Part shown: one piece after another, positions 1-64,000 of the stretch
How positions within the stretch are numbered: position 1 is the stretch's first letter
Layout: every line of letters begins with the position of its first letter
Assembly (NCBI GenBank): GCA_964442185.1
Contig: CAYTWT010000257.1
Span: forward strand, 97,979 to 161,978
DNA from: an uncultured Acidobacteriota bacterium
Lineage (GTDB): Bacteria > Acidobacteriota > Vicinamibacteria > Fen-336
Direction: 5' to 3'
Length of the DNA: 64,000 nt
Made by a program: the position numbers and the translations under genes
The notes under the pieces: generated by a model
Told to the model about the DNA's origin: nothing
Seen by the model: only the letters and a program-made list of their open reading frames with translations
Database searches by the model: none

Positions 1-920
1 GTGGCTATCGCACCTTTGCGATCACGGAGAACCCCAACCTCGTCCCCGAGATGGGCTTTGCCCAGGGCTTCCGCCACTTCTCGGCCTTTCCCAAGGGCCT
101 GGACGCGGAGACGATTCTGAAGCGCCTCGACGAGCTCCGGCCCGAACTCCAGGCAAAGGGTCCGTATTTCCTCTACCTGCACTTCATGGACGTCCACGGG
201 CCCTATCGACCGCGCGCGCCCCTGTACGACGACACGCTCGTGGACGAGGCGGAGCGCAAGATCTCAGCCTACGACAGCGGCATCCACGCTCTCGACGAGC
301 GCCTGCGCCAGGCCTTCGCCGCGTGCGGCTGGCAAAAGGACACGCTGGTCCTCGTCACCGCGGATCACGGCGAGGAACTGGGGGATCGCGGCTCGTGGGG
401 TCACGGCGCGACGCTCTTCGGGGAGGTCTTGGACGTGCCGCTGCTCGTCTACCCACCGGGCGGCACGCCGGCCCGACGCAGTGCCGAGCGTGTCAGCCTC
501 ATCGACGTCCTCCCCACGCTGCGCGAAGTGGCCAGGCTTCCGCCGTCGGCGGCCGATCGGGGCCTGAGCCTGCTGCCGCTCATCGATGGCCGGCGCGCGG
601 CGCTCGCGCCGCGCATTCTCTTTGCCCACCTGTGGCGGGGCACGGCCCGAGACGGGAGCGAGCGGGCCCTCAAGGCCGCGATCCAGGGCGACTGGAAGTG
701 GATCGGCGGCGATGTCCAAGGCGCCCGACTCTTTCATCTGCCGGAGGATCCGAGGGAGCTCGTGAATCGCGCGCGCGACGAGCCCGACCGCGTGCTTAGC
801 CTACGGGATCACTATCGTGATTTCGAGGCTCGGAGTCGCAAGTACAGCAGCAAGGCCCGCGACACACCCCTCGACGCCGACGCCCTGGAGAGCCTGAAGG
901 CCCTCGGCTACGTGAACTAG
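1..920 (+). CDS. Sulfatase-family protein, C-terminal part; the 5' end lies upstream of the window
   Basis: ORF 51..920 has sulfatase-like motifs (YDSGIHALDERL, VLVTADHGEELGDRGSWGHG). The reading frame stays open back to position 3, so the gene is truncated by the window edge. Confidence 0.6.
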   Translation, partial: GYRTFAITENPNLVPEMGFAQGFRHFSAFPKGLDAETILKRLDELRPELQAKGPYFLYLHFMDVHGPYRPRAPLYDDTLVDEAERKISAYDSGIHALDERLRQAFAACGWQKDTLVLVTADHGEELGDRGSWGHGATLFGEVLDVPLLVYPPGGTPARRSAERVSLIDVLPTLREVARLPPSAADRGLSLLPLIDGRRAALAPRILFAHLWRGTARDGSERALKAAIQGDWKWIGGDVQGARLFHLPEDPRELVNRARDEPDRVLSLRDHYRDFEARSRKYSSKARDTPLDADALESLKALGYVN

Positions 921-935
921 GACCAAGTCCGGCGC

Positions 936-1667
936 TCAGTTGTTTTTTCGCGCGAGCGCGAAGAGGCTCGCACCGATCGGCAAGGACACGCCGCGACCGA
1001 TCAGCCAGGCCTCCAGCTCGAGCAGTGAGCGAAAGCCCCACTCCAGGGGCGCTGGCAGGAAGCCCAGATCCGAGCCGTGGCGGCCCAGTACGCGGTCGAG
1101 CGTGCGCCGCGCGAGGAGCAACGGAAACAAGAAGGTGTTGGCGTAGCTGGAGCGGAGCACCGTGAGGCCGGCGTGCGTGAGCAGCGCTTCGAGCTCACGC
1201 CGGGCGTAGCGATGACGGGAATGCACGGCCTCATCGTGGGCGCCCCAGAGCAGCTTGAGCGCCGGCACGCGAACCAGCAGCAGGCCATCCGGCCGGAGCA
1301 CGCGCGCCATCTCTCGCATGGCGCGGAGATCGTCGGTCACCCAGCTGTGATAGAGAACGTCGAAGGACGTGACGGCATCGACCGCGGCGCTCCTCACGGG
1401 CAACTCAAGAACGTTGCCTCGCACGGAGACCACACCGCGACTGCGGCAAAACCCGATCGCCTCCTCGGAGATGTCGACGCCGAAGGCCGAGCCGAGCCGG
1501 CCCAGGAGCTCGAGGTTCACGCCCGTACCGCAGCCGGCGTCAAGGAACGCGAGTTTGCCGCCCCGAAGCTCCGGAGCGAGAAACGCCAAGCTGATCGCGC
1601 GCATCCCCACGTACCACCAGTGGCGTTGCTCGGCCTCGTACATCCGGGCGTACTCGGCGCTGTTCAT
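936..1667 (-). CDS. Class I SAM-dependent methyltransferase
   Basis: FLDAGCGTG motif and a Rossmann MTase fold. I read an ATG at 1667-1665 overlapping the TGA of the upstream gene (ATGA). The ORF-track start at 1700 is an over-extension. Confidence 0.75.
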   Translation of the reverse strand: MNSAEYARMYEAEQRHWWYVGMRAISLAFLAPELRGGKLAFLDAGCGTGVNLELLGRLGSAFGVDISEEAIGFCRSRGVVSVRGNVLELPVRSAAVDAVTSFDVLYHSWVTDDLRAMREMARVLRPDGLLLVRVPALKLLWGAHDEAVHSRHRYARRELEALLTHAGLTVLRSSYANTFLFPLLLARRTLDRVLGRHGSDLGFLPAPLEWGFRSLLELEAWLIGRGVSLPIGASLFALARKNN

Positions 1668-3409
1668 CGCGAGCGCTCGAAGACGATGCGCTCGAGCCAC
1701 GCGGCCCCCGGCGCATCCGCCTCGAAACTCACTTCGTTCAGCTCGCGATGCCAGCGTTCTTGTGGAACCGTGATCCGCCGCTCGCCAAGGCGTTCGCCGA
1801 GCCGCACCGCTCCGACGCGGGTTCCGTTGACTGCGAGCCGGAGCGTGCCGTCCCCTCGAACGCGCAGCACCAGCGTCAGGCTCTCGGGCACGTCAAGGGG
1901 CGCAAACAAGCGCGCGTTACCGAGAACGGCGCGGCAGAGCGAGTCCTCGCAAGGCCGCGCCGAACTCCAGCCCTCGCCGAAGAGGCTTGGATCCGCGCGT
2001 GGGTCACCCGCGGCGATCACGCCGCCGAGGTTGTTCTGCCGGTAGAAGAGGTATTTGCCGACTGCCAGGTCGAAGCCGGCCACCGGGGCTTTGTGTTCGG
2101 CGGCGAAAACCCAGTTGGCGGGCCAGGCGAGCGGCGTGCCGACACTCTCGCTCAGGATGGCGGCGCCGTTCTCCGTGATCCGCGCGAAGCTCACGGTCTC
2201 GTCCTGCGGCAGCCGGCTGGCGCGGTACTGCGCCATCAGGAGCGTGTTCCACAGCACCAATAGCGCACCCGTGGCGGCGAGCACAGCGGCCGGCCGGCGC
2301 GCGGCGGCGCGCTCGAGGCCGGCTACCGCATGGGCGAGGCCCAGGGCGAGGATCGGCAGCAATGAATCGAAGCGGCGATTCGAGAAGGAACCGCCCGCCC
2401 ACCAGTCACCCGAACAGACGTTCACGTACCCCATGACCAGCACGGGCGCGAGCAGCGTGAAGCCCGTACGCGCGTCACGGCTCAAGAAGGCGAGGTAGCC
2501 GAGGAGCGCGCCCCACAGCACCGGCGTCCAGTAGAGCAGCCCGTGACGCGATGAAAACAGCGTCTGCAGCAGGTACGGATGGTCGAGCCGCAGGAAGTCG
2601 CGCCCGTGCGGCGGATCCGCGAGCAGATACTGGCCGAAGATCGCTTTCCACGCGAGCAACTGCGGGAAGGCGCCCAGCGCGAACGCGAGCAGCGTGAGGC
2701 TCAGGGCGCCCAGCATCCTGGCGCTCGAGCGTCGGCGCGCGGACAGCAGCGATAGGGCTGGAAGCAGGAGGAATACGGCGTTCTGCCAACGCACCGTGGC
2801 GGCCAGGCCGATCAGCCCGCCCAGCGCCACAGCACGGAGCAGGCTCATCTCTCGCCGCGCGGGCCACCAGAGCGCGAGGATCGCGGCGGCCAGAAAGAAG
2901 CTGCCCGGGTGGCTCATGACCGGCTCGCACACCGCATACCAGCAGAGGAAGGTCGCATAGAACGCGACCAGAATCGTGACGTCCGCGGCCGCAGGCGCGA
3001 CGACGTCTGCCAGCACCCCGCGCAGCAGGAGCAGGCCTGCCACGATGTAGGCAAGGCTCCCGAGACAGACGGCACGGATGTGCCAGGGCGAATAGCCGTC
3101 TAGGACGTCGCCCTGGGCGCGGGCGGCGAGGTCTCCGGCGGCGTAGAACGGCATCCACAGCAGCGCCGGGCCGACCGAGAAGATCGTCCGGCGGTGGCCG
3201 GTGACCGTCTTCACCAGCTTGTCGCCGCGGGTCAGGATCCCGAAGTGCTCGAACTCGTTCGCGAAATCGAGGTCATGATCGAAATACAGCGAGCGCAGGT
3301 GCGAGTAGTACTCCACGGCGTCGGCCGTGAGGCGCGGGACGGGAAGTGAGAGCTGGACCAAGAACGCTGGAAAGGCGAGCGCCAGGGCGAGCAGGAGAGA
3401 GCGTTTCAC
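1664..3409 (-). CDS. Polytopic membrane protein, GT-C-like paralog 1, with a C-terminal soluble domain
   Basis: The N-terminal ~400 aa carry many hydrophobic spans. The first loop has EYYSHLRSLYFDHDLDFANEFEHFG, shared with the ORFs at 4728 and 11332. The start is a GTG at 3409 overlapping the upstream TGA (GTGA). Confidence 0.7.
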   Translation of the reverse strand: MKRSLLLALALAFPAFLVQLSLPVPRLTADAVEYYSHLRSLYFDHDLDFANEFEHFGILTRGDKLVKTVTGHRRTIFSVGPALLWMPFYAAGDLAARAQGDVLDGYSPWHIRAVCLGSLAYIVAGLLLLRGVLADVVAPAAADVTILVAFYATFLCWYAVCEPVMSHPGSFFLAAAILALWWPARREMSLLRAVALGGLIGLAATVRWQNAVFLLLPALSLLSARRRSSARMLGALSLTLLAFALGAFPQLLAWKAIFGQYLLADPPHGRDFLRLDHPYLLQTLFSSRHGLLYWTPVLWGALLGYLAFLSRDARTGFTLLAPVLVMGYVNVCSGDWWAGGSFSNRRFDSLLPILALGLAHAVAGLERAAARRPAAVLAATGALLVLWNTLLMAQYRASRLPQDETVSFARITENGAAILSESVGTPLAWPANWVFAAEHKAPVAGFDLAVGKYLFYRQNNLGGVIAAGDPRADPSLFGEGWSSARPCEDSLCRAVLGNARLFAPLDVPESLTLVLRVRGDGTLRLAVNGTRVGAVRLGERLGERRITVPQERWHRELNEVSFEADAPGAAWLERIVFERSR

Positions 3410-4737
3410 CGACTGGCGGACGCCGGGCCACTCGCGGCGGCCGCCAGTCGCGCCGCCTCCTTGCCCAGGCTGAAGGAGCCGCTGATGGTGCGGTCGTGGG
3501 GATGGAGCTGGCAGGAGTCGGTGAGAAACAGGTTCGGCACGGGCGTCGCGATCGTCGGCGTCGACGTACGGTAGTCCGTCCGGCAGATCGGCTGGGCGAA
3601 GCGATCTCGGAACACGGCTGAGAACTTGACCCAGCTGCGGTCGAAGCCGGGATGGATGACCGCGAGGGCATCGCAGTACTTGCGCAGCACTTCCTCGTCG
3701 TCCTGGTTGTAGCGGGGGTCGTCGGCCGAGAGGTACTGGGGCACGTAGAGGATCCGATCCCCGCCCAGCTCCGGCAGCGGGTTGAGGTTCGTGTACTCGA
3801 TCATCCCGGCGAAAGGCACGCGGCGATCGCTCGTGTTCACCCAGAAGTAGGGCGTGACGCTCTCGCGCAGTCGCAGGAACAGGCAGAAGATCCCGATCGT
3901 CGGGATCCTGCGAAGGCCGTCGAGGTAGGCCCCCTCCGGGAAATCCGGCGCGAGCTTCTCAAAACGCGACGTCGTGATCGTGGAGACGACCACGTCGGCG
4001 GGGAGCGTCTCGCCCCCGACCCGTACGCCGCTCACGCGTCCCGCCCCGAGCAGGATGCGCTCGACGTCGGCCTTCATCCGAATTCGGCCGCCGCGCTTTT
4101 CGAAGTCGAGGCCGAGGCCGTCGAGGACCCGTTGTGAGCCGCCTTCGATGTAGCCGAGCTCCTCGCGCCAGGGCGATTTCCGGGAGCGTGAGAGTCGGAC
4201 CATGCGCGCCCAGATCCAGGCGGCCGAGATCTCCTCGGCGTGCTCCGAGAACTTGAAGCGCAGCAGCGGCTCCCAGATCACCCGATAGGCCGGCTCGCCG
4301 AACATCGCCTTCAGCCATTCGACCGCCTGGCGCGACGCCAGATTCTCTTCTCGCTTCCACTGCGCCAGCTTCACGGCGATGCCCGCCCGCAGCCGGTCGT
4401 GAAAGGCGAGCGGCGCGAACTGGAGCAGCTCGAGCGGCGTCAAGAACGGGTACAGCGTCCCATTCACGAAATACGCCATCCGCGAGTCCTTCCAGTGGAG
4501 CCTGCTCGAAAGGCCTATCTCCGCGACCGTCTCGACCAGATCGTCGTCGCCGCGGCAGATGAAATGGTAGTAGCGTTCGAGGCTGACGCCTTGCACGTCG
4601 AAGGAACTGGCGAGACCGCCAAGAACCGGCGCCGACTCCAGCAGCGTCACGTCCAGGCCCGCCTTCACGAGGCTGTGCGCGGCCTTGATGCCCGCCGGCC
4701 CCCCGCCGATGACCACGGCCTTCCGCCTCAAGCCCAT
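3406..4737 (-). CDS. FAD/NAD(P)-binding oxidoreductase, amine-oxidase/PPO-like fold
   Basis: N-terminal VVIGGGPAGIKAA...LESAPVLGG dinucleotide-binding motif. 443 aa. Confidence 0.7.
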   Translation of the reverse strand: MGLRRKAVVIGGGPAGIKAAHSLVKAGLDVTLLESAPVLGGLASSFDVQGVSLERYYHFICRGDDDLVETVAEIGLSSRLHWKDSRMAYFVNGTLYPFLTPLELLQFAPLAFHDRLRAGIAVKLAQWKREENLASRQAVEWLKAMFGEPAYRVIWEPLLRFKFSEHAEEISAAWIWARMVRLSRSRKSPWREELGYIEGGSQRVLDGLGLDFEKRGGRIRMKADVERILLGAGRVSGVRVGGETLPADVVVSTITTSRFEKLAPDFPEGAYLDGLRRIPTIGIFCLFLRLRESVTPYFWVNTSDRRVPFAGMIEYTNLNPLPELGGDRILYVPQYLSADDPRYNQDDEEVLRKYCDALAVIHPGFDRSWVKFSAVFRDRFAQPICRTDYRTSTPTIATPVPNLFLTDSCQLHPHDRTISGSFSLGKEAARLAAAASGPASASR

Positions 4738-6716
4738 CGCCTCGGGTTGGGGCTTGTTCGGACGAAGCTCACGGCGTCGACACGGACGTCCGTGGCGTCC
4801 TGGGTCACGAAGGCGATCTCGTTGACCTCACGCCGCCAGAACGACGCCGGGACAGCCACGCGCTCTTCGCCCCAGCCGCTTCCAACCCACATTTCTCCAG
4901 CCGCGCGCCCGTTGACCAGCACGCGCAGCCGTCGCGGCTCCGGCGCGTTCACGCGCAGCTGCAGCTCGAGGTCTTCGGGCACGTCCAGACTCGCAAACAG
5001 GCGGGCGCGCTGCTTGATGCGCCGCGCCGCGACACCGCTGTAGTCCTCGATGCCGCCCCAGCCTTCCGCAAGCAGTGCCTCGTCTCCCGCGCTGCCGATC
5101 TCGACACGCCCGCCGAGATTGTTCTGCATGTAGAAGAGGTAGCGGCCAACGACCAGGTCGTACTGGCCCGGTCGGCCGTGGCGGGCCGCAAAGAACCAAC
5201 TCGCTGGCCAGGTGGTCGGAAAACCGACCCGGTCGCTCACGATCTGAGCTGCGTTCCGCGCGAGGGTTGGGAAGGCCACGGTGTCGTCGGCGGGGATCCA
5301 GTTGAGGCGCAGTTGCTCGGCGAGCGCCAGGTTCCAGGCGCAGAACGGCACGGCCATCGCAAGCGTCGCCAGGCGCGGGCGGCGCGCCAGGCAGCGGCGC
5401 AGCGCGTCGATCGAGGCCGCGAAGCCGAAGGCGAACACCGGCAGCAGACTGTCGAAGCGTCGGTTCGAGAAGGAAGCCCCACCCCAGTAGTCGGCAACAC
5501 TCATGTTGAGCCACGTCATCAAGACCAGTGGCGGAAGAAAGGCGAGCGCCATCGCCGCTCGACGCTGCGCGAGCGGGAGCATGCCGACAAAGCCCAGCCA
5601 GAAGACGGGCGTCCACGACAGCAGCCCGTGGCGGGATGAAAACAGCGTTTCGAGCACGAACGGATGATGCAGCCGCACGAAGCCGGGCCCCTCGGGCGGA
5701 TAGGGCACCCAGTGGTCGTAGATCGCCTTCCACGCGAGCAGCTGTGGGAACGCGCCGATCAGGGCGCCTGCGCCCAATGCCAGGGCATGCGGAATCAGGG
5801 CAAGCACGCCTCGCGGAGCGTAGCGGGAGCGCAGGGCGAGATCGAGCGCCGGCAGCAGCAGCAGGGTCCCGTTCTGCCAACGCACGCTCATGGCCAGGCC
5901 CAGGACCAGGCCGAGCGCCAGGAAGGCGAATGGCCCGCTGCGCCCGCGGCCCCGCTCCCACAGCGTGATGGCAAGCGCCGCGAAGAAGGCCGCCGCCGCA
6001 TGTGAATAGGTCGGTTGAAAAACCATGTACCAGTAGTGGAACGTCGCGAAGTAGACGAGCAGCACGGCGGCGAGCGCCGTGCCCGCGGGGAAATGCCGCA
6101 GCAGCAGGGCGTGGATCAGGACCACGGCGAAGAATCCGTACAGCAGGCTGCCGAGCGCCACGGCATTGCGGTGGTAGGGGCCGTAACCCGAGAGGTCGGG
6201 ATCGCCGCCGAGCGCGCGGTCCACGCGGCCGACCAGTTCTCCCACTCCGAAGAACGGGCCCCACACCAGCGCGGGCCCGACCGAATAGATGGTCCGGCGC
6301 AAGCCGGTCTTCGTGGGCATCTGCAGGTCACCCCGCGAAAGCAGGCCGAAGTGCTCGTATTCGTTGGTGAGATCGAAGTCGCCGTCCTTCCAGAGCGAAT
6401 GGACGAACAGGTAGTAGCTGAGCCCGTCGCCGTCGATCCTCCCGCCCGCGACCTGGAAGTGGACGAGGCTCGGCAACAGCAGCAGGCAGAGGGCCAAAAC
6501 GCCGCCGCTCAGGCGCTCGGCCCTGGGCTGCAGACTCCGGAAGCGAAGCACGAAGAGCACCCCGACGAGCGCAGCTCGCACCGCGAAGCCCAGCGCGCTC
6601 ACCGGCGACAGCCCGAAGGGCGCCAGAAGCGAAAGCTCTCCCGTGATCACGATCAGCGCGAGATCAGCCACAAGCAGAGCGAGCGCGGCGCCCGTGAGGC
6701 GACGCAGAATCATCAC
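4728..6716 (-). CDS. Polytopic membrane protein, GT-C-like paralog 2, with a C-terminal soluble domain
   Basis: DGLSYYLFVHSLWKDGDFDLTNEYEHFG loop motif. The C-terminal domain aligns with paralog 1 (YLFYxQNNLGG...RLFAxLDVPE). GTG/ATG start overlaps the upstream stop. Confidence 0.7.
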   Translation of the reverse strand: MMILRRLTGAALALLVADLALIVITGELSLLAPFGLSPVSALGFAVRAALVGVLFVLRFRSLQPRAERLSGGVLALCLLLLPSLVHFQVAGGRIDGDGLSYYLFVHSLWKDGDFDLTNEYEHFGLLSRGDLQMPTKTGLRRTIYSVGPALVWGPFFGVGELVGRVDRALGGDPDLSGYGPYHRNAVALGSLLYGFFAVVLIHALLLRHFPAGTALAAVLLVYFATFHYWYMVFQPTYSHAAAAFFAALAITLWERGRGRSGPFAFLALGLVLGLAMSVRWQNGTLLLLPALDLALRSRYAPRGVLALIPHALALGAGALIGAFPQLLAWKAIYDHWVPYPPEGPGFVRLHHPFVLETLFSSRHGLLSWTPVFWLGFVGMLPLAQRRAAMALAFLPPLVLMTWLNMSVADYWGGASFSNRRFDSLLPVFAFGFAASIDALRRCLARRPRLATLAMAVPFCAWNLALAEQLRLNWIPADDTVAFPTLARNAAQIVSDRVGFPTTWPASWFFAARHGRPGQYDLVVGRYLFYMQNNLGGRVEIGSAGDEALLAEGWGGIEDYSGVAARRIKQRARLFASLDVPEDLELQLRVNAPEPRRLRVLVNGRAAGEMWVGSGWGEERVAVPASFWRREVNEIAFVTQDATDVRVDAVSFVRTSPNPRRWA

Positions 6717-7909
6717 GCGAGCAGCTCTTCGTAGAGCGTGATGGTGCGGCGCGCGAGCGCCGACCAGGCGAACTGCGCCAGCGCGCGCTTTCGACCGGCC
6801 ACGCCGAGCCGCCGGCGCAGGGCGGCGCTCGGGATCAGCTCCGCGAGTGCTGTGGCCAGGCCTTCGATGTCCCCCGGGGCGACGAGCCGGCCCGTGGACT
6901 CGTCCACCTTGTCCGGGATGCCGCCGGCGCGTGTCGCCACGACCGGCAGCCCGTGAGCCATGGCTTCCAGCGTCACCAGGCTCGAACCTTCGTAGTGCGT
7001 CGCGTGGACGAAGATGTCGGCGCGTTCATAGAGAGCGTGCAGCAGACTCTCGCTCGTGCGTCCTGCAAGGAGCAGGTGCCGCGCGACGCCGTGGCGCCGC
7101 TGTTTCAAGAGCGAAGCGGCGTAGCGGCCGTCGCCGACCACGACCCAGGCCCAATTGGGCGGCAGGCTGCCGCGGGCCTCGAGCGCCTCGAGCGCCAGGA
7201 GCGTGTCGCCAAAGCCTTTGTAGGCCTCGATCCTTCCCACCGAGAGGAACACCGGATCGGCCGTCTTGAGCGAAGGCAGCGCCTGGCGGGCGATCCGCTT
7301 CCAGTCGGGCGGGGTCGCCTCGCGGATCTCAGCGGCGTCGATGCCGTTCTCGAGTACGACCACCTTGTCCTCGCTGACGCCGAGATAGCGGGGCACGTCC
7401 CCGCGCGTGGCTTCGTCGGTCGCGATCACCCGGTCCGAGAGGCGCGCCGCTTCGCGGGACAATGCGCGTAGCCGGGACAACGCGAGGCCCTTCACGCCCG
7501 TCGCCTTGTGCTCCTCCATGCCTTGCGGGTTCATCACGAGTGGGGCTCGCAGCCCGGCGTCTTTCGCCCTCAAGCGGCCGTAGCCGAGGGCCGCCACGCC
7601 TTGCGCATGCACGATGTCGATGGCCCCCGCCTTCACCCGCTCCGCCACGGCCGCGCCCAGGCGCACGGCGAAGCGGGGATAGTTGAGGGTGCGATCGAGC
7701 ACACGGCCATGAGCGCCGGCTGGCACGCCGCCATAGGGGACGAAGACGACCTCGCCCGGGAAGGCGCCCTGCCGCGTCGCCGGCCGCGTGAAGAGCGTCA
7801 CCTCGACGCCGGCCTTGCGCAGGTGCTTCGCGAGGTGATAGATGGCACGCTCGAGCCCGCCGGGCTCGTGGAGCGGGTGTGCCGCGCGCGTGAGCAGGGC
7901 AACCTTCAC
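6713..7909 (-). CDS. Glycosyltransferase family 4
   Basis: GT-B/GT4 signatures (KVALLTRAAHPLHEPGGLERAIYHLAK...; C-terminal E-x7-E region). The first 260 aa of the ORF-track protein are Arg/Gly-rich artefact. The true GTG at 7909-7907 overlaps TGA 7908-7906 (checked base by base). Confidence 0.75.
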   Translation of the reverse strand: MKVALLTRAAHPLHEPGGLERAIYHLAKHLRKAGVEVTLFTRPATRQGAFPGEVVFVPYGGVPAGAHGRVLDRTLNYPRFAVRLGAAVAERVKAGAIDIVHAQGVAALGYGRLRAKDAGLRAPLVMNPQGMEEHKATGVKGLALSRLRALSREAARLSDRVIATDEATRGDVPRYLGVSEDKVVVLENGIDAAEIREATPPDWKRIARQALPSLKTADPVFLSVGRIEAYKGFGDTLLALEALEARGSLPPNWAWVVVGDGRYAASLLKQRRHGVARHLLLAGRTSESLLHALYERADIFVHATHYEGSSLVTLEAMAHGLPVVATRAGGIPDKVDESTGRLVAPGDIEGLATALAELIPSAALRRRLGVAGRKRALAQFAWSALARRTITLYEELLA

Positions 7910-9072
7910 GGCTGGAGCCTCTTGTACACGGCCTCGTAGCGCGGCACCAGCGCCTCCGGGGAAAAAATCCGGGCCCGCGCCCGTGCGCCCTCTGCGATGC
8001 GCCGGCGTAATGCTTCGTCGCCGACCAGCCGAGCCACCGCGTCCCCAAGCGATGCGGCGTCGGGCACCACGAGCCCGCTCTCGCCGTCGACGAGGATCTC
8101 GCGCGTACCGCCCGTTTCCATGGCGGCGACGGGGGTGCCCAGGGCCAGCGCCTCGAGTAGCACCCGCGACAGGGGTTCGGGCCAGAGCGAGGGGAACACC
8201 AGAACGCTGGCGCGGGCGAGCGAGCGGAGCACGTCGTCGCGCTGCGCCCAGCCGCGCATCACGAGCGGAACGCCGCGTAAGGCAGCCTCGGATTCTACAT
8301 CGTGGGCCAGCGACCCCTCGCCCAGGATGACGAGCGGCAGGCCGGTCTTGGCGGCGGCCACGGCGGGAACGAGGAGTCGGGCTCCCTTGTTTTCCTCGAG
8401 CTTGCCGATGAAGAGCAAGAAGCGCTCCGGCAGCGGAACCGCCGGCGGCGGCTCCGCCAAGGCCCGGGCTTCCTCCGCATCCACCACGTTTGGGATGACC
8501 TCCACGCGCGGGATACCCGCACCGCGTAGCTCCGCGCCCACCGCTTCGCTGACGGCGAGGGTCGCTCCTGCGCGGCCGAGAGCCGAGCGTTTGGCCCGGA
8601 GATCCCACTGCATGTAGGGGATCGCCCCCCACGAGAACGGGGCCGGCGCGTTCACGTGGCCCTGCACGCAGCGTGTCATCGGCTCCAGGCCACAAGCCAG
8701 GCAGAGCGTCCCGCGCGACAACCGCGTCGACCAGAAGCAGACAGGCCAGTGATCCCGCACGGTGACCGCGACCCGGCGCGCGCGCTGGCCACGGAGCGCG
8801 CCGAGCGCCGACAGCGAGTGCTGCGCGTGGATCACGGCGGCCTCCTCGCGGGCGAGATGGGCGTCGAAGGCGCCGGGCAGCGTGAAGCGCTTGCGACCCG
8901 GCGCGACGAGCCGCGTGACCCGCAAGCCGTCGATGTCCTCAGGGCCCGGGCTCGTGGTGACGACGGACACCTCATGGCCTGCGGCCCGCAGCCCGAGCGC
9001 CAACGCCCGGGACGACCAGCCAGCGCCCCCCGCGCGGGGCGGGAAGACCTCGCTCACGAAGACGAGTCTCAC
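7906..9072 (-). CDS. Glycosyltransferase family 4
   Basis: VRLVFVSEVFPPRAGGAGWSSRALALGL N-terminus and a GT4 C-terminal domain. GTG at 9072-9070 overlaps TGA 9071-9069 (verified). Confidence 0.75.
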   Translation of the reverse strand: MRLVFVSEVFPPRAGGAGWSSRALALGLRAAGHEVSVVTTSPGPEDIDGLRVTRLVAPGRKRFTLPGAFDAHLAREEAAVIHAQHSLSALGALRGQRARRVAVTVRDHWPVCFWSTRLSRGTLCLACGLEPMTRCVQGHVNAPAPFSWGAIPYMQWDLRAKRSALGRAGATLAVSEAVGAELRGAGIPRVEVIPNVVDAEEARALAEPPPAVPLPERFLLFIGKLEENKGARLLVPAVAAAKTGLPLVILGEGSLAHDVESEAALRGVPLVMRGWAQRDDVLRSLARASVLVFPSLWPEPLSRVLLEALALGTPVAAMETGGTREILVDGESGLVVPDAASLGDAVARLVGDEALRRRIAEGARARARIFSPEALVPRYEAVYKRLQP

Positions 9073-10208
9073 GCCGCGATCCTCTCCAGCACCTTCTCGA
9101 GCTGCTCGCAGTGTCGTGCCCACGAGTAGTGCGCGACGACCCGTACGCGCGCCGCGCTGCCAAGGCGGGCACGTAAACCCACATCGTCCGCGAGGCGTTC
9201 GATCTGTCGAGCCAGGTCGACGGGATCGGCCTCGCGGAACATGAGCCCTTCCTCGCCGTCGCGCACGATCTGGGTGAGCGGAAAGCGCGGGATCGTAAGC
9301 GTGGGCAAGGCGCTCGCCATGTACTCGAAGATCTTGAGTGGTGACCAGTAGAAGCCAAGCGAAAGCTGTCGCTGGCGCGCCGTATCGTAAGGCGCTATGC
9401 CGAGGTCGCCCGCGGCGACGATCTCGGGCATGCGCTCGTAGGGCTGGGTGCCGAGCCGCAGCCCGCGATAGCCAACGCCAGGGCCGCGTGTCTCGCCCCC
9501 GACCAGAACGAAAAAGATGTCCGCCCGACTGGCGAGCCGCGCCGCAGCCGCTTCGAAAACGTGCACGCCATGCCAGGGGCGGAAGCTGCCACTGAAGAGA
9601 ACGACGACAGCGGCCTCCGGGATTCCAAGCGAGCGGCGCGTTTCGAGGCGGCGGCGGCTGGGGGCAAAGGCCGCGACGTTGGCGCCCCAGGTGACGGTGA
9701 TGGTTTTCTCACGGGCGAAGGCGGGCACGATCTCGGGGATCGGCGCTACGAGCGCCCGGGCCTCGCGGCACAGCCGCTCGCGGTAGCGTCGTAGCGGCCG
9801 CACCAGCATGGCCGCGTCGAGGACGGCCTTGAATGAGCCCGCGTGATCTACGATCGGCGAGTTCACCTCGAGCAGCGCGGGGATCCCCCTGCGAGTCGCG
9901 ACGGTGATGCCTTCTCCCCCAAAATTGTAGTAGCGCTCCATCAGGACATCGGGCGCGACTGCGCGCGCGAGCTGGTCCACCGCGAGCGCTGCCCGGAAGC
10001 GAAAGAAGCGATGCGGCGGCGTCCAACCGACCCGATGCCAAAACACGCCCCCGTCCTGTTCCTGGGCCTTGGCGCTCGGCGTCTGTCTTATCACGGCGTG
10101 GACCTCGTGGCCGCGGGCTGCAAGCCCGCGGGCCACCTCGAGAACGTGGACGCTCCCGCCGGTGGTTCCCGGGACGACCTGGTCGGAGGCTACGTAGAGG
10201 ATCTTCAA
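9069..10208 (-). CDS. Glycosyltransferase family 4
   Basis: MKILYVASDQVVPGTTGGSVHVLEVARGLAARGHEV and a GT4 C-terminus. Start overlaps the upstream stop (ATGA). Confidence 0.8.
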   Translation of the reverse strand: MKILYVASDQVVPGTTGGSVHVLEVARGLAARGHEVHAVIRQTPSAKAQEQDGGVFWHRVGWTPPHRFFRFRAALAVDQLARAVAPDVLMERYYNFGGEGITVATRRGIPALLEVNSPIVDHAGSFKAVLDAAMLVRPLRRYRERLCREARALVAPIPEIVPAFAREKTITVTWGANVAAFAPSRRRLETRRSLGIPEAAVVVLFSGSFRPWHGVHVFEAAAARLASRADIFFVLVGGETRGPGVGYRGLRLGTQPYERMPEIVAAGDLGIAPYDTARQRQLSLGFYWSPLKIFEYMASALPTLTIPRFPLTQIVRDGEEGLMFREADPVDLARQIERLADDVGLRARLGSAARVRVVAHYSWARHCEQLEKVLERIAA

Positions 10209-11335
10209 GGTCGCGGCCGCGGCACGAGCAGGCCGAAGAACGGCCCCGTCCGGATGCGGCCGAAGAGCCAGATGTCGAGCTTGAGCAAGAGCGTGAGGGC
10301 GCGGGCGATGGCCAGGACGACAGCGCCTGGAGGCGGAGCGCCGGCGCTCTCTTCGGCACGTTCGTGCGCAGCCTCGACGGCGTGGTCGTGAGACGCCTTG
10401 GCTCTCCGGCGCCGGGCCTGCTCCACGATCCGCAACAGCAGGTCCTCGATCACCGCCTTGAAGACGACGTTGTAGTAGCGACGCTGGGTCACGGAAAAGC
10501 CTGCGGTCGCAGCCAGAGCTTCGAAGTGCTCGTGGCTGCGGATCGGATTGAGATGATCGCTCTTCCGCATCGCCTCACGCTCGTAGTCGACTAGGCCGAG
10601 CTGACCGAGCCGCTTCGCCAGACGATTCACCCAGCGCTGGAACGAAGCGAGTTTCGACGACTCCATCGCGTGCGTGTACACGAACAGCCTGCCGGTGGGA
10701 CTGAGCGCCCGGCGCGCTTCGAGCAGAACCTCAGCGACGCCGGGCTCGTCGAGATGTTCGAGAACGTCGAGGCTGTAGGCGCACGGATAGGCGCCCTTGC
10801 GAAACGGCAGCCGGCGCAGATCACCCAGGACCAGGTCCACCTCGCGTGCCGCCCGAGGCAGGAAGAACGGCGCGACATCGACACCGGCGGCGTGGACGCC
10901 GCCCTGGCCGGTGAAGAGTGCGAACTTGCCGGCACCACAGCCCAGGTCGAGGACCGTCTCTCCCGGCGCCGGCCGCAACATGCCCAGCATCATTTCGATC
11001 TTGATCCTGGCCGACAGCACCGGCGTCGCGTCCGTGACGTGGAGGCGCTCGTGGAACTCATGGTCGGCGTACTGCGTGACCTCGCCGACACTGGTGCGCG
11101 GGACGAGATCGACATAGCCAGCTTTGCCGTTCACCACATAGGCGACGCCGCACGCGGGACAGCGCAATCCGGCTCCCGCGCTTTCGAGCCGGACCTTGTC
11201 GGGTCCGCCGCAGGGACATCCGGCTCGTCCGGCATAGTCGTCGGGCCCCTCTGATCTCCGCGTGCAGCGCCCACAGCCTGCGGCCTCGAGGCACAGCGGG
11301 CAGGCCAGGCGCTGGAGGAGCGCCTTCGAAATCAA
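10205..11335 (-). CDS. SAM-dependent methyltransferase with an N-terminal Trm112-like CxxC...CxxC zinc ribbon
   Basis: LACPLCLEAAGCGRC...LRCPACGVAYVV followed by VLDLGCGAGKF. The ORF-track N-terminal 122 aa run antisense of the neighbouring gene. I call a TTG at 11335-11333 overlapping TGA 11334-11332. Confidence 0.65.
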   Translation of the reverse strand: MISKALLQRLACPLCLEAAGCGRCTRRSEGPDDYAGRAGCPCGGPDKVRLESAGAGLRCPACGVAYVVNGKAGYVDLVPRTSVGEVTQYADHEFHERLHVTDATPVLSARIKIEMMLGMLRPAPGETVLDLGCGAGKFALFTGQGGVHAAGVDVAPFFLPRAAREVDLVLGDLRRLPFRKGAYPCAYSLDVLEHLDEPGVAEVLLEARRALSPTGRLFVYTHAMESSKLASFQRWVNRLAKRLGQLGLVDYEREAMRKSDHLNPIRSHEHFEALAATAGFSVTQRRYYNVVFKAVIEDLLLRIVEQARRRRAKASHDHAVEAAHERAEESAGAPPPGAVVLAIARALTLLLKLDIWLFGRIRTGPFFGLLVPRPRP

Positions 11336-12696
11336 GGACCCTCCCTGGCCAGCCGTTCGCGATCGGTCATGAAGAGCCACGCCGCTCGCCCGAGATGGCG
11401 CGGCACCTCGGTGAATTGGTTGATCGCCACGCGCGGCCATTCGAGCTGCTGCCGGTCCATCAGCTTCAGGCCGAACTGCGCCATCAGCGACAGGTTCCAC
11501 CAGACGAAGACGGCGACCACGGCGGCCGCTGTCGCCCTGCCGGCCCGCTGGATGAGCGGCGTCAGGAGCGTCGCGAGGCCCCATGCGAAGACGGGTGTCG
11601 CGGCGACGAAACGGCGGGAGCCGAAAGCGCCGGCCATGTGCCAGCTCTCGATCGAGCCATTGATCCAGATCTGGAGCAGCAGGCCCCCGGCGAGCAGCCA
11701 CACCGCGGGCTCACGGCGCCTCCGCGTGAGCAGGCCGAGACCCAGGACGCAGGCGAGCAGGATCGGGCTCCACAGGAAGAGCCCATGGCCCGGGTCGAAG
11801 AGCACTTCCAGGAAATGTGGGCTGGTGAGGCTCATCTTGCGCGTCACCAGCCGCGAGGGCCCCCACGCCCCGGTCAGCGTGCGGTAGGCCACGAACTGCG
11901 GAAAGAGGGCGAGCGCGGCTCCGGCGGCGAGGGCCAGGCCCCGGAGCAGGCCCGCGCGCCAGTCGCCTCGCCGCAGCACCTGCCATGCGAGATAGCCGGC
12001 GGGCATCGACAGGAACAGCACGTCCTGCTCGCGGACGAAGCCGGCGAGGCCGCCCGCGAGGCCCACGACAAAATAGTCAACGGGCCCGGCAGCTTCGCGC
12101 TCCGCGATTCGCAAGAACAACCAGACGAGCAGCGAGACGGCGAACAGCGACGGCGCGTGACCGAAGCCGGGCGCGATGGTCATGTAGTACAGAACCGGAG
12201 TCGAAAGCCACAGCCCCGCCACCGTCCACGTCGCCGCGGGCTCGCCGAAGCGGCCGTGGCGTCGCAGCGCGTCGTGGATGAGCAGCAGGCCGAGGAAAGC
12301 GTACACAGCGGAGGCGAGCGAGACGGCCGCGAGATAGGGCCAGGAAAAGCCGTCGGCGCTCACTCCGGCGCCGAGCGTGCGAGAGAGAAGCACGACGCCA
12401 TGGGCCGCGAGAAAGAACGGCGACCATAGGAACGCCGCGCCTAGCGGCGCGAAGTTGATGTGCCGGCCGCTACCCGGCTCGCGCGAATCTAGGAAGGTCT
12501 GCTTGAAGCCTTCGAGCCCGTGCGGAGCGCGCGCATAGAAGTACTGATACTCGTTCCCGAAATCGAGGTCCCCATCCAGGAGGAGCGAGCGCAAGGACGA
12601 GTAGTACTCGATCTCGTCGGCCGCCCGGATCCGCGGCGTCACGAGCGGCAGCGTCAAGACGAAGAGCCAGACGAGCGCGCGCCTTCCCGCTATCAC
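11332..12696 (-). CDS. Polytopic membrane protein, GT-C-like paralog 3 (short form, no C-terminal domain)
   Basis: EIEYYSSLRSLLLDGDLDFGNEYQYFY loop motif and multiple TM spans. GTG at 12696-12694 overlaps TGA 12695-12693 (verified). Confidence 0.65.
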   Translation of the reverse strand: MIAGRRALVWLFVLTLPLVTPRIRAADEIEYYSSLRSLLLDGDLDFGNEYQYFYARAPHGLEGFKQTFLDSREPGSGRHINFAPLGAAFLWSPFFLAAHGVVLLSRTLGAGVSADGFSWPYLAAVSLASAVYAFLGLLLIHDALRRHGRFGEPAATWTVAGLWLSTPVLYYMTIAPGFGHAPSLFAVSLLVWLFLRIAEREAAGPVDYFVVGLAGGLAGFVREQDVLFLSMPAGYLAWQVLRRGDWRAGLLRGLALAAGAALALFPQFVAYRTLTGAWGPSRLVTRKMSLTSPHFLEVLFDPGHGLFLWSPILLACVLGLGLLTRRRREPAVWLLAGGLLLQIWINGSIESWHMAGAFGSRRFVAATPVFAWGLATLLTPLIQRAGRATAAAVVAVFVWWNLSLMAQFGLKLMDRQQLEWPRVAINQFTEVPRHLGRAAWLFMTDRERLAREGP

Positions 12697-13880
12697 AGCA
12701 CTTCCTCGATCGCCGCGAGGATCGCTTTGGCCCGCGCGTCCCACGAATAGCGCGGGGCCGCTTCCCAGCCGGCACGGGCGAGGCGTTCGGCCAGATCCCG
12801 ATCTTCGAGCAGACCCTGGATGGCCGCCGCGAGCGCCGCGGGTTCGCCCGGCGGCACGAGCCGCGCGGTTTCGCCCTCGCGCAGGATCTCGCGGCTGGAG
12901 GGGAGATCGGTCGCGACGATCGGCCGACCCGCGGCGAGGGCTTCGAAGAGTTTGATCGGAGAAGTGTGGCGCTCAGTCATGGCGCTCTTCAGGAACGGAA
13001 CACAAACGACCGAGGCCCGGGCCAGCTCCTCCGCGACCCGCGCCTGAGGCACCATGCCCGGCATCTCGGTCCGCTCAGCGAGGCCGCGCGAGCGGACCAG
13101 AGCGCGGATCCGCGGCAGGTCGGCCTCGGTCTCCATCCCGCCGAGGATCACGAGGCGCGCATCGGGAACCTGCGCCATCGCCTCGACCAGCACGTCGACG
13201 CCTTTCCAGGGGTAGAGCTGTCCCGCGTACACGACCCTGGCCAAAGAACGATCCGGTGGCGTGAAGTGGCGAGCCTCGGCCACATCGCAGCCGTTGGGGA
13301 TCACGTGGACGCGCTGGCGCGGGCCGAAGGCTGCCTGGAAGCTGTCGCGGATGCCCGCGGTGGTGGCCACGAACGCCGCCGCGCCCTTCCAAACGCGGCG
13401 CTCGCGCTTGACCAGGCGTCGCGCCTTGCGGGGGTTTGGACTCTCGCCGGTGCCGTAGATCGCGCCGCGCTCGCCATACAGCAGCGACTCTACGGCGTGA
13501 GCCTCGTAGAGCACGGGCCCGTGCGCGAAAGCAGTGAGTCCGAGCAGCAGATCGGCGAGCTGCAGGTCCCGCGTGTAGACGACGGCCGCACGACCGGCCA
13601 CGGCCGCCGCCGTGGTCCGCGCGAGGAACGTGAGGCGGGGCAGCGTAAAGGAGCCAGTGCGGTGGCTGACCGATAGCCGCCGCACCTCGAGGAGCTTGTG
13701 TGGCGCAACAGCGTAGAGGGCGAGGATCTCGTCGGTAGGCCGCGGGTCGCTCTGGCGCACGAGCAGCGTCGTGTGCGTTCCGGCGCGCGCCAGGGCAGCC
13801 GCCGTCTTCACGATCTGCACGCCGTTCGCGCGCGGCAACGGGAAGCGGATGTCGGCCGGCATCAGCACACTCGGGCGCAT
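12693..13880 (-). CDS. Glycosyltransferase family 4
   Basis: GT4 C-terminal motifs (VVCVPFLKSAMTERHTSPIKLFEALAAGRPIVATD). The start is placed at the internal Met (MRPSVLMPAD) 10 nt after the upstream stop. Confidence 0.7.
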   Translation of the reverse strand: MRPSVLMPADIRFPLPRANGVQIVKTAAALARAGTHTTLLVRQSDPRPTDEILALYAVAPHKLLEVRRLSVSHRTGSFTLPRLTFLARTTAAAVAGRAAVVYTRDLQLADLLLGLTAFAHGPVLYEAHAVESLLYGERGAIYGTGESPNPRKARRLVKRERRVWKGAAAFVATTAGIRDSFQAAFGPRQRVHVIPNGCDVAEARHFTPPDRSLARVVYAGQLYPWKGVDVLVEAMAQVPDARLVILGGMETEADLPRIRALVRSRGLAERTEMPGMVPQARVAEELARASVVCVPFLKSAMTERHTSPIKLFEALAAGRPIVATDLPSSREILREGETARLVPPGEPAALAAAIQGLLEDRDLAERLARAGWEAAPRYSWDARAKAILAAIEEVL

Positions 13881-13890
13881 CGCGTCCTGT

Positions 13891-15000
13891 TCACGTCCGA
13901 AGCGCTTCCTCATAGAGCGCCAGATAACGCTGCACGACGCCGGGGAGGCGGAAGCGCTCCGCAATCAGCCGCGCGCTCTCAGCACCCGTCCGCCGAGGCG
14001 AGGCCAGGGCCGAGAGAATCGCGCCTGAGAGCGCCGCGGGATCGGCTTTCGGGACGATGGTCACGTCTTCGCCAAAAAGTGCGCCTAGTTCGACGCCGCC
14101 CGGGTTGTCGGTCGAAACCACCGGTGTTCCGCAGGCGAGGGCTTCCAGGGCCACGGTCGGCGTCGCTTCCAGGACCGAGGAGAGCGCGAAGACGTCAGCC
14201 GTGGCCTGGAGCCGCGCCACGTCCTCGTTCGGGACGAGGCCAAGGAAGCGGACGGCGTCGCCGAGGCCGAGGCGCGCGGCCTGGGCTCGAAGCTCAGCTT
14301 CTTTCTCGCCCACGCCGGCGATAAGCAGGAGAGCGTCGGGCCGCGTGAGGCGGACGCGGGCCATCGCCTCGATCAGCGTAGCCTGGTCGGCGAGCGGATG
14401 CAGGCGTTTGACGTTGAGGACGAGCGCCCCGCCTCCGGGAAGATACTCCTGACGCAGGACCGCGCGCTCCGGCTCCGGGAGTGGCTTGAAGGCATCGGCC
14501 ACGGGCGGGTAGACGACCGACGCCGCTCGCATCGGCACGCTCAGCTCGCGGGCGCGCGCGAGCAGCGCCTCGCTGTAGAGGGTGACGTGGCGCGCGCTGG
14601 CGTTCAGGCGCCGGAAGGCCGCGTTCTTGCCGTCGTGGTGCCAGATCTCCGTCCCGTAGTGGGTGACCACGTAGGGCCGCAGGTGGCGTTCGGCGAGGCG
14701 GGCCACGACTTGGTTCATCCAGGTGTTGGAGTGGATGTGAACGACATCCGCCCGTTTCACCGCGGGAGCGCCCTTGAGCCACGTCTCGGCCGCTTCCAGG
14801 GCCTGGGGCAGGCGCGTCCTTCTCAGGCGGCGCGAGCGACGCCGGACGAAGCTCACCTCCTCGCGATCGGCTTCGCGGCCGAAGGTCAGGAAGCCGACCC
14901 CGTGTCCGCGCGCGCGCAGGCCCTCGCCGAGGAGGTGCGGCAGCAGGGCGTTGGCCGCCTGGTGCGGCGGCAGGTGCGGCGTCACCATGAGGATTCTCAT
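13891..15000 (-). CDS. Glycosyltransferase family 4
   Basis: MRILMVTPHLPPHQAANA...EATPTVALEALACGTPVVSTDNPG. The start is taken at the internal Met; the ORF-track N-terminus is an extension. Confidence 0.7.
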   Translation of the reverse strand: MRILMVTPHLPPHQAANALLPHLLGEGLRARGHGVGFLTFGREADREEVSFVRRRSRRLRRTRLPQALEAAETWLKGAPAVKRADVVHIHSNTWMNQVVARLAERHLRPYVVTHYGTEIWHHDGKNAAFRRLNASARHVTLYSEALLARARELSVPMRAASVVYPPVADAFKPLPEPERAVLRQEYLPGGGALVLNVKRLHPLADQATLIEAMARVRLTRPDALLLIAGVGEKEAELRAQAARLGLGDAVRFLGLVPNEDVARLQATADVFALSSVLEATPTVALEALACGTPVVSTDNPGGVELGALFGEDVTIVPKADPAALSGAILSALASPRRTGAESARLIAERFRLPGVVQRYLALYEEALRT

Positions 15001-15184
15001 GCGACTCTCAGGTAGGGGGCGTCTTGCGCCTCTGGGCAAAGGGAAATGGTACATCGGAAAGCGCTGTCGGCCAAAGAGTTCCAAGCCGACTGGGGCCCGG
15101 GCGCGAGGCCATGAGAGCCTCAGCCTCTCGGCCGGGCCTTCGGTTCCTTCCCGGACCGTCCGGAAGTAACATCAGGGCGCGGCT
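15001..15184. promoter_or_regulatory. Divergent intergenic region between the GT4 operon (minus) and the GT2 gene (plus)
   Basis: A 184-bp non-coding gap between the divergently oriented starts at 15000 and 15185. Confidence 0.4.
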
Positions 15185-16102
15185 GTGAGCGCGATCCCCG
15201 ACCTTTCCGTCGTCCTTCCTGTCTTCGACGAAGAGGCCAATCTGGCCGAACTGCACCGCCAGCTGACGGCGGTCCTCGGCGGGATCCCCGGCTCCTACGA
15301 GATCATCTTCGTCGACGACGGCAGCCGCGACGGCTCGCTCGCCCTCCTCCAGAGGCTGGCAGCTGCGGATCCCCACGTCGGCGTCCTCGCGCTCAGCCGC
15401 AACTTCGGCCACCAGCTGGCCCTGACCGCGGGCCTCGACCACGCCCGGGGCGCCGCGGTCGTGCTGATGGACTCCGACTTGCAGGACCCGCCCGAGCTGA
15501 TCCCGGAGCTGGTGGCGCGCCACCGCGAAGGTTACGAGGTCGTCTATGCCCAGCGCCGTGGACGCCCCGGCGAGTCGATGTTCAAGCGCGCCACGGCGTT
15601 CCTTTTCTATCGCGCGATCCGCGCCATCGGCAACGTGGACATCCCGCCCGACACCGGGGACTTCCGGCTCGTCTCGCGGCGCGTGGCGGACATCCTGGCG
15701 CACGTTCGAGAACGCCGCCGTTTCCTGCGCGGCCTCGTCACCTGGGTCGGTTTCCGCCAGGGGCGCGTGCTCTATGACCGGCCGCCGCGGAAAGGCGGCG
15801 AGAGCAAGTACGACGCGTCGCAGATGGTCCGGCTCGCGCTCCGCGCCGTCTTCTCGTTCAGCACCGCGCCGATCACGCTGATCGGGCTGCTGGGCCTCAC
15901 GGTGATCGCCGGTGCCGCCATGGTAGCGGTCGCGGGCGAGCTCCTGCCCGGAGCACTCCTGCTCGTCGGCGGCGTGCAGCTCGTTTCGCTCTGGATCCTC
16001 GGCCAGTACATCGCGGTCGTCTCCGACGAAGCCCGTCGTCGTCCGCTGTACCTGGTGCGGGAGCGCGTGAACCTTCAGGCGGCGCCGGCGAGCGAAGAGT
16101 AG
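15185..16102 (+). CDS. GT2 polyprenyl-phosphate glycosyltransferase (DPM1/ArnC/GtrB-like)
   Basis: VVLPVFDEEANL...IIFVDDGSRDGS...DSDLQDPPE followed by two C-terminal TM helices. GTG start at 15185. Confidence 0.8.
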   Translation: MSAIPDLSVVLPVFDEEANLAELHRQLTAVLGGIPGSYEIIFVDDGSRDGSLALLQRLAAADPHVGVLALSRNFGHQLALTAGLDHARGAAVVLMDSDLQDPPELIPELVARHREGYEVVYAQRRGRPGESMFKRATAFLFYRAIRAIGNVDIPPDTGDFRLVSRRVADILAHVRERRRFLRGLVTWVGFRQGRVLYDRPPRKGGESKYDASQMVRLALRAVFSFSTAPITLIGLLGLTVIAGAAMVAVAGELLPGALLLVGGVQLVSLWILGQYIAVVSDEARRRPLYLVRERVNLQAAPASEE

Positions 16103-17880
16103 GCCGCGACGTACTCCGCCCACTGGGCGAGGCCGAAGAGCACGAGGCCCGCCGCGACGAGCCCCGCGACCAACCGCCCGCCAGGCTCCCGGTCGGAAAG
16201 CTCCTCGAGGAACGCGCCGGTCGCCACGGCCACGAGCGGTGCTCCGAAGGTCTCCTCCTTCAGGTCCCGGAACAGCCCGCCGCCGAACGCCTTGAGGGCG
16301 ATCAACGTGGCGAGCGTCAGGGCGTAGGCGAGCAGGACCGAGAAGGCGGCCGGTCGCGCGCGCCGCTTGAGGACCACGAGCCCAGCGAGCGTCAAGAGCG
16401 GGTAAACCCAGCCGAAGAAGATCGGCACGCGCATCAGGGCGGCCACGGGGCCTCCCGCGGCCGGGCGCGGTGCGCCGCCGGGCGTCCCGGAAACGAGGGC
16501 CGGCACGATCTCCGTGACGAACGTGAGCGTGAAGGGCAGGTAGAGCCACGCCACGGTCAGCATCGCGGTCAGCGCCACGACGCCGATGAGGCGCGGCCAC
16601 AAGCGCCGCTCCCGCACCGCGAGGAAGGCAGTGAAGATAGGCACGTTGAACAAGCTCGAGATGTAGGTGACCAGTGCGGCGAAGCTCGCCGCGCCGAAGG
16701 CCGCGGTCCGCAGCCGGCCCGGCCGCGCACACAGCGCAGCGGCAGCCACGATCGCGAGCAGGTCGAGGAGGTGGCCGACGATCGTCGGGTACATGGCGAG
16801 CAGCAGCCGGCTGTGGAGCGGCGGCAGGGTGGCCGCGAGCAGTGCGGCGAGGACGCCGCGAGAGCCCGCAGCGCGGGCCAGCGCAAAGACGAGGAGCATC
16901 TCGGTGGCGGCGGCGAAGAGCGCGGCCTGTTTCAGCGCGACCTCGATCGCCTCGCGCCCCGAGAGCCAGGAAAACGGCACGAAGAACAGCGGCGAGTAGG
17001 GGAACACGTAGGCGCGGCCCGCCAGGATCCGCGGGTAGCCGGTGTTCACGATCTTCTGTGCGGTGATGCCGCGCGCGGCGAGGCTCCCCTCGGCCTCGGC
17101 GAATGCCATTGTGTAGCGGCCATGGTTGCGCACGTCGGGATAGAAGTAGCTGGGGCAGAACACGGCGGCGCCCTTGAGGACGTAGCCCGCGAGGAACAGG
17201 AGTGCCACGGCGCGCGTCCCGGATCGGCCCCGGAGGAGCCCTGCGGTCGCAATGGCAGAGGCCGTCGCAGGCCATGCCACGAGCGTCGTCACGTGGGCGC
17301 AGCCGAACGGATCGGCGGCGGCCCAGAGCGCGAGCCCGAGCGCCGCGCCCAGGCCGACCCACAGCGACGTCCCCGCGGCTAGCCCGGCGACGACCGCCGT
17401 GAGGAACACGCCCACGAGCAGCAGGCGGGGTCCGGCGAGGTCGGGAGCGAGGCCCAACGGGAGCCCCTCGAGGCGCAGCCAGTCGAGGGCGACACCCAGC
17501 CTCTCGGCCCCCGGAGCCTCGGCGTCGAACCGGATCGTCACGGGGCCGGGCGCTGCCACCACGTGCAGAAGCACCGTGCGGAAGCGGCCGGAAGTGGCGT
17601 CCATGGTCCGCTCCGGCCCGCCGCTGACGGAGACCCGTAGAGGTGTCGTCCCATCGACGAAGCGGGCGAAGCGCAGGGTCAGGAATCCCTCGCCTCCGCG
17701 AGTCACAAGCGGAAGCGCCAGCTTGGAGTGGTCGCGCGTCCAGCGGAAGGTGACCGGGGGCCGCTCCTCGCTCTCGGTGACCCCGGCGAGATAGCGACCC
17801 GTCGAGGGGCCGACGTCGAAGGCGAGCGTGCCACGCGCCAATGGCGCGAGCCGTAGCGCCGCCTCGCCGACGAGCAGCAC
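16075..17880 (-). CDS. Hypothetical large membrane protein: N-terminal soluble domain plus a polytopic region
   Basis: 601 aa with many hydrophobic segments and good GC3 codon bias. It overlaps the GT2 gene convergently by 28 bp. Confidence 0.55.
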   Translation of the reverse strand: MLLVGEAALRLAPLARGTLAFDVGPSTGRYLAGVTESEERPPVTFRWTRDHSKLALPLVTRGGEGFLTLRFARFVDGTTPLRVSVSGGPERTMDATSGRFRTVLLHVVAAPGPVTIRFDAEAPGAERLGVALDWLRLEGLPLGLAPDLAGPRLLLVGVFLTAVVAGLAAGTSLWVGLGAALGLALWAAADPFGCAHVTTLVAWPATASAIATAGLLRGRSGTRAVALLFLAGYVLKGAAVFCPSYFYPDVRNHGRYTMAFAEAEGSLAARGITAQKIVNTGYPRILAGRAYVFPYSPLFFVPFSWLSGREAIEVALKQAALFAAATEMLLVFALARAAGSRGVLAALLAATLPPLHSRLLLAMYPTIVGHLLDLLAIVAAAALCARPGRLRTAAFGAASFAALVTYISSLFNVPIFTAFLAVRERRLWPRLIGVVALTAMLTVAWLYLPFTLTFVTEIVPALVSGTPGGAPRPAAGGPVAALMRVPIFFGWVYPLLTLAGLVVLKRRARPAAFSVLLAYALTLATLIALKAFGGGLFRDLKEETFGAPLVAVATGAFLEELSDREPGGRLVAGLVAAGLVLFGLAQWAEYVAAYSSLAGAA

Positions 17881-19013
17881 GGCGGCGAGCGCTACGGCGA
17901 TCCTGGAAATCCGCTGTCGCAGTGTCGAGCCGCCTCCGCCTGGGCAGTCTAGGGAGAGCCCTCCGGGGTGTCAAAGGGCCGCGCCCCCTTCGGTGTGCTA
18001 TCGTCGCGCGTTCCAGAAGCGGAGGGCCGAACACGCTGAGCCTGGTCGCGTTCCGCGGCGCGATCGCCGCGGGCCTACTGCTGTTGGTGGTCTTCGCCGC
18101 GTTGCGCTACGCCTGGCGGGCCACGCCCCGCCTCGAGGCCGGCGCGCTGCCCGTCGCCCTATCGGTGGCCTGCGTGTGGCCCGTGGCGCTCGCGGCGACC
18201 CCCGGTCCGACACGATGTCTCTCGGGAATCGCCGACGATCCCCTGGCCTTCTTCGAAGCCTCGCCGTGTCCACCGGCCGAGCGCTTGCTGCTGTGGCCGC
18301 TTGCGGAACTCCTCGGCGAAGGCCTGGCGGCCACCGCCCTGGAGGCGGCGGCCGTGGGCGTGGCCCTGCTGCTCGTCCATGTGCTTGCGCGGGGGGCCTT
18401 GGCCTCGGCCGGCGCCGCGACCTTCGCGCAGGCCGGCCTCGCGCTCCTGTTCGTGACCGCGCTCGAGACATCGGCGGGCGTCGCGGTGACCCTTGCCCTG
18501 GAGCTTCTGTTCCTCGCACACCTTTTCCGCCGCTACGCGCACCTGGCCGGGGCGCGCGATGCGGCGGCCACCACGGCCTACGCGCTCGGCGCGCAGCTCG
18601 GGGGTGAAGGCGCGTCGCTCGACGTCGCCGTCCTGGTCAGCGTGTTCAGCCTCGTCGAGTTCCTGTGGGGTGTGCGGGGGTCCGCGCGGCGGCTGCTCGC
18701 CGGCTGGGCCATCGCGACGGCTGTCGTCGTGGCTGCCGGGGCCGCGCCGTGGCGTGGGCTCGTGTGGGCCGAAGCATCGCTAGAGCGCACCGCCACGGCC
18801 AGCCTGACCGCGGGTGGGCTGTTGGCCCTGATCGGCCTCGTCGCGACGACACAAATGGTGGCGGGCCGCAGGCGCCTGCTGGGGGCGGCGCTCGTGGCGG
18901 GCGTGCTGCGCCTCTCGACGGGCCCGCCGCTCATGCTGGTGGGGCCGCTGGCCGCCCTCGCCGCGCTCGGTCTGGAACGGATCGTGCGCGGGGCGAAGAA
19001 GCCTGCTGCCTAA
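17841..19013 (+). CDS. Hypothetical polytopic membrane protein (possibly Wzy-like); start uncertain
   Basis: About 10 hydrophobic helices, and the opposite-strand ORFs here are Arg/Pro-rich artefacts. The first ~60 aa are Arg-rich and overlap the divergent start of the 16075..17880 gene, so the real start may lie near 18030. Confidence 0.45.
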   Translation: MARAVAPPRRRAARRRALRRSWKSAVAVSSRLRLGSLGRALRGVKGPRPLRCAIVARSRSGGPNTLSLVAFRGAIAAGLLLLVVFAALRYAWRATPRLEAGALPVALSVACVWPVALAATPGPTRCLSGIADDPLAFFEASPCPPAERLLLWPLAELLGEGLAATALEAAAVGVALLLVHVLARGALASAGAATFAQAGLALLFVTALETSAGVAVTLALELLFLAHLFRRYAHLAGARDAAATTAYALGAQLGGEGASLDVAVLVSVFSLVEFLWGVRGSARRLLAGWAIATAVVVAAGAAPWRGLVWAEASLERTATASLTAGGLLALIGLVATTQMVAGRRRLLGAALVAGVLRLSTGPPLMLVGPLAALAALGLERIVRGAKKPAA

Positions 19014-20470
19014 ACGGCGTGCCCTCTCGCGAGCCGTGACAGGCGCTCGCGTTCGCCAGGCGTGAGGAAGCCCGACGCGACGAGGAGAGCGGGAAAGGCC
19101 AACAGGGCCGCGGCTTTCGCTGTGAGGGCGGGCCCCAGCGTCGCCGGGGCGAAGAGCGAGAGCAAAAACGCGACGAGGCCCGCGCCCGCCACGCGCAGCA
19201 GGCGCGACGATTCGAACGGGATCGGGAAGAGCCGCTGTGAGAAGAAGAGGCCCAGGCCGGCCATGAGCGCGTACGAGAGCACCGTGGCCCAGGCCGCGCC
19301 CAGCGTGCCGAAGCGGGGGATCAGTAGGAAGTTCGCCGCGATGTTGGCACTCGCGGTGAGCAACGTGATGATCGGGTAGTAGCGAGCCTGCTTGCGGACG
19401 CCGATGCCGATCGAGGTGAGCAGGAACGCGCCGTGAAACAGGTAGGCGAGCGCGACCGGGGGAATCAACGGCGCCGCCGCGTGAAACGCGGGGTTCTTCG
19501 GGGTCATGACCACGAGCAACTCGCGGCCGAGCACCGAGACGCCGAGGCCGAGGCTCACGAACCCGAGCCAGGCATACGTGACGACGCGGGCGATCGTGGT
19601 GGGGGCCTGTGCCGACTTCAGCTGGGAATAGACAAAGGGCTGCCAGGCGGGCTCGAAGGCCGACAGGGCGAACTTCACGCCCTGGCCGAAGCTGTAACCC
19701 ATCTGGTAGACGCCCACCTCGGCCCGCGAGACGAACAGGTCGAGGATCTTCCGATCCGCCAGGTTCTGGGCCTGGACCAGGATCCCGTGCGGCACCTTGG
19801 GCCCGCCGAAGCGCAGGCACTCGCGCAGCAGCGGGAACGAGAAACCCGGCGCCGCGTTCTTCACGAGCGTCGGCAGGAGCAGCAGCGAGAAGAGGCCGGT
19901 CGCGATCAGGTCACTCCAGAGCACGCCCGCGACACCCCAACCCTGCATCACGAGCGCCACCTTCAAGATCGTATTCGTGGCATGCCGAAAGGCCGCGAAG
20001 CTCGAGAACAGGCCCGGCCGCTCCTGGATCCGCAGCAGGCTCAGCGGGACGAAGGCGAACGAGCCCAGCCACACGTCGGCGGCGGCGAGCATGACCAGGC
20101 TGGCGGCGGGCTGGTCGTGCCCGAAGAGCGTGGCGGTCAGGGCTCGCCGGCCCAACACGACGCACAAAAAAAGCACGCTGCCCAGACCCGCCGAGAACAG
20201 CGCCACGGTCCCCGCCAGGCGCCGGCGCTCTGCCTCGGAGTCGAGATCGTAGTGGACGCGGAAGAAGGCCCCGTCGAGACCCATGCGGAAGACGATCTTC
20301 GCGAGCGTCGAGAAGAGCAGCAGCAGGGCCAGCACGCCGTAGTCGGATGGCGAGAGGTAAGCCGTGTAGAGGGGGACGAGCAGGAAGTTGATGAAGTTGG
20401 TGAACACGTCCGCCGCGCCATACAGCGCGGAATGGGACGCGAGCTTCTTGAGCTGGCCGGCGAGTCTCAC
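19010..20470 (-). CDS. Wzx-like oligosaccharide flippase (MOP superfamily polysaccharide biosynthesis protein)
   Basis: 486 aa with 12-14 TM spans. N-terminus AADVFTNFINFLLVPLYTAYLSPSDYG is typical of Wzx/RfbX. Confidence 0.75.
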   Translation of the reverse strand: MRLAGQLKKLASHSALYGAADVFTNFINFLLVPLYTAYLSPSDYGVLALLLLFSTLAKIVFRMGLDGAFFRVHYDLDSEAERRRLAGTVALFSAGLGSVLFLCVVLGRRALTATLFGHDQPAASLVMLAAADVWLGSFAFVPLSLLRIQERPGLFSSFAAFRHATNTILKVALVMQGWGVAGVLWSDLIATGLFSLLLLPTLVKNAAPGFSFPLLRECLRFGGPKVPHGILVQAQNLADRKILDLFVSRAEVGVYQMGYSFGQGVKFALSAFEPAWQPFVYSQLKSAQAPTTIARVVTYAWLGFVSLGLGVSVLGRELLVVMTPKNPAFHAAAPLIPPVALAYLFHGAFLLTSIGIGVRKQARYYPIITLLTASANIAANFLLIPRFGTLGAAWATVLSYALMAGLGLFFSQRLFPIPFESSRLLRVAGAGLVAFLLSLFAPATLGPALTAKAAALLAFPALLVASGFLTPGERERLSRLARGHAV

Positions 20471-20504
20471 GGCCGTGGCGCGACCAAGGCTGTGGCCGGC
20501 GCGA

Positions 20505-21482
20505 TCAGACGCGGCCCTTGTCCGACGTGAAGTAGGCGCTCACGCGGTCGAGGATCTCGTCCAGATGCACCTGCGGCTCGTAGCCGATCAGGGCCGTGAG
20601 CTTCGAGGTGTCCGGCACGCGCCGGGGCATGTCCTCGAAGCCCTCCTCGTAGGCCTTGGCGTAGGGGACGAGAACGATCTCGCTCTTCGAGCGGGTGCGC
20701 TCCTTGACCCGCATGGCGAGATCGAGGATCGTGATTTCTTCCGTGCTGTTGCCGATGTTGAAGACCTGGCCGACGGCGCCCTCTTGATCGGCAAGCCGAA
20801 CCAGGGCGTCCACAACGTCGCTCACATACGTGAAGCAGCGTCTCTGGGTGCCGTCGCCGAAGACCGTGAGCGGGTGGCCGAGCAGGGCCTGCTTGACGAA
20901 GTTCGGGACCACCATGCCGTAGCGGCCGGTCTGGCGCGGGCCCACGGTGTTGAACAGCCGCACGATCACCACCGGCAGCCGCTTCTCCTTGAAGTACGCG
21001 AGCGCCAGGAATTCGTCGATGGCCTTGCTGCACGCGTAGCTCCAGCGGCCCTTGCTGGTCGGCCCGAGCACGAGATCGGCCTCTTCGTGGAACGGCACGT
21101 CGTTGCTCTTGCCGTAGACCTCCGAGGTCGAGGCCAAGAGCACCTTCTTCTTCTTCTTGTTCGCGAGCTTCAGCACCATCTCGGTCCCGTGGACGTTGGT
21201 CTCGATGGTGTTGACCGGGCTCTCGACGATGAGCCTCACACCCACGGCTGCGGCCAGATGGAAGATCACGTCCACGCGGTCGATCAACTCGGCGCAGACC
21301 GGCTCGTTCGTGACGCTGTCGATGGCATAGTGGAAGCGCGGATTCGGCTTCAGCGGCTCGATGTTCTCGATCGAGCCTGTCGAAAGGTTGTCGAGGACGA
21401 AGACCTCGTCGCCGCGTGCGAGCAGCGCCTCGGCCAGGTGGCTTCCCACGAAGCCGGCGCCGCCGGTGATCAAGGCCTTCAT
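20505..21482 (-). CDS. NAD-dependent epimerase/dehydratase (SDR, UDP-sugar epimerase/decarboxylase-like)
   Basis: MKALITGGAGFVGSHL...YACSK (YxxxK). Contains a KKKKK run encoded by (AAG)5. Confidence 0.85.
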   Translation of the reverse strand: MKALITGGAGFVGSHLAEALLARGDEVFVLDNLSTGSIENIEPLKPNPRFHYAIDSVTNEPVCAELIDRVDVIFHLAAAVGVRLIVESPVNTIETNVHGTEMVLKLANKKKKKVLLASTSEVYGKSNDVPFHEEADLVLGPTSKGRWSYACSKAIDEFLALAYFKEKRLPVVIVRLFNTVGPRQTGRYGMVVPNFVKQALLGHPLTVFGDGTQRRCFTYVSDVVDALVRLADQEGAVGQVFNIGNSTEEITILDLAMRVKERTRSKSEIVLVPYAKAYEEGFEDMPRRVPDTSKLTALIGYEPQVHLDEILDRVSAYFTSDKGRV

Positions 21483-23185
21483 TGCCTGGCTCCCTCGGGC
21501 TCTTTCTTCTGCGCGCTCTCGAGCACGACCTCGGCCACCCGCGTCGCCCCCATCCCGTCGACGAGGCGTCGGCCTTTCTCGCTCATCTCGCGACGGCGCG
21601 CGGGGTCCCCGAGGAGCGAGGCCACCGCTCGCGCGATCTCGGCTTCGGTGGCGTCACTGCCCAGGCCGAGGTATTCGACAGTGCCGTGCCGGGCGAAGCT
21701 GCGCATTCGGCTCTCCTCGCGCAGGTTCTGGGCGAGCACCAGGCCGGGCGTCCCGACCGCCGCGATCTCGTACACGCTCATGCCGCCCGAGCAGAGCACG
21801 AGGTCCGCCTCGAGCATCAGGTCCACGATGTGGCCTTCGGCGTGCTGGATGAGCGGGATAGGCCGGGACAACGCGGCCGCGAGGCTTTCGAACTCCCGCC
21901 GGTGCGAGAAGGCCGGCCCCGCGACGGCCACGATGTCGACCGACCGGGGCAGCGCCTGAAGCGCCCGCGCCGCCTTCAGCGTGAGACCCTGCGGATCGCT
22001 GCCGCCGAACGAGAGCAGTAGCATGCGCGGCGTCTCGCGCAGCTCCTTGACGCGCGGGAGGTCGCGGAAGTGGCGACGCAGGATCGCGTAGGCCGGGCCG
22101 CCGTAAAAGCCTTCGGCCGTCTCGCGGTCTTCGTTCATCACGGACACGATGACCTGGGCGTAGGCCTCGGTCCGCTCCAGGTCGTCCAGCGTGTCGACGA
22201 GGTTCACCGTGGTCGTACCCAGGTGGGAGAGGGCGCGCAGGTACACGTCCTGCAGCGCCGGCAGGTCGTTGATCAGGATCTCGGGCGCGTAGTCGCGGAT
22301 GTGCCCGAGGTAGGTTTCGAGCTTGCCCTCGCCGGCCAGGCGCACGGGGTAGCCGTACTTCGAGACCGTGGTGAGGCCTTGGGCGTGCGTGGCGGTCATC
22401 AAGAACGCGATGTCGGCGCGCGAGCTCTCGCGCAGCGCGTCGGCGATGGCGAGCGAGCGGTAGACGTGGCCCATTCCCATCGTGGTGCCGCCGTCGACGC
22501 GGAACAGGATCCGCGGCGTCCGCAGCAGCCGCTCCGCCATCCAGAAGTCTTCGAGGTCGTGGACCGTGAAGGCCGAGCGCTTGTCGAGGGTCAGGTAGCC
22601 GACCCGCTCGCCAAAGCGCGTGGCACCGTCGAGCACCTCGCGGCGCAGCGCCACGACCGCGCCGTTTTCCTTGTAGACCGGCTGTTGTTCGTCGCGCCGG
22701 CCCTCTTTGTCGAAGAGCGGCCGCAGCCGTCCAGCTTCGGCGCGCCACGAGAGCGTGCGGTCTTCAGTCACGGAGACGACCGCGTCGAAGCCGCCGCTCA
22801 CCAGCCGTTCCAGGGCCTGCTCGATAGCAGCCGCCTCCCGAAACGGGGTCGTGACCTGGAGCACGACAACGAGGTCGTAGCGCGGGCCGGCTGCCTCGAC
22901 TTCGCGGACCGCGTGGACGATCACCGGCTTCAAGCTCGGGATGTCGGCCGCGAGCGTTCCGGGCCTGAGGAATGGAGCCTCCGCGCCGTGGCCCCGGGCC
23001 ACGTCGGCCACGCGCTCGTCATCGGTCGAGATCACGACGCGATCGATCGCGCCGCAACCCCTCGCGGCGTCGATGGTGTGAGCCAGCAGCGGCCGGTCAC
23101 CGAGACGCTTGATGTTCAGATAGGGGACGCGGTCGGTCCCGCCGCGCGCCGGGATCACCGCAAGCACGCGCAAGCCCGCCTTCAC
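21479..23185 (-). CDS. Bifunctional nonulosonic-acid cytidylyltransferase (NeuA/PseF-like) fused to a PseG-like UDP-sugar hydrolase
   Basis: N-terminal LAVIPARGGTDRVPYLNIKRLGDRPLL (cytidylyltransferase). C-terminal RILFRVDGGTTMGMGHVYRSLAIADAL resembles the PseG N-terminus (inferred). GTG at 23185-23183 overlaps TGA 23184-23182. The ORF-track N-terminal 270 aa are artefact. Confidence 0.65.
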   Translation of the reverse strand: MKAGLRVLAVIPARGGTDRVPYLNIKRLGDRPLLAHTIDAARGCGAIDRVVISTDDERVADVARGHGAEAPFLRPGTLAADIPSLKPVIVHAVREVEAAGPRYDLVVVLQVTTPFREAAAIEQALERLVSGGFDAVVSVTEDRTLSWRAEAGRLRPLFDKEGRRDEQQPVYKENGAVVALRREVLDGATRFGERVGYLTLDKRSAFTVHDLEDFWMAERLLRTPRILFRVDGGTTMGMGHVYRSLAIADALRESSRADIAFLMTATHAQGLTTVSKYGYPVRLAGEGKLETYLGHIRDYAPEILINDLPALQDVYLRALSHLGTTTVNLVDTLDDLERTEAYAQVIVSVMNEDRETAEGFYGGPAYAILRRHFRDLPRVKELRETPRMLLLSFGGSDPQGLTLKAARALQALPRSVDIVAVAGPAFSHRREFESLAAALSRPIPLIQHAEGHIVDLMLEADLVLCSGGMSVYEIAAVGTPGLVLAQNLREESRMRSFARHGTVEYLGLGSDATEAEIARAVASLLGDPARRREMSEKGRRLVDGMGATRVAEVVLESAQKKEPEGARQ

Positions 23186-24234
23186 AACATCTCCCACGTG
23201 AGAGTCGTGTCCTCGGGGATGTCGACCGCGGCGATGCGGCCAATCACCTGGTCGAAGAAGCGGGGGCTGATGCCGGTGCCGGGCCGCTTGTAGGTGAGCA
23301 GCGCGCGCGTGAGCCTCGTGCCCTTGGGGATCGCGACCGCCGAGGTCACGCTGCGCCGCGCGTAGTGGAAGGCGTCGGTTTCGAGGGGCTCCAGGCCTTT
23401 CTGCGCCTTGCCCAGCGCCTTCTCGACCGTGCGGATGCCCTCCAGCATCGCCTTCATCTCGAGGGGATCGACCGACAAATGATGATCGGGCGAGCCCGGC
23501 AGCGCCTTGTCCACGGTGTAGTGCTTCTCCAGCATGCAAGCGCCCAGCGCCACGGCTGCCTGCGGCACGCTGATCCCGAGCGAGTGATCCGAGAGACCCA
23601 CGGGCACCTCGGGGAACGCCCGCATCAGGTGCTCCATCATGCGCAGGTTGATGGCTTCGGGAGGACACGGGTACTTGAGCGTGCAGTGGAGCAGCACGAC
23701 CTCCTGGTTGCCGACCTTGCGGCAGACTTCGAGGGCCTCCTCCACCTCGGCCAGGGTCGACGTGCCGGTCGAGAGGATCATGGGCTTTCCGACGCGGGCT
23801 GCCCGCTCCAGGAGCGGATGACAGGTGAGATCCGCGGACGCGATCTTGAAAGCGGGCACCTGGAGGGAGGCGAGGAAATCCACGGCTTCGTCGTCGAAGG
23901 GTGTGGCGAACGCAGTGATGCCAACCGTCTTTCCGTGCTCGAGCAGTGCCCGGAAATCCGCGTCGGAAAGCTTGTCGAGGCGATCGAAAGTGTCCCACTG
24001 CGTCCCCTTCGGGTCCTTGGGCTCGAACCAGTAGCGGGGCGCCACGCGCGTCGAGAGCTTCGACGCCGTGTAGTTCTGGAACTTGACCGCGTCGGCGCCC
24101 GCCGCTGCAGCCGTCGCCACCAGGCGCTTGCCGAGGGCGAGATCGCAGTTGTGGTTGACGCCCGCCTCGGCGATCACGTAGCAGGGCTCGCCACGGCCGA
24201 CGCGGCGGCCGGCGATCTCGAAGACCGACTTCAC
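23182..24234 (-). CDS. NeuB/PseI-family nonulosonic acid (sialic/pseudaminic acid) synthase
   Basis: EPCYVIAEAGVNHNCDLALGKRLV...AVKFQ and a C-terminal antifreeze-like domain. GTG at 24234-24232 overlaps TGA (verified). Confidence 0.8.
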   Translation of the reverse strand: MKSVFEIAGRRVGRGEPCYVIAEAGVNHNCDLALGKRLVATAAAAGADAVKFQNYTASKLSTRVAPRYWFEPKDPKGTQWDTFDRLDKLSDADFRALLEHGKTVGITAFATPFDDEAVDFLASLQVPAFKIASADLTCHPLLERAARVGKPMILSTGTSTLAEVEEALEVCRKVGNQEVVLLHCTLKYPCPPEAINLRMMEHLMRAFPEVPVGLSDHSLGISVPQAAVALGACMLEKHYTVDKALPGSPDHHLSVDPLEMKAMLEGIRTVEKALGKAQKGLEPLETDAFHYARRSVTSAVAIPKGTRLTRALLTYKRPGTGISPRFFDQVIGRIAAVDIPEDTTLTWEML

Positions 24235-25025
24235 TTGTTCCCCGCGATGGCGGCGTCGAGTTCGACCGAGCGCACGTTGTGGGACTTGTGGACCAGGTGG
24301 CTGTTCAGCTTCGCGAGCTCCGGCTCGCGGTCGAGAAGCTCGATGGCCTGCCTGGTGGTGACCAGCTGCCCGGGTGCGGCGAGCCGCGCGAAGAGCGTCT
24401 GCATCAACTCCACATCTTCTCTCTCGTCGACCGTGAGACGGTACTGCGGGCGATACAGGGTCGGATCGAGCTCGAGCGCCTGGACCCGGAACTCCCGCGG
24501 GTGCTCCTTGATGTAGAGCGTCACCAGTTCGGAGCGGTGTCGCGCTTCGCCACGCTCCCAGGATTGTTCGAGAGCGCTGCGCGAGATGACCTCGGAAAGG
24601 ATCCCCATCAGGAGCGCGTCGCCGGGCACGAAGCTGTAGTCGGCGCCGGACTCGAGATGTCGCACAACCAGGCGCTCCATCGTTTCGAGATCGGTGAGCG
24701 GGTTGTCGCCCGTGACGCGGATGATGTGCTGCGCGCCCATCGACCCCGCGCAGTCGATGTAGCGGCGCAGCACGTCGTCCTCGTCGCCCTGGAAGGCGGG
24801 GATGCCGAGCTGACGGCTGAGCTCCACGAGCGGCAGGTTCTCGGCGTTCACCGAGGTCGCCAGGCAGACGCTGTCGAGCTGGGGGGAAGAGGCGATGCGC
24901 CGTAGCAGCACGCTGAGCAGAGGCTCGCCTGCGAGCGGCACGATGGCCTTGCCGGGGCAGCGGGTGGAGGCCATCCGCGCCGAGACGATCGCGACCACGC
25001 GGGGCTCGGTCCCGAGCGGGTTCAC
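24231..25025 (-). CDS. Acylneuraminate cytidylyltransferase-family protein (SpsF/FlmC-like)
   Basis: VVAIVSARMASTRCPGKAIVPLAGEPLL. GTG at 25025-25023 overlaps TGA 25024-25022 (verified). Confidence 0.65.
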   Translation of the reverse strand: MNPLGTEPRVVAIVSARMASTRCPGKAIVPLAGEPLLSVLLRRIASSPQLDSVCLATSVNAENLPLVELSRQLGIPAFQGDEDDVLRRYIDCAGSMGAQHIIRVTGDNPLTDLETMERLVVRHLESGADYSFVPGDALLMGILSEVISRSALEQSWERGEARHRSELVTLYIKEHPREFRVQALELDPTLYRPQYRLTVDEREDVELMQTLFARLAAPGQLVTTRQAIELLDREPELAKLNSHLVHKSHNVRSVELDAAIAGNK

Positions 25026-26053
25026 TCGAGCATCTCCTCGCGAATCGTCTCGTCGGCCTGAATTGGCCGGGCGGCGCGCCGGCCAATCACGCGATCCGCC
25101 TCGCGCGGGGCGAAGCCCGCCTCGAAGCGGATGTCGGTCCGCTTGAAGGCGAGCATCGGCGCGCGCAGCACCTCGCCGCGCGGGATCAGCGTCGCGGCCA
25201 CGATCGAGCGGGCCATCAGGCGGTGATAGCGCTTCGCCCCTTCGCTTTCGGCGGCCGCGGCATCGCCCCGCGCCCGTTCGGCCTGGCGCAGCAGCTCGAC
25301 CATCCGGTAGAAGTCCTCGGGGCTCAGCGACGACTGGTAGTCGAAGCCCTTCTCGCTGCGATCGAGGGTGAAGTGCTTCTCGACGAGATCGGCCCCGTAG
25401 GCCGCGGCCAGCGCGGGCGCCACCAGCGCAAAGGAACTGCCCCCGTCGGTGTGATCGAGAAAGCCGATTGGCACCCGGAAGCGCTCTTTCCAGCGCGTCA
25501 GATCGCTGAAACGGATCTCTTCGATCGGTGTCGGGAAGGTTTGGAAGCCGTGGAGCAGGCCCACCGGCGCTGCCCCCACCCGGTCGAGCGCCTCGTGGAT
25601 GGCCTCCTCGGGCACGCCGCCAGTGGCGAAGAACACGGGCTTGCCGAGCGCCCCCACCGCGCGGATGAAGTCGGGGTTCTCCATATCGGTGGTGTGGACC
25701 TTGTAGCCGTCGGCGCCGGCCTCGGCCGCCATCTCCAGAGACGGCGGGTCGAACGCCTCGGCCAGGACGGCCAGGCCCGAAGCCTTTGCCGCCTTCAGGA
25801 TCTTCTTCCACTCTTTCGCCGTCAACTCGATCTGGTCGAAGTCCTTGCGCCCCGGGTGCCTGCGGACGACGAGCCGGTCGGAGCGGAAGAGCTGGAACTT
25901 GATGCCGTCGGCCCCCATTTTGAAGGCGGCCTCCAACATCTTGAGTGCCGTGTCGGCGGACCCGCCATGGGCGGAGGCAACCTCGGCGAGAACGAAGCAG
26001 GGCGCGCCTTCTCCAACCTGGCGGGGGCCCAGCGTCATCGCCTTTGGCCTCAT
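25022..26053 (-). CDS. Second NeuB-family nonulosonic acid synthase paralog
   Basis: APCFVLAEVASAHGGSADTALKMLEAA...IKFQ with a TIM-barrel synthase fold. It sits in the same module as the NeuB-family gene at 23182..24234. Confidence 0.7.
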   Translation of the reverse strand: MRPKAMTLGPRQVGEGAPCFVLAEVASAHGGSADTALKMLEAAFKMGADGIKFQLFRSDRLVVRRHPGRKDFDQIELTAKEWKKILKAAKASGLAVLAEAFDPPSLEMAAEAGADGYKVHTTDMENPDFIRAVGALGKPVFFATGGVPEEAIHEALDRVGAAPVGLLHGFQTFPTPIEEIRFSDLTRWKERFRVPIGFLDHTDGGSSFALVAPALAAAYGADLVEKHFTLDRSEKGFDYQSSLSPEDFYRMVELLRQAERARGDAAAAESEGAKRYHRLMARSIVAATLIPRGEVLRAPMLAFKRTDIRFEAGFAPREADRVIGRRAARPIQADETIREEMLE

Positions 26054-26083
26054 GTCTTTAAGATTCTATACGATAGGCCCAGA

Positions 26084-26806
26084 ATGCCCGGAATGCGCGT
26101 GCGCGTGGGGACGAGCGGCTATAGCTACAAGGAGTGGAAGGGGAGCTTCTATCCGGAGGATCTCCCCGCCGCGCAGATGCTCCGCTTCTACGCACAGCGC
26201 TTCGCGACCGTCGAGATCAACAACACGTTCTACCGCATGCCGAACCGCGGACTGTTCGAGCGCTGGGCCGCCGAGGTCCCGGAGAGCTTCGCCTTCGTCT
26301 TGAAGGCGCCGCGCCGCATCACCCATCAGAAGCGGCTGCAGGCGACGGCCGCCGAAGACCTCAAGTTCCTCTGGGAGACGGCCGCGGCGCTCGCTCCCAA
26401 GCTCGGCCCGATCCTCTTCCAGACCCCACCGTTTCTCAAGAAGGACATCGACCGCTTGCGGGGCTTTCTCGGGCTCTTGCCCGCGGGGTGTCGCGCAGCC
26501 TTCGAGTTTCGTCACGAGAGCTGGTTCGACGACGAGGTGAGGCAGGCGTTGCGGGACGCAGGTGCTTCGCTTTGCGCGGCCGATACCGACGCAGCGGAGA
26601 CGCCCGAAGCGATCGAGGCGACGGCCGCGTGGGGTTATCTGCGACTTCGTCGCACGGACTACGACGACGCGGCGCTCGACGCCTGGGCGGCCCGGGTGCG
26701 TGCCCAGGCCTGGGACGAGGCCTGGGTGTTCTTCAAGCACGAGGACGAAGGCAACGCGGCCGTCCTGGCGCAGCGGTTTGCGAAGCGTTTCTCGATCCCC
26801 GTCTAG
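26084..26806 (+). CDS. DUF72 (YecE-like) family protein
   Basis: MPGMRVRVGTSGYSYKEWKGSFYPEDL is the canonical DUF72 N-terminus. The start was located at the in-frame ATG 26084. The upstream part of the ORF-track ORF is antisense to the second NeuB-family gene. Confidence 0.75.
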   Translation: MPGMRVRVGTSGYSYKEWKGSFYPEDLPAAQMLRFYAQRFATVEINNTFYRMPNRGLFERWAAEVPESFAFVLKAPRRITHQKRLQATAAEDLKFLWETAAALAPKLGPILFQTPPFLKKDIDRLRGFLGLLPAGCRAAFEFRHESWFDDEVRQALRDAGASLCAADTDAAETPEAIEATAAWGYLRLRRTDYDDAALDAWAARVRAQAWDEAWVFFKHEDEGNAAVLAQRFAKRFSIPV

Positions 26807-26818
26807 GCCCGTCGCCCC

Positions 26819-27841
26819 TCACGGTTCGAGCACCCCGGCCGCCGCAAGCTGCGGCGCCAGGGTCTCCGCCATCAGCTGGCTTCCAGCGGGGCTGAAATGC
26901 AGCGAGTCGATGAAGTACTCCAGGGTCGACGGCAGCGGTGTGTCGATCCCCAGATCGCCCACATCCAGCACCGGTACATTCAGCGAGCGCGCGGTCTCGA
27001 GAAGCACAGCCACATAGGGCGTCCCCCGCGAGTGCGTCTCGTTCGGGTCCTTCCGGCGTGGCAGTGCGATGAAGACGGGGCGGGCGCCCGACTTCCGGCA
27101 CTCGGCAACGATCGCGGCCAGGTTCTCCCGATACCGCACGAGACTGACGCGGGCCACATCCCGCGGCGCGCTCGTGGCGGAACGGACCCGCGAGCGCAAG
27201 TAGGCCGCCTTGATCGCCCGATACAGATAGCTCTGGTCGAGGGCGCCATCGACATCGCGGGCGAGCGCCAGGCGCCGAGCATACTCGCGATCGTCGGCGG
27301 TCCGGACGTTGCCATCGTTCCAGCCGATGCAGATCGTGACCACGTCGGGCTGCAGCAGCGGCACCAGGCGCCGTACGTGGCCCAGCACCTGGTGGCTCGT
27401 GAAGCCGGTCACGCCTGCATTCACAACCTCGACACCGCCGCCTCGGAGCAGGCGCCCCAGGTGGAAGGGGTAGGTCTCGTCGTCGCCCGCCCCGTAGCCG
27501 AAGGTGATCGAGTCGCCGAAGCACAGCACGCGGCGAGAGCCGGGGGTGCGGTCGGGCACCTCCGGCCCGCGCAGACCGATCGAGTTGATCGTGACCGGCT
27601 TGCCCTGGAACTTTCCCTTGAAGCCGGGCTGCGGCGACCAGAAGACGTCCTTGTCCCCACGAATGAAGGGCAGCGTGATGTCCGAATCCATCTGATGCAG
27701 CAGAATCCGGGGCGAGACCGGGCGGGCGACACCCACGATCCGCAGCACGACTTCGCTCAGCGCGAAGAAACCCAGGATCAGGATCGAGGCGAACAGGATC
27801 GATCGACCCCGGGAGAAATGCAGTCGGTCCGGCGCGGTCAT
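26819..27841 (-). CDS. SGNH/GDSL hydrolase-family protein with an N-terminal membrane anchor
   Basis: VLCFGDSITFGYG block, DxxH-type C-terminus, N-terminal hydrophobic helix. Lies 18 bp downstream of ligD on the same strand. Confidence 0.7.
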   Translation of the reverse strand: MTAPDRLHFSRGRSILFASILILGFFALSEVVLRIVGVARPVSPRILLHQMDSDITLPFIRGDKDVFWSPQPGFKGKFQGKPVTINSIGLRGPEVPDRTPGSRRVLCFGDSITFGYGAGDDETYPFHLGRLLRGGGVEVVNAGVTGFTSHQVLGHVRRLVPLLQPDVVTICIGWNDGNVRTADDREYARRLALARDVDGALDQSYLYRAIKAAYLRSRVRSATSAPRDVARVSLVRYRENLAAIVAECRKSGARPVFIALPRRKDPNETHSRGTPYVAVLLETARSLNVPVLDVGDLGIDTPLPSTLEYFIDSLHFSPAGSQLMAETLAPQLAAAGVLEP

Positions 27842-27859
27842 CGTTTCGATCCTAGCGTG

Positions 27860-30424
27860 TTACCCGCCGAGGCGCTCGGCCAGGCGGGCGAGCGCTCGAG
27901 ACAGATCCGGCTCGCGATCCAGCACCGGGCGCATCGGATCGCGCTTGCGCTTCGCCAGGCGGGCCGGCAGCGTGCGGATCGTGAAGCGCCTCGGGTCGAG
28001 GCGCTTCGTGACCTCCCTCCACTCGAGCGGTGTCGAGACGGTCGCCCCCGGAAGCGGCCGGACCGAGAACGGCGACGCCAACAACCGGCCGTGTCCGTTC
28101 TGGAGAAAGTCCACGTAGACCCTTCCGCCGCGAGCTGACGGGTTGCGGATGACAGTCGCGAACTTCGGATGACGCTCGACGAGCACCCGAGCCATCAGCT
28201 CTGCGAGCGACCGGGACTGTTCATACGTGAGCTGCCGTCCCAAAGGCACCAGCACGTGAAGGCCCGTGGACCCGCTGCTCTTGGGAAAACTCGGGACGCC
28301 CATCTCCTCGCACAGTTCCCGCGCCGCGCGCGCCAGCGTCACCACGTTTTCGAAGGGCGCGCCCTTGGGGTCGAAGTCGAGGATCGACCAATCGGGGTGT
28401 TGGAGCGTCGCCACGCGGCTCGACCAGATGTGCAACGGGATCGTGCCCAGGTTGGCGAGGTAGAGCAGCGTCTCGACGTCGTCCACCACGAAGTAGTCGA
28501 TCTCGCGCTGGGCGTGCTCGCTCCACATCCGCTCGGTGCGAAGCCAGCCCGGACCGAAACCAGGCGCGTCCTTCTGGAAGAAGTTCTTGCCGGTGATGCC
28601 GTCGGGATAGCGGGTGAGCACGACGGGGCGGTCCCTGAGATAGGGCAGGAGCCAGGGAGAGACCGTGCGGTAGAACTCGATCAGGTCGCCCTTCGTGTAG
28701 CCTTCTTCGGGCCAGAAGACCTTGTCGAGGTTCGTGAAAGCGACCTTCTTCTCGACTTCGCGCACGGGCTTGGCCGGCTCGGGAAGAGCGGGCGGCTTCG
28801 CTTCGACCTCGGCGCCCTCGCGCACGCACTCCTCGGGCGCCTTGTCGTCGCGGAAACGGACGAAGACCGGCTGCCGCAGCAGCCGGCCCGGCGGCCACTC
28901 GAGGTAGCGCACTTCGCAAACGAGGCGCGGGTCGACCCAGACGTGTCCCGCGCCCTTCGGCGTCTCTCCCACGCAGGGAGGCGCTTTGCGCCGGAGCGGT
29001 TCCAGCCGCTCGGGGATCGCCTTCAGGTCCTTCTCGTCGAAGCCGCTGCCGACCCGCCCGGAATACACGAGCCGGCCGTTCTCGTACGCTCCCAGGTGCA
29101 GCGCCCCGAAGCCGGTGCGCATCCCTTCGGGCGGGCTCAGGCCGCAGACCACGAAATCGCCGCTCTTCTCGAGCCGGAACTTCAGCCACTGTGCCGAGCG
29201 CCCCGCCGTGTACCGGGCGTCCGCGCGCTTCGCGAGCATCCCTTCGAGGCCGATCTCGCGCACGCCCTCGTAGAAGGCCTCGCCATGCTCCTCGACGTGT
29301 TCCGAGTAGCGCAACGGCCCCGCGCGCGGCAGCACGCGCGCCAGCAGCTCTTTGCGAGCCGCGAGCGGCAGGCCACGCAGGTCGAAGTCCTCGAACGCGA
29401 GCAGGTCGAAGACGTAGTAGGTCGCCGGCGAGAGCTGGGCGGCGCGCGCGACGTCGGAATCGCGCTTCATCAGGCCTCGCTTCTGCAGGCGCGTGAAGCT
29501 GGGGCGGCCGGCCTCGTCGAGGATCACGACCTCGCCGTCGAGCACCAGACCGTCATAAGGCAGGCCGGAGACCGCCCGTGCGATCTCGGGGAACGTCGCG
29601 GTCGCGTCCGAGCCGCGCCGGAAGACCAGACGCGACTGTCCCTGGTCACGAGCGGCCAGGATCCGGTAGCCGTCGTACTTCAGCTCGAACAGCCAGCCGC
29701 TCCGGGTGAACGGCTGCTCGCGCGACTCCGCCAGCATCAGGCCGACCTTTGCGACGTCGAGCTTCTTCCGCGGCGCCTTCAGCTTGACGAGCTCGGCGCG
29801 GATCGCCTCCGCGCGCTTCGTGCCCTCCTGCAGCTCCTCGAGCGTCAATCCCGAGTAGATCGACTCGGGCTTGAGCGCACGCGCGCCCTCGGACCCCGAC
29901 CACGCGTCGGGCTTCTTGATCAGCAGCCATTCCTTCTGCGTGCTCCGCTGGGCCCGCTTGGTCCGGAACAGGTGCCACAACCCGCGCAGCTTGTAGCCGC
30001 GCAGCTCGAACGTGAATTTGCCCAGCTGCATGCCGTGCTCGGGGTCTTCGTGCGGGATCCAGACGCCCTTGTCCCACACGATCACGGCGCCCGCGCCGTA
30101 GTTGCCTTCGGGGATGAGGCCCTCGAAGTCCGCGTACTCGACGGGATGGTCCTCGACTTCGACCGCGAGCCGCTTCTCGGCGGGATCGGCGGAGGGCCCC
30201 TTCGGCACGGCCCAGCTCAAGAGCACGCCGCCCAGCTCGAGGCGGAAGTCGTAGTGGAGGCGCCGCGCGGCATGCTTCTGGACGCAGAAGATCCGCGGCC
30301 GTGCCCAGGAGGCCGCGGCGGAAGCCTCGACGGGAGGGGCGTCGACCGGGGCCGCGCCCATCGGCTCCGGCGTCCGGTCGCCGGAGCGCTTGGCTCGATA
30401 CCGATCGAGGTTCTTGACCGCCAC
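27860..30424 (-). CDS. ligD: Multidomain ATP-dependent DNA ligase LigD: phosphoesterase, ligase and polymerase (primase-like) domains
   Basis: N-terminal RIFCVQKHAARRLHYDFRLE (PE domain), FELKYDGYR adenylation lysine motif, and a C-terminal LigD polymerase domain. 854 aa. Confidence 0.9.
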   Translation of the reverse strand: MAVKNLDRYRAKRSGDRTPEPMGAAPVDAPPVEASAAASWARPRIFCVQKHAARRLHYDFRLELGGVLLSWAVPKGPSADPAEKRLAVEVEDHPVEYADFEGLIPEGNYGAGAVIVWDKGVWIPHEDPEHGMQLGKFTFELRGYKLRGLWHLFRTKRAQRSTQKEWLLIKKPDAWSGSEGARALKPESIYSGLTLEELQEGTKRAEAIRAELVKLKAPRKKLDVAKVGLMLAESREQPFTRSGWLFELKYDGYRILAARDQGQSRLVFRRGSDATATFPEIARAVSGLPYDGLVLDGEVVILDEAGRPSFTRLQKRGLMKRDSDVARAAQLSPATYYVFDLLAFEDFDLRGLPLAARKELLARVLPRAGPLRYSEHVEEHGEAFYEGVREIGLEGMLAKRADARYTAGRSAQWLKFRLEKSGDFVVCGLSPPEGMRTGFGALHLGAYENGRLVYSGRVGSGFDEKDLKAIPERLEPLRRKAPPCVGETPKGAGHVWVDPRLVCEVRYLEWPPGRLLRQPVFVRFRDDKAPEECVREGAEVEAKPPALPEPAKPVREVEKKVAFTNLDKVFWPEEGYTKGDLIEFYRTVSPWLLPYLRDRPVVLTRYPDGITGKNFFQKDAPGFGPGWLRTERMWSEHAQREIDYFVVDDVETLLYLANLGTIPLHIWSSRVATLQHPDWSILDFDPKGAPFENVVTLARAARELCEEMGVPSFPKSSGSTGLHVLVPLGRQLTYEQSRSLAELMARVLVERHPKFATVIRNPSARGGRVYVDFLQNGHGRLLASPFSVRPLPGATVSTPLEWREVTKRLDPRRFTIRTLPARLAKRKRDPMRPVLDREPDLSRALARLAERLGG

Positions 30425-30428
30425 GTTC

Positions 30429-31400
30429 CTAGCCGCGCCGGGCGCAGATCGCTTTCACGATCGCGTCGCCGTGGAAGCGGCCGGTCTCGATGAAGATCTT
30501 GCTGGTCTCGTTCCCGGCGGCGATTGAGCCGGCCACGTAGAGGCCGCGCACGTTCGTCTCGAGCGTCTCGGGATCGTGCTCCGGCTTGAGCGTTTGCGCA
30601 TCGATCCTGACGCCCGCCTCCACCAGGAGCCGCGGATCCGGGTGATAGCCGGTGAGCAGGAAGATGGCATCGGCGGGAACCTCGTCTCGGCCGCGCGGGC
30701 CCTCGAGCACGACGCTCTTCGCCCGAATTTCGGCGACGCGCGTCTCGAAGCGCGCCGGGACCGCGCCCTCCTTGATGCGGTTCTCGATGTCGGGCTTGAT
30801 CCAGTACTTGATCGAGGGCGAGAGCGAGGCGCCGCGGTGAACGAGCGTGACGCGCGCGCCTGCGCGGTGCAACTCGAGCGCCACGATCGCGGCGGAGTTC
30901 TTGCCTCCCACGACCACCACGTCCTTCCGGTAGTAGGCGTGCGGCTCGTCGTAGTAGTGCGAGACGTGCGGCAGGTCCTCACCGGCGATGCCGAGGCGGT
31001 TCGGGTGATCGTAGTAGCCGATCGCAAAGGCGACGTTCCGCGCGTCGAGGGTCTCGTCGTGGCCGTCATGGCGCGCCAGGACGTCGAAGCCGGCGGCCTG
31101 TGGCCTCGCGCGCAACACCTCGACGCCGAGCGCGATCTCGAGCGCGTAGCTCTCGACGACGCGCCGATAGTAGCGTAGCGCCTCCCACTGGGTCGGCTTC
31201 TCATAGGGCGTCACGAACGGCAGGCGGCCGATCTCGAGCAGGTCGGGCGTCGTGAAGAAGGTCATCGCGCGCGGGAAGTGGAAGATCGAGTTGACTAGAA
31301 CGCCCTTCTCGAGCACCTGGTAGTCGAGGCCCGCGCCGTGCGCCGCGATCGCGACGGCGAGGCCCGCCGGTCCCGCCCCGACGATCAGCAGGTCCTTCAC
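30429..31400 (-). CDS. YpdA-family FAD-dependent thiol-disulfide oxidoreductase-like protein
   Basis: MKDLLIVGAGPAGLAVAIAA...second Rossmann VVVVGGKNSAA. Resembles the YpdA bacillithiol-disulfide-reductase family (inferred). Confidence 0.6.
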   Translation of the reverse strand: MKDLLIVGAGPAGLAVAIAAHGAGLDYQVLEKGVLVNSIFHFPRAMTFFTTPDLLEIGRLPFVTPYEKPTQWEALRYYRRVVESYALEIALGVEVLRARPQAAGFDVLARHDGHDETLDARNVAFAIGYYDHPNRLGIAGEDLPHVSHYYDEPHAYYRKDVVVVGGKNSAAIVALELHRAGARVTLVHRGASLSPSIKYWIKPDIENRIKEGAVPARFETRVAEIRAKSVVLEGPRGRDEVPADAIFLLTGYHPDPRLLVEAGVRIDAQTLKPEHDPETLETNVRGLYVAGSIAAGNETSKIFIETGRFHGDAIVKAICARRG

Positions 31401-32449
31401 AGGTCCTGCCGCGTCACGCCCTCGATCGCGAGGACGAAGTCGGGGCCGTAGGCCTTCGAGGGCGTCATGAACCCCGGGGGAGCGTCGCCGCCCAGCGAGC
31501 GCTCTGCGATCGTCAGCGCCGTGAGCGCCGTCAGCGTGTAGCCCTCGGGCGTCTGCTGTCGAGCCGCCGCGCGGCGTCCCTGGTCGTCCTCGACCTCACC
31601 CCAGAAGAAACACCGTCCGCGCTCACGCGCGTCGGTCGTCGGCCCGGGCGCGCCGGCCCGCACTCGGCGCAGCAGGAAGGACTGGACCGGTCTGGTCGCC
31701 GCGAGTCCGAGCAGGGGCCGCGCGAGCCGCAACGCGAGGATGCGCGCCGGCGCCGCCGCCACGTAGACCTCGATGTTCGGGATGCCGGTGGAGTGAAAGG
31801 CGGTGGACACGTCGCCCCACGGGATGGTCATGGCCTTGCGCGGCCCGCGCCCGAAATCGATGAGTCGCGTCCTGTAGGCAGGCGGAACCGGCGTGAGCAG
31901 GCCGTTGCGCCGCACCAGGCCTCCGCGATGCAGGTTCTCGATCATCGTGGTGAGGGTGCCTCGTGACAGGCCGCCGCTCGAGTGAAACGCGAGCGTCAGG
32001 CGCGTCGCGCTGGGCAGCCGCCTTTTCAGGTGCGCGGCCAGGCAGTCCGAAGGCACCACGTCGAAGCCGGCGCCCGGCAGCAGCATCACGCCGGCCGCTT
32101 TCGCCTCCGCGTCGCGCCCGGCCAGCGTCTCGAAGACCGCGGCTTCGCCCGTGATGTCGAGATATTGCGCGCCGACACGCAGGCAGGCGTCGACCATCTG
32201 CCTGGACGTGTGCGAGAACGGGCCCGCGCAGTGCACGACCACCCGGACACCCTCGAGGCCGCGCTCGAGTGTCGCGGGATGATCGAGCCCGAAGATGCGT
32301 GACTCGAAACCCAGCTCGCGCGCGAGCCCGCCGATCGACCCGCCGCGTGCCGCAAGGATCGGGGCGAGCCCGCGCGCCCGGGCCAGGCGCGCGACGAGCT
32401 CGCCCGTGAAGCCGTTCGCGCCGTAGATGAGTAGCCGGTCGCGCATCAC
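31397..32449 (-). CDS. Saccharopine dehydrogenase-like NAD(P)-binding oxidoreductase
   Basis: LLIYGANGFTGELVARLA...VVHCAGPF. ATGA overlap with the downstream gene. Confidence 0.6.
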   Translation of the reverse strand: MMRDRLLIYGANGFTGELVARLARARGLAPILAARGGSIGGLARELGFESRIFGLDHPATLERGLEGVRVVVHCAGPFSHTSRQMVDACLRVGAQYLDITGEAAVFETLAGRDAEAKAAGVMLLPGAGFDVVPSDCLAAHLKRRLPSATRLTLAFHSSGGLSRGTLTTMIENLHRGGLVRRNGLLTPVPPAYRTRLIDFGRGPRKAMTIPWGDVSTAFHSTGIPNIEVYVAAAPARILALRLARPLLGLAATRPVQSFLLRRVRAGAPGPTTDARERGRCFFWGEVEDDQGRRAAARQQTPEGYTLTALTALTIAERSLGGDAPPGFMTPSKAYGPDFVLAIEGVTRQDL

Positions 32450-32558
32450 TTGGCCTGCGAGGCCTCAGAGACTACTTCATCCCATCGGGCGACGAAAGCC
32501 ACCAGATGTTGTCGCCGGGCATCCATCCACCGCCAGATATTGTGGCTTAACTCCTTGC

Positions 32559-32595
32559 TTGATAATGACTTGCAGTCGCATGCTAAGATGATTTC
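32559..32595 (+). promoter_or_regulatory. Putative sigma70-like promoter for ku giving a leaderless transcript
   Basis: TTGATA (32559-64), a 19-nt spacer, TAAGAT (32584-89), then 6 nt to the ATG at 32596. This is the only AT-rich patch in the area. Confidence 0.35.
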
Positions 32596-33462
32596 ATGGC
32601 AGCACGACCACTGGCTTCCGGCACCCTCAGCTTCGGGATGGTGTCGATTCCGATCAGGCTCTTCTCGGCCGCGGAATCGCAGGCGGCGATCTCCTTCAAC
32701 CTGCTTCACGCCAAGTGCAAGTCCCGTCTGGAGCAGAAGTACTTCTGCAAGAAGGACGGCGAGCAGGTGCCCCGCGACCAGATGGTGAAGGGCTACGAGT
32801 TCTCGAAGGACCAGTACGTGACGTTCACGCCGGAGGAGCTCAAGGCGCTCGAGCAGGAGAAGGAGCGCGCCATCGAGATCACGGAGTTCGTGCCGGCGCA
32901 GCAAGTCGATCCGATCTACTTCGACGGCGCCTACTTCCTCGGTCCCGACGAGGGTGGCGACAAGGCCTACCACCTGCTGGCCGAGGCGATGCGGCAGACC
33001 GGACGCGCGGCGCTCGCCAAGTGGGCGGCGCGCGGCAAGCAGTACCTGGTGCTGATCCGCCCGATGGGCAAAGGCCTCGTCATGCAGCAGCTGCTCTACG
33101 CCGACGAGGTGCGCGCGATCGACGAGGTGCCGCTCGGCGAGGCCGAGGTGAAGGATGGCGAGCTGAAGCTCGCGGTCCAGCTCGTCCACCAGATCGCCTC
33201 CGAGGAGTTCCGTCCGCAGGACTACGAGGACGAGGTCAGGAAGCGCACCAAGGACGCGATCCAGAAGAAGGTCGAGGGCCAGGAGATCACGGCCGCGCCC
33301 GAAGCGCCCAAGGCGCAAATCATCGACATCATGGAAGCGCTCAAGGCGAGCCTCGCGAAGAAGTCCGAGGCGGCGAAGCTCGCTGCGGCCGCCGTTGAAG
33401 ACCGGCCCAGCGCGAAGCGCGCCTCGCGCCCAGCCGCCCGCCCCCTGTCTCGCGCCAGGTAA
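32596..33462 (+). CDS. ku: Ku protein (non-homologous end-joining DNA-end-binding protein)
   Basis: GTLSFGMVSIPIRLFSA Ku core and a Lys/Ala-rich C-terminal tail. Divergent from the ligD operon. Confidence 0.9.
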   Translation: MAARPLASGTLSFGMVSIPIRLFSAAESQAAISFNLLHAKCKSRLEQKYFCKKDGEQVPRDQMVKGYEFSKDQYVTFTPEELKALEQEKERAIEITEFVPAQQVDPIYFDGAYFLGPDEGGDKAYHLLAEAMRQTGRAALAKWAARGKQYLVLIRPMGKGLVMQQLLYADEVRAIDEVPLGEAEVKDGELKLAVQLVHQIASEEFRPQDYEDEVRKRTKDAIQKKVEGQEITAAPEAPKAQIIDIMEALKASLAKKSEAAKLAAAAVEDRPSAKRASRPAARPLSRAR

Positions 33463-33497
33463 CCCCCGGCCTGCCGGGCTGCGGCGCTACCGCCCGT

Positions 33498-34706
33498 TCA
33501 TTTCGTGAGCAGCCTGGCTGCGGCGACGTAAACGTCGTCTGCCGTCACCAGGCGCAGGCACTCGGGCGGCTCGGGTCCCGCGCACTCCTGCGGCGGCTTG
33601 CGGATCAGGTTGCAGGGTGAGCACCAGAGTTCCGCGCGCACGACGACGTGACGCGTGCCCGACGCACCGCTGCCGCCCGAGAAGTAACGCCCGGGATCGG
33701 AAGGGCCGAAGACGCTCACCGACGGTGTTCCCACGGCGCAGGCCATGTGCATCGGCCCCGTGTCCGACGAGAGGAAGAGATCCAGCCGCTCGATCATGGC
33801 CAGCGTCTCCCGCACGCCGAGCCGGCCCGTCAGATCGACGGGCTTCGTCGACAGCGCCTTTGCGAGGACCGCGGCGAGCGGCCGATCCGCTTCCGAGCCG
33901 GTGACGAGGAGCGTCGCGCCGAACTGCTTCTGAAGCCGGAGCGCCACTTCGGCCCAGCGCGCGACGTCCCATTGCTTCACCAGCCGGCCGCCGCTGGGAT
34001 GCAGGCCAATCAGCGGGCGTCTCTCGTCGAGGTGCAGGTTCCGCAGCAGCTCTTCCGCGAAGCGCCGGTCTTCGCGCGTCAGCGGATCGTGCGCGCTGGG
34101 CGTCGAGACGCCGATCGCCGTCGCCACGGCGCGGCGGTTCTGCTCGACCCACGAAATCGTCTCGTCCAGCGCGACGACGTGCGTGAGCAGGTAGCGGCCG
34201 CCGGTGTTGGCGTAGCCGACGCGCGCGCGCGCCCCGGCCAGGCTCATCAGGATCGAGGCGCGGATGTCGCCCTGCAGGTCGATCGCCAGATCGAGGGATG
34301 CATTACGCAGTGCGCGCGCCGCCGCGGCGAGGCTCGAGAAGCTCGTAGCACCTTCGCTCGGACGGCCCACCCAGGGCGCGCTCCAGACCAGGATCTCGTC
34401 CACGGACGCGCCCTTCGCGAGCCCCGCGCTCCAGGCGCCGACGGCGAGGCGGATGCGGGCGTGCGGCAGCGCCGCGCGGAGCTCAGCGAGAGCTGGCAAG
34501 GACATCACGACGTCGCCGATACGATCGAGGCGCAGCACCAGCACCTCGCGCAGCGTGGCGCGATCGAGCGGCTGTGACGCCTTTGGCCGCCAGCCGAGGA
34601 AGAGGCGCCCGGGGAGATCGAGCGCGCCGAGCAGCAGCCGCTCTGCCGGGTCGTAGACCCGGCTCGCGGTGCCGCTAACGGGCTGCCAGCGCCGCCGCTT
34701 GGACAT
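33498..34706 (-). CDS. Glycosyltransferase family 9 (heptosyltransferase-like)
   Basis: VLVLRLDRIGDVVMSLPAL...SSDTGPMHMACAVGTPSVSVFG...CSPC. Start placed at the ATG 34706-34704, overlapping the upstream gene by 32 bp. Confidence 0.75.
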   Translation of the reverse strand: MSKRRRWQPVSGTASRVYDPAERLLLGALDLPGRLFLGWRPKASQPLDRATLREVLVLRLDRIGDVVMSLPALAELRAALPHARIRLAVGAWSAGLAKGASVDEILVWSAPWVGRPSEGATSFSSLAAAARALRNASLDLAIDLQGDIRASILMSLAGARARVGYANTGGRYLLTHVVALDETISWVEQNRRAVATAIGVSTPSAHDPLTREDRRFAEELLRNLHLDERRPLIGLHPSGGRLVKQWDVARWAEVALRLQKQFGATLLVTGSEADRPLAAVLAKALSTKPVDLTGRLGVRETLAMIERLDLFLSSDTGPMHMACAVGTPSVSVFGPSDPGRYFSGGSGASGTRHVVVRAELWCSPCNLIRKPPQECAGPEPPECLRLVTADDVYVAAARLLTK

Positions 34707-35895
34707 AGCACGCTTCGAAGGCCTGTGCGGCCGCATCCCAGGACAGCCGGGTGAGCGCCGTCTGTCTCGCAGCACTCGCCAGGCGCTCGCGGGTCGCGCT
34801 CTCGCGCAGCAGGCGGCGCAAGGCTTCGGCCAGAGCGGCCGGATCCTTCTCCGGGACCAGCAGGCCGTTGCTGTCGTGCTCGATCACGTCGGGGATGCCG
34901 GCGACGCACGAAGCCACGATCGGCCGGCCCGCGGCAAGCGCCTCGAGCAGCGCGTTCGGCAAGCCGTCGACGTTGCCGGCATGGTCCACCACCGAGGGCA
35001 CCACCGCCACGTCGGCCGTGGCGAGCGCAGCGGCCATTGCCTCACGGGGCAGCGCGCCACAGAACGTGACCGGGGCGCCCGTGTCGCGGGCGAGCGTTTC
35101 GAGCTCAGTGCGCAAATCGCCCTCCCCCGCGATCACGACCCGCGCCCCGCCGAGCAGCGGCGCGGCCTCGATCAGGTAGCGAAAGCCCTTCTTCTCCACG
35201 AGCCGTCCGAAAGCCAGAATCAGAAGAGCCTCCTCCGCGACGCCCAGGCGCGCGCGGATCGCGGCGCCATGCTGGGCGTTCAGATCGGGCGCAAAGGCGG
35301 CGACGTCGACACCATAGGCCACGGTGCGGGTCCGCTCCGGAGGCGCGCCGAGGCGCACAGCGCGACGCCGCAGGTCCACGCTGCAGGCGGTGATGGCGCC
35401 CGCCACTCCGAAGGCGCGTTGCGCCAGGATCCGCGCGGGCCACAGTCGCTCCGCCACGAACACGTCGCTGCCGTGCAGGCTCACCACGAACGCCGTGCGG
35501 TGGCCCTGCACGATGTCGGTCACCAAGGCCGCGTTCGGAACGACCCAGTGGGCATGAACGACATCGTAGCGCTCGGCCAGCAGCCGCTCGCTGAGCTGCC
35601 GGCGGAGCGCGAGTGCGACGAAGGGTGCGAGCAGGTACATGCCCTTCCGCACCCGCACGTCGGCCTCGAGGCTCTGCGCGTAGCCCCAGCGGCTCCACGC
35701 CTCGGAGGGGGCGTATGCGTATGGGAAGAAGCGAACGCCCTCATCACCGCCGCGCTGCAGCTCAGGGTGATGCGGCAGGACCACGTCCACCTGGTGCCCG
35801 CGCTTGGCGATGGAAACGGCGATGGACTCGATGAACGGGGCGGTCACGTCGCCGGGGAACTTGGGGTACGACGAGGTGAGCATGAGCACGCGCAT
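34675..35895 (-). CDS. Glycosyltransferase family 4
   Basis: MRVLMLTSSYPKFPGDVTAPFIES...HAGNVDGLPNALLEALAAGRPIV. ATG 35895-35893 shares a base with the upstream TGA. The ORF-track N-terminal 104 aa are artefact. Confidence 0.75.
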   Translation of the reverse strand: MRVLMLTSSYPKFPGDVTAPFIESIAVSIAKRGHQVDVVLPHHPELQRGGDEGVRFFPYAYAPSEAWSRWGYAQSLEADVRVRKGMYLLAPFVALALRRQLSERLLAERYDVVHAHWVVPNAALVTDIVQGHRTAFVVSLHGSDVFVAERLWPARILAQRAFGVAGAITACSVDLRRRAVRLGAPPERTRTVAYGVDVAAFAPDLNAQHGAAIRARLGVAEEALLILAFGRLVEKKGFRYLIEAAPLLGGARVVIAGEGDLRTELETLARDTGAPVTFCGALPREAMAAALATADVAVVPSVVDHAGNVDGLPNALLEALAAGRPIVASCVAGIPDVIEHDSNGLLVPEKDPAALAEALRRLLRESATRERLASAARQTALTRLSWDAAAQAFEACYVQAAALAAR

Positions 35896-38444
35896 CAGTG
35901 GTTCGCCGTGAGGCGCAGGCGATCCAGCATCACGCCCAGATCGCGCGTGTCCGTAGCCCCGGGCAGGACGTTGGCTGGCCGCCAAGCGTTCACGTCGAAG
36001 CGCAGCACCGGTGGACCAGGGGGGAGCGTCTCGGGCAGCCGCAAGGAGTATTCGTCGAACCCGGTCGTCGGCGTGAAGGCGCCGAGCTCGGCGCCCGAGA
36101 GTGAAGCTCGCACCACTGCAGGCTTGAGGTCCGGGCGTGCTCCTGCAGCGGCTGTGACCACGAGTGTGTCGCCACCCCTTGCGCCGGGCAGGTAGACCGA
36201 GGCGCACGCCCCGGTCCAGCGAAACGTAAGGTCCCCGCCTCCCTCCTTGTCGAACAACCCCGAGACCTGGAAGTCATCGGAGCCGCCGAGGTCGACCTCG
36301 CGCAACGGCGGCACCTGGAGCTCTTCGGGCGGCACAACGCGCGAGACCGTGAAGTGCAGGGCGCGGAACTCGGGCCGCTCCGGCGGCCGGCCGTAGGCAC
36401 GCTCCCACTCGTAGGTTCCGAAGGAGTAATTCTCGACGCGCTCCAGGAACAAGCCGCACAGGTCAGTGCGGTAAGTGTGGACAAAATACAGGTTGCGATA
36501 AACGGGGCGCCAACTCGTCACGAGATGCCGCAATTTCTCGGGATCCGGGTTGAAGCGTGCGAGCTCGAGCACGCTCACTCCGTGGACGGCCCACAAGGGC
36601 AGCGACAGCAGGTGAATGCTCTGGACCTGCTCGAAGATCACGATGTCGTCGGGCCCGAAGCGTCGCGCTACGTCGTCGACGAAGCGCACGGCGTTCTTCC
36701 AATCCGTGAAGCCCGCGATGCGGGCCGTGTCTCGAGCGAAGGCAAGCAGCAGTGCCAGCGCGAGCGCGCCGGCGGCCACGCGCCGTAGCCCGCCCCGGCC
36801 CGCGAGGCGCACCAGGAAGAAGGCCGCGAGGCCGAGCAGGCACGGCAGGATCACCGGCACGAAGCGGCGCAAGGCGAAGTAGTAGTCGTTGTAGATGCGG
36901 ATCTTGTAGAAGTAGAAGCTCGAGAAGGAGAGTGCCGCGAGCAAGAAGAACAGATAGCGTCCGCGAAACTGCCGAATCGCGAGCAGCAGGCCGAGGATCC
37001 CGAGGCCAAGCCCGAGCGGCGTCACGAACCAACCCAGCCTCACAAGCGACTGGGCGTCGTGGGCGGCGAGCCGCGAGAAGCCCAGCCTGCCGAGCACTCC
37101 GGCATCCTGCCAGGCGAGAGCGGGATCATTGCCGTCGGCGCCGGCCCAGGCGGAGAACAACGGCCGGACGAAGTAGGCGTAGGCCGCGACGAAAACGACC
37201 AGAGCCATCGCGCCCGAGCGCAGCCTCTCGGTGCGGCCCTCGAGCCAGAGCACCAGGCGCGGGCCATAGCGACTCGCGGCCAGCATGAAGCCGAGCGCCA
37301 GAACGCCGCAGGCGATCCACACCGCCGGCGGCTGCCGCCAGTACGGACGCGACGCGATGTTGTCGATGTACTTCCGCGCGAACAGGGCGGCGTGCAGAGC
37401 GGCGTGGGCCAACAGGGCCGCCAGCGGAACGAGCGCGGCCGCGGCTCTTCGCCAGGGCAGATCGCCATGGGCGCGCCGGATCAGCACGTAGAGCGCGAGC
37501 GGCGCCAGCAGCAGCACGCTGTCGATGCGGACCAGCAGCGACAGGCCGAGTGCCAACCCGAAGAGGGCGCCGAAGAATGGCGACGCGCGCTCCTCCCAGT
37601 GCGCCAGCCCCAGCAGAGCGACGAAGACGAGGAACTGCGAGACGGGCTCGGACACCGGATAACGCGCGAACCAGACCTGCATGACGTTGCTGGCGAGCAG
37701 CAGCGCGCCCAGCAGCGCCGTGGCATCGCCGAACAGGCGCCGCATCGCCAGGAAGAAGCCGAGCGTGCCGAGGATCCCGAAGACCGGAGGCGTCGCGAGC
37801 GCGCCCTTCACGCCCATGGCCTGGAACAAGAAAGCCCCGAAGGCGGGAAACAGGTGGAAGAACTCGGGGAAGACGCGGCCCGACTCCGGACGCTCCAGGG
37901 GGAAGCCCATGAAGCGGCCCCAGTTGAAGTCGGGGCTCCCGGGGTTGCGATAGAACAGCTCGACGTCCTGCTTCGGGATCGAGAGCACGGCAGGGTCGGT
38001 GTAGGCAATCCCGCCCGTGCGCGCGATCAAGCCCATGGCGCCGATGTAGGTGCCCGGATCGCGTCCACCTAGCAGGTACTCGCCGGGTCGCGCCTGCATG
38101 CCAAAGGCGAGCAACAGCACGATCAGGGCGGGAGCGGCATCCGTAGCCGAACCAAGGCGCGGGAACGGCGCCGCGAGCCGGCGCCTCCCGAAAACCAGCG
38201 CCGCGAGGCTCGCCGCGCCGAGAATCGCGGCCGCGCTGACGAGCGAGAAGCGCCCCATCTCCGCGAGCACCAGCCCGACCCACGACGCGGCCATGACGCT
38301 GACCGCGACCGACAGGAACAGCGCCTCGTCGAGGCGCAGCGCATCCCTCTCGCGTTTGCCCAGCAGCGCCAGGAAGACGAGGCCGGGAACGACGAATAGA
38401 AAGAGCCCGGCCACCGTCGCCGTGGCGGGGTCGACCAGATTCAC
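35895..38444 (-). CDS. 849-aa polytopic membrane protein, GT-C-like, with a C-terminal extracytoplasmic domain
   Basis: At least 13 predicted TM helices over ~600 aa, then a ~230-aa soluble C-terminus. No recognisable catalytic family beyond this architecture. Confidence 0.55.
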   Translation of the reverse strand: MNLVDPATATVAGLFLFVVPGLVFLALLGKRERDALRLDEALFLSVAVSVMAASWVGLVLAEMGRFSLVSAAAILGAASLAALVFGRRRLAAPFPRLGSATDAAPALIVLLLAFGMQARPGEYLLGGRDPGTYIGAMGLIARTGGIAYTDPAVLSIPKQDVELFYRNPGSPDFNWGRFMGFPLERPESGRVFPEFFHLFPAFGAFLFQAMGVKGALATPPVFGILGTLGFFLAMRRLFGDATALLGALLLASNVMQVWFARYPVSEPVSQFLVFVALLGLAHWEERASPFFGALFGLALGLSLLVRIDSVLLLAPLALYVLIRRAHGDLPWRRAAAALVPLAALLAHAALHAALFARKYIDNIASRPYWRQPPAVWIACGVLALGFMLAASRYGPRLVLWLEGRTERLRSGAMALVVFVAAYAYFVRPLFSAWAGADGNDPALAWQDAGVLGRLGFSRLAAHDAQSLVRLGWFVTPLGLGLGILGLLLAIRQFRGRYLFFLLAALSFSSFYFYKIRIYNDYYFALRRFVPVILPCLLGLAAFFLVRLAGRGGLRRVAAGALALALLLAFARDTARIAGFTDWKNAVRFVDDVARRFGPDDIVIFEQVQSIHLLSLPLWAVHGVSVLELARFNPDPEKLRHLVTSWRPVYRNLYFVHTYRTDLCGLFLERVENYSFGTYEWERAYGRPPERPEFRALHFTVSRVVPPEELQVPPLREVDLGGSDDFQVSGLFDKEGGGDLTFRWTGACASVYLPGARGGDTLVVTAAAGARPDLKPAVVRASLSGAELGAFTPTTGFDEYSLRLPETLPPGPPVLRFDVNAWRPANVLPGATDTRDLGVMLDRLRLTANH

Positions 38445-39556
38445 GCCGGCAGGGAGCGCAAGGCCTCCCGCAGCGCCGCCACCACGGCGCCCACCTGCGC
38501 GTCAGTCATTTCCGGATAGATCGGCAGCGAGAAGATCTCCCGTGCCGCCTGCTCGGCCACGGGCAGATCGCCCGGCTTCCCGCCCAGGGATGCGAAGGCC
38601 GGTTGCAAGTGCAGCGGGATCGGGTAGTGGATCAGCGTGCCGACGCCACGCCCCTTCAAGGCGGCCATCAGCGAGTCGCGAAGTGCGTGGCGCACCACAT
38701 ACAGATGATAGACGGCGCGGGCGTACGGCTGTTCCTCGGGGAGCTGTAGCCCGATGCCCGCAAGGCCGTCCGCGTAAGCGGCGGCGATCTGCCGCCGCCT
38801 CCCGGTCCAGTTGGGCAGATGCCGGAGCTTCACGCGCAGGATCGCGGCCTGCATCTCGTCCAGGCGGCTGTTGATCCCGGAGAGCTCGTGCCGGTAGCGA
38901 TCGCTCTGCCCGCCGTTTCTGAGCTGGCGGAGTCGCGGCGCGAGCGAGAGGTCGTTCACCAGCACGGCGCCGCCGTCTCCGAAGGCGCCCAGGTTCTTGG
39001 TCGGATAGTACGAATGCGTTCCGAGGGCGCCGAGCGTTCCGACCGTCTGACCCTTGTACTCCGCGCCGTGGGACTGGCAGGCGTCTTCGACGACAACGAG
39101 ACCACGCCGTTCGGCGCTCTCGAGGATCGGATCGAGGTCGACGGGGTGGCCGTAAAGGTGCACCGGGAGGATCGCCCTGGTGCGCTTCGTGATCGCCCGT
39201 TCGACCGCGCCGGGCGCGAGGTTCAGCGTCCTGGGATCGAGGTCGGCGAACACGGGCCGCGCCCCCGCCCGCTCGATGGCGAGGGCGGTAAACGCCGCTG
39301 AGAGCGGCGAAGTGACGACCTCGTCGCCGCGCCCCACGCCCGTGGCCTCGAGCGCCAACTGGATGGCCTCCGTTCCATTCGCCACCGCCACCACGTCGGG
39401 GCAGCCCATCTGGGCCGCAAGCTCTCGTTCGAAGGCTTCATTCTCGGGACCGAGGATGAACCAGCCGGATTCCAGGACGCGCGCGATCGCGGCATCGATC
39501 TCGGCCCGGATCGGTGCCAGCTGGGCGCGGAAATCGCCGAACGGAACAGCGCTCAC
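38441..39556 (-). CDS. DegT/DnrJ/EryC1/StrS-family PLP-dependent sugar aminotransferase
   Basis: VANGTEAIQLAL...DACQSHGAEYKG...HSYYPTKNLGAFGDGG. GTG at 39556-39554 overlaps TGA 39555-39553 (verified). The ORF-track N-terminal 300 aa are artefact. Confidence 0.8.
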   Translation of the reverse strand: MSAVPFGDFRAQLAPIRAEIDAAIARVLESGWFILGPENEAFERELAAQMGCPDVVAVANGTEAIQLALEATGVGRGDEVVTSPLSAAFTALAIERAGARPVFADLDPRTLNLAPGAVERAITKRTRAILPVHLYGHPVDLDPILESAERRGLVVVEDACQSHGAEYKGQTVGTLGALGTHSYYPTKNLGAFGDGGAVLVNDLSLAPRLRQLRNGGQSDRYRHELSGINSRLDEMQAAILRVKLRHLPNWTGRRRQIAAAYADGLAGIGLQLPEEQPYARAVYHLYVVRHALRDSLMAALKGRGVGTLIHYPIPLHLQPAFASLGGKPGDLPVAEQAAREIFSLPIYPEMTDAQVGAVVAALREALRSLPA

Positions 39557-40548
39557 AGGTAGTGCTGCTTGTGGGCGCGATAGTAGGCGATGGTCTTTTC
39601 CAGGCCTTCGCGCAGACCGATGCGGGGCTTCCAGCCCAGCGCCGCATGGATCCGCGAGGCGTCGGCGTAGAAGTCGCCGATGTCGATGCGCTTCCGCTCG
39701 GGCGGAAACGGCGCCAGGCGCAGCGAGCCCTGGCCCGCGATCTCGATCATCAGCTTCGCCAGATCGGCGAGCGAAACCGGCGCCTCGCCACCGAGGTTGA
39801 AGACCTGGCCGTCGGCGGCCTGCATCGCCCCCGCACGCAAGAACGCATCGACCACGTCGTCGATGTAGTCGAAATCGCGGCGCTGGCTGCCGTCGCCGAA
39901 CAACTGGATCTCCTCGCCCAAGCTCACCTGGCGCACGAACCAGCCGATGAAGCCCTGGCGATTGTGGCGGATCAACTGGCGCGGACCGTAGCTGTTGGTG
40001 AGCCGCAACGAGGTGGTGCGGATGCCGTACACCGAGTGGTACACGAGGTGATACATCTCGCCCGAGATCTTGTTGATGCCATTCACGTCGATGGGCTGGA
40101 GCGGATGGGTTTCGTCGACGGGCAGTCGTTGGGGCTTTCCGTAGACCTGGCGGGTTCCCGCGTAGACGATCTTGAGGCCCGGGTTGCCCTTGCGCACGGC
40201 CTCGAGGATCGACAACTGGCTCCGGCAGTTGATCTCCAGGTCGGTGAACGGGTCCGTCATCGAATCGATGTGGCTCACCTGGCCCGCCAGGTTGAAGAGC
40301 AGCTCCTGGCCGAGTACCAGGTACTCCATGCCGTGGCCCCGAACGTCGGCGACGTTGATGCGGAGCTTGTCCTCGTAGCCTGCGAGGTTGAAGAGATTCC
40401 CGCCGTAGTCGGGGAGCAGGCTGTCGACCGCGGTGACGTCGGCGCCCAGATCGGCGAGCGTCCGGCACAGGTTCGAACCGATGAACCCGAGGCCGCCCGT
40501 GACCAGGACCTTGCGACCCCGGTAGAAATCGCGATGCGCCTCGCTCAA
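39553..40548 (-). CDS. NAD-dependent sugar 4,6-dehydratase/epimerase (SDR)
   Basis: FYRGRKVLVTGGLGFIGSNL...SGEMYHLVYHSVYG. TTG at 40548-40546 overlaps TGA 40547-40545 (verified). Confidence 0.75.
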   Translation of the reverse strand: MSEAHRDFYRGRKVLVTGGLGFIGSNLCRTLADLGADVTAVDSLLPDYGGNLFNLAGYEDKLRINVADVRGHGMEYLVLGQELLFNLAGQVSHIDSMTDPFTDLEINCRSQLSILEAVRKGNPGLKIVYAGTRQVYGKPQRLPVDETHPLQPIDVNGINKISGEMYHLVYHSVYGIRTTSLRLTNSYGPRQLIRHNRQGFIGWFVRQVSLGEEIQLFGDGSQRRDFDYIDDVVDAFLRAGAMQAADGQVFNLGGEAPVSLADLAKLMIEIAGQGSLRLAPFPPERKRIDIGDFYADASRIHAALGWKPRIGLREGLEKTIAYYRAHKQHYL

Positions 40549-41291
40549 CGCCGCCCCGCGGCGGCCTGGGCGGCGGGGGCCTTCAAGTGTTCCTTCCTCA
40601 CCACCAGCTCGAACCACAGCCGAGTCAGATCGACGAGCGTACGCGCGACGCGCGAGAAGTTGAAGAACTGGCTCTTGCCGTGGGAGCGGTGGTAGTGGTG
40701 CACGGGCACTTGCGCGATTCTAAAACCATGGTCCTGGACCTTCTTCATGAGCTCGACGCAGATCACGCCCGAGCTGCGCGTCAGGGTCACCTTTCGGAAG
40801 ATATCGCGTCGCATCAGGCGGAAGTCGCAGTCCACGTCCCGCAACCGCAGCCCGAACACGCTCCGCACGAACCAGTGATAGACGCGGCCGATCACGATCC
40901 GGTGCAGCGGATCGGAGCGGCCGATCTTGTAGCCGTTCACGAAATCGACGTCTGGGCCGAAGGCCTGGTAGAGTCTGGTCATCTCGCGCGGGTCGTACTG
41001 GGCGTCGCCGTCGGTGTAGAAGACCAGCTCCTTCGAGGCGGCTTCGAAGCCGCTGCGCAGCGCCCCGCCGTAGCCCCGGTTCTTCACGTGGTGAACGACC
41101 TTGAGCCATGGGAAGTGCTGGACCATCTCGTCCAGTAGCGCGCCCGTGTGGTCAGGGCCGCCGTCGTCGATCACGATCACCTCGTAGTCGTCGGCGATGC
41201 TGCGTGCCGTCATGTGGGCCGCGAGGCAGAGGCTCGCGATGGTGGCGGCGTCGTTGTAGGCGGGAAAGAAGATGGAGAGTGAGGGCTTCAC
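40545..41291 (-). CDS. GT2 polyprenyl-phosphate glycosyltransferase-like (DPM1/GtrB-like)
   Basis: SIFFPAYNDAATI...VIVIDDGGPDHTG...YTDGDAQYDP. Confidence 0.75.
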   Translation of the reverse strand: MKPSLSIFFPAYNDAATIASLCLAAHMTARSIADDYEVIVIDDGGPDHTGALLDEMVQHFPWLKVVHHVKNRGYGGALRSGFEAASKELVFYTDGDAQYDPREMTRLYQAFGPDVDFVNGYKIGRSDPLHRIVIGRVYHWFVRSVFGLRLRDVDCDFRLMRRDIFRKVTLTRSSGVICVELMKKVQDHGFRIAQVPVHHYHRSHGKSQFFNFSRVARTLVDLTRLWFELVVRKEHLKAPAAQAAAGRR

Positions 41292-41345
41292 GGGAAGAGC
41301 ACGCCTTTATGGAAAAAAGACGCTAACACGCGCGCTCTTTCGGGG

Positions 41346-43949
41346 TCAAACACGCCGCACCAGCAGGCTCGCAAGGCCCAGGCCCGCCACGCCGGCGAGG
41401 CCGAGGCCGACCATGAACCCGGGTGGCCGATGCCGAAGCTGCACGCGGTGCGTCCCAGGCCTGAGAACCACGCCCAGAGAGGCCTGGTTCACGCGCAGCA
41501 GAGGCGCCGACGTGTCGTCGAGTGAAGCGCTCCAGCCGGGATCCCAGCTCTCGGCGATCACCAGCACACCCGGACCCTCGGCGCGCACTTCGAGCGAGGA
41601 AGCCGAGGCGCTCACGACCGCGGCGCGCGAGGCGCGCCCGTCCGTGGGAAGGACGATGCCCGTGACATCGGAAGCGCTCACCAGCGCCTCGCGGCGGAGA
41701 TCGATGCCAGCCGTTTCGGGGATGCGCAGGTTTTCCACGACCGCGACATCCGTAGGCAAGACACGGAGCGACTCGACGACGTAGGCGCGTCCCTGCCCGC
41801 CGACGACTTCGTAGAGCCGGACCGACGGTGTCGCCGCCAGCTCGCGCAGGTGAGCTTCGTCGCTGACGTAGCCGCTCGCCAGTGATACCGGCGTGTAGCG
41901 TCCGGTGGCCGTATCCAGCAGCGCCATTCGCGCGAGCGTGAGCCGGCCACGGCCGGGTCCCCGGACGACGCGCACGCTGTCGACGTAGAAGCGCGAGGGC
42001 AGACGCAGGATGCCGAGATAGCGGTGCGCCGTGAAACCTCCAGGCCCGCGCCAACTTTCGAGGAGCGGGGCACGCTCATGGCGGACCAGCGGCCGGACAT
42101 CGGCGCGATCGAAGGCCCATTCGGCGGTCTCGAGGCCGGCGCGCAGCGGCAGGCGTGCCTCGCGACCGGAGGCGAGTCGTACCCGCACTTCCGCAACGAC
42201 TTCACCTTGCTCCAGCTCGACCGCGTCGGAAAGCCAGGACCCAAAGCGCAGCTCGGTGGCGGCGCTGAGCGGGACCGGGAAGGTGCGGCTCTCGCCAGGG
42301 CCGAGCACGAGGTCCAGGGTGTCGCCCAGGCCCCAACCGTCCGGCTCGGCGCGCAGCGCTGAGGAAGGCACCTGGAGCAGCCGCACGCCCTGTGCCGACA
42401 GCCGCGCCGGCTGCGAGCGCAAGAAGCCGCCGCTGAGCGTACCGCCCACCCCCATGCCATCCCAGGCAGCGCGGGTTCGCAGCGGGACCATCGGGTCGTA
42501 GCCCCCCGCGCTGCGCCGGCCACGCAGCGAGCCCAGGTTGCCGAAAGCGAGGTCGAGGGCCTCGAGGGCTGGCCAAGCGCGCGTCAAGCTCAGCACGCGT
42601 TCGCCCACGAGCGCCCCCATCGCGTGTTCGAGCGAGGCGCTCGTCGGCGTGCCGGCCTCGAGAACGCTGCGTGTCGGCGCGCTGTTCCACAGCCCGCGAG
42701 CATGGGGCTGAAGGAAGAAGGCCGCAGTGAAGGGTAGCAGCCACACGGCGGCGACGCCGGGCTGGGGCGAGCCGGCGAGCGTGAAGTACAGGATCATCGC
42801 CAGCGCCAGAACCCCCACGGCTCCCGCGAGCGTATCGGGGAGCGGTCCGAGTATGGCTGCCGAAACCGCCAGCCCCGCGCACGAGGCCAGCGAGGCAAAC
42901 AGCGTATAGGCTCGCAGACGCCGACCGAGCCCCTCGCGCCGTTCGGACCACTGCGCCGACAGCGACAAACCGGCCAGCACCGCCAGGGACAGATCGAAGA
43001 CGAGCGCCAGCGCCCCCGGCGCCGAGAGCGGCCCGCGTCCAAACTGCAAGGCGAGGCACAACCCGAGCGCCACGCCGAAGACGCGCACCGGCGTCTGCGT
43101 CAGCAGCAGCGGCAGCGCTGCGAGCGCGAACGCGGGCGCGGGTGAGTGGGAGACGTAGCGCAGGACGAGGCCGGTGAGGCCCGGGACGCCGGCCGACTCG
43201 GTCGGAAGCCCAGTCAGCGCCCGGCCTGCCTCTCGGGCCGCCAAAAGCGAGGGCAGCAACTGGGGTGCGGCGAGCAGGAAGCCGGCGCCGACCACGAGCA
43301 GGGACGTGAGGACGCGCGGTCGCGCGCCCGAGCCCCGAAACAAATGGCCCACGGCGAGCCGACCCACGACGAGCGCGAGCCCAGCGCGCCCGGCTTCGGG
43401 CGAGCCGGACAAGAACAACAGCGCGAGCGCGATGGCGAGCCCTGCGCTGCGCCGAGCGGTCGTCGCACGCATATGCCCCTCGGCCGCGAGCAACACGAGC
43501 GGCAGAAGTGGCGCGGCGACGATCGTGGCCGCGTCGTCCAGGTGCCCCACGAGATAGGGGCCAAGGCCGAAGCACAAGCCACCCACGTACGCGCCGATGC
43601 GATTTGTGCCGAGCCCTCGCAGATACACGAAGGTCAGCACCGCCGCCGCCGCCAGCGACGCGGTCAGCAGCAGTTGAAACGCGTCGAAAGGCGGCAGCCA
43701 CGCGAGCGCCAGCATCGGCGGATACAGCGCGCCGGGCCGGTACGCAGCCAGCAGTGGAGCGCCCGAGAAGATGGCACCGTTCCAGCTCGGCAGTTCGCCG
43801 TGGCGAAAGGCCTGCCACACGGCGGCGCGCAGGGGGAAGTGCAGGAATGCCCCGTCCCCGGGACTCACGATACGGCCTTCCAGCAGCGGCGGCGAGAGCG
43901 CTATGACCGGCGCCAGGGCCAGGAGGGCGAGGACCAGCCTCTCCCTCAC
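41346..43949 (-). CDS. YfhO-like large membrane protein (GT-C-type, probably uses polyprenyl-phosphate-sugar)
   Basis: 867 aa with an N-terminal polytopic domain, a central soluble domain and a C-terminal TM helix. ATGA-coupled to the upstream GT2, as in csbB-yfhO pairs (inferred). Confidence 0.55.
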   Translation of the reverse strand: MRERLVLALLALAPVIALSPPLLEGRIVSPGDGAFLHFPLRAAVWQAFRHGELPSWNGAIFSGAPLLAAYRPGALYPPMLALAWLPPFDAFQLLLTASLAAAAVLTFVYLRGLGTNRIGAYVGGLCFGLGPYLVGHLDDAATIVAAPLLPLVLLAAEGHMRATTARRSAGLAIALALLFLSGSPEAGRAGLALVVGRLAVGHLFRGSGARPRVLTSLLVVGAGFLLAAPQLLPSLLAAREAGRALTGLPTESAGVPGLTGLVLRYVSHSPAPAFALAALPLLLTQTPVRVFGVALGLCLALQFGRGPLSAPGALALVFDLSLAVLAGLSLSAQWSERREGLGRRLRAYTLFASLASCAGLAVSAAILGPLPDTLAGAVGVLALAMILYFTLAGSPQPGVAAVWLLPFTAAFFLQPHARGLWNSAPTRSVLEAGTPTSASLEHAMGALVGERVLSLTRAWPALEALDLAFGNLGSLRGRRSAGGYDPMVPLRTRAAWDGMGVGGTLSGGFLRSQPARLSAQGVRLLQVPSSALRAEPDGWGLGDTLDLVLGPGESRTFPVPLSAATELRFGSWLSDAVELEQGEVVAEVRVRLASGREARLPLRAGLETAEWAFDRADVRPLVRHERAPLLESWRGPGGFTAHRYLGILRLPSRFYVDSVRVVRGPGRGRLTLARMALLDTATGRYTPVSLASGYVSDEAHLRELAATPSVRLYEVVGGQGRAYVVESLRVLPTDVAVVENLRIPETAGIDLRREALVSASDVTGIVLPTDGRASRAAVVSASASSLEVRAEGPGVLVIAESWDPGWSASLDDTSAPLLRVNQASLGVVLRPGTHRVQLRHRPPGFMVGLGLAGVAGLGLASLLVRRV

Positions 43950-44794
43950 TTACGATCCTGTCCCGCCGCGATCTGCTCCGAGATGAGCCCGAACAGGAAG
44001 ACCACTACCGCCAGCTGGATCAGCAGCGCCGAGCCCATCGGGATCTTGCCGCGGTTCGCCACGTTCCAGGCGCCGTAGGCTGCGCCCAACACGAAGGCCA
44101 GGGCGCTTACCGGGAAGAACACGCGCAGCGGGCTGTAGAGCGTGACGATCTTGAGAATGATGAGCAGGAAGCGCGTCCCGTCGCGCAGCACTCTGACCTT
44201 GCTCGTGCCCACGCGCGGGCGCGCCCGGACCCTGACGAAATCCACAGACAGCCCTGCCTTGAGGAACGCGAGGCAGGACGTGGTTGGATAGGAGAAACCG
44301 TTGGGAAGCAGGGGCAGGATCTCGAGCAGCCGTTCACGGCGCGCCGCGCGGAAGCCGGAGGTGAGATCGGGGATCGGCCGCCCCGTGAGCCAGGAGGCGA
44401 GCGCCTTGAAGAGCGCGTTGCCGAGCGCGCGCGTGAAGGACTGGTCCTTCGACGCCCGGGCGCCGATCACCATGTCGAAGCTGCCGATGGGCCCGTAGAT
44501 CGCAGGCGCCTCGCCGGGATCGTGTTGGCCGTCGGCATCCATCAGCAGCACGACCTCGCCGCGCGCCTCGCGGATCCCGGTCTTGACCGCAGCCCCGTTG
44601 CCCTTGTTGTAGGGGTGGCGAACCACGCGGGCGCCTGCAGCCGTCGCACGCGCGGCCGTCGCATCCGAAGAACCGTCGTCGACGACGAGAACCTCGCGGA
44701 AGCCACCCTCCAGCAGCGGCGCGAGCACGCCTGCGATGCCGTCCTCTTCATTGAAGGCGGGAATCACGACCGAGACGTCCTTCGCCTCAGCCAC
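43946..44794 (-). CDS. GT2 polyprenyl-phosphate glycosyltransferase (CsbB/GtrB-like)
   Basis: VSVVIPAFNEEDGI...VLVVDDGSSDATA...LMDADGQHDP plus C-terminal TM helices. Confidence 0.8.
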   Translation of the reverse strand: MAEAKDVSVVIPAFNEEDGIAGVLAPLLEGGFREVLVVDDGSSDATAARATAAGARVVRHPYNKGNGAAVKTGIREARGEVVLLMDADGQHDPGEAPAIYGPIGSFDMVIGARASKDQSFTRALGNALFKALASWLTGRPIPDLTSGFRAARRERLLEILPLLPNGFSYPTTSCLAFLKAGLSVDFVRVRARPRVGTSKVRVLRDGTRFLLIILKIVTLYSPLRVFFPVSALAFVLGAAYGAWNVANRGKIPMGSALLIQLAVVVFLFGLISEQIAAGQDRK

Positions 44795-45749
44795 GGCGCT
44801 CGGGGGCCCGGAGCTCAGCCTTGCGGATCCGGTAGAGCAGGTCTTCGAGCAGCTTGCGGTTGCTCGCGATCAGGTCGGCCATGATCCCCCACTGCAGGGT
44901 CTGGAAGCCGAGGATCAAGAGCAGCACCGAGAGGATCGCGGACTGCAGGTGGCCGCGGATGTCGCCCAGCCACCAGAAGTAGGCGTAGCGCAGGCCCAGC
45001 AGGGCGCCGGCGGAGAACAGCGTCGATCCGAGCAGGACGAAGACCTTGAAGGGCTCGTACATCGCGTAGATGCGGAGGATCGTGGCGCCGCTGCGCTTCA
45101 CGTAGTCCCAGGTGGAAGAGAACAACCGCGACGGTCGCGTCTGCTTCGCCTCGATCGGCAGATGGGCGACCGCCATCTTTTTCTTGCCGGCCTGGATGAT
45201 CGACTCGAGCGTGTAGGTGAACTCGCTCACGATGTTGATGCGCAAGGCGGCGTCGCGCGTCAAGGCACGGAACCCGCTGGTCGTGTCCGGCACGTCGGTG
45301 CCAGAGACCTTGCGCACGACCCAGGATCCCAGCTCTTGCAGGCGGCGCTTGCCCCACGAGAAGTGGGCCACCTCGCTCACACGCCGATCGCCGATCACCA
45401 TGTCCGCTTCGCCGGCCAGGATCGGTGCGATCAGCAGCGGAATATCCGCCGCCGGATACTGGTTGTCCGCGTCGGTGTTCACGATGATGTCGGCGCCCAG
45501 GTGCACGCAGCTATCGAGGCCGGCCATGAAGACGTAGGCAAGGCCCCTACGTTTCGGGAACCGGACGACGTGGTCGGCGCCGTGTTCCCTGGCGACGGCG
45601 CTGGTCCGATCCGTGGAGCCGTCATCGATTACCAGCACCTCGACCGCGTCGATGCCGGGAATCTGTCGTGGGATCGAACGCAGCGCCTCGGGAAGTGTCG
45701 CTTCCTCGTTGAGACACGGGATCTGCACGATGAGTTTCACGCGCCGCAA
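44787..45749 (-). CDS. GT2 polyprenyl-phosphate glycosyltransferase (GtrB-like)
   Basis: LIVQIPCLNEEATL...VLVIDDGSTDRTS...NTDADNQYP plus C-terminal TM helices. Confidence 0.8.
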   Translation of the reverse strand: MRRVKLIVQIPCLNEEATLPEALRSIPRQIPGIDAVEVLVIDDGSTDRTSAVAREHGADHVVRFPKRRGLAYVFMAGLDSCVHLGADIIVNTDADNQYPAADIPLLIAPILAGEADMVIGDRRVSEVAHFSWGKRRLQELGSWVVRKVSGTDVPDTTSGFRALTRDAALRINIVSEFTYTLESIIQAGKKKMAVAHLPIEAKQTRPSRLFSSTWDYVKRSGATILRIYAMYEPFKVFVLLGSTLFSAGALLGLRYAYFWWLGDIRGHLQSAILSVLLLILGFQTLQWGIMADLIASNRKLLEDLLYRIRKAELRAPERRG

Positions 45750-45776
45750 ACGGTAGCACAGGGGTGTTTTCGGCCG

Positions 45777-46703
45777 TTAACTGCGCTGTCGACGCTGGAG
45801 GGCCCCGCGCCAGCCCGAATAGGCGCGGAACTGCCGCAGGTTATCGAGGATCGCCGCCGCCTGGTTCCGGCCGGTTGGGCGCTTCGGGAGCAGCGCCTCG
45901 CTGGCGCGGACCGCGCCCGCCGCCGCGGGCGTTTCCGGGGCGAGTGCCGGCGGGAGTGAGCGGAAGCCATCGTCCGTCGGGACACCCGCCGCGAAGACGG
46001 CGATTGAGCCCGCGAGCGTCAGAAACGACGAGCCCGAGGCGCCCTTGCCCAGCTCGAAGGCCCACGGGTCGATCTCGATGGGGGTCGGGTCTTCCCGCCA
46101 GTAAAGGTGAAAACGGTAACCGGCCTCAAGGGTTGCGGTGCGGATCGTCTTGCGCGCAGTGGCCCGCGCCTGGTACTCGCGGACGATCGGCCCGCGCACG
46201 ATCAGGAGCAGGTCTTTCGCCTCGACCGAAAGCCGAGCGTCGCCGAATCGCAGCCACAGTGCTTCAGCCGCGGCCGCCCCCCCCAGCGCGAGGCGCGGCG
46301 TTTCGGCCGCGCGCGTTTCGGCCTCGGGGATGGCGAGCGCTCTCACGCCCAGCGTCACCAGCCTTGCCGCTTCGGCCTCGGCCTCCGGGAGCGTCAGGAC
46401 GCGATGCAGTTGGGCGCCGCCGCGCCGCAGCCGCTGGTCGGCCTCGTAGGCTGTGAGGCCCAGGGCGCGGGCCAGAAGCGGCGCCGCGATGCCCAGGGCC
46501 TCGAACACCACCAAGCCGCGCTCGAGGTGTTTCGCCGCTGCCGGCACGCCCGGGACTCCAAGCGCCTGTGCGGCCGCGCTGGCGCTCTCCTGCGCCGCGG
46601 CCGAGAGCCCTGCGCCGCAGTAGAGGCAGCGGGCCTGCGCCACGGCGACCGGCCTTCGGCAAGAAGGGCAGCTAGACGTTGAAGCGGAAGTTGATGACAT
46701 CTC
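45777..46703 (-). CDS. Hypothetical protein with an N-terminal CPxC...CxxC zinc ribbon
   Basis: SCPSCRRPVAVAQARCLYCGAGL. No recognisable domain beyond that. The start is ambiguous (ATG 46754 or 46703). Confidence 0.5.
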   Translation of the reverse strand, partial: EMSSTSASTSSCPSCRRPVAVAQARCLYCGAGLSAAAQESASAAAQALGVPGVPAAAKHLERGLVVFEALGIAAPLLARALGLTAYEADQRLRRGGAQLHRVLTLPEAEAEAARLVTLGVRALAIPEAETRAAETPRLALGGAAAAEALWLRFGDARLSVEAKDLLLIVRGPIVREYQARATARKTIRTATLEAGYRFHLYWREDPTPIEIDPWAFELGKGASGSSFLTLAGSIAVFAAGVPTDDGFRSLPPALAPETPAAAGAVRASEALLPKRPTGRNQAAAILDNLRQFRAYSGWRGALQRRQRS

Positions 46704-47751
46704 CGTCGCGAACGACGTAGTCCTTGCCCTCGAGGCGCAAGCTGCCCTTCTCACGACAAGCCGCGAGCGACCCCGCGCCGATCAGATCGTCGAAGGCGAC
46801 CACCTCGGCCCGGATAAAGCCGCGCTCGATGTCGGAGTGGATCTCGCGCGCCGCTGGCTGCGCCTTGGTGCCCTTGCGGAGCGTCCAGGCGCGGCACTCG
46901 TCCTCGCCAGCCGTCAGGAACGAGATCAGGCCGAGCAGCGCGTAGGAGGTGCGGATCACTCGATCGAGCCCCGGCTCTTCGAGGCCGAGGTCCTCGAGAA
47001 AGGCCTTCGCATCCTCGGGGGAGAGCTCCGACATCTCGCTCTCGATCGTGGCTGAGACTGGGCACAGCGCCAGATGCGGGCGGCTCGCCACGAAGCCCAC
47101 CAGGCCGGAGGCGTCCAGGAAGGCCGCGGCGTTCTTGATCTGGTTTTCGCCCATGTTGATGGCGAGCAGCACGGGCTTTTCCGACAGGAACGAGTAGTTG
47201 CGCAGGCGGCGCCGCTCTTCGTCGTCGAACCCGATATCTCGGAGCGGCCTTTCCGCTTCGAGCGCTTCTTTCAGCTTGAGGAAGATCACCCGTTCCGCGA
47301 CGTCTTCAGCGTGATTGGCCTTCTTGATGCTGGCGCCCAAGCGCTCGAGGCGTTTCTCCACGGCGCCGAGGTCGGCGAGGATCAGTTCGAGGTCGAGCAT
47401 CGACGCGTCACGGAGCGGGTCGACCGAGCCCTCAGGATGGGGAACCACGTCCGACTCGAAGGCCCGCACGACATGGACCAGCGCATCGATGTTCCGCAGC
47501 GCTGGAAGATCCACGAGCTCCGCGCCCTCGCCCTTGGCGACACCGGGAACGTCCACGTACTCGATGCTAGCGAGCGTCTTCTTCTTGGGGCTGTAAAGCT
47601 TCGAGAGGGCCTCGACTCGAGGGTCTGGGACCCTGGCGATCCCTACGCGTGGCTCGGGGCGCCCGGAGGGAGGTGCCTGGGGGGCGCCGGTGAGGAGTTG
47701 GAACAGCGTGCTCTTGCCGACGGAGGAGAGACCGATGATGCCGACTTTCAT
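46672..47751 (-). CDS. ychF: Redox-regulated ATPase YchF (Obg-family GTPase)
   Basis: MKVGIIGLSSVGKSTLF ... C-terminal TGS-like DGDVINFRFNV. Confidence 0.9.
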   Translation of the reverse strand: MKVGIIGLSSVGKSTLFQLLTGAPQAPPSGRPEPRVGIARVPDPRVEALSKLYSPKKKTLASIEYVDVPGVAKGEGAELVDLPALRNIDALVHVVRAFESDVVPHPEGSVDPLRDASMLDLELILADLGAVEKRLERLGASIKKANHAEDVAERVIFLKLKEALEAERPLRDIGFDDEERRRLRNYSFLSEKPVLLAINMGENQIKNAAAFLDASGLVGFVASRPHLALCPVSATIESEMSELSPEDAKAFLEDLGLEEPGLDRVIRTSYALLGLISFLTAGEDECRAWTLRKGTKAQPAAREIHSDIERGFIRAEVVAFDDLIGAGSLAACREKGSLRLEGKDYVVRDGDVINFRFNV

Positions 47752-47814
47752 GCGGGGGGATTATAGCGTCCGGGCCTGGCCGAGGCCGGTGTAGTAACAT
47801 CGTGCAGCCTCAGC

Positions 47815-49350
47815 ATGCTGCTCACGCCGCTCCTGGCAACACTTCTCGCCGCGTCGCAGACGCCTTCGCCGAGCCCCTCTGCGGCGCCGGCCGCCGGGCC
47901 GGTGATCCTCTTCCTGATGGACAACTCGGCCTCGCTCCCGCCCCTCGATCCAGAGGAGAAACGGGTCCAGGCACTCGAGCAGATGTTCGGCTTCTTGCAG
48001 GGCCAGCCCTACCGGTTGATCCTGTTCGGCGGCCGGCGGGAGATCTTCGTCGACGACGCTTCGCGCTACCGGAACAACGGTCAGTGGACGGATTTCTACT
48101 TCGCCTTCGAGGAGGCGCGGGAACTGATGCAGTCGTACCCGAATGGCACCGAGTTTCGCATCGTGCTGCTGACCGACGCGATCGTCGATCCAGGTCCAGA
48201 GGACTGGACCGACATGGGTGTGCCCAGGGGCGAGGACCTGCGCGCGTACTCGATCCAGAAGACGCTGGCGCTGCTGCGCGAACTCAAGGTGTCGCTGTAC
48301 GTGATCCTGGTGGGCGACATTCCCACCCAGGGTGTCGTCCCCGGGGATCCCGAGCAGTCCCCGGCGCTGATCCTCGACATGGTACGCACCGCCAACGGCG
48401 CTTCAGCCTCGCCGCGGGCTCAGACGCTGTCGTCCTTCTTCAAGGACGACGGGTTCCTGTTGAAGAAATTCGTGTATCGCATCGAGCCTCACGAAGGACT
48501 GAGGAAGTTGGAGCCGGTCGTACGTCGGATCGTGGCCGCGCCTCGACCCTCGGTCGAACTCAAGTTTCTATCCGGCCTGATCTTGCCCCTCGCGCTCTTC
48601 ATCCTGTTGCTGCTGGGGATCCTGGTTCGCTCCTTCCCGGGCCCTGGCGATGTCGAGATGATCGAGCTGGCAACGCTCACGCCGGTCCATGTGGCAGTGG
48701 ACAAGCTGCATCGGCTCGAGGACGGCGGCTGGGGAACGACCGGCCTCACGCTGCTCGGCGACGCCCGCGGCGCCGTCGCAACGCTGACCTACCAGGTGCC
48801 GCCGATCGACCTCAGCGGCATCGGCATCGACGCCAACGGCCTCGACGCGGTGACGACGAGGCTGCTGCCCCTGGGCATCGACGAACTGCGCCAGGCGCTC
48901 GAGGACTTCATGGATGGAGGCTCGAAGGACGAGAAGATCTACGCCCTGAATCTCGATTACGTGGCGAAGAACTTCGACTCGGCCGAGGCTGCACGGATCC
49001 TGACCACACCGACCGCGGATCACCGCAAGCTCAAAGCGCTCGATTTCGTGAGGGCAAAGGCCCACCTGATCTCGAACGGCGAGCTGCGTCGCAAGCTCAC
49101 CGAAGCGCGCGTGCATCTCGTCGGCTACGGCAAGGACGCGGAGCGCAAGGACCTGCAACCCGGGGCGCCGGTGCGGATCGGTCGCTACGGCTTCGTGGTC
49201 AAGGAAGTGGCGAAAGGCGGCCGCAAGGATGTCCGTGTCGTGCTCTACTACGACCGCATCCCGTCGCTGCTCGGGCTCAAGAACTGGCTCCCAGACGGCC
49301 TGCAGCGGCTGGTGCGCTTCCGGCGCAGCTCTCAGCGCGTCGTCCGCTAG
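47815..49350 (+). CDS. von Willebrand factor A domain protein with a signal peptide and a central TM helix
   Basis: Signal-like N-terminus, VILFLMDNSASL (MIDAS DxSxS), and a mid-protein hydrophobic helix (LILPLALFILLLLGILV). Confidence 0.65.
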   Translation: MLLTPLLATLLAASQTPSPSPSAAPAAGPVILFLMDNSASLPPLDPEEKRVQALEQMFGFLQGQPYRLILFGGRREIFVDDASRYRNNGQWTDFYFAFEEARELMQSYPNGTEFRIVLLTDAIVDPGPEDWTDMGVPRGEDLRAYSIQKTLALLRELKVSLYVILVGDIPTQGVVPGDPEQSPALILDMVRTANGASASPRAQTLSSFFKDDGFLLKKFVYRIEPHEGLRKLEPVVRRIVAAPRPSVELKFLSGLILPLALFILLLLGILVRSFPGPGDVEMIELATLTPVHVAVDKLHRLEDGGWGTTGLTLLGDARGAVATLTYQVPPIDLSGIGIDANGLDAVTTRLLPLGIDELRQALEDFMDGGSKDEKIYALNLDYVAKNFDSAEAARILTTPTADHRKLKALDFVRAKAHLISNGELRRKLTEARVHLVGYGKDAERKDLQPGAPVRIGRYGFVVKEVAKGGRKDVRVVLYYDRIPSLLGLKNWLPDGLQRLVRFRRSSQRVVR

Positions 49351-49489
49351 ACCCCGGAGCAGCCCTGGGCTCTTGGTGAGCGCCGGCGGGATCGTCGTGA
49401 CCCTCGCCGCGTAGCGTCCGGAGAGCCGCTGCAGGTGATTTGCCGCCCTCCCGCGCCCCCTCTACACTGTCGCTCCGGACCCGACTCGA

Positions 49490-50416
49490 ATGCTTCCACC
49501 CATCCTCGTCGCGGGCCTCGACGGGCGCAGCCTCCTCTTGGAGGCGCCGCTGCTGCGTCGTGAGGGGTACCCCGTCGAGGAGTTGCCCTCGGCGCACGAC
49601 CTGTTCGCGGTGCTGGCCTCCCAGGGCGCCTGCCGGCTCGTGGTCCTGGGCCCGCGCCTGCCGGACCTCAACCTGGCCGAGAGCATTCGCCGGATCCGCA
49701 GCTCCCCGCTGACCCGCCACGTCTCGGTTCTCGCCATCCTGCCCGCGGGCGAACCGGAGGACCTCGACGGCGCGGCCGTCGAAGCCGGGGCCAACGCGGT
49801 GATCCGGCGGCCGCTCGAGCAGGCGCGGCTCGAAGCGTGGCTGGCGAAGCTGCTGGCGGTGCCGCGGCGCGTCGAGGCACGGGTCCCGGTGCAGGGTCAC
49901 GTCGTCGGGACGCCAAAGGCCGCTAGCGGGCATTTCTACGGACTCACGCGCAACCTGAGCGTCAACGGGATGCTGCTCGCGAGCCCGGTGCGCCTCGCCC
50001 ATCCCGACGTCGAGCTGGAGTTCGGCCTGTCAGAGGCGCGCCCGGCGCTGCGCGCCCTGGGCCGGGTCGTGCGGGAGGCTCCGGAGATCGCCTGGCCGTA
50101 TCTCGGCTATGGCGTCGAGTTCCTGTTCATCCCGGAGGAGAGCATCATCAGCATCTCGTCCTTCATCGAGCGCGCCGTGCTCGCCTCGCTCCAGCGCATC
50201 AGCTCGGCGCCGATTCACGCGACGCTGCGGCGGGAGTTCTGGGTCTATGAGATCCTGAAACCGATCCCCGGCCCGGACGGCTGGCAGGCTGAGATCCGGC
50301 GCGCGCCCCGCGAAGCCTGGCGGCCGGGAGCGGCGGGCCCGTTCTACGTCGTTCTGGGCCGCTCGCCTGAAGATGCGCTTGCGCAGGCGCGGGGCTTCAT
50401 CCAGCGCCACGGCTAG
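49490..50416 (+). CDS. REC-like (degenerate receiver) plus PilZ-like domain protein
   Basis: N-terminal CheY-like fold (ILVAGLDGRSLLLEA...VLGPRLPDLN) and a PilZ-like RxxxR / N-x-S-x-x-G segment (GLTRNLSVNGMLL). Confidence 0.5.
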   Translation: MLPPILVAGLDGRSLLLEAPLLRREGYPVEELPSAHDLFAVLASQGACRLVVLGPRLPDLNLAESIRRIRSSPLTRHVSVLAILPAGEPEDLDGAAVEAGANAVIRRPLEQARLEAWLAKLLAVPRRVEARVPVQGHVVGTPKAASGHFYGLTRNLSVNGMLLASPVRLAHPDVELEFGLSEARPALRALGRVVREAPEIAWPYLGYGVEFLFIPEESIISISSFIERAVLASLQRISSAPIHATLRREFWVYEILKPIPGPDGWQAEIRRAPREAWRPGAAGPFYVVLGRSPEDALAQARGFIQRHG

Positions 50417-50417
50417 G

Positions 50418-51425
50418 GTGCCGCGCGTCAGCGTCCTGCTGCCGGTGCGGGACGCTGCCGCGACACTCCCTGAGGCGCTCGCGTCGCTACGCGCGCAGAC
50501 GCTCCCGGATCACGAGGTCGTCGTGATCGACGACGGGTCGCGTGACGGCAGCGGCGAGATTCTGGAAGCCGCGGCCCGCGAGGATTCGCGCCTGCGGGTG
50601 CGTCAGCGCGCGGCTGGGGGTCTCGTCGCGGCGCTCAACGAGGCGCTGCATGCGGCAGCTTCGCCGCTCGTCGCGCGCATGGATGCGGACGACGTCGCGC
50701 ATCCCTCGCGCCTCGAACTCCAGGCGGCTCGGCTTGCCTCGGACGATCGCACCGACGTTCTCGGCTGCCGTGTGCGATGGCTCGGGGAGCCCGCGACCGG
50801 CGCCGAGGGCATGCGTGCCTACGTCGGCTGGCTGAACGGGCTCATCGATCACGACGCCATCGTCCGCGACCTGTTCGTGGAGTCGCCCCTGGCGCATCCC
50901 TCGGTCATGATGCGCACGGCTGCGCTGCGAAGGCTCGGTGGTTATCGCGTCTTTGACGGCCCGGAGGACTACGACCTCTGGCTCCGGGCCTACGAGGCGG
51001 GCCTGCGTTTTGGCAAGTGCCCGGAGACGCTGCTCGACTGGCGTGATCGCGCCGCGCGTCTCACGCGGACGGACCCGCGCTACGGCGTGGAGCGGTTTCG
51101 AGCTCTGAAGGTCGCCGCCCTTGGCCGCGGGCCGCTCGCTGGCGGCCGGCGCTCCGTCGTCTGGGGCGCGGGCCCCGTGGGCAAGGCGCTCGCGCGTGCC
51201 CTCGCGCACGCGGGCCACGCGGTCGCCGCGTTCGTGGAAGTGGACGTGGACAAGATCGGCCAACGGATCCAGGGAGCGCCGGTCGTAGGCCTCGAACGGG
51301 CCCTCCACTTCCCGGGCGCCTTGCACCTGGCGGCCGTGGGTCAGCCGGGCGCGCGAGCCCGGATCCGGGCCGCGGCGGCACGCCTCGGCCTCGCCGAAGG
51401 CCGGGACCTGATCGCTCTCGCCTGA
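50418..51425 (+). CDS. GT2-family glycosyltransferase
   Basis: VSVLLPVRDAAATL...VVVIDDGSRDGS...DADDVAHP. GTG at 50418, 1 nt after the upstream TAG. Confidence 0.7.
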   Translation: MPRVSVLLPVRDAAATLPEALASLRAQTLPDHEVVVIDDGSRDGSGEILEAAAREDSRLRVRQRAAGGLVAALNEALHAAASPLVARMDADDVAHPSRLELQAARLASDDRTDVLGCRVRWLGEPATGAEGMRAYVGWLNGLIDHDAIVRDLFVESPLAHPSVMMRTAALRRLGGYRVFDGPEDYDLWLRAYEAGLRFGKCPETLLDWRDRAARLTRTDPRYGVERFRALKVAALGRGPLAGGRRSVVWGAGPVGKALARALAHAGHAVAAFVEVDVDKIGQRIQGAPVVGLERALHFPGALHLAAVGQPGARARIRAAAARLGLAEGRDLIALA

Positions 51426-51440
51426 GGTGTCGTCTGCCCC

Positions 51441-51452
51441 TTGCTATAATCC
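51441..51452 (+). promoter_or_regulatory. Extended -10 element (TGcTATAAT) directly upstream of nth
   Basis: ttgcTATAAT at 51441-51450 with the GTG codons at 51453-51464. This implies a leaderless or very short-leader transcript. Confidence 0.4.
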
Positions 51453-52130
51453 GTGGCCGTGGTGCGTGCCTCCCTGGACCGCCGGCTCGCCGTGGTCGCA
51501 ACTCGCCTCGCGGCCGTTTACGGCCGGCCGCGCCGGCGGCTCTCCGATCCGCTCAGCGGTCTGGTCGAGACCGTTCTCTCTCAGAACACGAGCGACGTGA
51601 ACAGCGGCCGCGCCTACGCCTCGCTGCGCGCGGCATTCCCGACCTGGGAAGCGCTGGCCGCGGCCCAGCCCGCTCGGATCGAGAGTGTGATCCGCGCGGG
51701 TGGCCTCGCCCGCCTCAAGAGCCGACGCCTCACGGGCTTGCTCGCGGCCGTGAAGCAGCGCGAGGGCCGTTACGATCTGCGCCGCCTGCGCCGTCTCACG
51801 CCGGAGCACGCGGACGCGCGCCTGCGCGGGCTCCCCGGAGTCGGACCCAAGACCCGCGCCTGCGTGTTGCTATTCAACTGCGGCCATCCTGCGTTCCCGG
51901 TGGACACGCATGTCCACCGCGTGAGCCTGCGCCTCGGGCTCTTGCCGCCAAAGACCGATGCCGCGAAGGCTCACCAGCTTCTCGCTCCCGCGGTACCCGT
52001 GGGGCGCCATCTGGATCTGCACCTCAACCTGATCCGGCTGGGACGTGAAGTGTGCCGCGCGCGCGAGCCGCGCTGCGCCGTCTGCCCGCTCGCGTCAGGC
52101 TGCGCGCACGCCCAGCGGCAGGGCGCATGA
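51453..52130 (+). CDS. nth: Endonuclease III (HhH-GPD base-excision glycosylase with a 4Fe-4S cluster)
   Basis: HhH-GPD motif (LPGVGPKTRACVLLF...D) and C-x6-C-x2-C-x5-C (CRAREPRCAVCPLASGC). Confidence 0.85.
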   Translation: MAVVRASLDRRLAVVATRLAAVYGRPRRRLSDPLSGLVETVLSQNTSDVNSGRAYASLRAAFPTWEALAAAQPARIESVIRAGGLARLKSRRLTGLLAAVKQREGRYDLRRLRRLTPEHADARLRGLPGVGPKTRACVLLFNCGHPAFPVDTHVHRVSLRLGLLPPKTDAAKAHQLLAPAVPVGRHLDLHLNLIRLGREVCRAREPRCAVCPLASGCAHAQRQGA

Positions 52131-54139
52131 TCGGCGGTGCGCTGCTCAGCCTGGTTCTCGCCGCGGCTGGCGCGAGCGCCCCGGTCACCCGCCTCGACAA
52201 AATGGCGCGCCTGGCATCGCTCGAAGACCGGCGCACGGCGGGCGCTGGCGAACTCGAACGCCTGATCCGCGATCCCGACAAGGGCGTGCGGCGGCGTGCC
52301 GCGCTGGCGGCGGGGCGTATTGCCGATTCCGGCGTGGTTCCGGCTCTCGTCGACCTCATGAACGACCCGGATCCGGAGCTGCGGCAAATGGCGGCCTTCG
52401 GCCTGGGCCTGATCGGCGACCGGCAGGCCGTGCAGCGCCTCGTCGCGTCGCTCAAGGATGTCGACGCCGTCGTGCGCGCGCGTTCGGCCGAGGCCCTGGG
52501 CCGGATCGGCGATGTCCGCGCCGCGGGCGATGTCGTGCAAATGATCCTCGAGGCGATGCCGAAGGGCGCGGCCGTGGTGAGCGTGCGCGGCGACGATCCG
52601 GGCAACCCGTACGATCCCTGGCTGGAGTTACGGCTGGGGCTGTTTGCGCTGGCGCGGCTCAAGGACGCGAAGGCCGCCGAGGCCGCCTTGCTCTCGAACG
52701 GCCGCGCCCGCTTCGACTGGTGGGCGGCGGCCTTCACAGCGATGCGCCTCGAGAGCCCGCTGCTCCGGCCCGCGCTGCTCGCGGCAGCGGAGTCGGACGA
52801 TCGGCTGGCGCGCGCGTACGCCGCCCACGGACTCGGCGCGCTCAAGGACGCTTCGGCCATCGACACGCTCGCGACACTGGCGCGTGACCTTGATGAAACA
52901 GTGGTGGTGAATGCGCTCCGGGCGCTGACCACGATCGGCGACCCACGCGGCACGGCGATTGCTGCGTCCACACTGGCGTCGCCAAGCCTCACGATCAAGC
53001 GCGAGGCGCTCTTGGCGTTGGCCGCGCTGCCCCCCGATCGCGGCCTGCGCGGGCGTGTCGTTCCCTACGTCGGCCACGAGCAGGCCGTGATCCGCGCCGC
53101 GGCGCTCTCGGCGCTAGCCAGGATCGACCCTGACGAGTTCGCCCTGGTGCTCTCGGGCCTCGACCCCGACCCCGCTTGGTTCGTGCGCGGAGCCCTTGCC
53201 ACGGCGCTGGGCGAGCGCGCCGACGAGCAGAGCGTCGGGATCCTGTTTGGACTGCTGAAGGATTCCGACGTGCGGGTCCTGCCCTATGTTCTCGCGGCGA
53301 TGCGCAAGGCGCGCGGCAGCGACGCTGCCGAAACTCTCAAGGGTCATCTCGATCATCCAGACATGGCGGTGCGCACCGCAGCCATCGAGAACCTGGCCCA
53401 GTTGAAGATGCCGGGCGTGGGCGCCAGCCTGGTCGCGGCGCTCAAGGCGGGCGCCAGCGACCGCGAGATCGACGCGCGCGCGGCCGCCATTGCCGGCCTC
53501 GCCGAGCAGAAGGACGCTGCAGCCAAGGCCGCACTGCGCGAGGCGGCGGCGAGCGACCCCTCGCGCGTGCTGCGCGTGCAGGCGGGCGCAGCCCTCGTCG
53601 CCCTCGGCGAGACGCCTCCGGCGCCCGGTCCCGAGGACCTGCTGCGCCCGAGCCTCGACTACCGCGAGGCGATGGCCCCTTTCGACCCGCCGTCTGGCTC
53701 GACGCTCTACACGCCGCGCGCGATCCTCCACACGCGCAAGGGCAAGATCGAGATCCACCTCAATGTCGTCGAAGCGCCGCTCACCGCACAGAACTTCATC
53801 GACCTGGCGCGCCGTGGTTTCTACGACGGGCTCAGCTTCCATCGCGTGGTGCCGGGCTTCCTGGTCCAGGGTGGCTGCCCGCGCGGCGACGGCAACGGCG
53901 GGCCCGGGTACATGCTGCGTTGCGAGATCGGCGAAAGGCCCTATGGCCGCGCCGCCGTGGGCATGGCGCTCTCCGGGAAGGACACCGGCGGGAGCCAGTT
54001 CTTCATCACGCACGTGCCGACGCCGCACCTGGACGGCGGCTACACGCTCTTCGGGTGGGTGGCGAGCGGCATGGACGTCGTCGACCAGATTCAGCCCGGC
54101 GACACGATCGACAAGGTGGAGATCTGGGACGGGAGGTAG
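52127..54139 (+). CDS. Secreted HEAT-repeat (PBS-lyase type) protein fused to a C-terminal cyclophilin-type peptidyl-prolyl isomerase
   Basis: Signal-like MIGGALLSLVLAAAGASA, about 12 HEAT-like repeats (…GRIADSGVVPALVDLMNDPDPELRQMAAFGLG…), and a C-terminal cyclophilin (FHRVVPGFLVQGG...GSQFFIT). ATG 52127 overlaps the nth TGA (ATGA). Confidence 0.75.
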   Translation: MIGGALLSLVLAAAGASAPVTRLDKMARLASLEDRRTAGAGELERLIRDPDKGVRRRAALAAGRIADSGVVPALVDLMNDPDPELRQMAAFGLGLIGDRQAVQRLVASLKDVDAVVRARSAEALGRIGDVRAAGDVVQMILEAMPKGAAVVSVRGDDPGNPYDPWLELRLGLFALARLKDAKAAEAALLSNGRARFDWWAAAFTAMRLESPLLRPALLAAAESDDRLARAYAAHGLGALKDASAIDTLATLARDLDETVVVNALRALTTIGDPRGTAIAASTLASPSLTIKREALLALAALPPDRGLRGRVVPYVGHEQAVIRAAALSALARIDPDEFALVLSGLDPDPAWFVRGALATALGERADEQSVGILFGLLKDSDVRVLPYVLAAMRKARGSDAAETLKGHLDHPDMAVRTAAIENLAQLKMPGVGASLVAALKAGASDREIDARAAAIAGLAEQKDAAAKAALREAAASDPSRVLRVQAGAALVALGETPPAPGPEDLLRPSLDYREAMAPFDPPSGSTLYTPRAILHTRKGKIEIHLNVVEAPLTAQNFIDLARRGFYDGLSFHRVVPGFLVQGGCPRGDGNGGPGYMLRCEIGERPYGRAAVGMALSGKDTGGSQFFITHVPTPHLDGGYTLFGWVASGMDVVDQIQPGDTIDKVEIWDGR

Positions 54140-54966
54140 GCCCGTTCCAACTCCTAGCACTCGACATCGACGGCACGCTGCTCGGGCGCGACAAGCGGGT
54201 CTCGCCGCGCACGCGGGCAGCCCTGGTGGCGGCGCTCGCGCGTGACGTGCGCGTTCTGCTCGTGACCGGCCGCCGCCCCCCTGCCGCGCGTCAAGTGGCG
54301 GCGCAGATCGCGCCGGACCTGCCGATGGTGGCGAACAACGGCGGCCTGCTCATCGAGGCCGGCGCGATCATCCGCCGCCGCCCGTTGTCATGCGAGCTGG
54401 CACGCGAAGCCATAGCTGTGGGAAAGGCGTGCGCTGCGGATCCGGTCGTGCACTCCGGCCCGAATGGCGAGGGCCGGCTGCTCGTCGAGTCGGGGGCACT
54501 GGGCCACACGCTCCGCGCCTACTACATCGACACCTCGAACCCCGCGGTCGCGCAGTTCGAAGCGCTCGAGGCGGCTGTCGTCGAGGATGTGGTCCAGGTG
54601 ATGTTCGGCGGCGAGCTTGCCGCGATGGACGCGCTTTTACCCCAGCTACAGGCGGCGCTCGGAAGTTCCGTCAACATCGAGCGCACGGTCTATCCAGCGC
54701 TCGGCATCGGCCTCATCGACGTGATGGCGGCTGGTGTTGCGAAGAGCGAAGCGGTCAGCTTCTTCGAGAGGCGCTGGGGGATCCTGGCCTGCCGCACCCT
54801 CGCAATCGGTGACAACTGGAACGACCGGGGCATGCTCGAGCAGGCGGGGCTGGGCTTCGTCATGGGCAACGCCGACCCGGCCATGCATCGCCTGGGGCTG
54901 CCCGTGCTCCCCTCGAACGAGGACGACGGTGTCGCCATCGCCATCGAGGAACATGTTCTCAAATAA
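54139..54966 (+). CDS. Cof-type HAD-IIB phosphatase; start codon unresolved
   Basis: LALDIDGTLL...LLVTGRRP...GDNWNDRGMLEQAGLGFVMGNA. The frame is open upstream, but there is no ATG/GTG/TTG between the cyclophilin TAG (54137-39) and the DxD motif. Confidence 0.6.
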   Translation, partial: GPFQLLALDIDGTLLGRDKRVSPRTRAALVAALARDVRVLLVTGRRPPAARQVAAQIAPDLPMVANNGGLLIEAGAIIRRRPLSCELAREAIAVGKACAADPVVHSGPNGEGRLLVESGALGHTLRAYYIDTSNPAVAQFEALEAAVVEDVVQVMFGGELAAMDALLPQLQAALGSSVNIERTVYPALGIGLIDVMAAGVAKSEAVSFFERRWGILACRTLAIGDNWNDRGMLEQAGLGFVMGNADPAMHRLGLPVLPSNEDDGVAIAIEEHVLK

Positions 54967-54970
54967 AGAA

Positions 54971-54995
54971 GGGGGTGATTGCTCACCCCCTTTTC
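54971..54995. terminator. Rho-independent terminator hairpin, bidirectional
   Basis: GGGGGTGA-ttgc-TCACCCCC followed by TTTTC on the plus strand. The minus-strand reading is followed by TTCTTTATTT. It lies 5 nt after the TAA of the HAD gene. Confidence 0.8.
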
Positions 54996-55059
54996 GTGGG
55001 CTGACCTCGTTGCTGCTTTCTTCTTGGTGGCTGCTTCCGGCTAGCCACGAAAAGAATCA

Positions 55060-55086
55060 GGGGGGTGATCGGTCCACCCCCCTTTT
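55060..55086. terminator. Second GC-rich hairpin, possibly a bidirectional terminator
   Basis: GGGGGGTG-atcggtc-CACCCCCC followed by TTTT on the plus strand and by TGATTCTTTTCG on the minus strand. On the minus strand it starts about 12 nt after the micro-ORF stop. Confidence 0.7.
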
Positions 55087-55099
55087 CCCCGGGGCGATA

Positions 55100-55147
55100 C
55101 TACTTCTTCTTCTTCGCCGCCTTCTTCGCCTTCTTCTTCGCCGCCAT
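55100..55147 (-). CDS. Micro-ORF encoding MAAKKKAKKAAKKKK (15 aa) with a strong Shine-Dalgarno
   Basis: Base-by-base translation of the minus strand gives ATG GCG GCG (AAG)3 GCG (AAG)2 GCG GCG (AAG)4 TAG. AAAGGGGGGA lies 10 nt upstream of the ATG. Not in the ORF track because it is under 60 aa. Confidence 0.4.
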   Translation of the reverse strand: MAAKKKAKKAAKKKK

Positions 55148-55682
55148 GGTTGTTAATCCCCCCTTTCGGTCCAGGAATGGACGGAGATCTCGCCCCTCGA
55201 TCAACATCTCGGGTGACAAGGAGCCTTGCATACTACAGGTAGGGTAGGGAGCCCCCCGAACCTTGTCAAGTACTTTTTTCGGTCACAACAGCGGCATACC
55301 GCAGAAGGCGCGAGGCTTAGCCTGTGGACGCAGGTACGGAATCCGACTTCAGCCGCTCTGGGCGCTGTCGAAACGTATGTGCGCCTCAGGAAACGCCTGA
55401 CCCTGAAGCGCTTCAGGCCGATCGGCGCTACCCGGGCAGCGAGACCTCATTGCGCTTGGAGTAGAATACTACTTGGAATGCTTATGCTCGGCGGTGTCGC
55501 GCGCGCTGGCCGCTTGCGTTCTGCCTTCCGGCATAGCGCCAGCGCGGCCAGGTAGGCGGGCATCGGATCGTCGGGCGCTGCCGTGGCCAAGGCGGCGAGC
55601 TGTTCGAGCGGCGCGCTGAGATCTGCATCCGTGGTCCGCGCGCCGCTCCTGAGCGCCGCTGCGACGACGAACGCCCCGAGCA

Positions 55683-57930
<2,248 letters not shown>

Positions 57931-57990
57931 AGACTGCCCCGCTCTCGCGGCCTCGGACCCCTTTAACTTGAAGCTCCTGAAGAAGAACCT

Positions 57991-58323
57991 ATGTTCGACG
58001 CCCGCCTGATCCTGGCCCTCGGCGGCCCGCAAGCCTCCGGGGAGCAGAGCCCTTTCGCGAGCCTCATCTTGATGGGGCTGATTTTTGGCATCTTCTATTT
58101 CGTGCTCATCATGCCCATGCGCAACAAGCAGAAGAAGCTCGAAAACGTGATCCGGACCCTCAAGACCGGCGACAAGGTGATCGTGAGCCCGGGTATTTTC
58201 GCGGTCATCGTCGGCGTCGAGGACGACGCCTTCCAGGTGCGCATCGATGACAAGACTCGTATCAAGGTCCTGAAGAGCGCCATCGCCGGGCTCCAGGGCG
58301 CCACAGCAGCGGAGAGGAAGTAG
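57991..58323 (+). CDS. yajC: Preprotein translocase subunit YajC
   Basis: 110 aa with one TM helix and MRNKQKKLENVIRTLKTGDKVIVSPGIFA, typical of YajC. Confidence 0.85.
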   Translation: MFDARLILALGGPQASGEQSPFASLILMGLIFGIFYFVLIMPMRNKQKKLENVIRTLKTGDKVIVSPGIFAVIVGVEDDAFQVRIDDKTRIKVLKSAIAGLQGATAAERK

Positions 58324-58324
58324 C

Positions 58325-59971
58325 ATGCCGGAACCGCTTCAAAACCCCATCGTCCTCTGGTTCGCGCTGAGTGTCGCCCTGGCGGGGCTTGCCTACGCGT
58401 TCCTGCGTCGCGAGCTGCTCGTGAAGGGGACGCTCTACGGCTCGTTCCTGCTCGCCTGCCTGGTGGCGGCGTGGCCGCCCTACGAAACGCCGGAACAGCC
58501 GGGCAAGATCCGCCTCGGCCTCGACCTGCGCGGCGGGATCCACCTGGTGCTACAGGTGGTCACCGACGACGCGCTCAACGCGACCATCGATGACGCGGTC
58601 CAGACGACGCGCGACCAGACCAGCCGCAAGGGCATCGCCTTCGGATCCTGTCAGCGTATCGACGCCACGTCGTTCTCGCTCGAAGGCGTCGAGCCGGCCC
58701 GCGTCAAGGACGTGCGCGACCTGCTAAAGGACTACTTCCGCAGCGAGTGGGAGATCCGCGAACCCAGCGAGGGCCGCTTCCTCGTCAAGATGACCGATCC
58801 CTACGTCCGGCTCGTGAAGGACCGGACGGTGAAAGAGGCCATCAAGACCCTGGAGCGCCGCGTAAACCAGCTCGGTGTCGCCGAGCCGGTGATTGCCGAG
58901 CACGGCAGCTCGGGCGACCAGATCCTCGTGCAGCTGCCCGGGGTGACGGACGTCCAGCAGGCCAAGCGCGTCATCATCACGCTCGCGCAGCTCCAGCTCA
59001 AACTGGTCGAGGACCAGGCGCCGAGTCGCGAGGCGCTGCTCCAGAACTTCCAGGGCAAGCTGCCCGACAACATGGAAGTGGTCCAGGGCGCGGGCGACAC
59101 GCCAGGCCAGCCGGTCTTCTACCTGGTGCGGCGTGAGGCCGTGATCACCGGGCGTGATCTCAAGAACGCCCGCGCGGGCGTCGACCAGAGCAACCAGCCC
59201 GACGTCCAGTTCACTCTCAACCCCCAGGGCGCCGAGAAGTTCAAGCGCGAGACCGGGCGCAACATCGGCCGCCGCCTCGCGATCATTCTCGACGGCAGCG
59301 TCGCCTCGGCGCCGACCATCCAATCGCAGATCTCGCACGACGGCGTGATCACCGGCCGTTTCACGGCGCAGGAGGCCGACGAGCTTTCGAAGGTGTTGCG
59401 CGCCGGCGCCCTGCCGGCGACGCTTCGGTACTTGCAGGAGCTGACCGTGGGCGCTTCGCTCGGCAAGGACTCGATCCGCTCGGGCGTCCTCGCCTCCTCT
59501 GCAGCGATGGCCTTCATCACGATCTTCATGCTCGTCTATTACCGACTCTCCGGTCTCAACGCCGTCGTGGCCCTCGCGGCCAACCTGCTGATCCTGCTCG
59601 GCGCGATGGCCTACTCGGGGGCGACGCTCACGCTGCCCGGGATCGCCGGCATCATCCTTACGATCGGCGTGGGTGTGGACACCAACGTCCTCGTCTTCGA
59701 GCGCATCCGCGAGGAGCTGCGCAACGGCAAGACCGTTCGCGCCGCCATCACGAACGGCTTCGAGCGCGTCTGGATCACCATCCTCGACACTCACGCGACC
59801 GCGCTGATCGCCGCGGCCTTCCTGTTCCAGTTTGGCACGGGCCCGATCAAGGGCTTCGCCGTGACGCTGGTCTGGGGTCTCGTGGCCAACGTCTTCGCCT
59901 CGTACTTCGTCAGCCAGTTCCTCTTCGAGTGGGTGCTCGGCAAGCGCCACGTCGACAGCTTGAGCATCTAG
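58325..59971 (+). CDS. secD: Protein translocase subunit SecD
   Basis: 548 aa. Conserved SecD periplasmic domain plus a C-terminal 6-TM region (GLDLRGGIHLVLQV ...). Immediately follows yajC. Confidence 0.9.
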   Translation: MPEPLQNPIVLWFALSVALAGLAYAFLRRELLVKGTLYGSFLLACLVAAWPPYETPEQPGKIRLGLDLRGGIHLVLQVVTDDALNATIDDAVQTTRDQTSRKGIAFGSCQRIDATSFSLEGVEPARVKDVRDLLKDYFRSEWEIREPSEGRFLVKMTDPYVRLVKDRTVKEAIKTLERRVNQLGVAEPVIAEHGSSGDQILVQLPGVTDVQQAKRVIITLAQLQLKLVEDQAPSREALLQNFQGKLPDNMEVVQGAGDTPGQPVFYLVRREAVITGRDLKNARAGVDQSNQPDVQFTLNPQGAEKFKRETGRNIGRRLAIILDGSVASAPTIQSQISHDGVITGRFTAQEADELSKVLRAGALPATLRYLQELTVGASLGKDSIRSGVLASSAAMAFITIFMLVYYRLSGLNAVVALAANLLILLGAMAYSGATLTLPGIAGIILTIGVGVDTNVLVFERIREELRNGKTVRAAITNGFERVWITILDTHATALIAAAFLFQFGTGPIKGFAVTLVWGLVANVFASYFVSQFLFEWVLGKRHVDSLSI

Positions 59972-59980
59972 GTTAGGAAG

Positions 59981-60925
59981 ATGGAGATCCTCAAGAATCC
60001 GAACTTCGACTTTCTCGGCAAGACCCGCTACTTCGTGGCGGCGAGCCTCGCGATCATCCTGGGAGGCCTGCTTCTCATGTCGCGCCCCGGGGGCGTGCGC
60101 TATGGCGTCGAGTTCTCGGGCGGCACCCAGCTCGTCGTGAAGTTCCAGCAGGCCCCGGCGGTGGACCTGATCCGCACGGCGGTCGTGGCCCAGTCACAGG
60201 GTGCGACCATCCAGATCTACGACGATCCCAAGAAGAACCAGGTGCTGATCCGACTAGCCGAGACGGGCGAGCAGGAAATCACCCAGACGGCCGACAGGGT
60301 GCTCGCCTCCCTGCGCACCGCCTATGCCCAGAACCCGTTGATCGAGTCTTCGTCGGAGATCGTGGGCCCGATCGTGGGCGCGGAGCTGCGGCAGAAGGCC
60401 GTCCAGCTCACGGTCCTGGGCCTCGTCTTCCAGCTCGTCTACATCGCCATCCGCTTCAAGGGCGCGATCTGGGGCGCCGCGGCGACGGTTGCGGTGCTCC
60501 ACGACGTGCTCGTGACGCTCGCCTTCCTGGCGTTCTTCAAGTACGAGATCACGCTCAACGTGATCGCGGCGCTGCTCACGCTCGTCGGCTACAGCGTGAA
60601 CGACACGATCGTGATCTTCGACCGCGCGCGGGAGAACCTCCGCCAGAAGCGCAAGGACTCCCTGACCAAGATCCTCAACGACTCGCTCAACCAGACGCTC
60701 ACCCGAACCCTCATCTCCAATGGCACCACGTTCCTCTCGGTCCTGGGCCTCTACCTCTTCGGCGGCGAAGTGCTCCGCAGCTTCGGCTTCACGATGGTCA
60801 TCGGGATTCTCGTCGGCACCTACTCGACGGTCTACATCGCGAGCCCGATCGTGATCTGGTGGGGAGGCTACCGGAAGAAGACGGGCGGCGGCACGGGCGC
60901 CGCCGGCGCCAAGGCAGCACTGTAG
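59981..60925 (+). CDS. secF: Protein translocase subunit SecF
   Basis: 314 aa with SecF motifs (FDFLGKTRYF..., C-terminal TM bundle). 9 nt after secD. Confidence 0.9.
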   Translation: MEILKNPNFDFLGKTRYFVAASLAIILGGLLLMSRPGGVRYGVEFSGGTQLVVKFQQAPAVDLIRTAVVAQSQGATIQIYDDPKKNQVLIRLAETGEQEITQTADRVLASLRTAYAQNPLIESSSEIVGPIVGAELRQKAVQLTVLGLVFQLVYIAIRFKGAIWGAAATVAVLHDVLVTLAFLAFFKYEITLNVIAALLTLVGYSVNDTIVIFDRARENLRQKRKDSLTKILNDSLNQTLTRTLISNGTTFLSVLGLYLFGGEVLRSFGFTMVIGILVGTYSTVYIASPIVIWWGGYRKKTGGGTGAAGAKAAL

Positions 60926-61067
60926 CTCGAGGCTCGGTCCAAGGGACTCCCAGGGTGAACCGGGCAAGGGACTTGCTTACGCTCTCGTCCCGGGGCGGTT
61001 TGTGATCCAGAACGGAACCTCCCGAGGACACTTGGCGTCAGAGTCTGAGGGGGCGGGTGAGAAGAAG

Positions 61068-61865
61068 ATGGCGACAATGAGCGGCAGCGCGCCGCACTCC
61101 CTCGAAGACGACCTCTTCCGGGAGCTGGTCGTGTCCAACCCGGCCCCCAAGCGGGGCTGGTTTGGCGTGCGCGAGTCGCTCGCCGGGCACGCGGTCCTGA
61201 TCAGCCTGCTGGTGCTTGCGCCGATCCTGTGGCCGACACCCTCGCCCGACCATCCAGATTACATCCGCGCGCTGCTCTACGACCCGCCCCCGCCCCCGCC
61301 CCCGCCCCTCCCCAAGGGCTCAGCGATGGTCGAGAAGGCCCGGCCCGCGGAGCCGACGACGCCTGAGGTCAAGCCGCAGAAGCCGGATTTCACGGCTCCC
61401 ATCGAGCAGCCGAGAGACCAGGAGCTCAGGCCCGAGGCCAAGCTGCCGGAGACGGAGCAGGCCGGGAGTCCGAGCGGCAGCGACTTCGGTGTCGCCGACG
61501 GCATGGAGGACGGCGTCGAGGGCGGCGTCGTCGGAGGTGTGCCCGGCGGCGTTCTGGGTGGCGTGATCGGCGGCACGGGCGACGGGCCTGTCATGGACTA
61601 CGACCAAGCGCCGCGGCCCATCAAGATCACCAAGCCGCAGTACCCCCAGGAAGCCTTCGTCAAGAAGATCGAAGGGACCGTGATCGTCGAGATCCTGATC
61701 GACTCGACGGGCGCCGTGGTCCGGGCGCGCGTGACCCAGTCGATCCCGGCGCTCGACGCAGCCGCCCTCCAGACAGTGCGCGAATGGCGCTTCTCCCCGG
61801 CGATCAAGAACGGCCGCCCCGTCGCGACGATCGCCCAGGCCCCCGTGACGTTTCGGATCTTCTGA
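61068..61865 (+). CDS. TonB-family energy transducer (Pro-rich linker plus TonB C-terminal domain)
   Basis: TM anchor, PPPPPPPP linker, and C-terminal YPQEAFVKKIEGTVIVEILIDSTGAV...REWRFSPA. Start taken at ATG 61068, preceded by GAGGGGG. Confidence 0.75.
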   Translation: MATMSGSAPHSLEDDLFRELVVSNPAPKRGWFGVRESLAGHAVLISLLVLAPILWPTPSPDHPDYIRALLYDPPPPPPPPLPKGSAMVEKARPAEPTTPEVKPQKPDFTAPIEQPRDQELRPEAKLPETEQAGSPSGSDFGVADGMEDGVEGGVVGGVPGGVLGGVIGGTGDGPVMDYDQAPRPIKITKPQYPQEAFVKKIEGTVIVEILIDSTGAVVRARVTQSIPALDAAALQTVREWRFSPAIKNGRPVATIAQAPVTFRIF

Positions 61866-61962
61866 TCGGACCCCCGAAAACTCCGGCGCTGTCGCGAGGC
61901 GAGCGCTCCCGACGGAAGGGTCCAGCCTGCCCCGCCGAACCGGGAGTAAGAGCGAGCGGCTA

Positions 61963-63696
61963 CTACTTAAAGAACTTGCGGAGGCTGGTGAGTGCGGAGT
62001 CGCGCGGGGAGAGCGACTCGAGTTCCAGGCGCGCCTGCTTGTGGGTCGGGTTCAGGCGCACGGCGGTCTGCAACACAGCAATCGCGCGCGACTTCACCTT
62101 CATCGACTTGTAGTAGAGGCCGAACTGGTAGTGAAGGTCCGCGTTGTTCGGGTCGAGGCGCGCAGCCTCCAGGAACTCGCGCTCCGCGTGCTTCGCCATG
62201 CGCGGCCAGCAGGCCAGCGCGACGGCGAGGCGCAGCCGGTAGGCTGGAACCCGCGGGGCCAGGTCGACGAGCGCGCCGTAGACCTTGGAGGCGTTCGCAT
62301 AGTCGGAGACCGCCATCCGGACGTCGCCTTCCATGATGAGGCGCTGAATGTCCGCGGCGCGGGCGGCGATCTGCACGGCATCCTCGCCTGGAGGCGCCGC
62401 GGGCTCGGCAGTCTCGGGCGCGGTCACCGGTGGCGCGACCGGCTCGACCGGGACGCTCGCCACCACGGCTTCCGGCGTGAGCACGGGCGAAGTCGGCGCC
62501 TTTGCGACGGGAAGCGCCGGGTTCGTCGTGGCCTCTTTCGTGGCAGGCCTCAAGCCAGGCGGGGCGGCCGGCGCCGTGCCCCTTGGAACCGCGGGCGGAG
62601 CAGCCGCCGCTTTGAGCAGCGGGGCCTGGCGCGCCAGCCTCAGCATCGTCGAAGCCCGCCCCAGGATCAGCTCGATGTCGGTCTTGAGCGTCTGGTCGTC
62701 GCCCACGGCGTCGAGCAGCGCGTGGTAGCGCTCCATCTTTTCTTCGAGGGCGCGGATCAGCTCGTCGCGCGGGGCGGTGCGCGACACGCGCAGCCATGCC
62801 TCGCGATCGAGCCGCGCGGAGCGTGCCAGCTCGTCCTCGACCTCCTGGCGCAAGGCCTCGCGCGCCGACGGATCGGGCCGCGAGCGCAGCGCCGAAAGCA
62901 GGAACGTGCTGGTTTCCATCTGGATCACCGGCGTCGGCTCTGCCTTGCCCTGGGGCTTGTCGGCGTACTCGAGGATCCCGGCGGCGACAAGCGCGTACAC
63001 GGCGCGCAGCCGGGTGAAGGCGACGCCGCCCTTCTCCCACGCCAGCCGCCGGATCGTGACCTTCCGGTTCGCTTGCTCGAGGACGTCGAGTTCCTCGGCC
63101 GAGCACTTGCGTACGCCAAAGGGGAACGGCGGCACGGGCGCCAGCGTCACCCAGCGATCGAGATCGCCGATCCCGGTCAGGACCAGCTCCTCGCCCTTCA
63201 TGGCCTTGATGCCCATGTAGAGGATGCGGTGGACCGACAGGCTCACCATGTACTCGAGCGGGATCGGGCACTTGCGCTCCTCGAAGGACGCGGCGCCCTC
63301 CTTGAAGTCGAAGAGCGAGACCACGATCCGCTTGACCTGCCGCGAGACCGAGCGGCCGACCTCCTTCTTGTCCATGACGCCGGAAGCCACGAGCGCGTCG
63401 CCGAAGCGCTTGCGACGCTCCTTCATGAACGCCGCGGCTCGCGCGTACTCCTCGTCGGTGATCCGGCCCAGGGCCACGAGCGCTTCGCCGAGGCGGTCCT
63501 TCTTCATGTTGCTCGCGGCGAAAACGATCCGGCCGTGGTCGAAGTACACGGTCTTGATCACCTTGCCGGAGCGCACTTCGAGGTCGCCGCTGCTGCGCCC
63601 AGCCGAAAGGCTGCGCAGCGTCTCAGAGATCGGCACTCGGGACAGGTCGTTCAGCACGCGATCTTCTAGACTAACGCAGCTCGGCCCAGAGCCCAA
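61963..63696 (-). CDS. DUF4388 (PilZ/REC-like N-terminal) plus TPR-repeat protein
   Basis: N-terminal LEDRVLNDLSRVPISETLRSL...GKVIKTVYFDHGRIVFAAS (DUF4388-like), a Pro/Ala-rich linker and C-terminal TPR-like repeats. Confidence 0.65.
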   Translation of the reverse strand: MGSGPSCVSLEDRVLNDLSRVPISETLRSLSAGRSSGDLEVRSGKVIKTVYFDHGRIVFAASNMKKDRLGEALVALGRITDEEYARAAAFMKERRKRFGDALVASGVMDKKEVGRSVSRQVKRIVVSLFDFKEGAASFEERKCPIPLEYMVSLSVHRILYMGIKAMKGEELVLTGIGDLDRWVTLAPVPPFPFGVRKCSAEELDVLEQANRKVTIRRLAWEKGGVAFTRLRAVYALVAAGILEYADKPQGKAEPTPVIQMETSTFLLSALRSRPDPSAREALRQEVEDELARSARLDREAWLRVSRTAPRDELIRALEEKMERYHALLDAVGDDQTLKTDIELILGRASTMLRLARQAPLLKAAAAPPAVPRGTAPAAPPGLRPATKEATTNPALPVAKAPTSPVLTPEAVVASVPVEPVAPPVTAPETAEPAAPPGEDAVQIAARAADIQRLIMEGDVRMAVSDYANASKVYGALVDLAPRVPAYRLRLAVALACWPRMAKHAEREFLEAARLDPNNADLHYQFGLYYKSMKVKSRAIAVLQTAVRLNPTHKQARLELESLSPRDSALTSLRKFFK

Positions 63697-64000
63697 GCAT
63701 CTCCCGCAGGATCTTGAGGATGACGCCCGGCGACGACAGCGTCGAGACGCCGCGCGAGCGCGGGAAGTAGTCGACGCCGATCTGGATGATGCTGGCCCCG
63801 GCCTTGCGCGCCCGGATCAGGAACTCGGCGTCGATGAAGCTGCCGTCGCTCTTGAGCGGGAAGCGCTCGAGCAGGGCGCGGCGGAAGAGCTTGAACGAGA
63901 AGTTCACGTCCTTCACCGGCAGATCGAACAGCGACCGGATCAGGAGCGTGTAGAGGAAGGTGTAGACGGAGCGCAGCGGGCCCTCGAGCGTGCGGTCGAA
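63671..64000 (-). CDS. GT2-family glycosyltransferase, C-terminal part; the 5' end is beyond the window
   Basis: FIDAEFLIRARKAG...ILKILREM resembles the C-terminus of DPM1/DPG-synthase-like GT2. The frame is open to the window end. Confidence 0.5.
   Translation of the reverse strand, partial: FDRTLEGPLRSVYTFLYTLLIRSLFDLPVKDVNFSFKLFRRALLERFPLKSDGSFIDAEFLIRARKAGASIIQIGVDYFPRSRGVSTLSSPGVILKILREMLGLWAELR

Follow-up and report, generated by a model that had tools for sequence, protein, structure and literature searches.

The window analysed here, a stretch of 64,000 nucleotides, carries on its forward strand a run of genes in which a VWA/TM protein gene is followed by a gene for a 308-aa protein with REC-like, PilZ and unannotated C-terminal domains (REC-PilZ-CTD; hereafter the PilZ protein), a family-2 glycosyltransferase (GT2) gene, an endonuclease III-like gene and a HEAT-repeat plus cyclophilin gene (Table 1). 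A large envelope-glycosylation cluster adjoins the VWA/PilZ/GT2 operon. An earlier note, made from the nucleotide sequence alone, had described the 308-aa reading frame and its separation by a single nucleotide from the GT2 gene, and both descriptions agree with the DNA in coordinates and in sequence: the PilZ gene starts at ATG 49490, the earliest start past the preceding stop codon, and terminates with TAG at 50414-50416, which leaves one base before the GTG at 50418. An alternative in-frame ATG at 50373 would give the GT2 gene a 44-nt overlap with the PilZ gene; the GTG is favoured because most GT2 homologues are 333-336 aa long and conservation starts at this codon.

Table 1. Genes, domains and motifs of the operon (positions within the window)
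Feature	Position	Strand	Description
VWA/TM protein gene	47815..49350	+	First of conserved operon; 511 aa, signal-like N-terminus, clade-specific
REC-PilZ-CTD gene	49490-50416	+	ORF, 308 aa
Pseudo-receiver (REC-like), residues 1-123	49490..49858	+	CheY fold; Gly54 at phospho-acceptor Asp position
PilZ domain, residues 124-236	49859..50197	+	PF07238 match; six-stranded barrel then C-terminal helix (AF2)
RRxxxR motif, R126 R127 V E A R131	49865..49882	+	Linker between REC helix 5 and PilZ barrel
[D/N]hSxxG motif, N155 L S157 V N G160	49952..49969	+	From sequence and alignments
Unannotated C-terminal domain, residues 237-308	50198..50413	+	Five strands and terminal helix; ~70 aa
GT2 gene	50418-51425	+	GTG start, one base past PilZ-gene stop
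GT-A catalytic domain, soluble family-2 glycosyltransferase	50418..51122	+	PF00535; DxD at residues 89-91
Rossmann-like C-terminal domain of GT2	51135..51422	+	GAGPVG at residues 250-255; NeuD/PglD-N-like
Endonuclease III-like gene (HhH-GPD)	51453..52130	+	Pfam HhH-GPD E 2.6e-15
HEAT-repeat + cyclophilin gene	52127..54139	+	Last conserved of block; HEAT_2 193 bits, Pro_isomerase 128 bits

The AF2 model of the PilZ protein contains three folded units, namely REC, a barrel-plus-helix PilZ domain and the C-terminal domain (CTD), and a hydropathy check of the sequence revealed no TM segment. Its receiver half displays a (beta-alpha)5 fold with pLDDT >90, and Foldseek aligned it to CheY, BfmR, VicR and DivK with target-normalised TM values of 0.75-0.84. 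By contrast with the modelled fold, the Response_reg profile (PF00072), which the earlier note had recommended as a check, gave 23.0 bits and so falls under the cut-off of 30.2; precomputed PF00072 matches are carried by a minority of homologues. Conservation was assessed in 37 sequences, comprising the window and 36 genome loci, these loci coming from metagenome-assembled genomes (MAGs) in every case and never from a cultured isolate. Within this set, the position of CheY D57 is occupied by G54 in 37/37 sequences (the PleD alignment gives the same result), that of T87 by Leu, Ile, Val or Met, and that of K109 by R107, again in 37/37. Because the equivalents of D57, T87 and K109 are all missing, the domain is assigned as a pseudo-receiver, in line with the earlier description of a receiver-like half in which an obvious phospho-acceptor context is lacking. 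Its phosphorylation site is permanently lost, and given the invariant Gly at the D57 position, the input to the PilZ protein is therefore not phosphorylation.

The adjoining domain was recognised by the Pfam PilZ profile (PF07238) over residues 126-227 with 35.4 bits (E 1.5e-8; profile positions 2-101 of 102), above the curated gathering cut-off of 22.5 bits, and precomputed PF07238 matches are present in all 120 homologues listed. Modelled strands span residues 133-138, 149-156, 160-165, 173-178, 187-196 and 205-213, followed by a helix at 216-235. The motif pair RxxxR, N-terminal to the barrel, and [D/N]hSxxG, with a hydrophobic residue at h, defines c-di-GMP recognition by PilZ domains, which keep binding when placed within fusion proteins (Galperin & Chou, 10.1101/814665). 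Both hallmarks had been reported for this protein in the earlier note and were recovered on alignment at residues 126-131 and 155-160, with the string GLTRNLSVNGMLL cited there beginning at residue 151; the PilZ assignment was thereby upheld. RRxxxR is situated in a low-confidence interdomain linker of the AF2 model (blocks 121-150, pLDDT 58-71). Across an alignment of 84 homologues, R127, R131, S157 and G160 never vary, and at least 90% of the sequences retain R126 and N155. The 37-sequence set gives a comparable picture, with R127, R131 and S157 each retained in 36/37 and G160 in 37/37; residue 155 is Asn in 36 and Asp in one, and position 126 is Arg in 26/37 and otherwise Gln, His, Val or Gly (Gln or His in 9/37). 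On these alignments, the PilZ domain appears canonical, with both predicted c-di-GMP-binding motifs conserved family-wide, and the 308-aa protein is probably a c-di-GMP sensor composed of a dead receiver, an intact PilZ domain and an unrecognised third domain.

This third domain, residues 237-308, had escaped the earlier note, as had the Rossmann-like C-terminal extension of the GT2. In three alignments it is the most conserved portion of the PilZ protein, with conserved residues including I242, T245, R247, W251, E268, R271, W277, G280, P284, V287, V288 and F303, and when modelled alone by AF2 it reached a pLDDT of 93.9 and a pTM of 0.83. A Pfam search of the domain gave zero matches, as did Foldseek against PDB and BFVD at E <= 0.05, and hhalign found it unrelated to the PilZ or REC parts of the same protein.

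The GT2 was matched by PF00535 (Glycos_transf_2) with 102 bits (E 4.5e-29; cut-off 23.3), and its DxD motif reads D89-A-D91. Chondroitin synthase K4CP, 3bcv and GalT1 were the top PDB sequence matches, and the top NCBIfam match was EpsE at 95 bits, far under the cut-off of 450. The earlier note had likened the gene pair to the BcsA PilZ or Alg44 arrangement. However, the GT2 contains no predicted TM segment (best 19-residue KD window 1.22 versus a threshold of 1.6) and zero matches to the QxxRW motif (regular expression Q..RW), so a processive membrane synthase of the BcsA/Alg8 type was rejected and the comparison fails in this respect. Its C-terminal domain was aligned by TIGR03570 over profile positions 3-83 of 202 (E 8e-6, 25.6 bits versus a cut-off of 160.8) and by residues 5-75 of VioB (7txp, E 0.006), with PglB (4m98) also found. 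Membership of the NeuD/PglD/VioB sugar N-acetyltransferases was nevertheless rejected, since only their N-terminal Rossmann-like domain is represented and the left-handed beta-helix of these acetyltransferases is absent from the GT2.

The upstream neighbour is a VWA protein with a weak VWA domain (Pfam VWA_2, E 8.6e-4, below cut-off), a MIDAS-like DxSxS motif at residue 36 (DNSAS), one predicted TM segment (residues 245-278) and an unannotated C-terminal domain of ~230 aa. Searches against NCBIfam and PDB sequences gave zero matches, and its 764 homologues are all Vicinamibacteria-type and all named hypothetical or VWA. By comparison, the PilZ protein and the GT2 are both devoid of TM segments. 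The gap between the VWA and PilZ genes measures 139 nt; Rfam families were absent at gathering score across the whole window, this gap included, and a scan of 47600-52300 gave no sigma-70-like promoter, on which grounds a regulatory RNA or promoter in the gap was rejected. Downstream, the endonuclease III gene begins 27 nt past the GT2 gene, and its TGA overlaps the ATG at 52127 of the next gene (ATGA). Present in just 5/37 loci with sufficient downstream sequence, it occupies this slot of the operon occasionally and is unrelated in function, and it was used as a control for packing tightness. The HEAT-cyclophilin protein has a signal-like hydrophobic N-terminus, and its gene is kept downstream in nearly all loci. 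A motif scan of the window for GGDEF and EAL genes returned none, with chance EALxR strings only.

In 44/54 informative related loci, GT2 is the gene immediately behind PilZ; the spacing between them is -4 to +30 nt with a single exception among the genome loci analysed, and the same gene order was obtained when loci were sampled from the GT2 side. The VWA gene precedes the PilZ gene in 46/52 loci, often at 1-21 nt. These loci are phylogenetically non-independent and include near-duplicates. An operon of VWA, REC-PilZ-CTD, soluble GT2 and HEAT-cyclophilin genes is found only in the Vicinamibacteria-type lineage, where ychF / VWA / REC-PilZ / GT2 / HEAT-cyclophilin form a ~10-kb block that is syntenic clade-wide, housekeeping ychF included. 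With synteny extending over the full block inside a single class, the adjacency of PilZ and GT2 genes may be inherited rather than selected, and its conservation proves little about functional coupling. Behind the PilZ gene, the slot may be filled by GT2, GT2 plus Nth, GT2 plus GNAT or GNAT alone, or it may be empty. GT2 is missing from it in 9/54 loci: a GNAT acetyltransferase gene takes its place in five, and in the other four the HEAT-cyclophilin gene comes next. In these GT2-less loci the motifs and C-terminal domain of the PilZ protein are all intact. The earlier proposal that coupling to a GT2 suggests a second-messenger-gated polysaccharide step thus finds partial support, in view of the synteny of the block, the loci without GT2 and a VWA gene linked at least as tightly.

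Several known systems resemble parts of this arrangement. In the alginate system of P. aeruginosa, the PilZ polypeptide Alg44 is proposed to control a separate GT2, Alg8, encoded in one operon with it, and an RxxxR motif like that of the window protein serves binding (PMC8461298, PMC4436075). The earlier note had treated encoding as separate polypeptides as a departure from this logic, which is incorrect, as Alg44 and Alg8 are already separate proteins. The real differences are that Alg44 is membrane-anchored and carries a periplasmic MFP domain and neither REC nor CTD; that Alg8 is a multi-TM processive synthase, whereas the window GT2 and PilZ protein are both soluble and the former lacks QxxRW; and that polymer-export genes are absent from the window operon. 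BcsA likewise associates PilZ with a GT2 whose glycosyl transfer is gated by c-di-GMP, but it is an in-cis fusion and a processive enzyme with eight TM helices and QxxRW, all of which are missing in the window pair. PelD and PelF, together with PelE and PelG, bring a c-di-GMP receptor and a soluble glycosyltransferase to a membrane scaffold (PMC8461298) and offer the closest working analogy for the VWA-TM / PilZ / soluble GT2 trio, although PelD is membrane-embedded and senses through a degenerate GGDEF I-site rather than PilZ, and PelF belongs to GT4.

With regard to domain architecture, YcgR and PlzD (VCA0042) also carry RRxxxR in the linker from an N-terminal domain to the PilZ barrel, and from this shared motif position the ligand is expected to re-orient both domains. 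Their N-terminal domain is PilZN, in contrast to the CheY fold and extra C-terminal domain of the window protein, in which PilZN/YcgR-N (PF07317, PF12945) gave no match; the flagellar context of these proteins is also absent from the window operon. Proteins joining a receiver to PilZ provide a further parallel. The REC+PilZ architecture was already listed in 2006 with the first PilZ description (10.1101/814665), and many two-domain REC-PilZ proteins of 220-240 aa match the query at 27-36% identity. However, in M. xanthus PixA the domains run PilZ-REC and a phosphorylatable Asp180 is retained (PMC8316039), and the two-domain relatives P0282 and P0290 keep the Asp, whereas the window family shows the invariant Gly and a third domain. 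Precedents thus exist both for REC+PilZ fusions and for PilZ proteins that partner a GT2 in trans (Alg44/Alg8), and the 308-aa protein is a variant, uncharacterised and specific to its lineage, within a class of receptors already known.

There is, in our judgement, an even chance that the PilZ protein is a c-di-GMP receptor of three domains that resides in the cytosol and works as a trans-acting adaptor, with its partner or partners encoded in the operon and the GT2 as leading candidate. By analogy with YcgR/PlzD, BcsA and Alg44, c-di-GMP would bind the RRxxxR linker and the NxSxxG strand. As in the established PilZ mechanism, binding would then re-orient the pseudo-receiver relative to the PilZ barrel and alter how the surfaces of the REC domain, the C-terminal domain or both engage a partner. 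Proteins encoded in the operon would be the likeliest partners. Among them the soluble GT2 ranks first as a candidate, and it might be brought to the membrane or activated there in company with the VWA/TM protein, in the way that PelD serves soluble PelF. The full scheme is speculative and on balance unlikely: a dedicated soluble adaptor, its PilZ barrel flanked by the dead receiver and the previously undescribed C-terminal domain, would respond to c-di-GMP by turning a soluble, non-processive GT2 on or off or by docking it onto the VWA protein, with the C-terminal domain as output module.

Vicinamibacteria are abundant soil Acidobacteriota in which experimental genetics is almost absent, and to our knowledge nothing is known about c-di-GMP use in this class. 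Among the papers covered by a literature search, none joins PilZ, Acidobacteria and glycosyltransferases in a relevant way. The operon represents a compact, testable candidate, with a probable receptor bearing intact motifs, two adjoining candidate partners and a well-folded C-terminal domain new to the libraries. Should the soluble GT2 indeed be gated by the receptor, control of glycan synthesis by c-di-GMP would extend from membrane synthases (BcsA, Alg8 and PgaCD) to an ordinary soluble GT-A enzyme, and if the adaptor switches or docks the GT2, Acidobacteriota would possess a lineage-specific, second-messenger-gated step of envelope glycan modification.

Alternatively, the adaptor may really act on the upstream VWA/TM protein, by way of the ~230-aa domain of that protein in the cytoplasm, or on some other component of the envelope, with the GT2 a mere neighbour in a variable slot. 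This possibility, to which we assign a low probability, is favoured by the frequency and short gaps of the VWA gene upstream, by the variable occupancy of the slot behind the PilZ gene, and by the similar size and the same clade restriction of the VWA and PilZ families. In addition, VWA occurs without GT2 in nine informative loci and GT2 without VWA in five by strict criteria, of which three are clear absences and two have a displaced or fragmentary VWA gene. However, three loci (L009, L012 and L020) lack the VWA gene and still encode an intact PilZ protein, the gap in the window is far wider on the VWA side (139 nt versus 1 nt), and the topology of the VWA protein is a prediction.

It is similarly doubtful that the PilZ protein stands alone as a c-di-GMP effector with targets encoded elsewhere, for instance in motility or polarity (as for YcgR, MapZ and PixA), its adjacency to GT2 being inherited synteny devoid of functional meaning. 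Conservation of the ~10-kb block as a whole, ychF included, and the equally tight packing of unrelated genes such as endonuclease III would fit this explanation, as would the sister branch, which carries another downstream gene (an OmpR-type regulator in two of the three short contigs recovered, L037-L039). Two-domain REC-PilZ proteins are also widespread in other contexts, and single-domain PilZ adaptors often act on unlinked targets (PMC11250160). On the other hand, VWA, PilZ and GT2-NeuD_N are three clade-specific genes travelling together, the trio adjoins the envelope-glycosylation cluster, and the gaps fit co-translation. Should the receptor prove not to gate the GT2, the locus would usefully warn against reading functional coupling from tight gene spacing in a syntenic block. 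A scaffolding or structural pseudo-receptor whose PilZ domain has lost c-di-GMP binding, like PlpA or the eponymous PilZ, is improbable, for although the sister branch lost R131 and kept the three-domain fold (so that an incomplete motif need not prevent the scaffold from persisting), R126 is variable and some PilZ proteins with acceptable motifs, such as PixA, act independently of binding (PMC8316039), the invariance of R127, R131, S157 and G160 and near-invariance of N155 in the window family are what selection for ligand binding would be expected to produce.

The 50%-identity representative library also contains gene calls in which REC-PilZ is fused to GT2 (P0245, P0259, P0301, P0286, P0247, P0345 and P0256) or VWA to REC-PilZ (P0307, P0277 and P0300). 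Compared with the separate proteins, these calls lack segments, their GT2 Pfam matches are partial, and PilZ is undetected in P0245. They were rejected as Rosetta-stone fusions because such patchy alignments probably reflect frameshift artefacts of high-GC assemblies.

The 308-aa product of the PilZ gene has three domains, compared with the two (receiver-like and PilZ-like) described in the earlier note, whose domain-level reading is real and correct. The Pfam PilZ profile aligns to residues 126-227 over almost its whole length, scoring 35.4 bits (cut-off 22.5), and the motifs R126-R127-V-E-A-R131 and N155-L-S157-V-N-G160 fit the RxxxR and [D/N]hSxxG definition of Galperin and Chou (10.1101/814665). 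R127, R131, S157 and G160 are invariant in an 84-sequence alignment; the domain is canonical-looking, and purifying selection is shown to act on its putative ligand-binding residues. In an AF2 model of the full protein (pLDDT 84, pTM 0.57), RRxxxR falls between REC helix 5 and the first strand of the barrel, in a linker modelled with low confidence. In YcgR/PlzD-type receptors, ligand binding at the same linker position re-orients two domains. The 308-aa protein probably binds c-di-GMP.

The N-terminal half scores only 23 bits against Pfam Response_reg, under the cut-off of 30.2; in the AF2 model, residues 5-123 form a clean (beta-alpha)5 fold that superposes on CheY-type receivers with a TM-score of about 0.8 (normalised to the target). 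The phospho-acceptor context reported missing is indeed absent: every one of the 37 sequences compared has G54 at the Asp position, an aliphatic residue stands at the T87 position, and R107 takes the place of K109. This half is a fixed pseudo-receiver, retaining the receiver fold without being phosphorylatable. The best-conserved part of the protein is the C-terminal domain (residues 237-308), which, modelled alone, yields five strands and a terminal helix (pLDDT 93.9). It has no match in a Pfam search, no Foldseek hit at E <= 0.05 in PDB or BFVD, and, by profile comparison, no similarity to the PilZ and REC parts of the same protein.

The downstream GT2 matches Pfam Glycos_transf_2 (102 bits), and its closest solved relatives by sequence, namely K4CP, 3bcv, GalT1, heparosan synthase, TarS/TarP and ArnC, are all ordinary GT-A enzymes. 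Among NCBIfam equivalogs none comes near its cut-off, the best being B. subtilis EpsE (95 bits against 450). Since a DxD motif is present at residues 89-91 and a scan of the sequence revealed neither a hydrophobic segment nor QxxRW, the enzyme is a soluble, non-processive-type transferase. It does not belong to the BcsA/Alg8 type of synthase. The final ~95 residues, which contain GAGPVG, look like the Rossmann-like domain at the N-terminus of NeuD/PglD/VioB acetyltransferases, whose beta-helix the GT2 lacks.

Positions of the features discussed, in window coordinates
Feature	Position	Strand	Details
LigD	27860-30454	-	full length; phosphoesterase, ATP-dependent ligase, primase-polymerase
Envelope-glycosylation cluster	33498-45749	-	GT9 heptosyltransferase-like; GT4; 867-aa PMT_2-type GT-C; NAD epimerase/dehydratase; 252-aa GT2; 866-aa YfhO-like membrane protein; two DPM1/AglJ-like GT2s
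Hypothetical protein	45777-46754	-	325 aa; N-terminal CxxC...CxxC zinc-ribbon-like motif
VWA/TM protein	47815-49350	+	511 aa
PilZ protein (REC-PilZ-CTD)	49490-50416	+	308 aa; ATG is the first start codon past the upstream stop
PilZ stop codon	50414-50416	+	TAG
GT2 (GT2-NeuD_N)	50418-51425	+	335 aa; GTG start
Alternative GT2 start	50373	+	in-frame ATG; 350 aa; 44-nt overlap with PilZ gene
GT2-endonuclease III spacer	51426-51452		
TATAAT	51444-51449		3 nt before annotated endonuclease III GTG
Endonuclease III	51453-52130	+	
HEAT-cyclophilin	52127-54139	+	ATG start

The PilZ-GT2 junction described in the earlier note, with one base between the PilZ stop codon and the GTG, is correct. This GTG is favoured over the upstream ATG because GT2 homologues are mostly 333-336 aa long and related loci place the corresponding start -4 to +12 nt relative to the PilZ stop codon. 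PilZ-to-GT2 gaps are small across loci. However, VWA-to-PilZ gaps are often 1-21 nt, and in the window the unrelated endonuclease III gene begins 27 nt past the GT2 and ends with a stop codon that overlaps the HEAT-cyclophilin ATG (ATGA); the tight packing is therefore a property of the whole operon, not of the PilZ-GT2 pair specifically. Of 37 related loci, only 5 have the endonuclease III gene. The perfect TATAAT preceding it, in a genome of ~70% G+C (~68-72% in the window), has no detectable -35 match and could be the -10 box of a leaderless or downstream-initiated transcript. The HEAT-cyclophilin protein, in which a signal-like N-terminus precedes HEAT repeats and a cyclophilin PPIase, is an unusual fusion conserved clade-wide.

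Several hundred full-length PilZ-protein homologues (305-315 aa) were found, and all named ones trace to Vicinamibacteria or Acidobacteriota metagenomes. Species-representative genomes, when scanned, gave 36 loci, all in MAGs of Vicinamibacteria-type lineage. One contig with a complete block (L031, CAXMOH010000468.1) is filed under an 'uncultured Hyphomicrobium sp.' MAG, probably through mis-binning. When the window proteins were mapped onto these 36 and 24 metagenome loci, one conserved block emerged, with two DPM1-like GT2s, a hypothetical gene and ychF on one strand and, divergently, the VWA/TM protein, REC-PilZ-CTD, GT2-NeuD_N, an optional Nth or GNAT, and HEAT-cyclophilin; sampling from the GT2 gave the same order. 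Among the 60 main-family loci, the GT2 directly follows the PilZ gene in 44 of 54 informative cases and the VWA gene directly precedes it in 46 of 52, counts that describe arrangements rather than events, because the loci are phylogenetically non-independent. Nine loci have no GT2 after the PilZ gene: in four (L017, L021, L025, L054) the PilZ gene runs straight into HEAT-cyclophilin, and in five (L040, L041, L043, L047, L050) a ~160-aa GNAT acetyltransferase occupies the GT2 slot. In three others (L042, L044, L022) a GNAT follows the GT2. A GNAT replacing or following the GT2 is a feature of one sub-clade and recalls M. xanthus PixB (PilZ-PilZ-acetyltransferase), a likeness that may be coincidental. 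Three loci (L009, L012, L020) lack the VWA gene; in these and in L017, L021 and L025, residue-by-residue checking found the PilZ motifs, G54 and the C-terminal domain intact.

The PilZ protein is soluble, and its gene lies between those of a predicted single-pass membrane protein and the soluble GT2. Ligand binding at the REC-PilZ linker would rearrange its domains, after which it might act in trans as an adaptor on a partner. The chances that this partner is encoded in the operon appear about even, and gating of the GT2 seems less likely than not; control of the GT2 is a hypothesis, compatible with the comparative data but not proved by them. PelD/PelF, in which a receptor complex associated with the membrane brings in a soluble transferase, provides the best working analogy, and Alg44/Alg8, where the PilZ protein acts on a GT2 encoded by another gene, the closest PilZ precedent (PMC8461298, PMC4436075). 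Such action is already known, as is the REC+PilZ fusion, which was listed when PilZ was first described (10.1101/814665) and is exemplified by the characterised PilZ-REC protein PixA, whose Asp is intact (PMC8316039). A literature search returned no description of the three-domain family, its unrecognised C-terminal domain, or its association in Vicinamibacteria with GT2-NeuD_N and a VWA membrane protein.

Searching 50%-identity representatives exhaustively gave only 12 matches below 1e-30. A sister branch (P0249, P0254, P0262, P0268; loci L037-L039) with 33-38% identity shares the three-domain layout and a Gly at the D57 position; in its degenerate RxxxR, Q, F or A stands in place of R131, and its C-terminal domain lacks the WRPG loop. 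On two short contigs (L038, L039), an OmpR-type response regulator, not a GT2, lies downstream. Further out are many REC-PilZ proteins of 220-240 aa that lack the C-terminal domain, the phospho-acceptor Asp being present in some and absent in others, and proteins that join a REC-PilZ module to MCP or Ser/Thr-kinase domains. Apparent REC-PilZ::GT2 and VWA::REC-PilZ fusions aligned patchily and were discounted as probable frameshift artefacts.

The upstream cluster, whose DPM1/AglJ-like GT2s resemble polyprenyl-phosphate-sugar synthases and carry C-terminal TM helices, looks like a polyprenyl-phosphate-sugar 'three-component' glycosylation system. The PilZ/GT2 operon thus has a glycan-rich neighbourhood, yet ychF intervenes and transcription is divergent. 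No Rfam families or sigma-70-type promoters were detected around the operon. Most loci retain the 325-aa zinc-ribbon-like protein, which had no match in a family search, between ychF and the DPM1-like GT2s. The window also encodes LigD, a marker of bacterial NHEJ.

Follow-up and report, generated by a model that had tools for sequence, protein, structure and literature searches.

The 64-kb window (the whole stretch of DNA that was analysed, 64,000 nucleotides) carries on its minus strand, at 55147-55100, a micro-ORF encoding the peptide MAAKKKAKKAAKKKK, with the Shine-Dalgarno (SD) sequence GAAAGGGGGGAU 5' of it and two strong hairpins 3' of it. Its codons read ATG GCG GCG (AAG)3 GCG (AAG)2 GCG GCG (AAG)4 TAG, giving a peptide of 15 residues with nine lysines, AAG filling 9 of the 15 codons. 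The micro-ORF appears to be part of a compact transcription unit at about 55280-54959, comprising promoter, leader, micro-ORF, a first hairpin (T1), a decayed second copy of the ORF and a terminator (T2); a convergent gene of the Cof-type HAD family ends at 54966. The initial annotation had noticed the micro-ORF, its SD and the two 3' hairpins, all of which were confirmed by reading the minus strand. It had assigned 10 of the 15 codons to lysine, one too many, and the interval it gave holds the feature but not its full extent, which includes a promoter at 55279-55241 and so extends some 130 nt beyond that interval on the upstream side. No other Lys-rich ATG ORF was found in the window. Another (AAG)n run, at 21144-21158, encodes a KKKKK stretch within an ordinary gene of 325 residues.

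To the extent that relatives could be compared (Vicinamibacteria, phylum Acidobacteriota, here lineage 1, with about 38 loci from genomes and 60 from metagenomes), the unit sits at one fixed place in these roughly 100 loci, after ddl and facing convergent HAD/cyclophilin genes. At every syntenic locus with enough sequence the ORF lies on the ddl strand, downstream of ddl, and its 3' neighbours are always convergent HAD and/or HEAT-cyclophilin genes, or a second copy of the unit. Chthoniobacterales-like Verrucomicrobiota (lineage 2) have a variant unit, identical in its 17-nt leader/SD junction and placed after coaBC and before IMPase or a tRNA gene (the latter at L139); a same-strand IMPase-ispF-cysS cluster lies downstream in this lineage, sometimes directly after the terminator. 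A survey of about 40 ddl loci of other phyla (about 0.5 Mb) found no Lys-rich ORF. Altogether 147 distinct units were collected, with ORFs of 11-56 codons (some longer), often as tandem pairs (50 of 125 locus-strands), and no locus lacks an intact ORF preceded by an SD. The start codon is ATG in 143 units and GTG in four; TAA or TAG, immediately following the last basic residue, serves as the stop in every unit. Among metagenome matches to the 17-mer of the leader/SD junction, 86 of 121 have a Lys/Ala ORF 5-8 nt later. At two loci (L008 and L141) the same leader precedes an ORF expanded to 52-58 residues or more; L008 and copy 1 of L015 were recovered by a covariance model.

Conservation of the reading frame across relatives had been put forward in the initial annotation as the test of the micro-ORF, and when this test was run the frame proved conserved. 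The ORFs show an excess of third-position and synonymous changes, whole-codon indels and conserved start and stop codons, with the leader as a flat control: pairwise differences at codon positions 1/2/3 numbered 688/442/1133 in the ORF and 5680/6260/6024 in the leader. Likewise, ORF lengths vary by whole codons, and leader lengths modulo 3 are spread 12/10/9. The high-GC lineage uses AAG 490 times and AAA six times together with all four Ala codons, and the lower-GC lineage uses AAG 213 times and AAA 147 times, with synonymous CAT/CAC and GCT/GCA changes and whole-codon indels. One identical peptide is encoded by up to eight nucleotide versions. Arginine codons are of the CGN type in 19 of 31, and Lys-to-Arg replacement therefore keeps the charge but loses the purine-rich RNA sequence. 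An N-terminal M-(A/P)-A-K-K-K and a basic C-terminus are kept across the two phyla despite differing codon usage. As far as alignments can tell, these substitution patterns indicate a translated protein, and the genuine polybasic micro-protein that the initial annotation had listed among its alternatives gains support from the conserved frame and the coding signature.

The promoter at 55279-55241 consists of an A-tract (55279-55274), the -35 element TTGACA (55269-55264), a 17-nt spacer and the -10 element TACCCT (55246-55241). All 31 genome loci keep the block A-tract/CTTGACA/N17/TAC(C/G)CT; in the deep-branching L039 and L044 the -10 reads CATAAT at equal spacing. A generic consensus promoter scan did not flag this site because TACCCT matches TATAAT at only three of six positions, and the assignment therefore relies on conservation. 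A C-rich stretch lies between TACCCT and the start site; such a stretch, combined with an A-tract, is typical of growth-rate-controlled promoters. The transcript probably starts at the A at 55234, 7 nt past the -10, within the motif TAGTATG (55235-55229), which is invariant in the 31-sequence alignment and occurs as T(A/G)GTATG in 93 units. A 43-residue ORF beginning at the upstream AUG within this motif (55231) was considered and rejected, as the loci divide 9/10/12 among the three frames relative to the micro-ORF and the stops differ between loci.

The leader is 85 nt long and contains a covarying hairpin, P1, made up of GCUCCUUG (55224-55217), a conserved 17-nt loop (55216-55200) and CGAGGGGC (55199-55192). 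P1 is formed by 31 of 31 and by 85 of 85 leaders. Its cognate arms pair with a mean of -13.3 kcal/mol versus -10.1 kcal/mol for non-cognate arms, and none of 5000 permutations reached the cognate value. On the covariance-model alignment, four of six pairs show double changes, and the covariation score of 0.222, compared with 0.160 after shuffling, was reached in 0 of 500 shuffles. A second hairpin, P2 (GUCCA-UUCC-UGGAC, 55182-55169), adjoins the SD; 97% of its cells are paired and its stem is nearly invariant. Lineage 2 has another hairpin at this site, CCGC-N4-GCGG. The extended SD itself (55167-55156) lies 8 nt 5' of the AUG and is invariant in the lineage-1 alignment, and the SDs of ordinary genes in the window are weaker. 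The 17-mer common to the Vicinamibacteria and the Verrucomicrobial lineage, GGACYGAAAGGGGGGAU, spans the leader/SD junction, and GAAAGGGGG is predicted to form a 9-bp pairing with the 3' end of 16S rRNA. In folding predictions most of the SD is paired, with a probability of about 0.3 for the unpaired state, which would fit regulated rather than constitutive translation. RNAalifold proposed sequestration of the SD by the 5' arm of P1 or by the 3' arm of T1; both were rejected for want of covariation, and the 5' arm of P1 covaries with its own 3' arm instead.

Downstream of the ORF, a CCCCGGGG box (55094-55087) is present in 26 of 31 first copies and absent where T1 is absent; it starts 5 nt past the stop codon, not 14 nt as first annotated. 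A hairpin scan identified T1 as AGGGGGGTGgaccgatCACCCCCCT (55083-55059) with an interrupted U-tract (55058-55049, tail GATTCTTTTC), and T2 as AAGGGGGUGA-gcaa-UCACCCCCUU (54992-54969) with a U-rich tail (54968-54959). The T2 hairpin, AAGGGGGTGAgcaaTCACCCCCTT with tail CTTTATTT, has a stem (GGGGGUGAG..UCACCCCC) that is conserved across relatives; the stop codon of the convergent HAD gene (54964-54966) falls within the T2 tail. Both have the features of intrinsic terminators, each with a 10-bp stem and a T-rich tail, the tail being cleaner in T2, and both rank among the strongest terminator-like hairpins of the window. Their GGGGGTG..CACCCCC design occurs twice, compared with 0.00 occurrences expected, and was found in none of the other terminator-like hairpins of the window. 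No other stem in the window shares the likeness to SD:anti-SD duplexes that T1 and T2 show. A pairing of the P1 loop with T1 was considered, two clades differing in the loop and in the T1 arm in a concerted way; L020, L032 and L038 do not keep it, and it was left out of the evidence.

The spacer between T1 and T2 measures 66 nt, and its ends, UUUUCGUGGCU (55053-55043) and AGCCCACGAAAA (55002-54991), can pair. This pairing, proposed in the initial annotation as UUUUCGUGGCU...AGCC(C)ACGAAAA, can form; in relatives, the segments that correspond to its two partners lie on either side of an intact second ORF. By homology, 55053-54991 is a decayed second gene copy in which the two flanks surround the remnant ccggaagcagccaccaagaagaaagcagcaacgagg (55040-55005), the homologous flanks bracketing an intact second Lys/Ala ORF in 25 relatives. 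Eight of the 11 relatives without a second ORF (e.g. L020, L038 and L114) have lost it cleanly, with flanks and T2 kept, and L001 and L002 show decay of the second copy as in the window. The T1 equivalent of several two-copy relatives is a hairpin without a U-tract, and read-through into copy 2 is therefore implied. The long-range helix around copy 2 gave -14.7 kcal/mol for cognate and -14.0 kcal/mol for non-cognate ends (25 of 5000 permutations), in segments with very little sequence variation.

Rfam searches of 54000-56500 yielded only chance-level matches at E <= 10, and a scan of eight related loci at gathering scores yielded nothing but one tRNA. Against Pfam and NCBIfam, members of 15-30 residues had no match at E <= 10 and the 57-residue form of L008 gave noise; the 36- and 47-residue members matched only H1-like families, namely PF07382 (17.5-20.5 bits, cut-off 40), NF038053 (15-18 bits, cut-off 80) and the Rv3852 family (NF050153), all below threshold. 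The H1-like scores overall were 14-20 bits compared with cut-offs of 40-135, too low for membership in these families. One marginal match of the 47-residue form in a large protein database (P0001) was rejected as an AKK-repeat ORF of an AT-rich organism, lacking the leader, and the 57-residue form had no match there. An exact look-up of nine peptide variants found none on record. The family profile had 0 matches in the PDB at E <= 10, the 57-residue form matched nothing meaningful there, and the NCBIfam ribosomal-protein models gave no match. A literature search found no description of such a gene; the one tangentially related item is a sORF of S. meliloti with Thr/Lys codons that precedes a gene of the aspartate pathway (PMC10117765). 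The micro-ORF is passed over by gene callers, and in one 4.18-Mb assembly it appears as an uncalled gap of 324 nt.

The existence of the gene itself is well supported by these comparisons. On balance, we favour, over a control element for another gene, a stand-alone, strongly expressed micro-gene whose product would be a polycation of the histone H1-tail type, binding nucleic acids by charge; high expression, translation in vivo and nucleic-acid binding are what we infer from sequence. The near-consensus sigma-70-type promoter (A-tract, TTGACA, 17 nt, TACCCT) would start a transcript of about 190-280 nt, whose 85-nt leader would fold into the 5'-proximal P1 and then P2 beside the very long SD. 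Ribosomes would translate the 15-residue peptide with its nine lysines, and T1 and T2, with the wreck of the second gene copy between them, would end and stabilise the RNA. The polycation would have no fixed fold and would act via its charge and composition on polyanions, most likely DNA or RNA (the nucleoid or ribosomes). Such a mode of action would account for free change in repeat number (11 to at least 56 residues) and in copy number (one or two) and for retention of the Lys/Ala pattern along with the start context and the signals for expression. Autoregulation of translation by the leader loop, the CCCCGGGG box and the SD/anti-SD-like stems is a possibility, and an unstructured peptide of 15 residues may be short-lived.

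The closest likeness in composition is to the H1-like proteins (Hc2/HctB of Chlamydia, PF07382; the Burkholderia-type NF038053; the Rv3852 family, NF050153), which share the A/P/T-A-K-K repeats, the extreme positive charge and a length that varies as repeats are gained or lost, here (A/P/T)(A)KK(K) units in peptides of 11 to at least 56 residues. This resemblance is compositional and weak, and lies below every curated cut-off. H1-like proteins have 100-200 residues, whereas the micro-proteins described here typically have 15-17; unlike the former, they come with a dedicated, conserved leader RNA and a tandem-gene architecture, and their DNA binding is putative.

The non-coding parts of the unit, namely TAGTATG, the P1 loop, the 17-nt cross-phylum junction, the CCCCGGGG box and the terminator stems, are unusually conserved, suggesting that the RNA may have a role beyond that of a plain mRNA. 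These elements, the covariation of P1, the persistence of flanks and T2 after loss of the second ORF and the SD:anti-SD-like terminator stems, unique in the window, are what would be expected if the transcript were in the first place a regulatory or structural RNA (an sRNA, an Hfq sponge through (ARN)n-like AAG repeats, or a ribosome sponge) with dual function and a secondary ORF. We regard this as unlikely, given the clear protein-coding signature of the ORF, the free exchange of AAG for AAA and for CGN arginine codons, which breaks any fixed purine motif, and the intact ORF with SD at every locus. No Rfam family matched even at E <= 10, and no target complementarity was identified. Dual-function sRNAs such as SgrS/SgrT, RNAIII/delta-haemolysin and SR1/SR1P are likewise short, structured and independently transcribed, and combine conserved non-coding stretches with a tiny ORF; here, in contrast, the functional module with the best conservation is the ORF and not an antisense seed.

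About equally unlikely is a very small ribosome-associated protein that occupies an rRNA pocket in the manner of bTHX, bS22, bL37 or eL41, instead of a general nucleoid polycation. The peptide is tiny and extremely basic, the promoter-like signals are strong and include the A-tract and C-rich region of growth-rate control, the structured leader recalls autoregulated ribosomal-protein operons, and a tRNA gene lies downstream at one lineage-2 locus, L139. Small ribosomal proteins (bTHX, bS22 and bL37, and eukaryotic/archaeal eL41) are similar in size class (about 24-33 residues), in their high Lys/Arg content and in being missed by annotation. However, a length of 11 to more than 56 residues and a copy number of one to two are unlike proteins with a fixed rRNA site, and the low-complexity K/A repeat has no sequence similarity to these proteins, whether among PDB chains, ribosome structures included, or NCBIfam ribosomal-protein models. 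The unit is also unlinked to ribosomal-protein operons.

A still smaller probability attaches to the idea that only the act of translation matters, for protecting or folding the RNA itself or for loading ribosomes, the peptide being a by-product. The very strong SD before a very short ORF, the predicted partial sequestration of this SD and the structured RNA on both sides of the ORF would suit it, but a by-product would drift, whereas composition, M-(A/P)-A-K-K-K and the basic C-terminus are kept across two phyla.

The lead reading of the initial annotation, an attenuator leader peptide in which ribosome speed on the Lys run reports lysyl-tRNA and a CCCC:GGGG antiterminator competes with T1, is the least probable of all and fails on the observation, made in the same annotation for the window and valid at all lineage-1 loci, that no structural gene follows on the same strand (0 of about 100 Vicinamibacteria loci), convergent HAD/cyclophilin genes standing there instead. 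Its appeal lies in features shared with leaders of the trpL, hisL, thrL and pheL type: a very short ORF behind a strong SD, a run of one codon (AAG at 9 of 15 positions, the enrichment expected of such a leader), a stop codon near a C-run/G-run/C-run and then a G+C-rich hairpin with U-tract. Read-through is implied by T1 of two-copy relatives, which often lacks a U-tract, and the same-strand IMPase-ispF-cysS genes of the Verrucomicrobial lineage sometimes stand right behind the terminator. Yet read-through reaches only another ORF copy (in the window, a remnant) and then a second strong terminator, and the neighbouring genes, including IMPase, ispF, cysS and the tRNA of lineage 2, are unrelated to lysine. 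Pairing of the CCCC at 55094-55091 with the G-run of T1 is conceivable, and three such pairs are proposed by RNAalifold, without covariation; an antiterminator of this kind would set 3-4 bp against the 10 bp of the terminator and looks doubtful. Unlike attenuator leaders, moreover, the unit possesses a conserved promoter of its own, runs up to a convergent gene and shows selection at the amino-acid level; Lys-to-Arg changes via CGN, a conserved N-terminus and expansion beyond 50 residues are unexpected for a pure codon sensor.

Returning to the stand-alone polycation gene, we advance more tentatively, as a possibility that we would not call probable, that the two lineages hold a hitherto unrecognised cross-phylum family of genes for some of the shortest nucleic-acid-binding polycations (free-standing 'histone tails' of 11-25 residues), each with a dedicated regulatory RNA. 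The covarying leader hairpin with its conserved loop, the 17-nt junction identical in Acidobacteriota and Verrucomicrobiota, and the terminator stems mimicking an SD:anti-SD duplex would then serve for feedback by the peptide or the ribosome on its synthesis.

The gene is kept at a fixed locus by all Vicinamibacteria examined and has strong expression signals, yet is absent from protein and RNA databases. It may have been overlooked because the peptide falls below the size limits of gene callers, is filtered as low complexity and is invisible to tryptic proteomics, which points to a systematic blind spot: neither gene calling nor filtered homology searches nor tryptic mass spectrometry will register ORFs that are short, Lys-rich and of low complexity. 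Provided that the peptide is made, few conserved products of bacterial genes would be shorter, and it would serve as a minimal natural model for how Lys/Ala tails, such as those of histone H1, Hc2 and mycobacterial HupB, act on nucleic acids, and the conserved leader offers a concrete handle on the regulation of such a gene. Vicinamibacteria and Chthoniobacterales are widespread soil lineages known mainly from metagenomes; if the more tentative reading is true, an abundant component of the nucleoid or the ribosome could have been overlooked in two of the most common groups of soil bacteria.

A micro-ORF with the structure ATG GCG GCG (AAG)3 GCG (AAG)2 GCG GCG (AAG)4 TAG (55147-55100, minus strand), encoding MAAKKKAKKAAKKKK, is found downstream of the D-Ala-D-Ala ligase gene ddl and shares its strand. 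The Shine-Dalgarno (SD) sequence GAAAGGGGGGAU (55167-55156) precedes its ATG by 8 nt. The stop codon is followed on the same strand by a palindromic CCCCGGGG box (55094-55087), the 10-bp hairpin T1 with an interrupted U-tract (55083-55059), a 66-nt spacer whose ends are able to pair, and the 10-bp hairpin T2 with a U-rich tail (54992-54969). A Cof-type HAD gene converges on the unit and ends at 54966, with a HEAT-repeat/cyclophilin gene beyond it. The initial annotation had described ORF, SD and hairpins correctly on the minus strand apart from two slips: the Lys codons number nine, not ten, and the distance from the stop codon to the C/G box is 5 nt, not 14. No other ATG ORF in the 64-kb window is Lys-rich, and local G+C is ~0.56 versus 0.69 for the window overall, without a long-ORF GC3 signal. 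Intrinsic-terminator features in the window were found at T1 and T2, whose GGGGGTG..CACCCCC design occurs twice (expected 0.00) and is absent from all other terminator-like hairpins there. A second AAG run, (AAG)5 at 21144-21158 (minus strand), encodes KKKKK inside an ordinary 325-residue epimerase-like gene (20505-21482, minus strand) and was rejected as a relative.

The window was assigned to Vicinamibacteria, a class of Acidobacteriota (best ddl identity 88%), and 80 genome loci were fetched with ddl as the anchor. Wherever a syntenic Vicinamibacteria locus offers enough sequence, it carries a Lys/Ala micro-ORF behind GAAAGGGGGGAU on the ddl strand, often doubled in tandem (L008 and copy 1 of L015 were included thanks to a covariance model), and none was found in about 40 ddl loci of other groups. 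Upstream lies a conserved block (55279-55229, minus strand) composed of an A-tract, CTTGACA, 17 nt, TAC(C/G)CT, a C-rich stretch and T(A/G)GTATG, which we infer to be the promoter; its -10-like element is CATAAT in the deepest branches and TAC(C/G)CT elsewhere. T(A/G)GTATG (55229-55235, minus strand) is invariant at the predicted transcript start and keeps its position throughout the loci L001-L040 and L081-L200. A generic promoter scan of the window did not call this site because TACCCT agrees with TATAAT at only three of six positions, so the assignment comes from conservation; with this block the unit reaches about 55280-54959 on the minus strand. The best sigma-70-like match in the window, TTGACA-N17-TAGACT (10/12), is at 17946-17974 (minus strand). 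About 20 related genomes hold an intact gene of ~460 residues, without a Pfam match, between ddl and the micro-gene; it has been deleted from the window's genome, leaving a 48-residue remnant of its N-terminus at 55499-55642 (minus strand, 44% identity, E = 1.4e-5).

The leader measures 82-88 nt. Its hairpin P1 (55224-55192, minus strand) forms in 85 of 85 distinct leaders, with diverse arm sequences and a conserved loop of 17-18 nt, and cognate arms pair at -13.3 versus -10.1 kcal/mol for non-cognate arms, a value reached in 0 of 5000 permutations. The covariance model, which rests on our own proposed leader structure, recovers exactly one leader per Vicinamibacteria locus (87.8 bits for the window). 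In the resulting alignment four of six P1 pairs display double, compensatory changes, 87% of P1 cells are paired versus 37-59% with partners slid, and covariation scores 0.222 versus 0.160 when shuffled (0/500 shuffles), the slid and shuffled controls weighing more than the raw pairing percentage as the alignment is fitted to the model. A second hairpin, P2 (55182-55169, minus strand), adjoins the SD and is nearly invariant. Judged by these comparisons, the leader is a structured RNA; no Rfam family matches the unit. Structure prediction leaves the SD mostly paired (unpaired probability ~0.3 versus 0.43 for the whole transcript). Across loci the AUG within T(A/G)GTATG opens no conserved frame. 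The window's copy, at 55231, is in frame with the micro-ORF (43 codons, 55231-55100), an extension dismissed as coincidence given a frame relation spread 9/10/12 across loci. In one clade of 14 loci the same AUG opens a constant 20-codon uORF with a UGA stop just 5' of the SD.

The ORF was surveyed in 147 distinct units. Translation would start at ATG in 143 and GTG in 4, the second residue is Pro, Ala or Lys, and TAA or TAG stands directly past the last basic residue in all 147. Lys in the high-GC lineage is encoded by AAG 490 times and AAA 6 times, and Ala by all four codons. Pairwise differences between orthologous first copies distribute over codon positions 1/2/3 as 688/442/1133, versus a flat 5680/6260/6024 in the leader control; one identical peptide has up to 8 nucleotide versions, and ORF lengths differ by whole codons, leader lengths modulo 3 being spread 12/10/9. 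Replacement of Lys by Arg uses mostly CGN (19 of 31 Arg codons), which keeps the charge and breaks the purine run and so speaks against an (AAG)n motif acting at the RNA level alone. The initial annotation had proposed to check the frame for conservation among relatives, and the third-position excess, synonymous versions and whole-codon indels bear it out, indicating that the micro-ORF evolves as a protein-coding gene. Selection appears to act on composition and charge, on M-(A/P)-A-K-K-K at the N-terminus and on a basic C-terminus, all of which are preserved, while the numbers of repeats and of gene copies vary freely.

Metagenomes were searched for the leader/SD junction GGACYGAAAGGGGGGAT and not for the ORF. 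A Lys/Ala ORF lies 5-8 nt downstream in 86 of 121 matches; the remainder look like chance 17-mer occurrences. The scan yielded about 60 additional Vicinamibacteria-type units and a lineage of lower GC content that encodes MAAKKKAKK(A)PAKKKAAAKKKKH, with its own promoter, hairpins and terminator, freely mixed Lys codons (213 AAG, 147 AAA), synonymous changes and whole-codon indels. Its gene order is coaBC, unit, terminator, IMPase and ispF, and proteins annotated from Chthoniobacterales/Verrucomicrobiota share 85-90% identity with its IMPase. A 4.18-Mb Chthoniobacterales-like contig (L201) carries a complete unit in an uncalled 324-nt gap (2677-3001, plus strand), with the one-base junction variant GGATCGAAAGGGGGGAT and the ORF MAKKKAKKAPAKKKAAAKKKKH. 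Some members that share the scanned junction or the leader are longer, at 36, 47, 52-58 and at least 57 residues. The last, MPAKKKLTKTQKKKVVKKLAKTKKGRKVLKK... at 7525-7694 (plus strand) of L008, is a Lys-rich ORF that runs to the contig end behind the same leader and is more complex than the typical micro-ORF; the protein database, Pfam and PDB gave no homologue of it. The two lineages and the longer members together indicate a family spanning two phyla and lengths from 11 to more than 56 residues. On an AT-rich contig (L202 743-868, plus strand), a 41-codon AKK-repeat ORF, MATAKKTVAKKVVAKK(APAKKVVAKK)n with a TAG stop, was called by its source as 70 residues through the TAG; it lacks a G-run leader and is therefore treated as a likeness of composition in an unrelated organism, a candidate homologue only.

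An intact second Lys/Ala ORF, equipped with a G-run SD of its own, is found in 25 relatives between homologues of 55053-55043 and 55002-54991. Of the 11 segments without it, 8 show a clean loss of the ORF, with flanks and T2 kept. The window retains only ...AAGCAGCCACCAAGAAGAAAGCAGCA... (55040-55005), as do its closest relatives L001 and L002, and by this comparison its T1-T2 spacer is a dead second copy. The long-range pairing of these flanks put forward in the initial annotation is plausible, but variation there is too low to support it further (25/5000 permutations). A 21-codon GTG ORF, VASRKQPPRRKQQRGQPTKRG (54983-55048, minus strand), lies within the decayed copy; having no SD and no conservation in L001 or L002, it was taken as debris. 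Several two-copy loci have a hairpin without a U-tract past the first copy, so both ORFs probably share one transcript from a single promoter. T1 and T2 have stems of conserved sequence that are similar to an SD:anti-SD duplex (window, L109, L013, L038 and the Verrucomicrobial lineage, such as L084), in the forms GGGGGGUG..CACCCCCC, GGAGGUG..CACCUCC (some relatives) and GGGAGGAGAA..UUCUCCUCCC (Verrucomicrobial lineage); none of the window's other terminator-like hairpins has such a stem. Of 31 first copies, 26 keep the CCCCGGGG box; it is absent where T1 is absent, and no tested pairing accounts for it.

TAGTATG, the P1 loop, the 17-nt junction identical between two phyla, the CCCCGGGG box and the T1/T2 stems are conserved beyond the needs of an ordinary mRNA. 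Together with the mostly paired SD, they would be compatible with regulation at the RNA level, through autoregulation or a dual-function RNA; this is the main rival, which we regard as unlikely. The attenuator leader peptide favored by the initial annotation was rejected: a classical attenuator requires a regulated gene downstream, and about 100 Vicinamibacteria loci have no structural gene there on the same strand, the unit being followed by convergent HAD/cyclophilin genes or by its own second copy and another terminator, while the putative CCCC:GGGG antiterminator has 3-4 bp versus 10 bp in the terminator and no covariation, and the neighboring genes have no lysine connection. The unit resembles leader peptides in form and lacks their defining feature. 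The alternative suggestion of the initial annotation, a genuine polybasic micro-protein, is supported by the conserved frame and coding signature, and a real, translated micro-gene independent of its neighbors is in our judgment very probable.

Neither Pfam nor NCBIfam has a family that the peptide matches, and no PDB chain matches it, small ribosomal peptides included; its variants are not on record among 15 billion predicted proteins, and no description of such a gene was found in the literature searched. A strong sigma-70-type promoter would drive a short, stable mRNA, with P1 close to its 5' end and T1/T2 at its 3' end as protection. The SD, as GAAAGGGGG, could pair over ~9 bp with the 16S rRNA 3' tail (CCUCCUUUC, which may differ in these taxa), which would make initiation very efficient. 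The product would be a 15-residue peptide with nine lysines. Methionine aminopeptidase removes Met before Ala or Pro, and Met is probably removed here because residue 2 is one of these. The sole database resemblance of the longer members, below threshold, is to bacterial histone H1-like proteins, and this, with the conserved charge and composition, leads us to take the product as a charge-based nucleic-acid-binding polycation. Its nearest known counterparts, besides leader peptides, are bacterial H1-like Lys/Ala proteins, which it would resemble in mode of action while falling outside their families, and tiny ribosomal proteins, with which it has only its size class in common. Nucleic-acid binding is a tentative assignment, and a real micro-gene with such a product is the account we lean towards slightly. 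Binding would depend on charge and take place either within the nucleoid or at ribosomes, and the leader from which the polycation would be expressed is an undescribed RNA.
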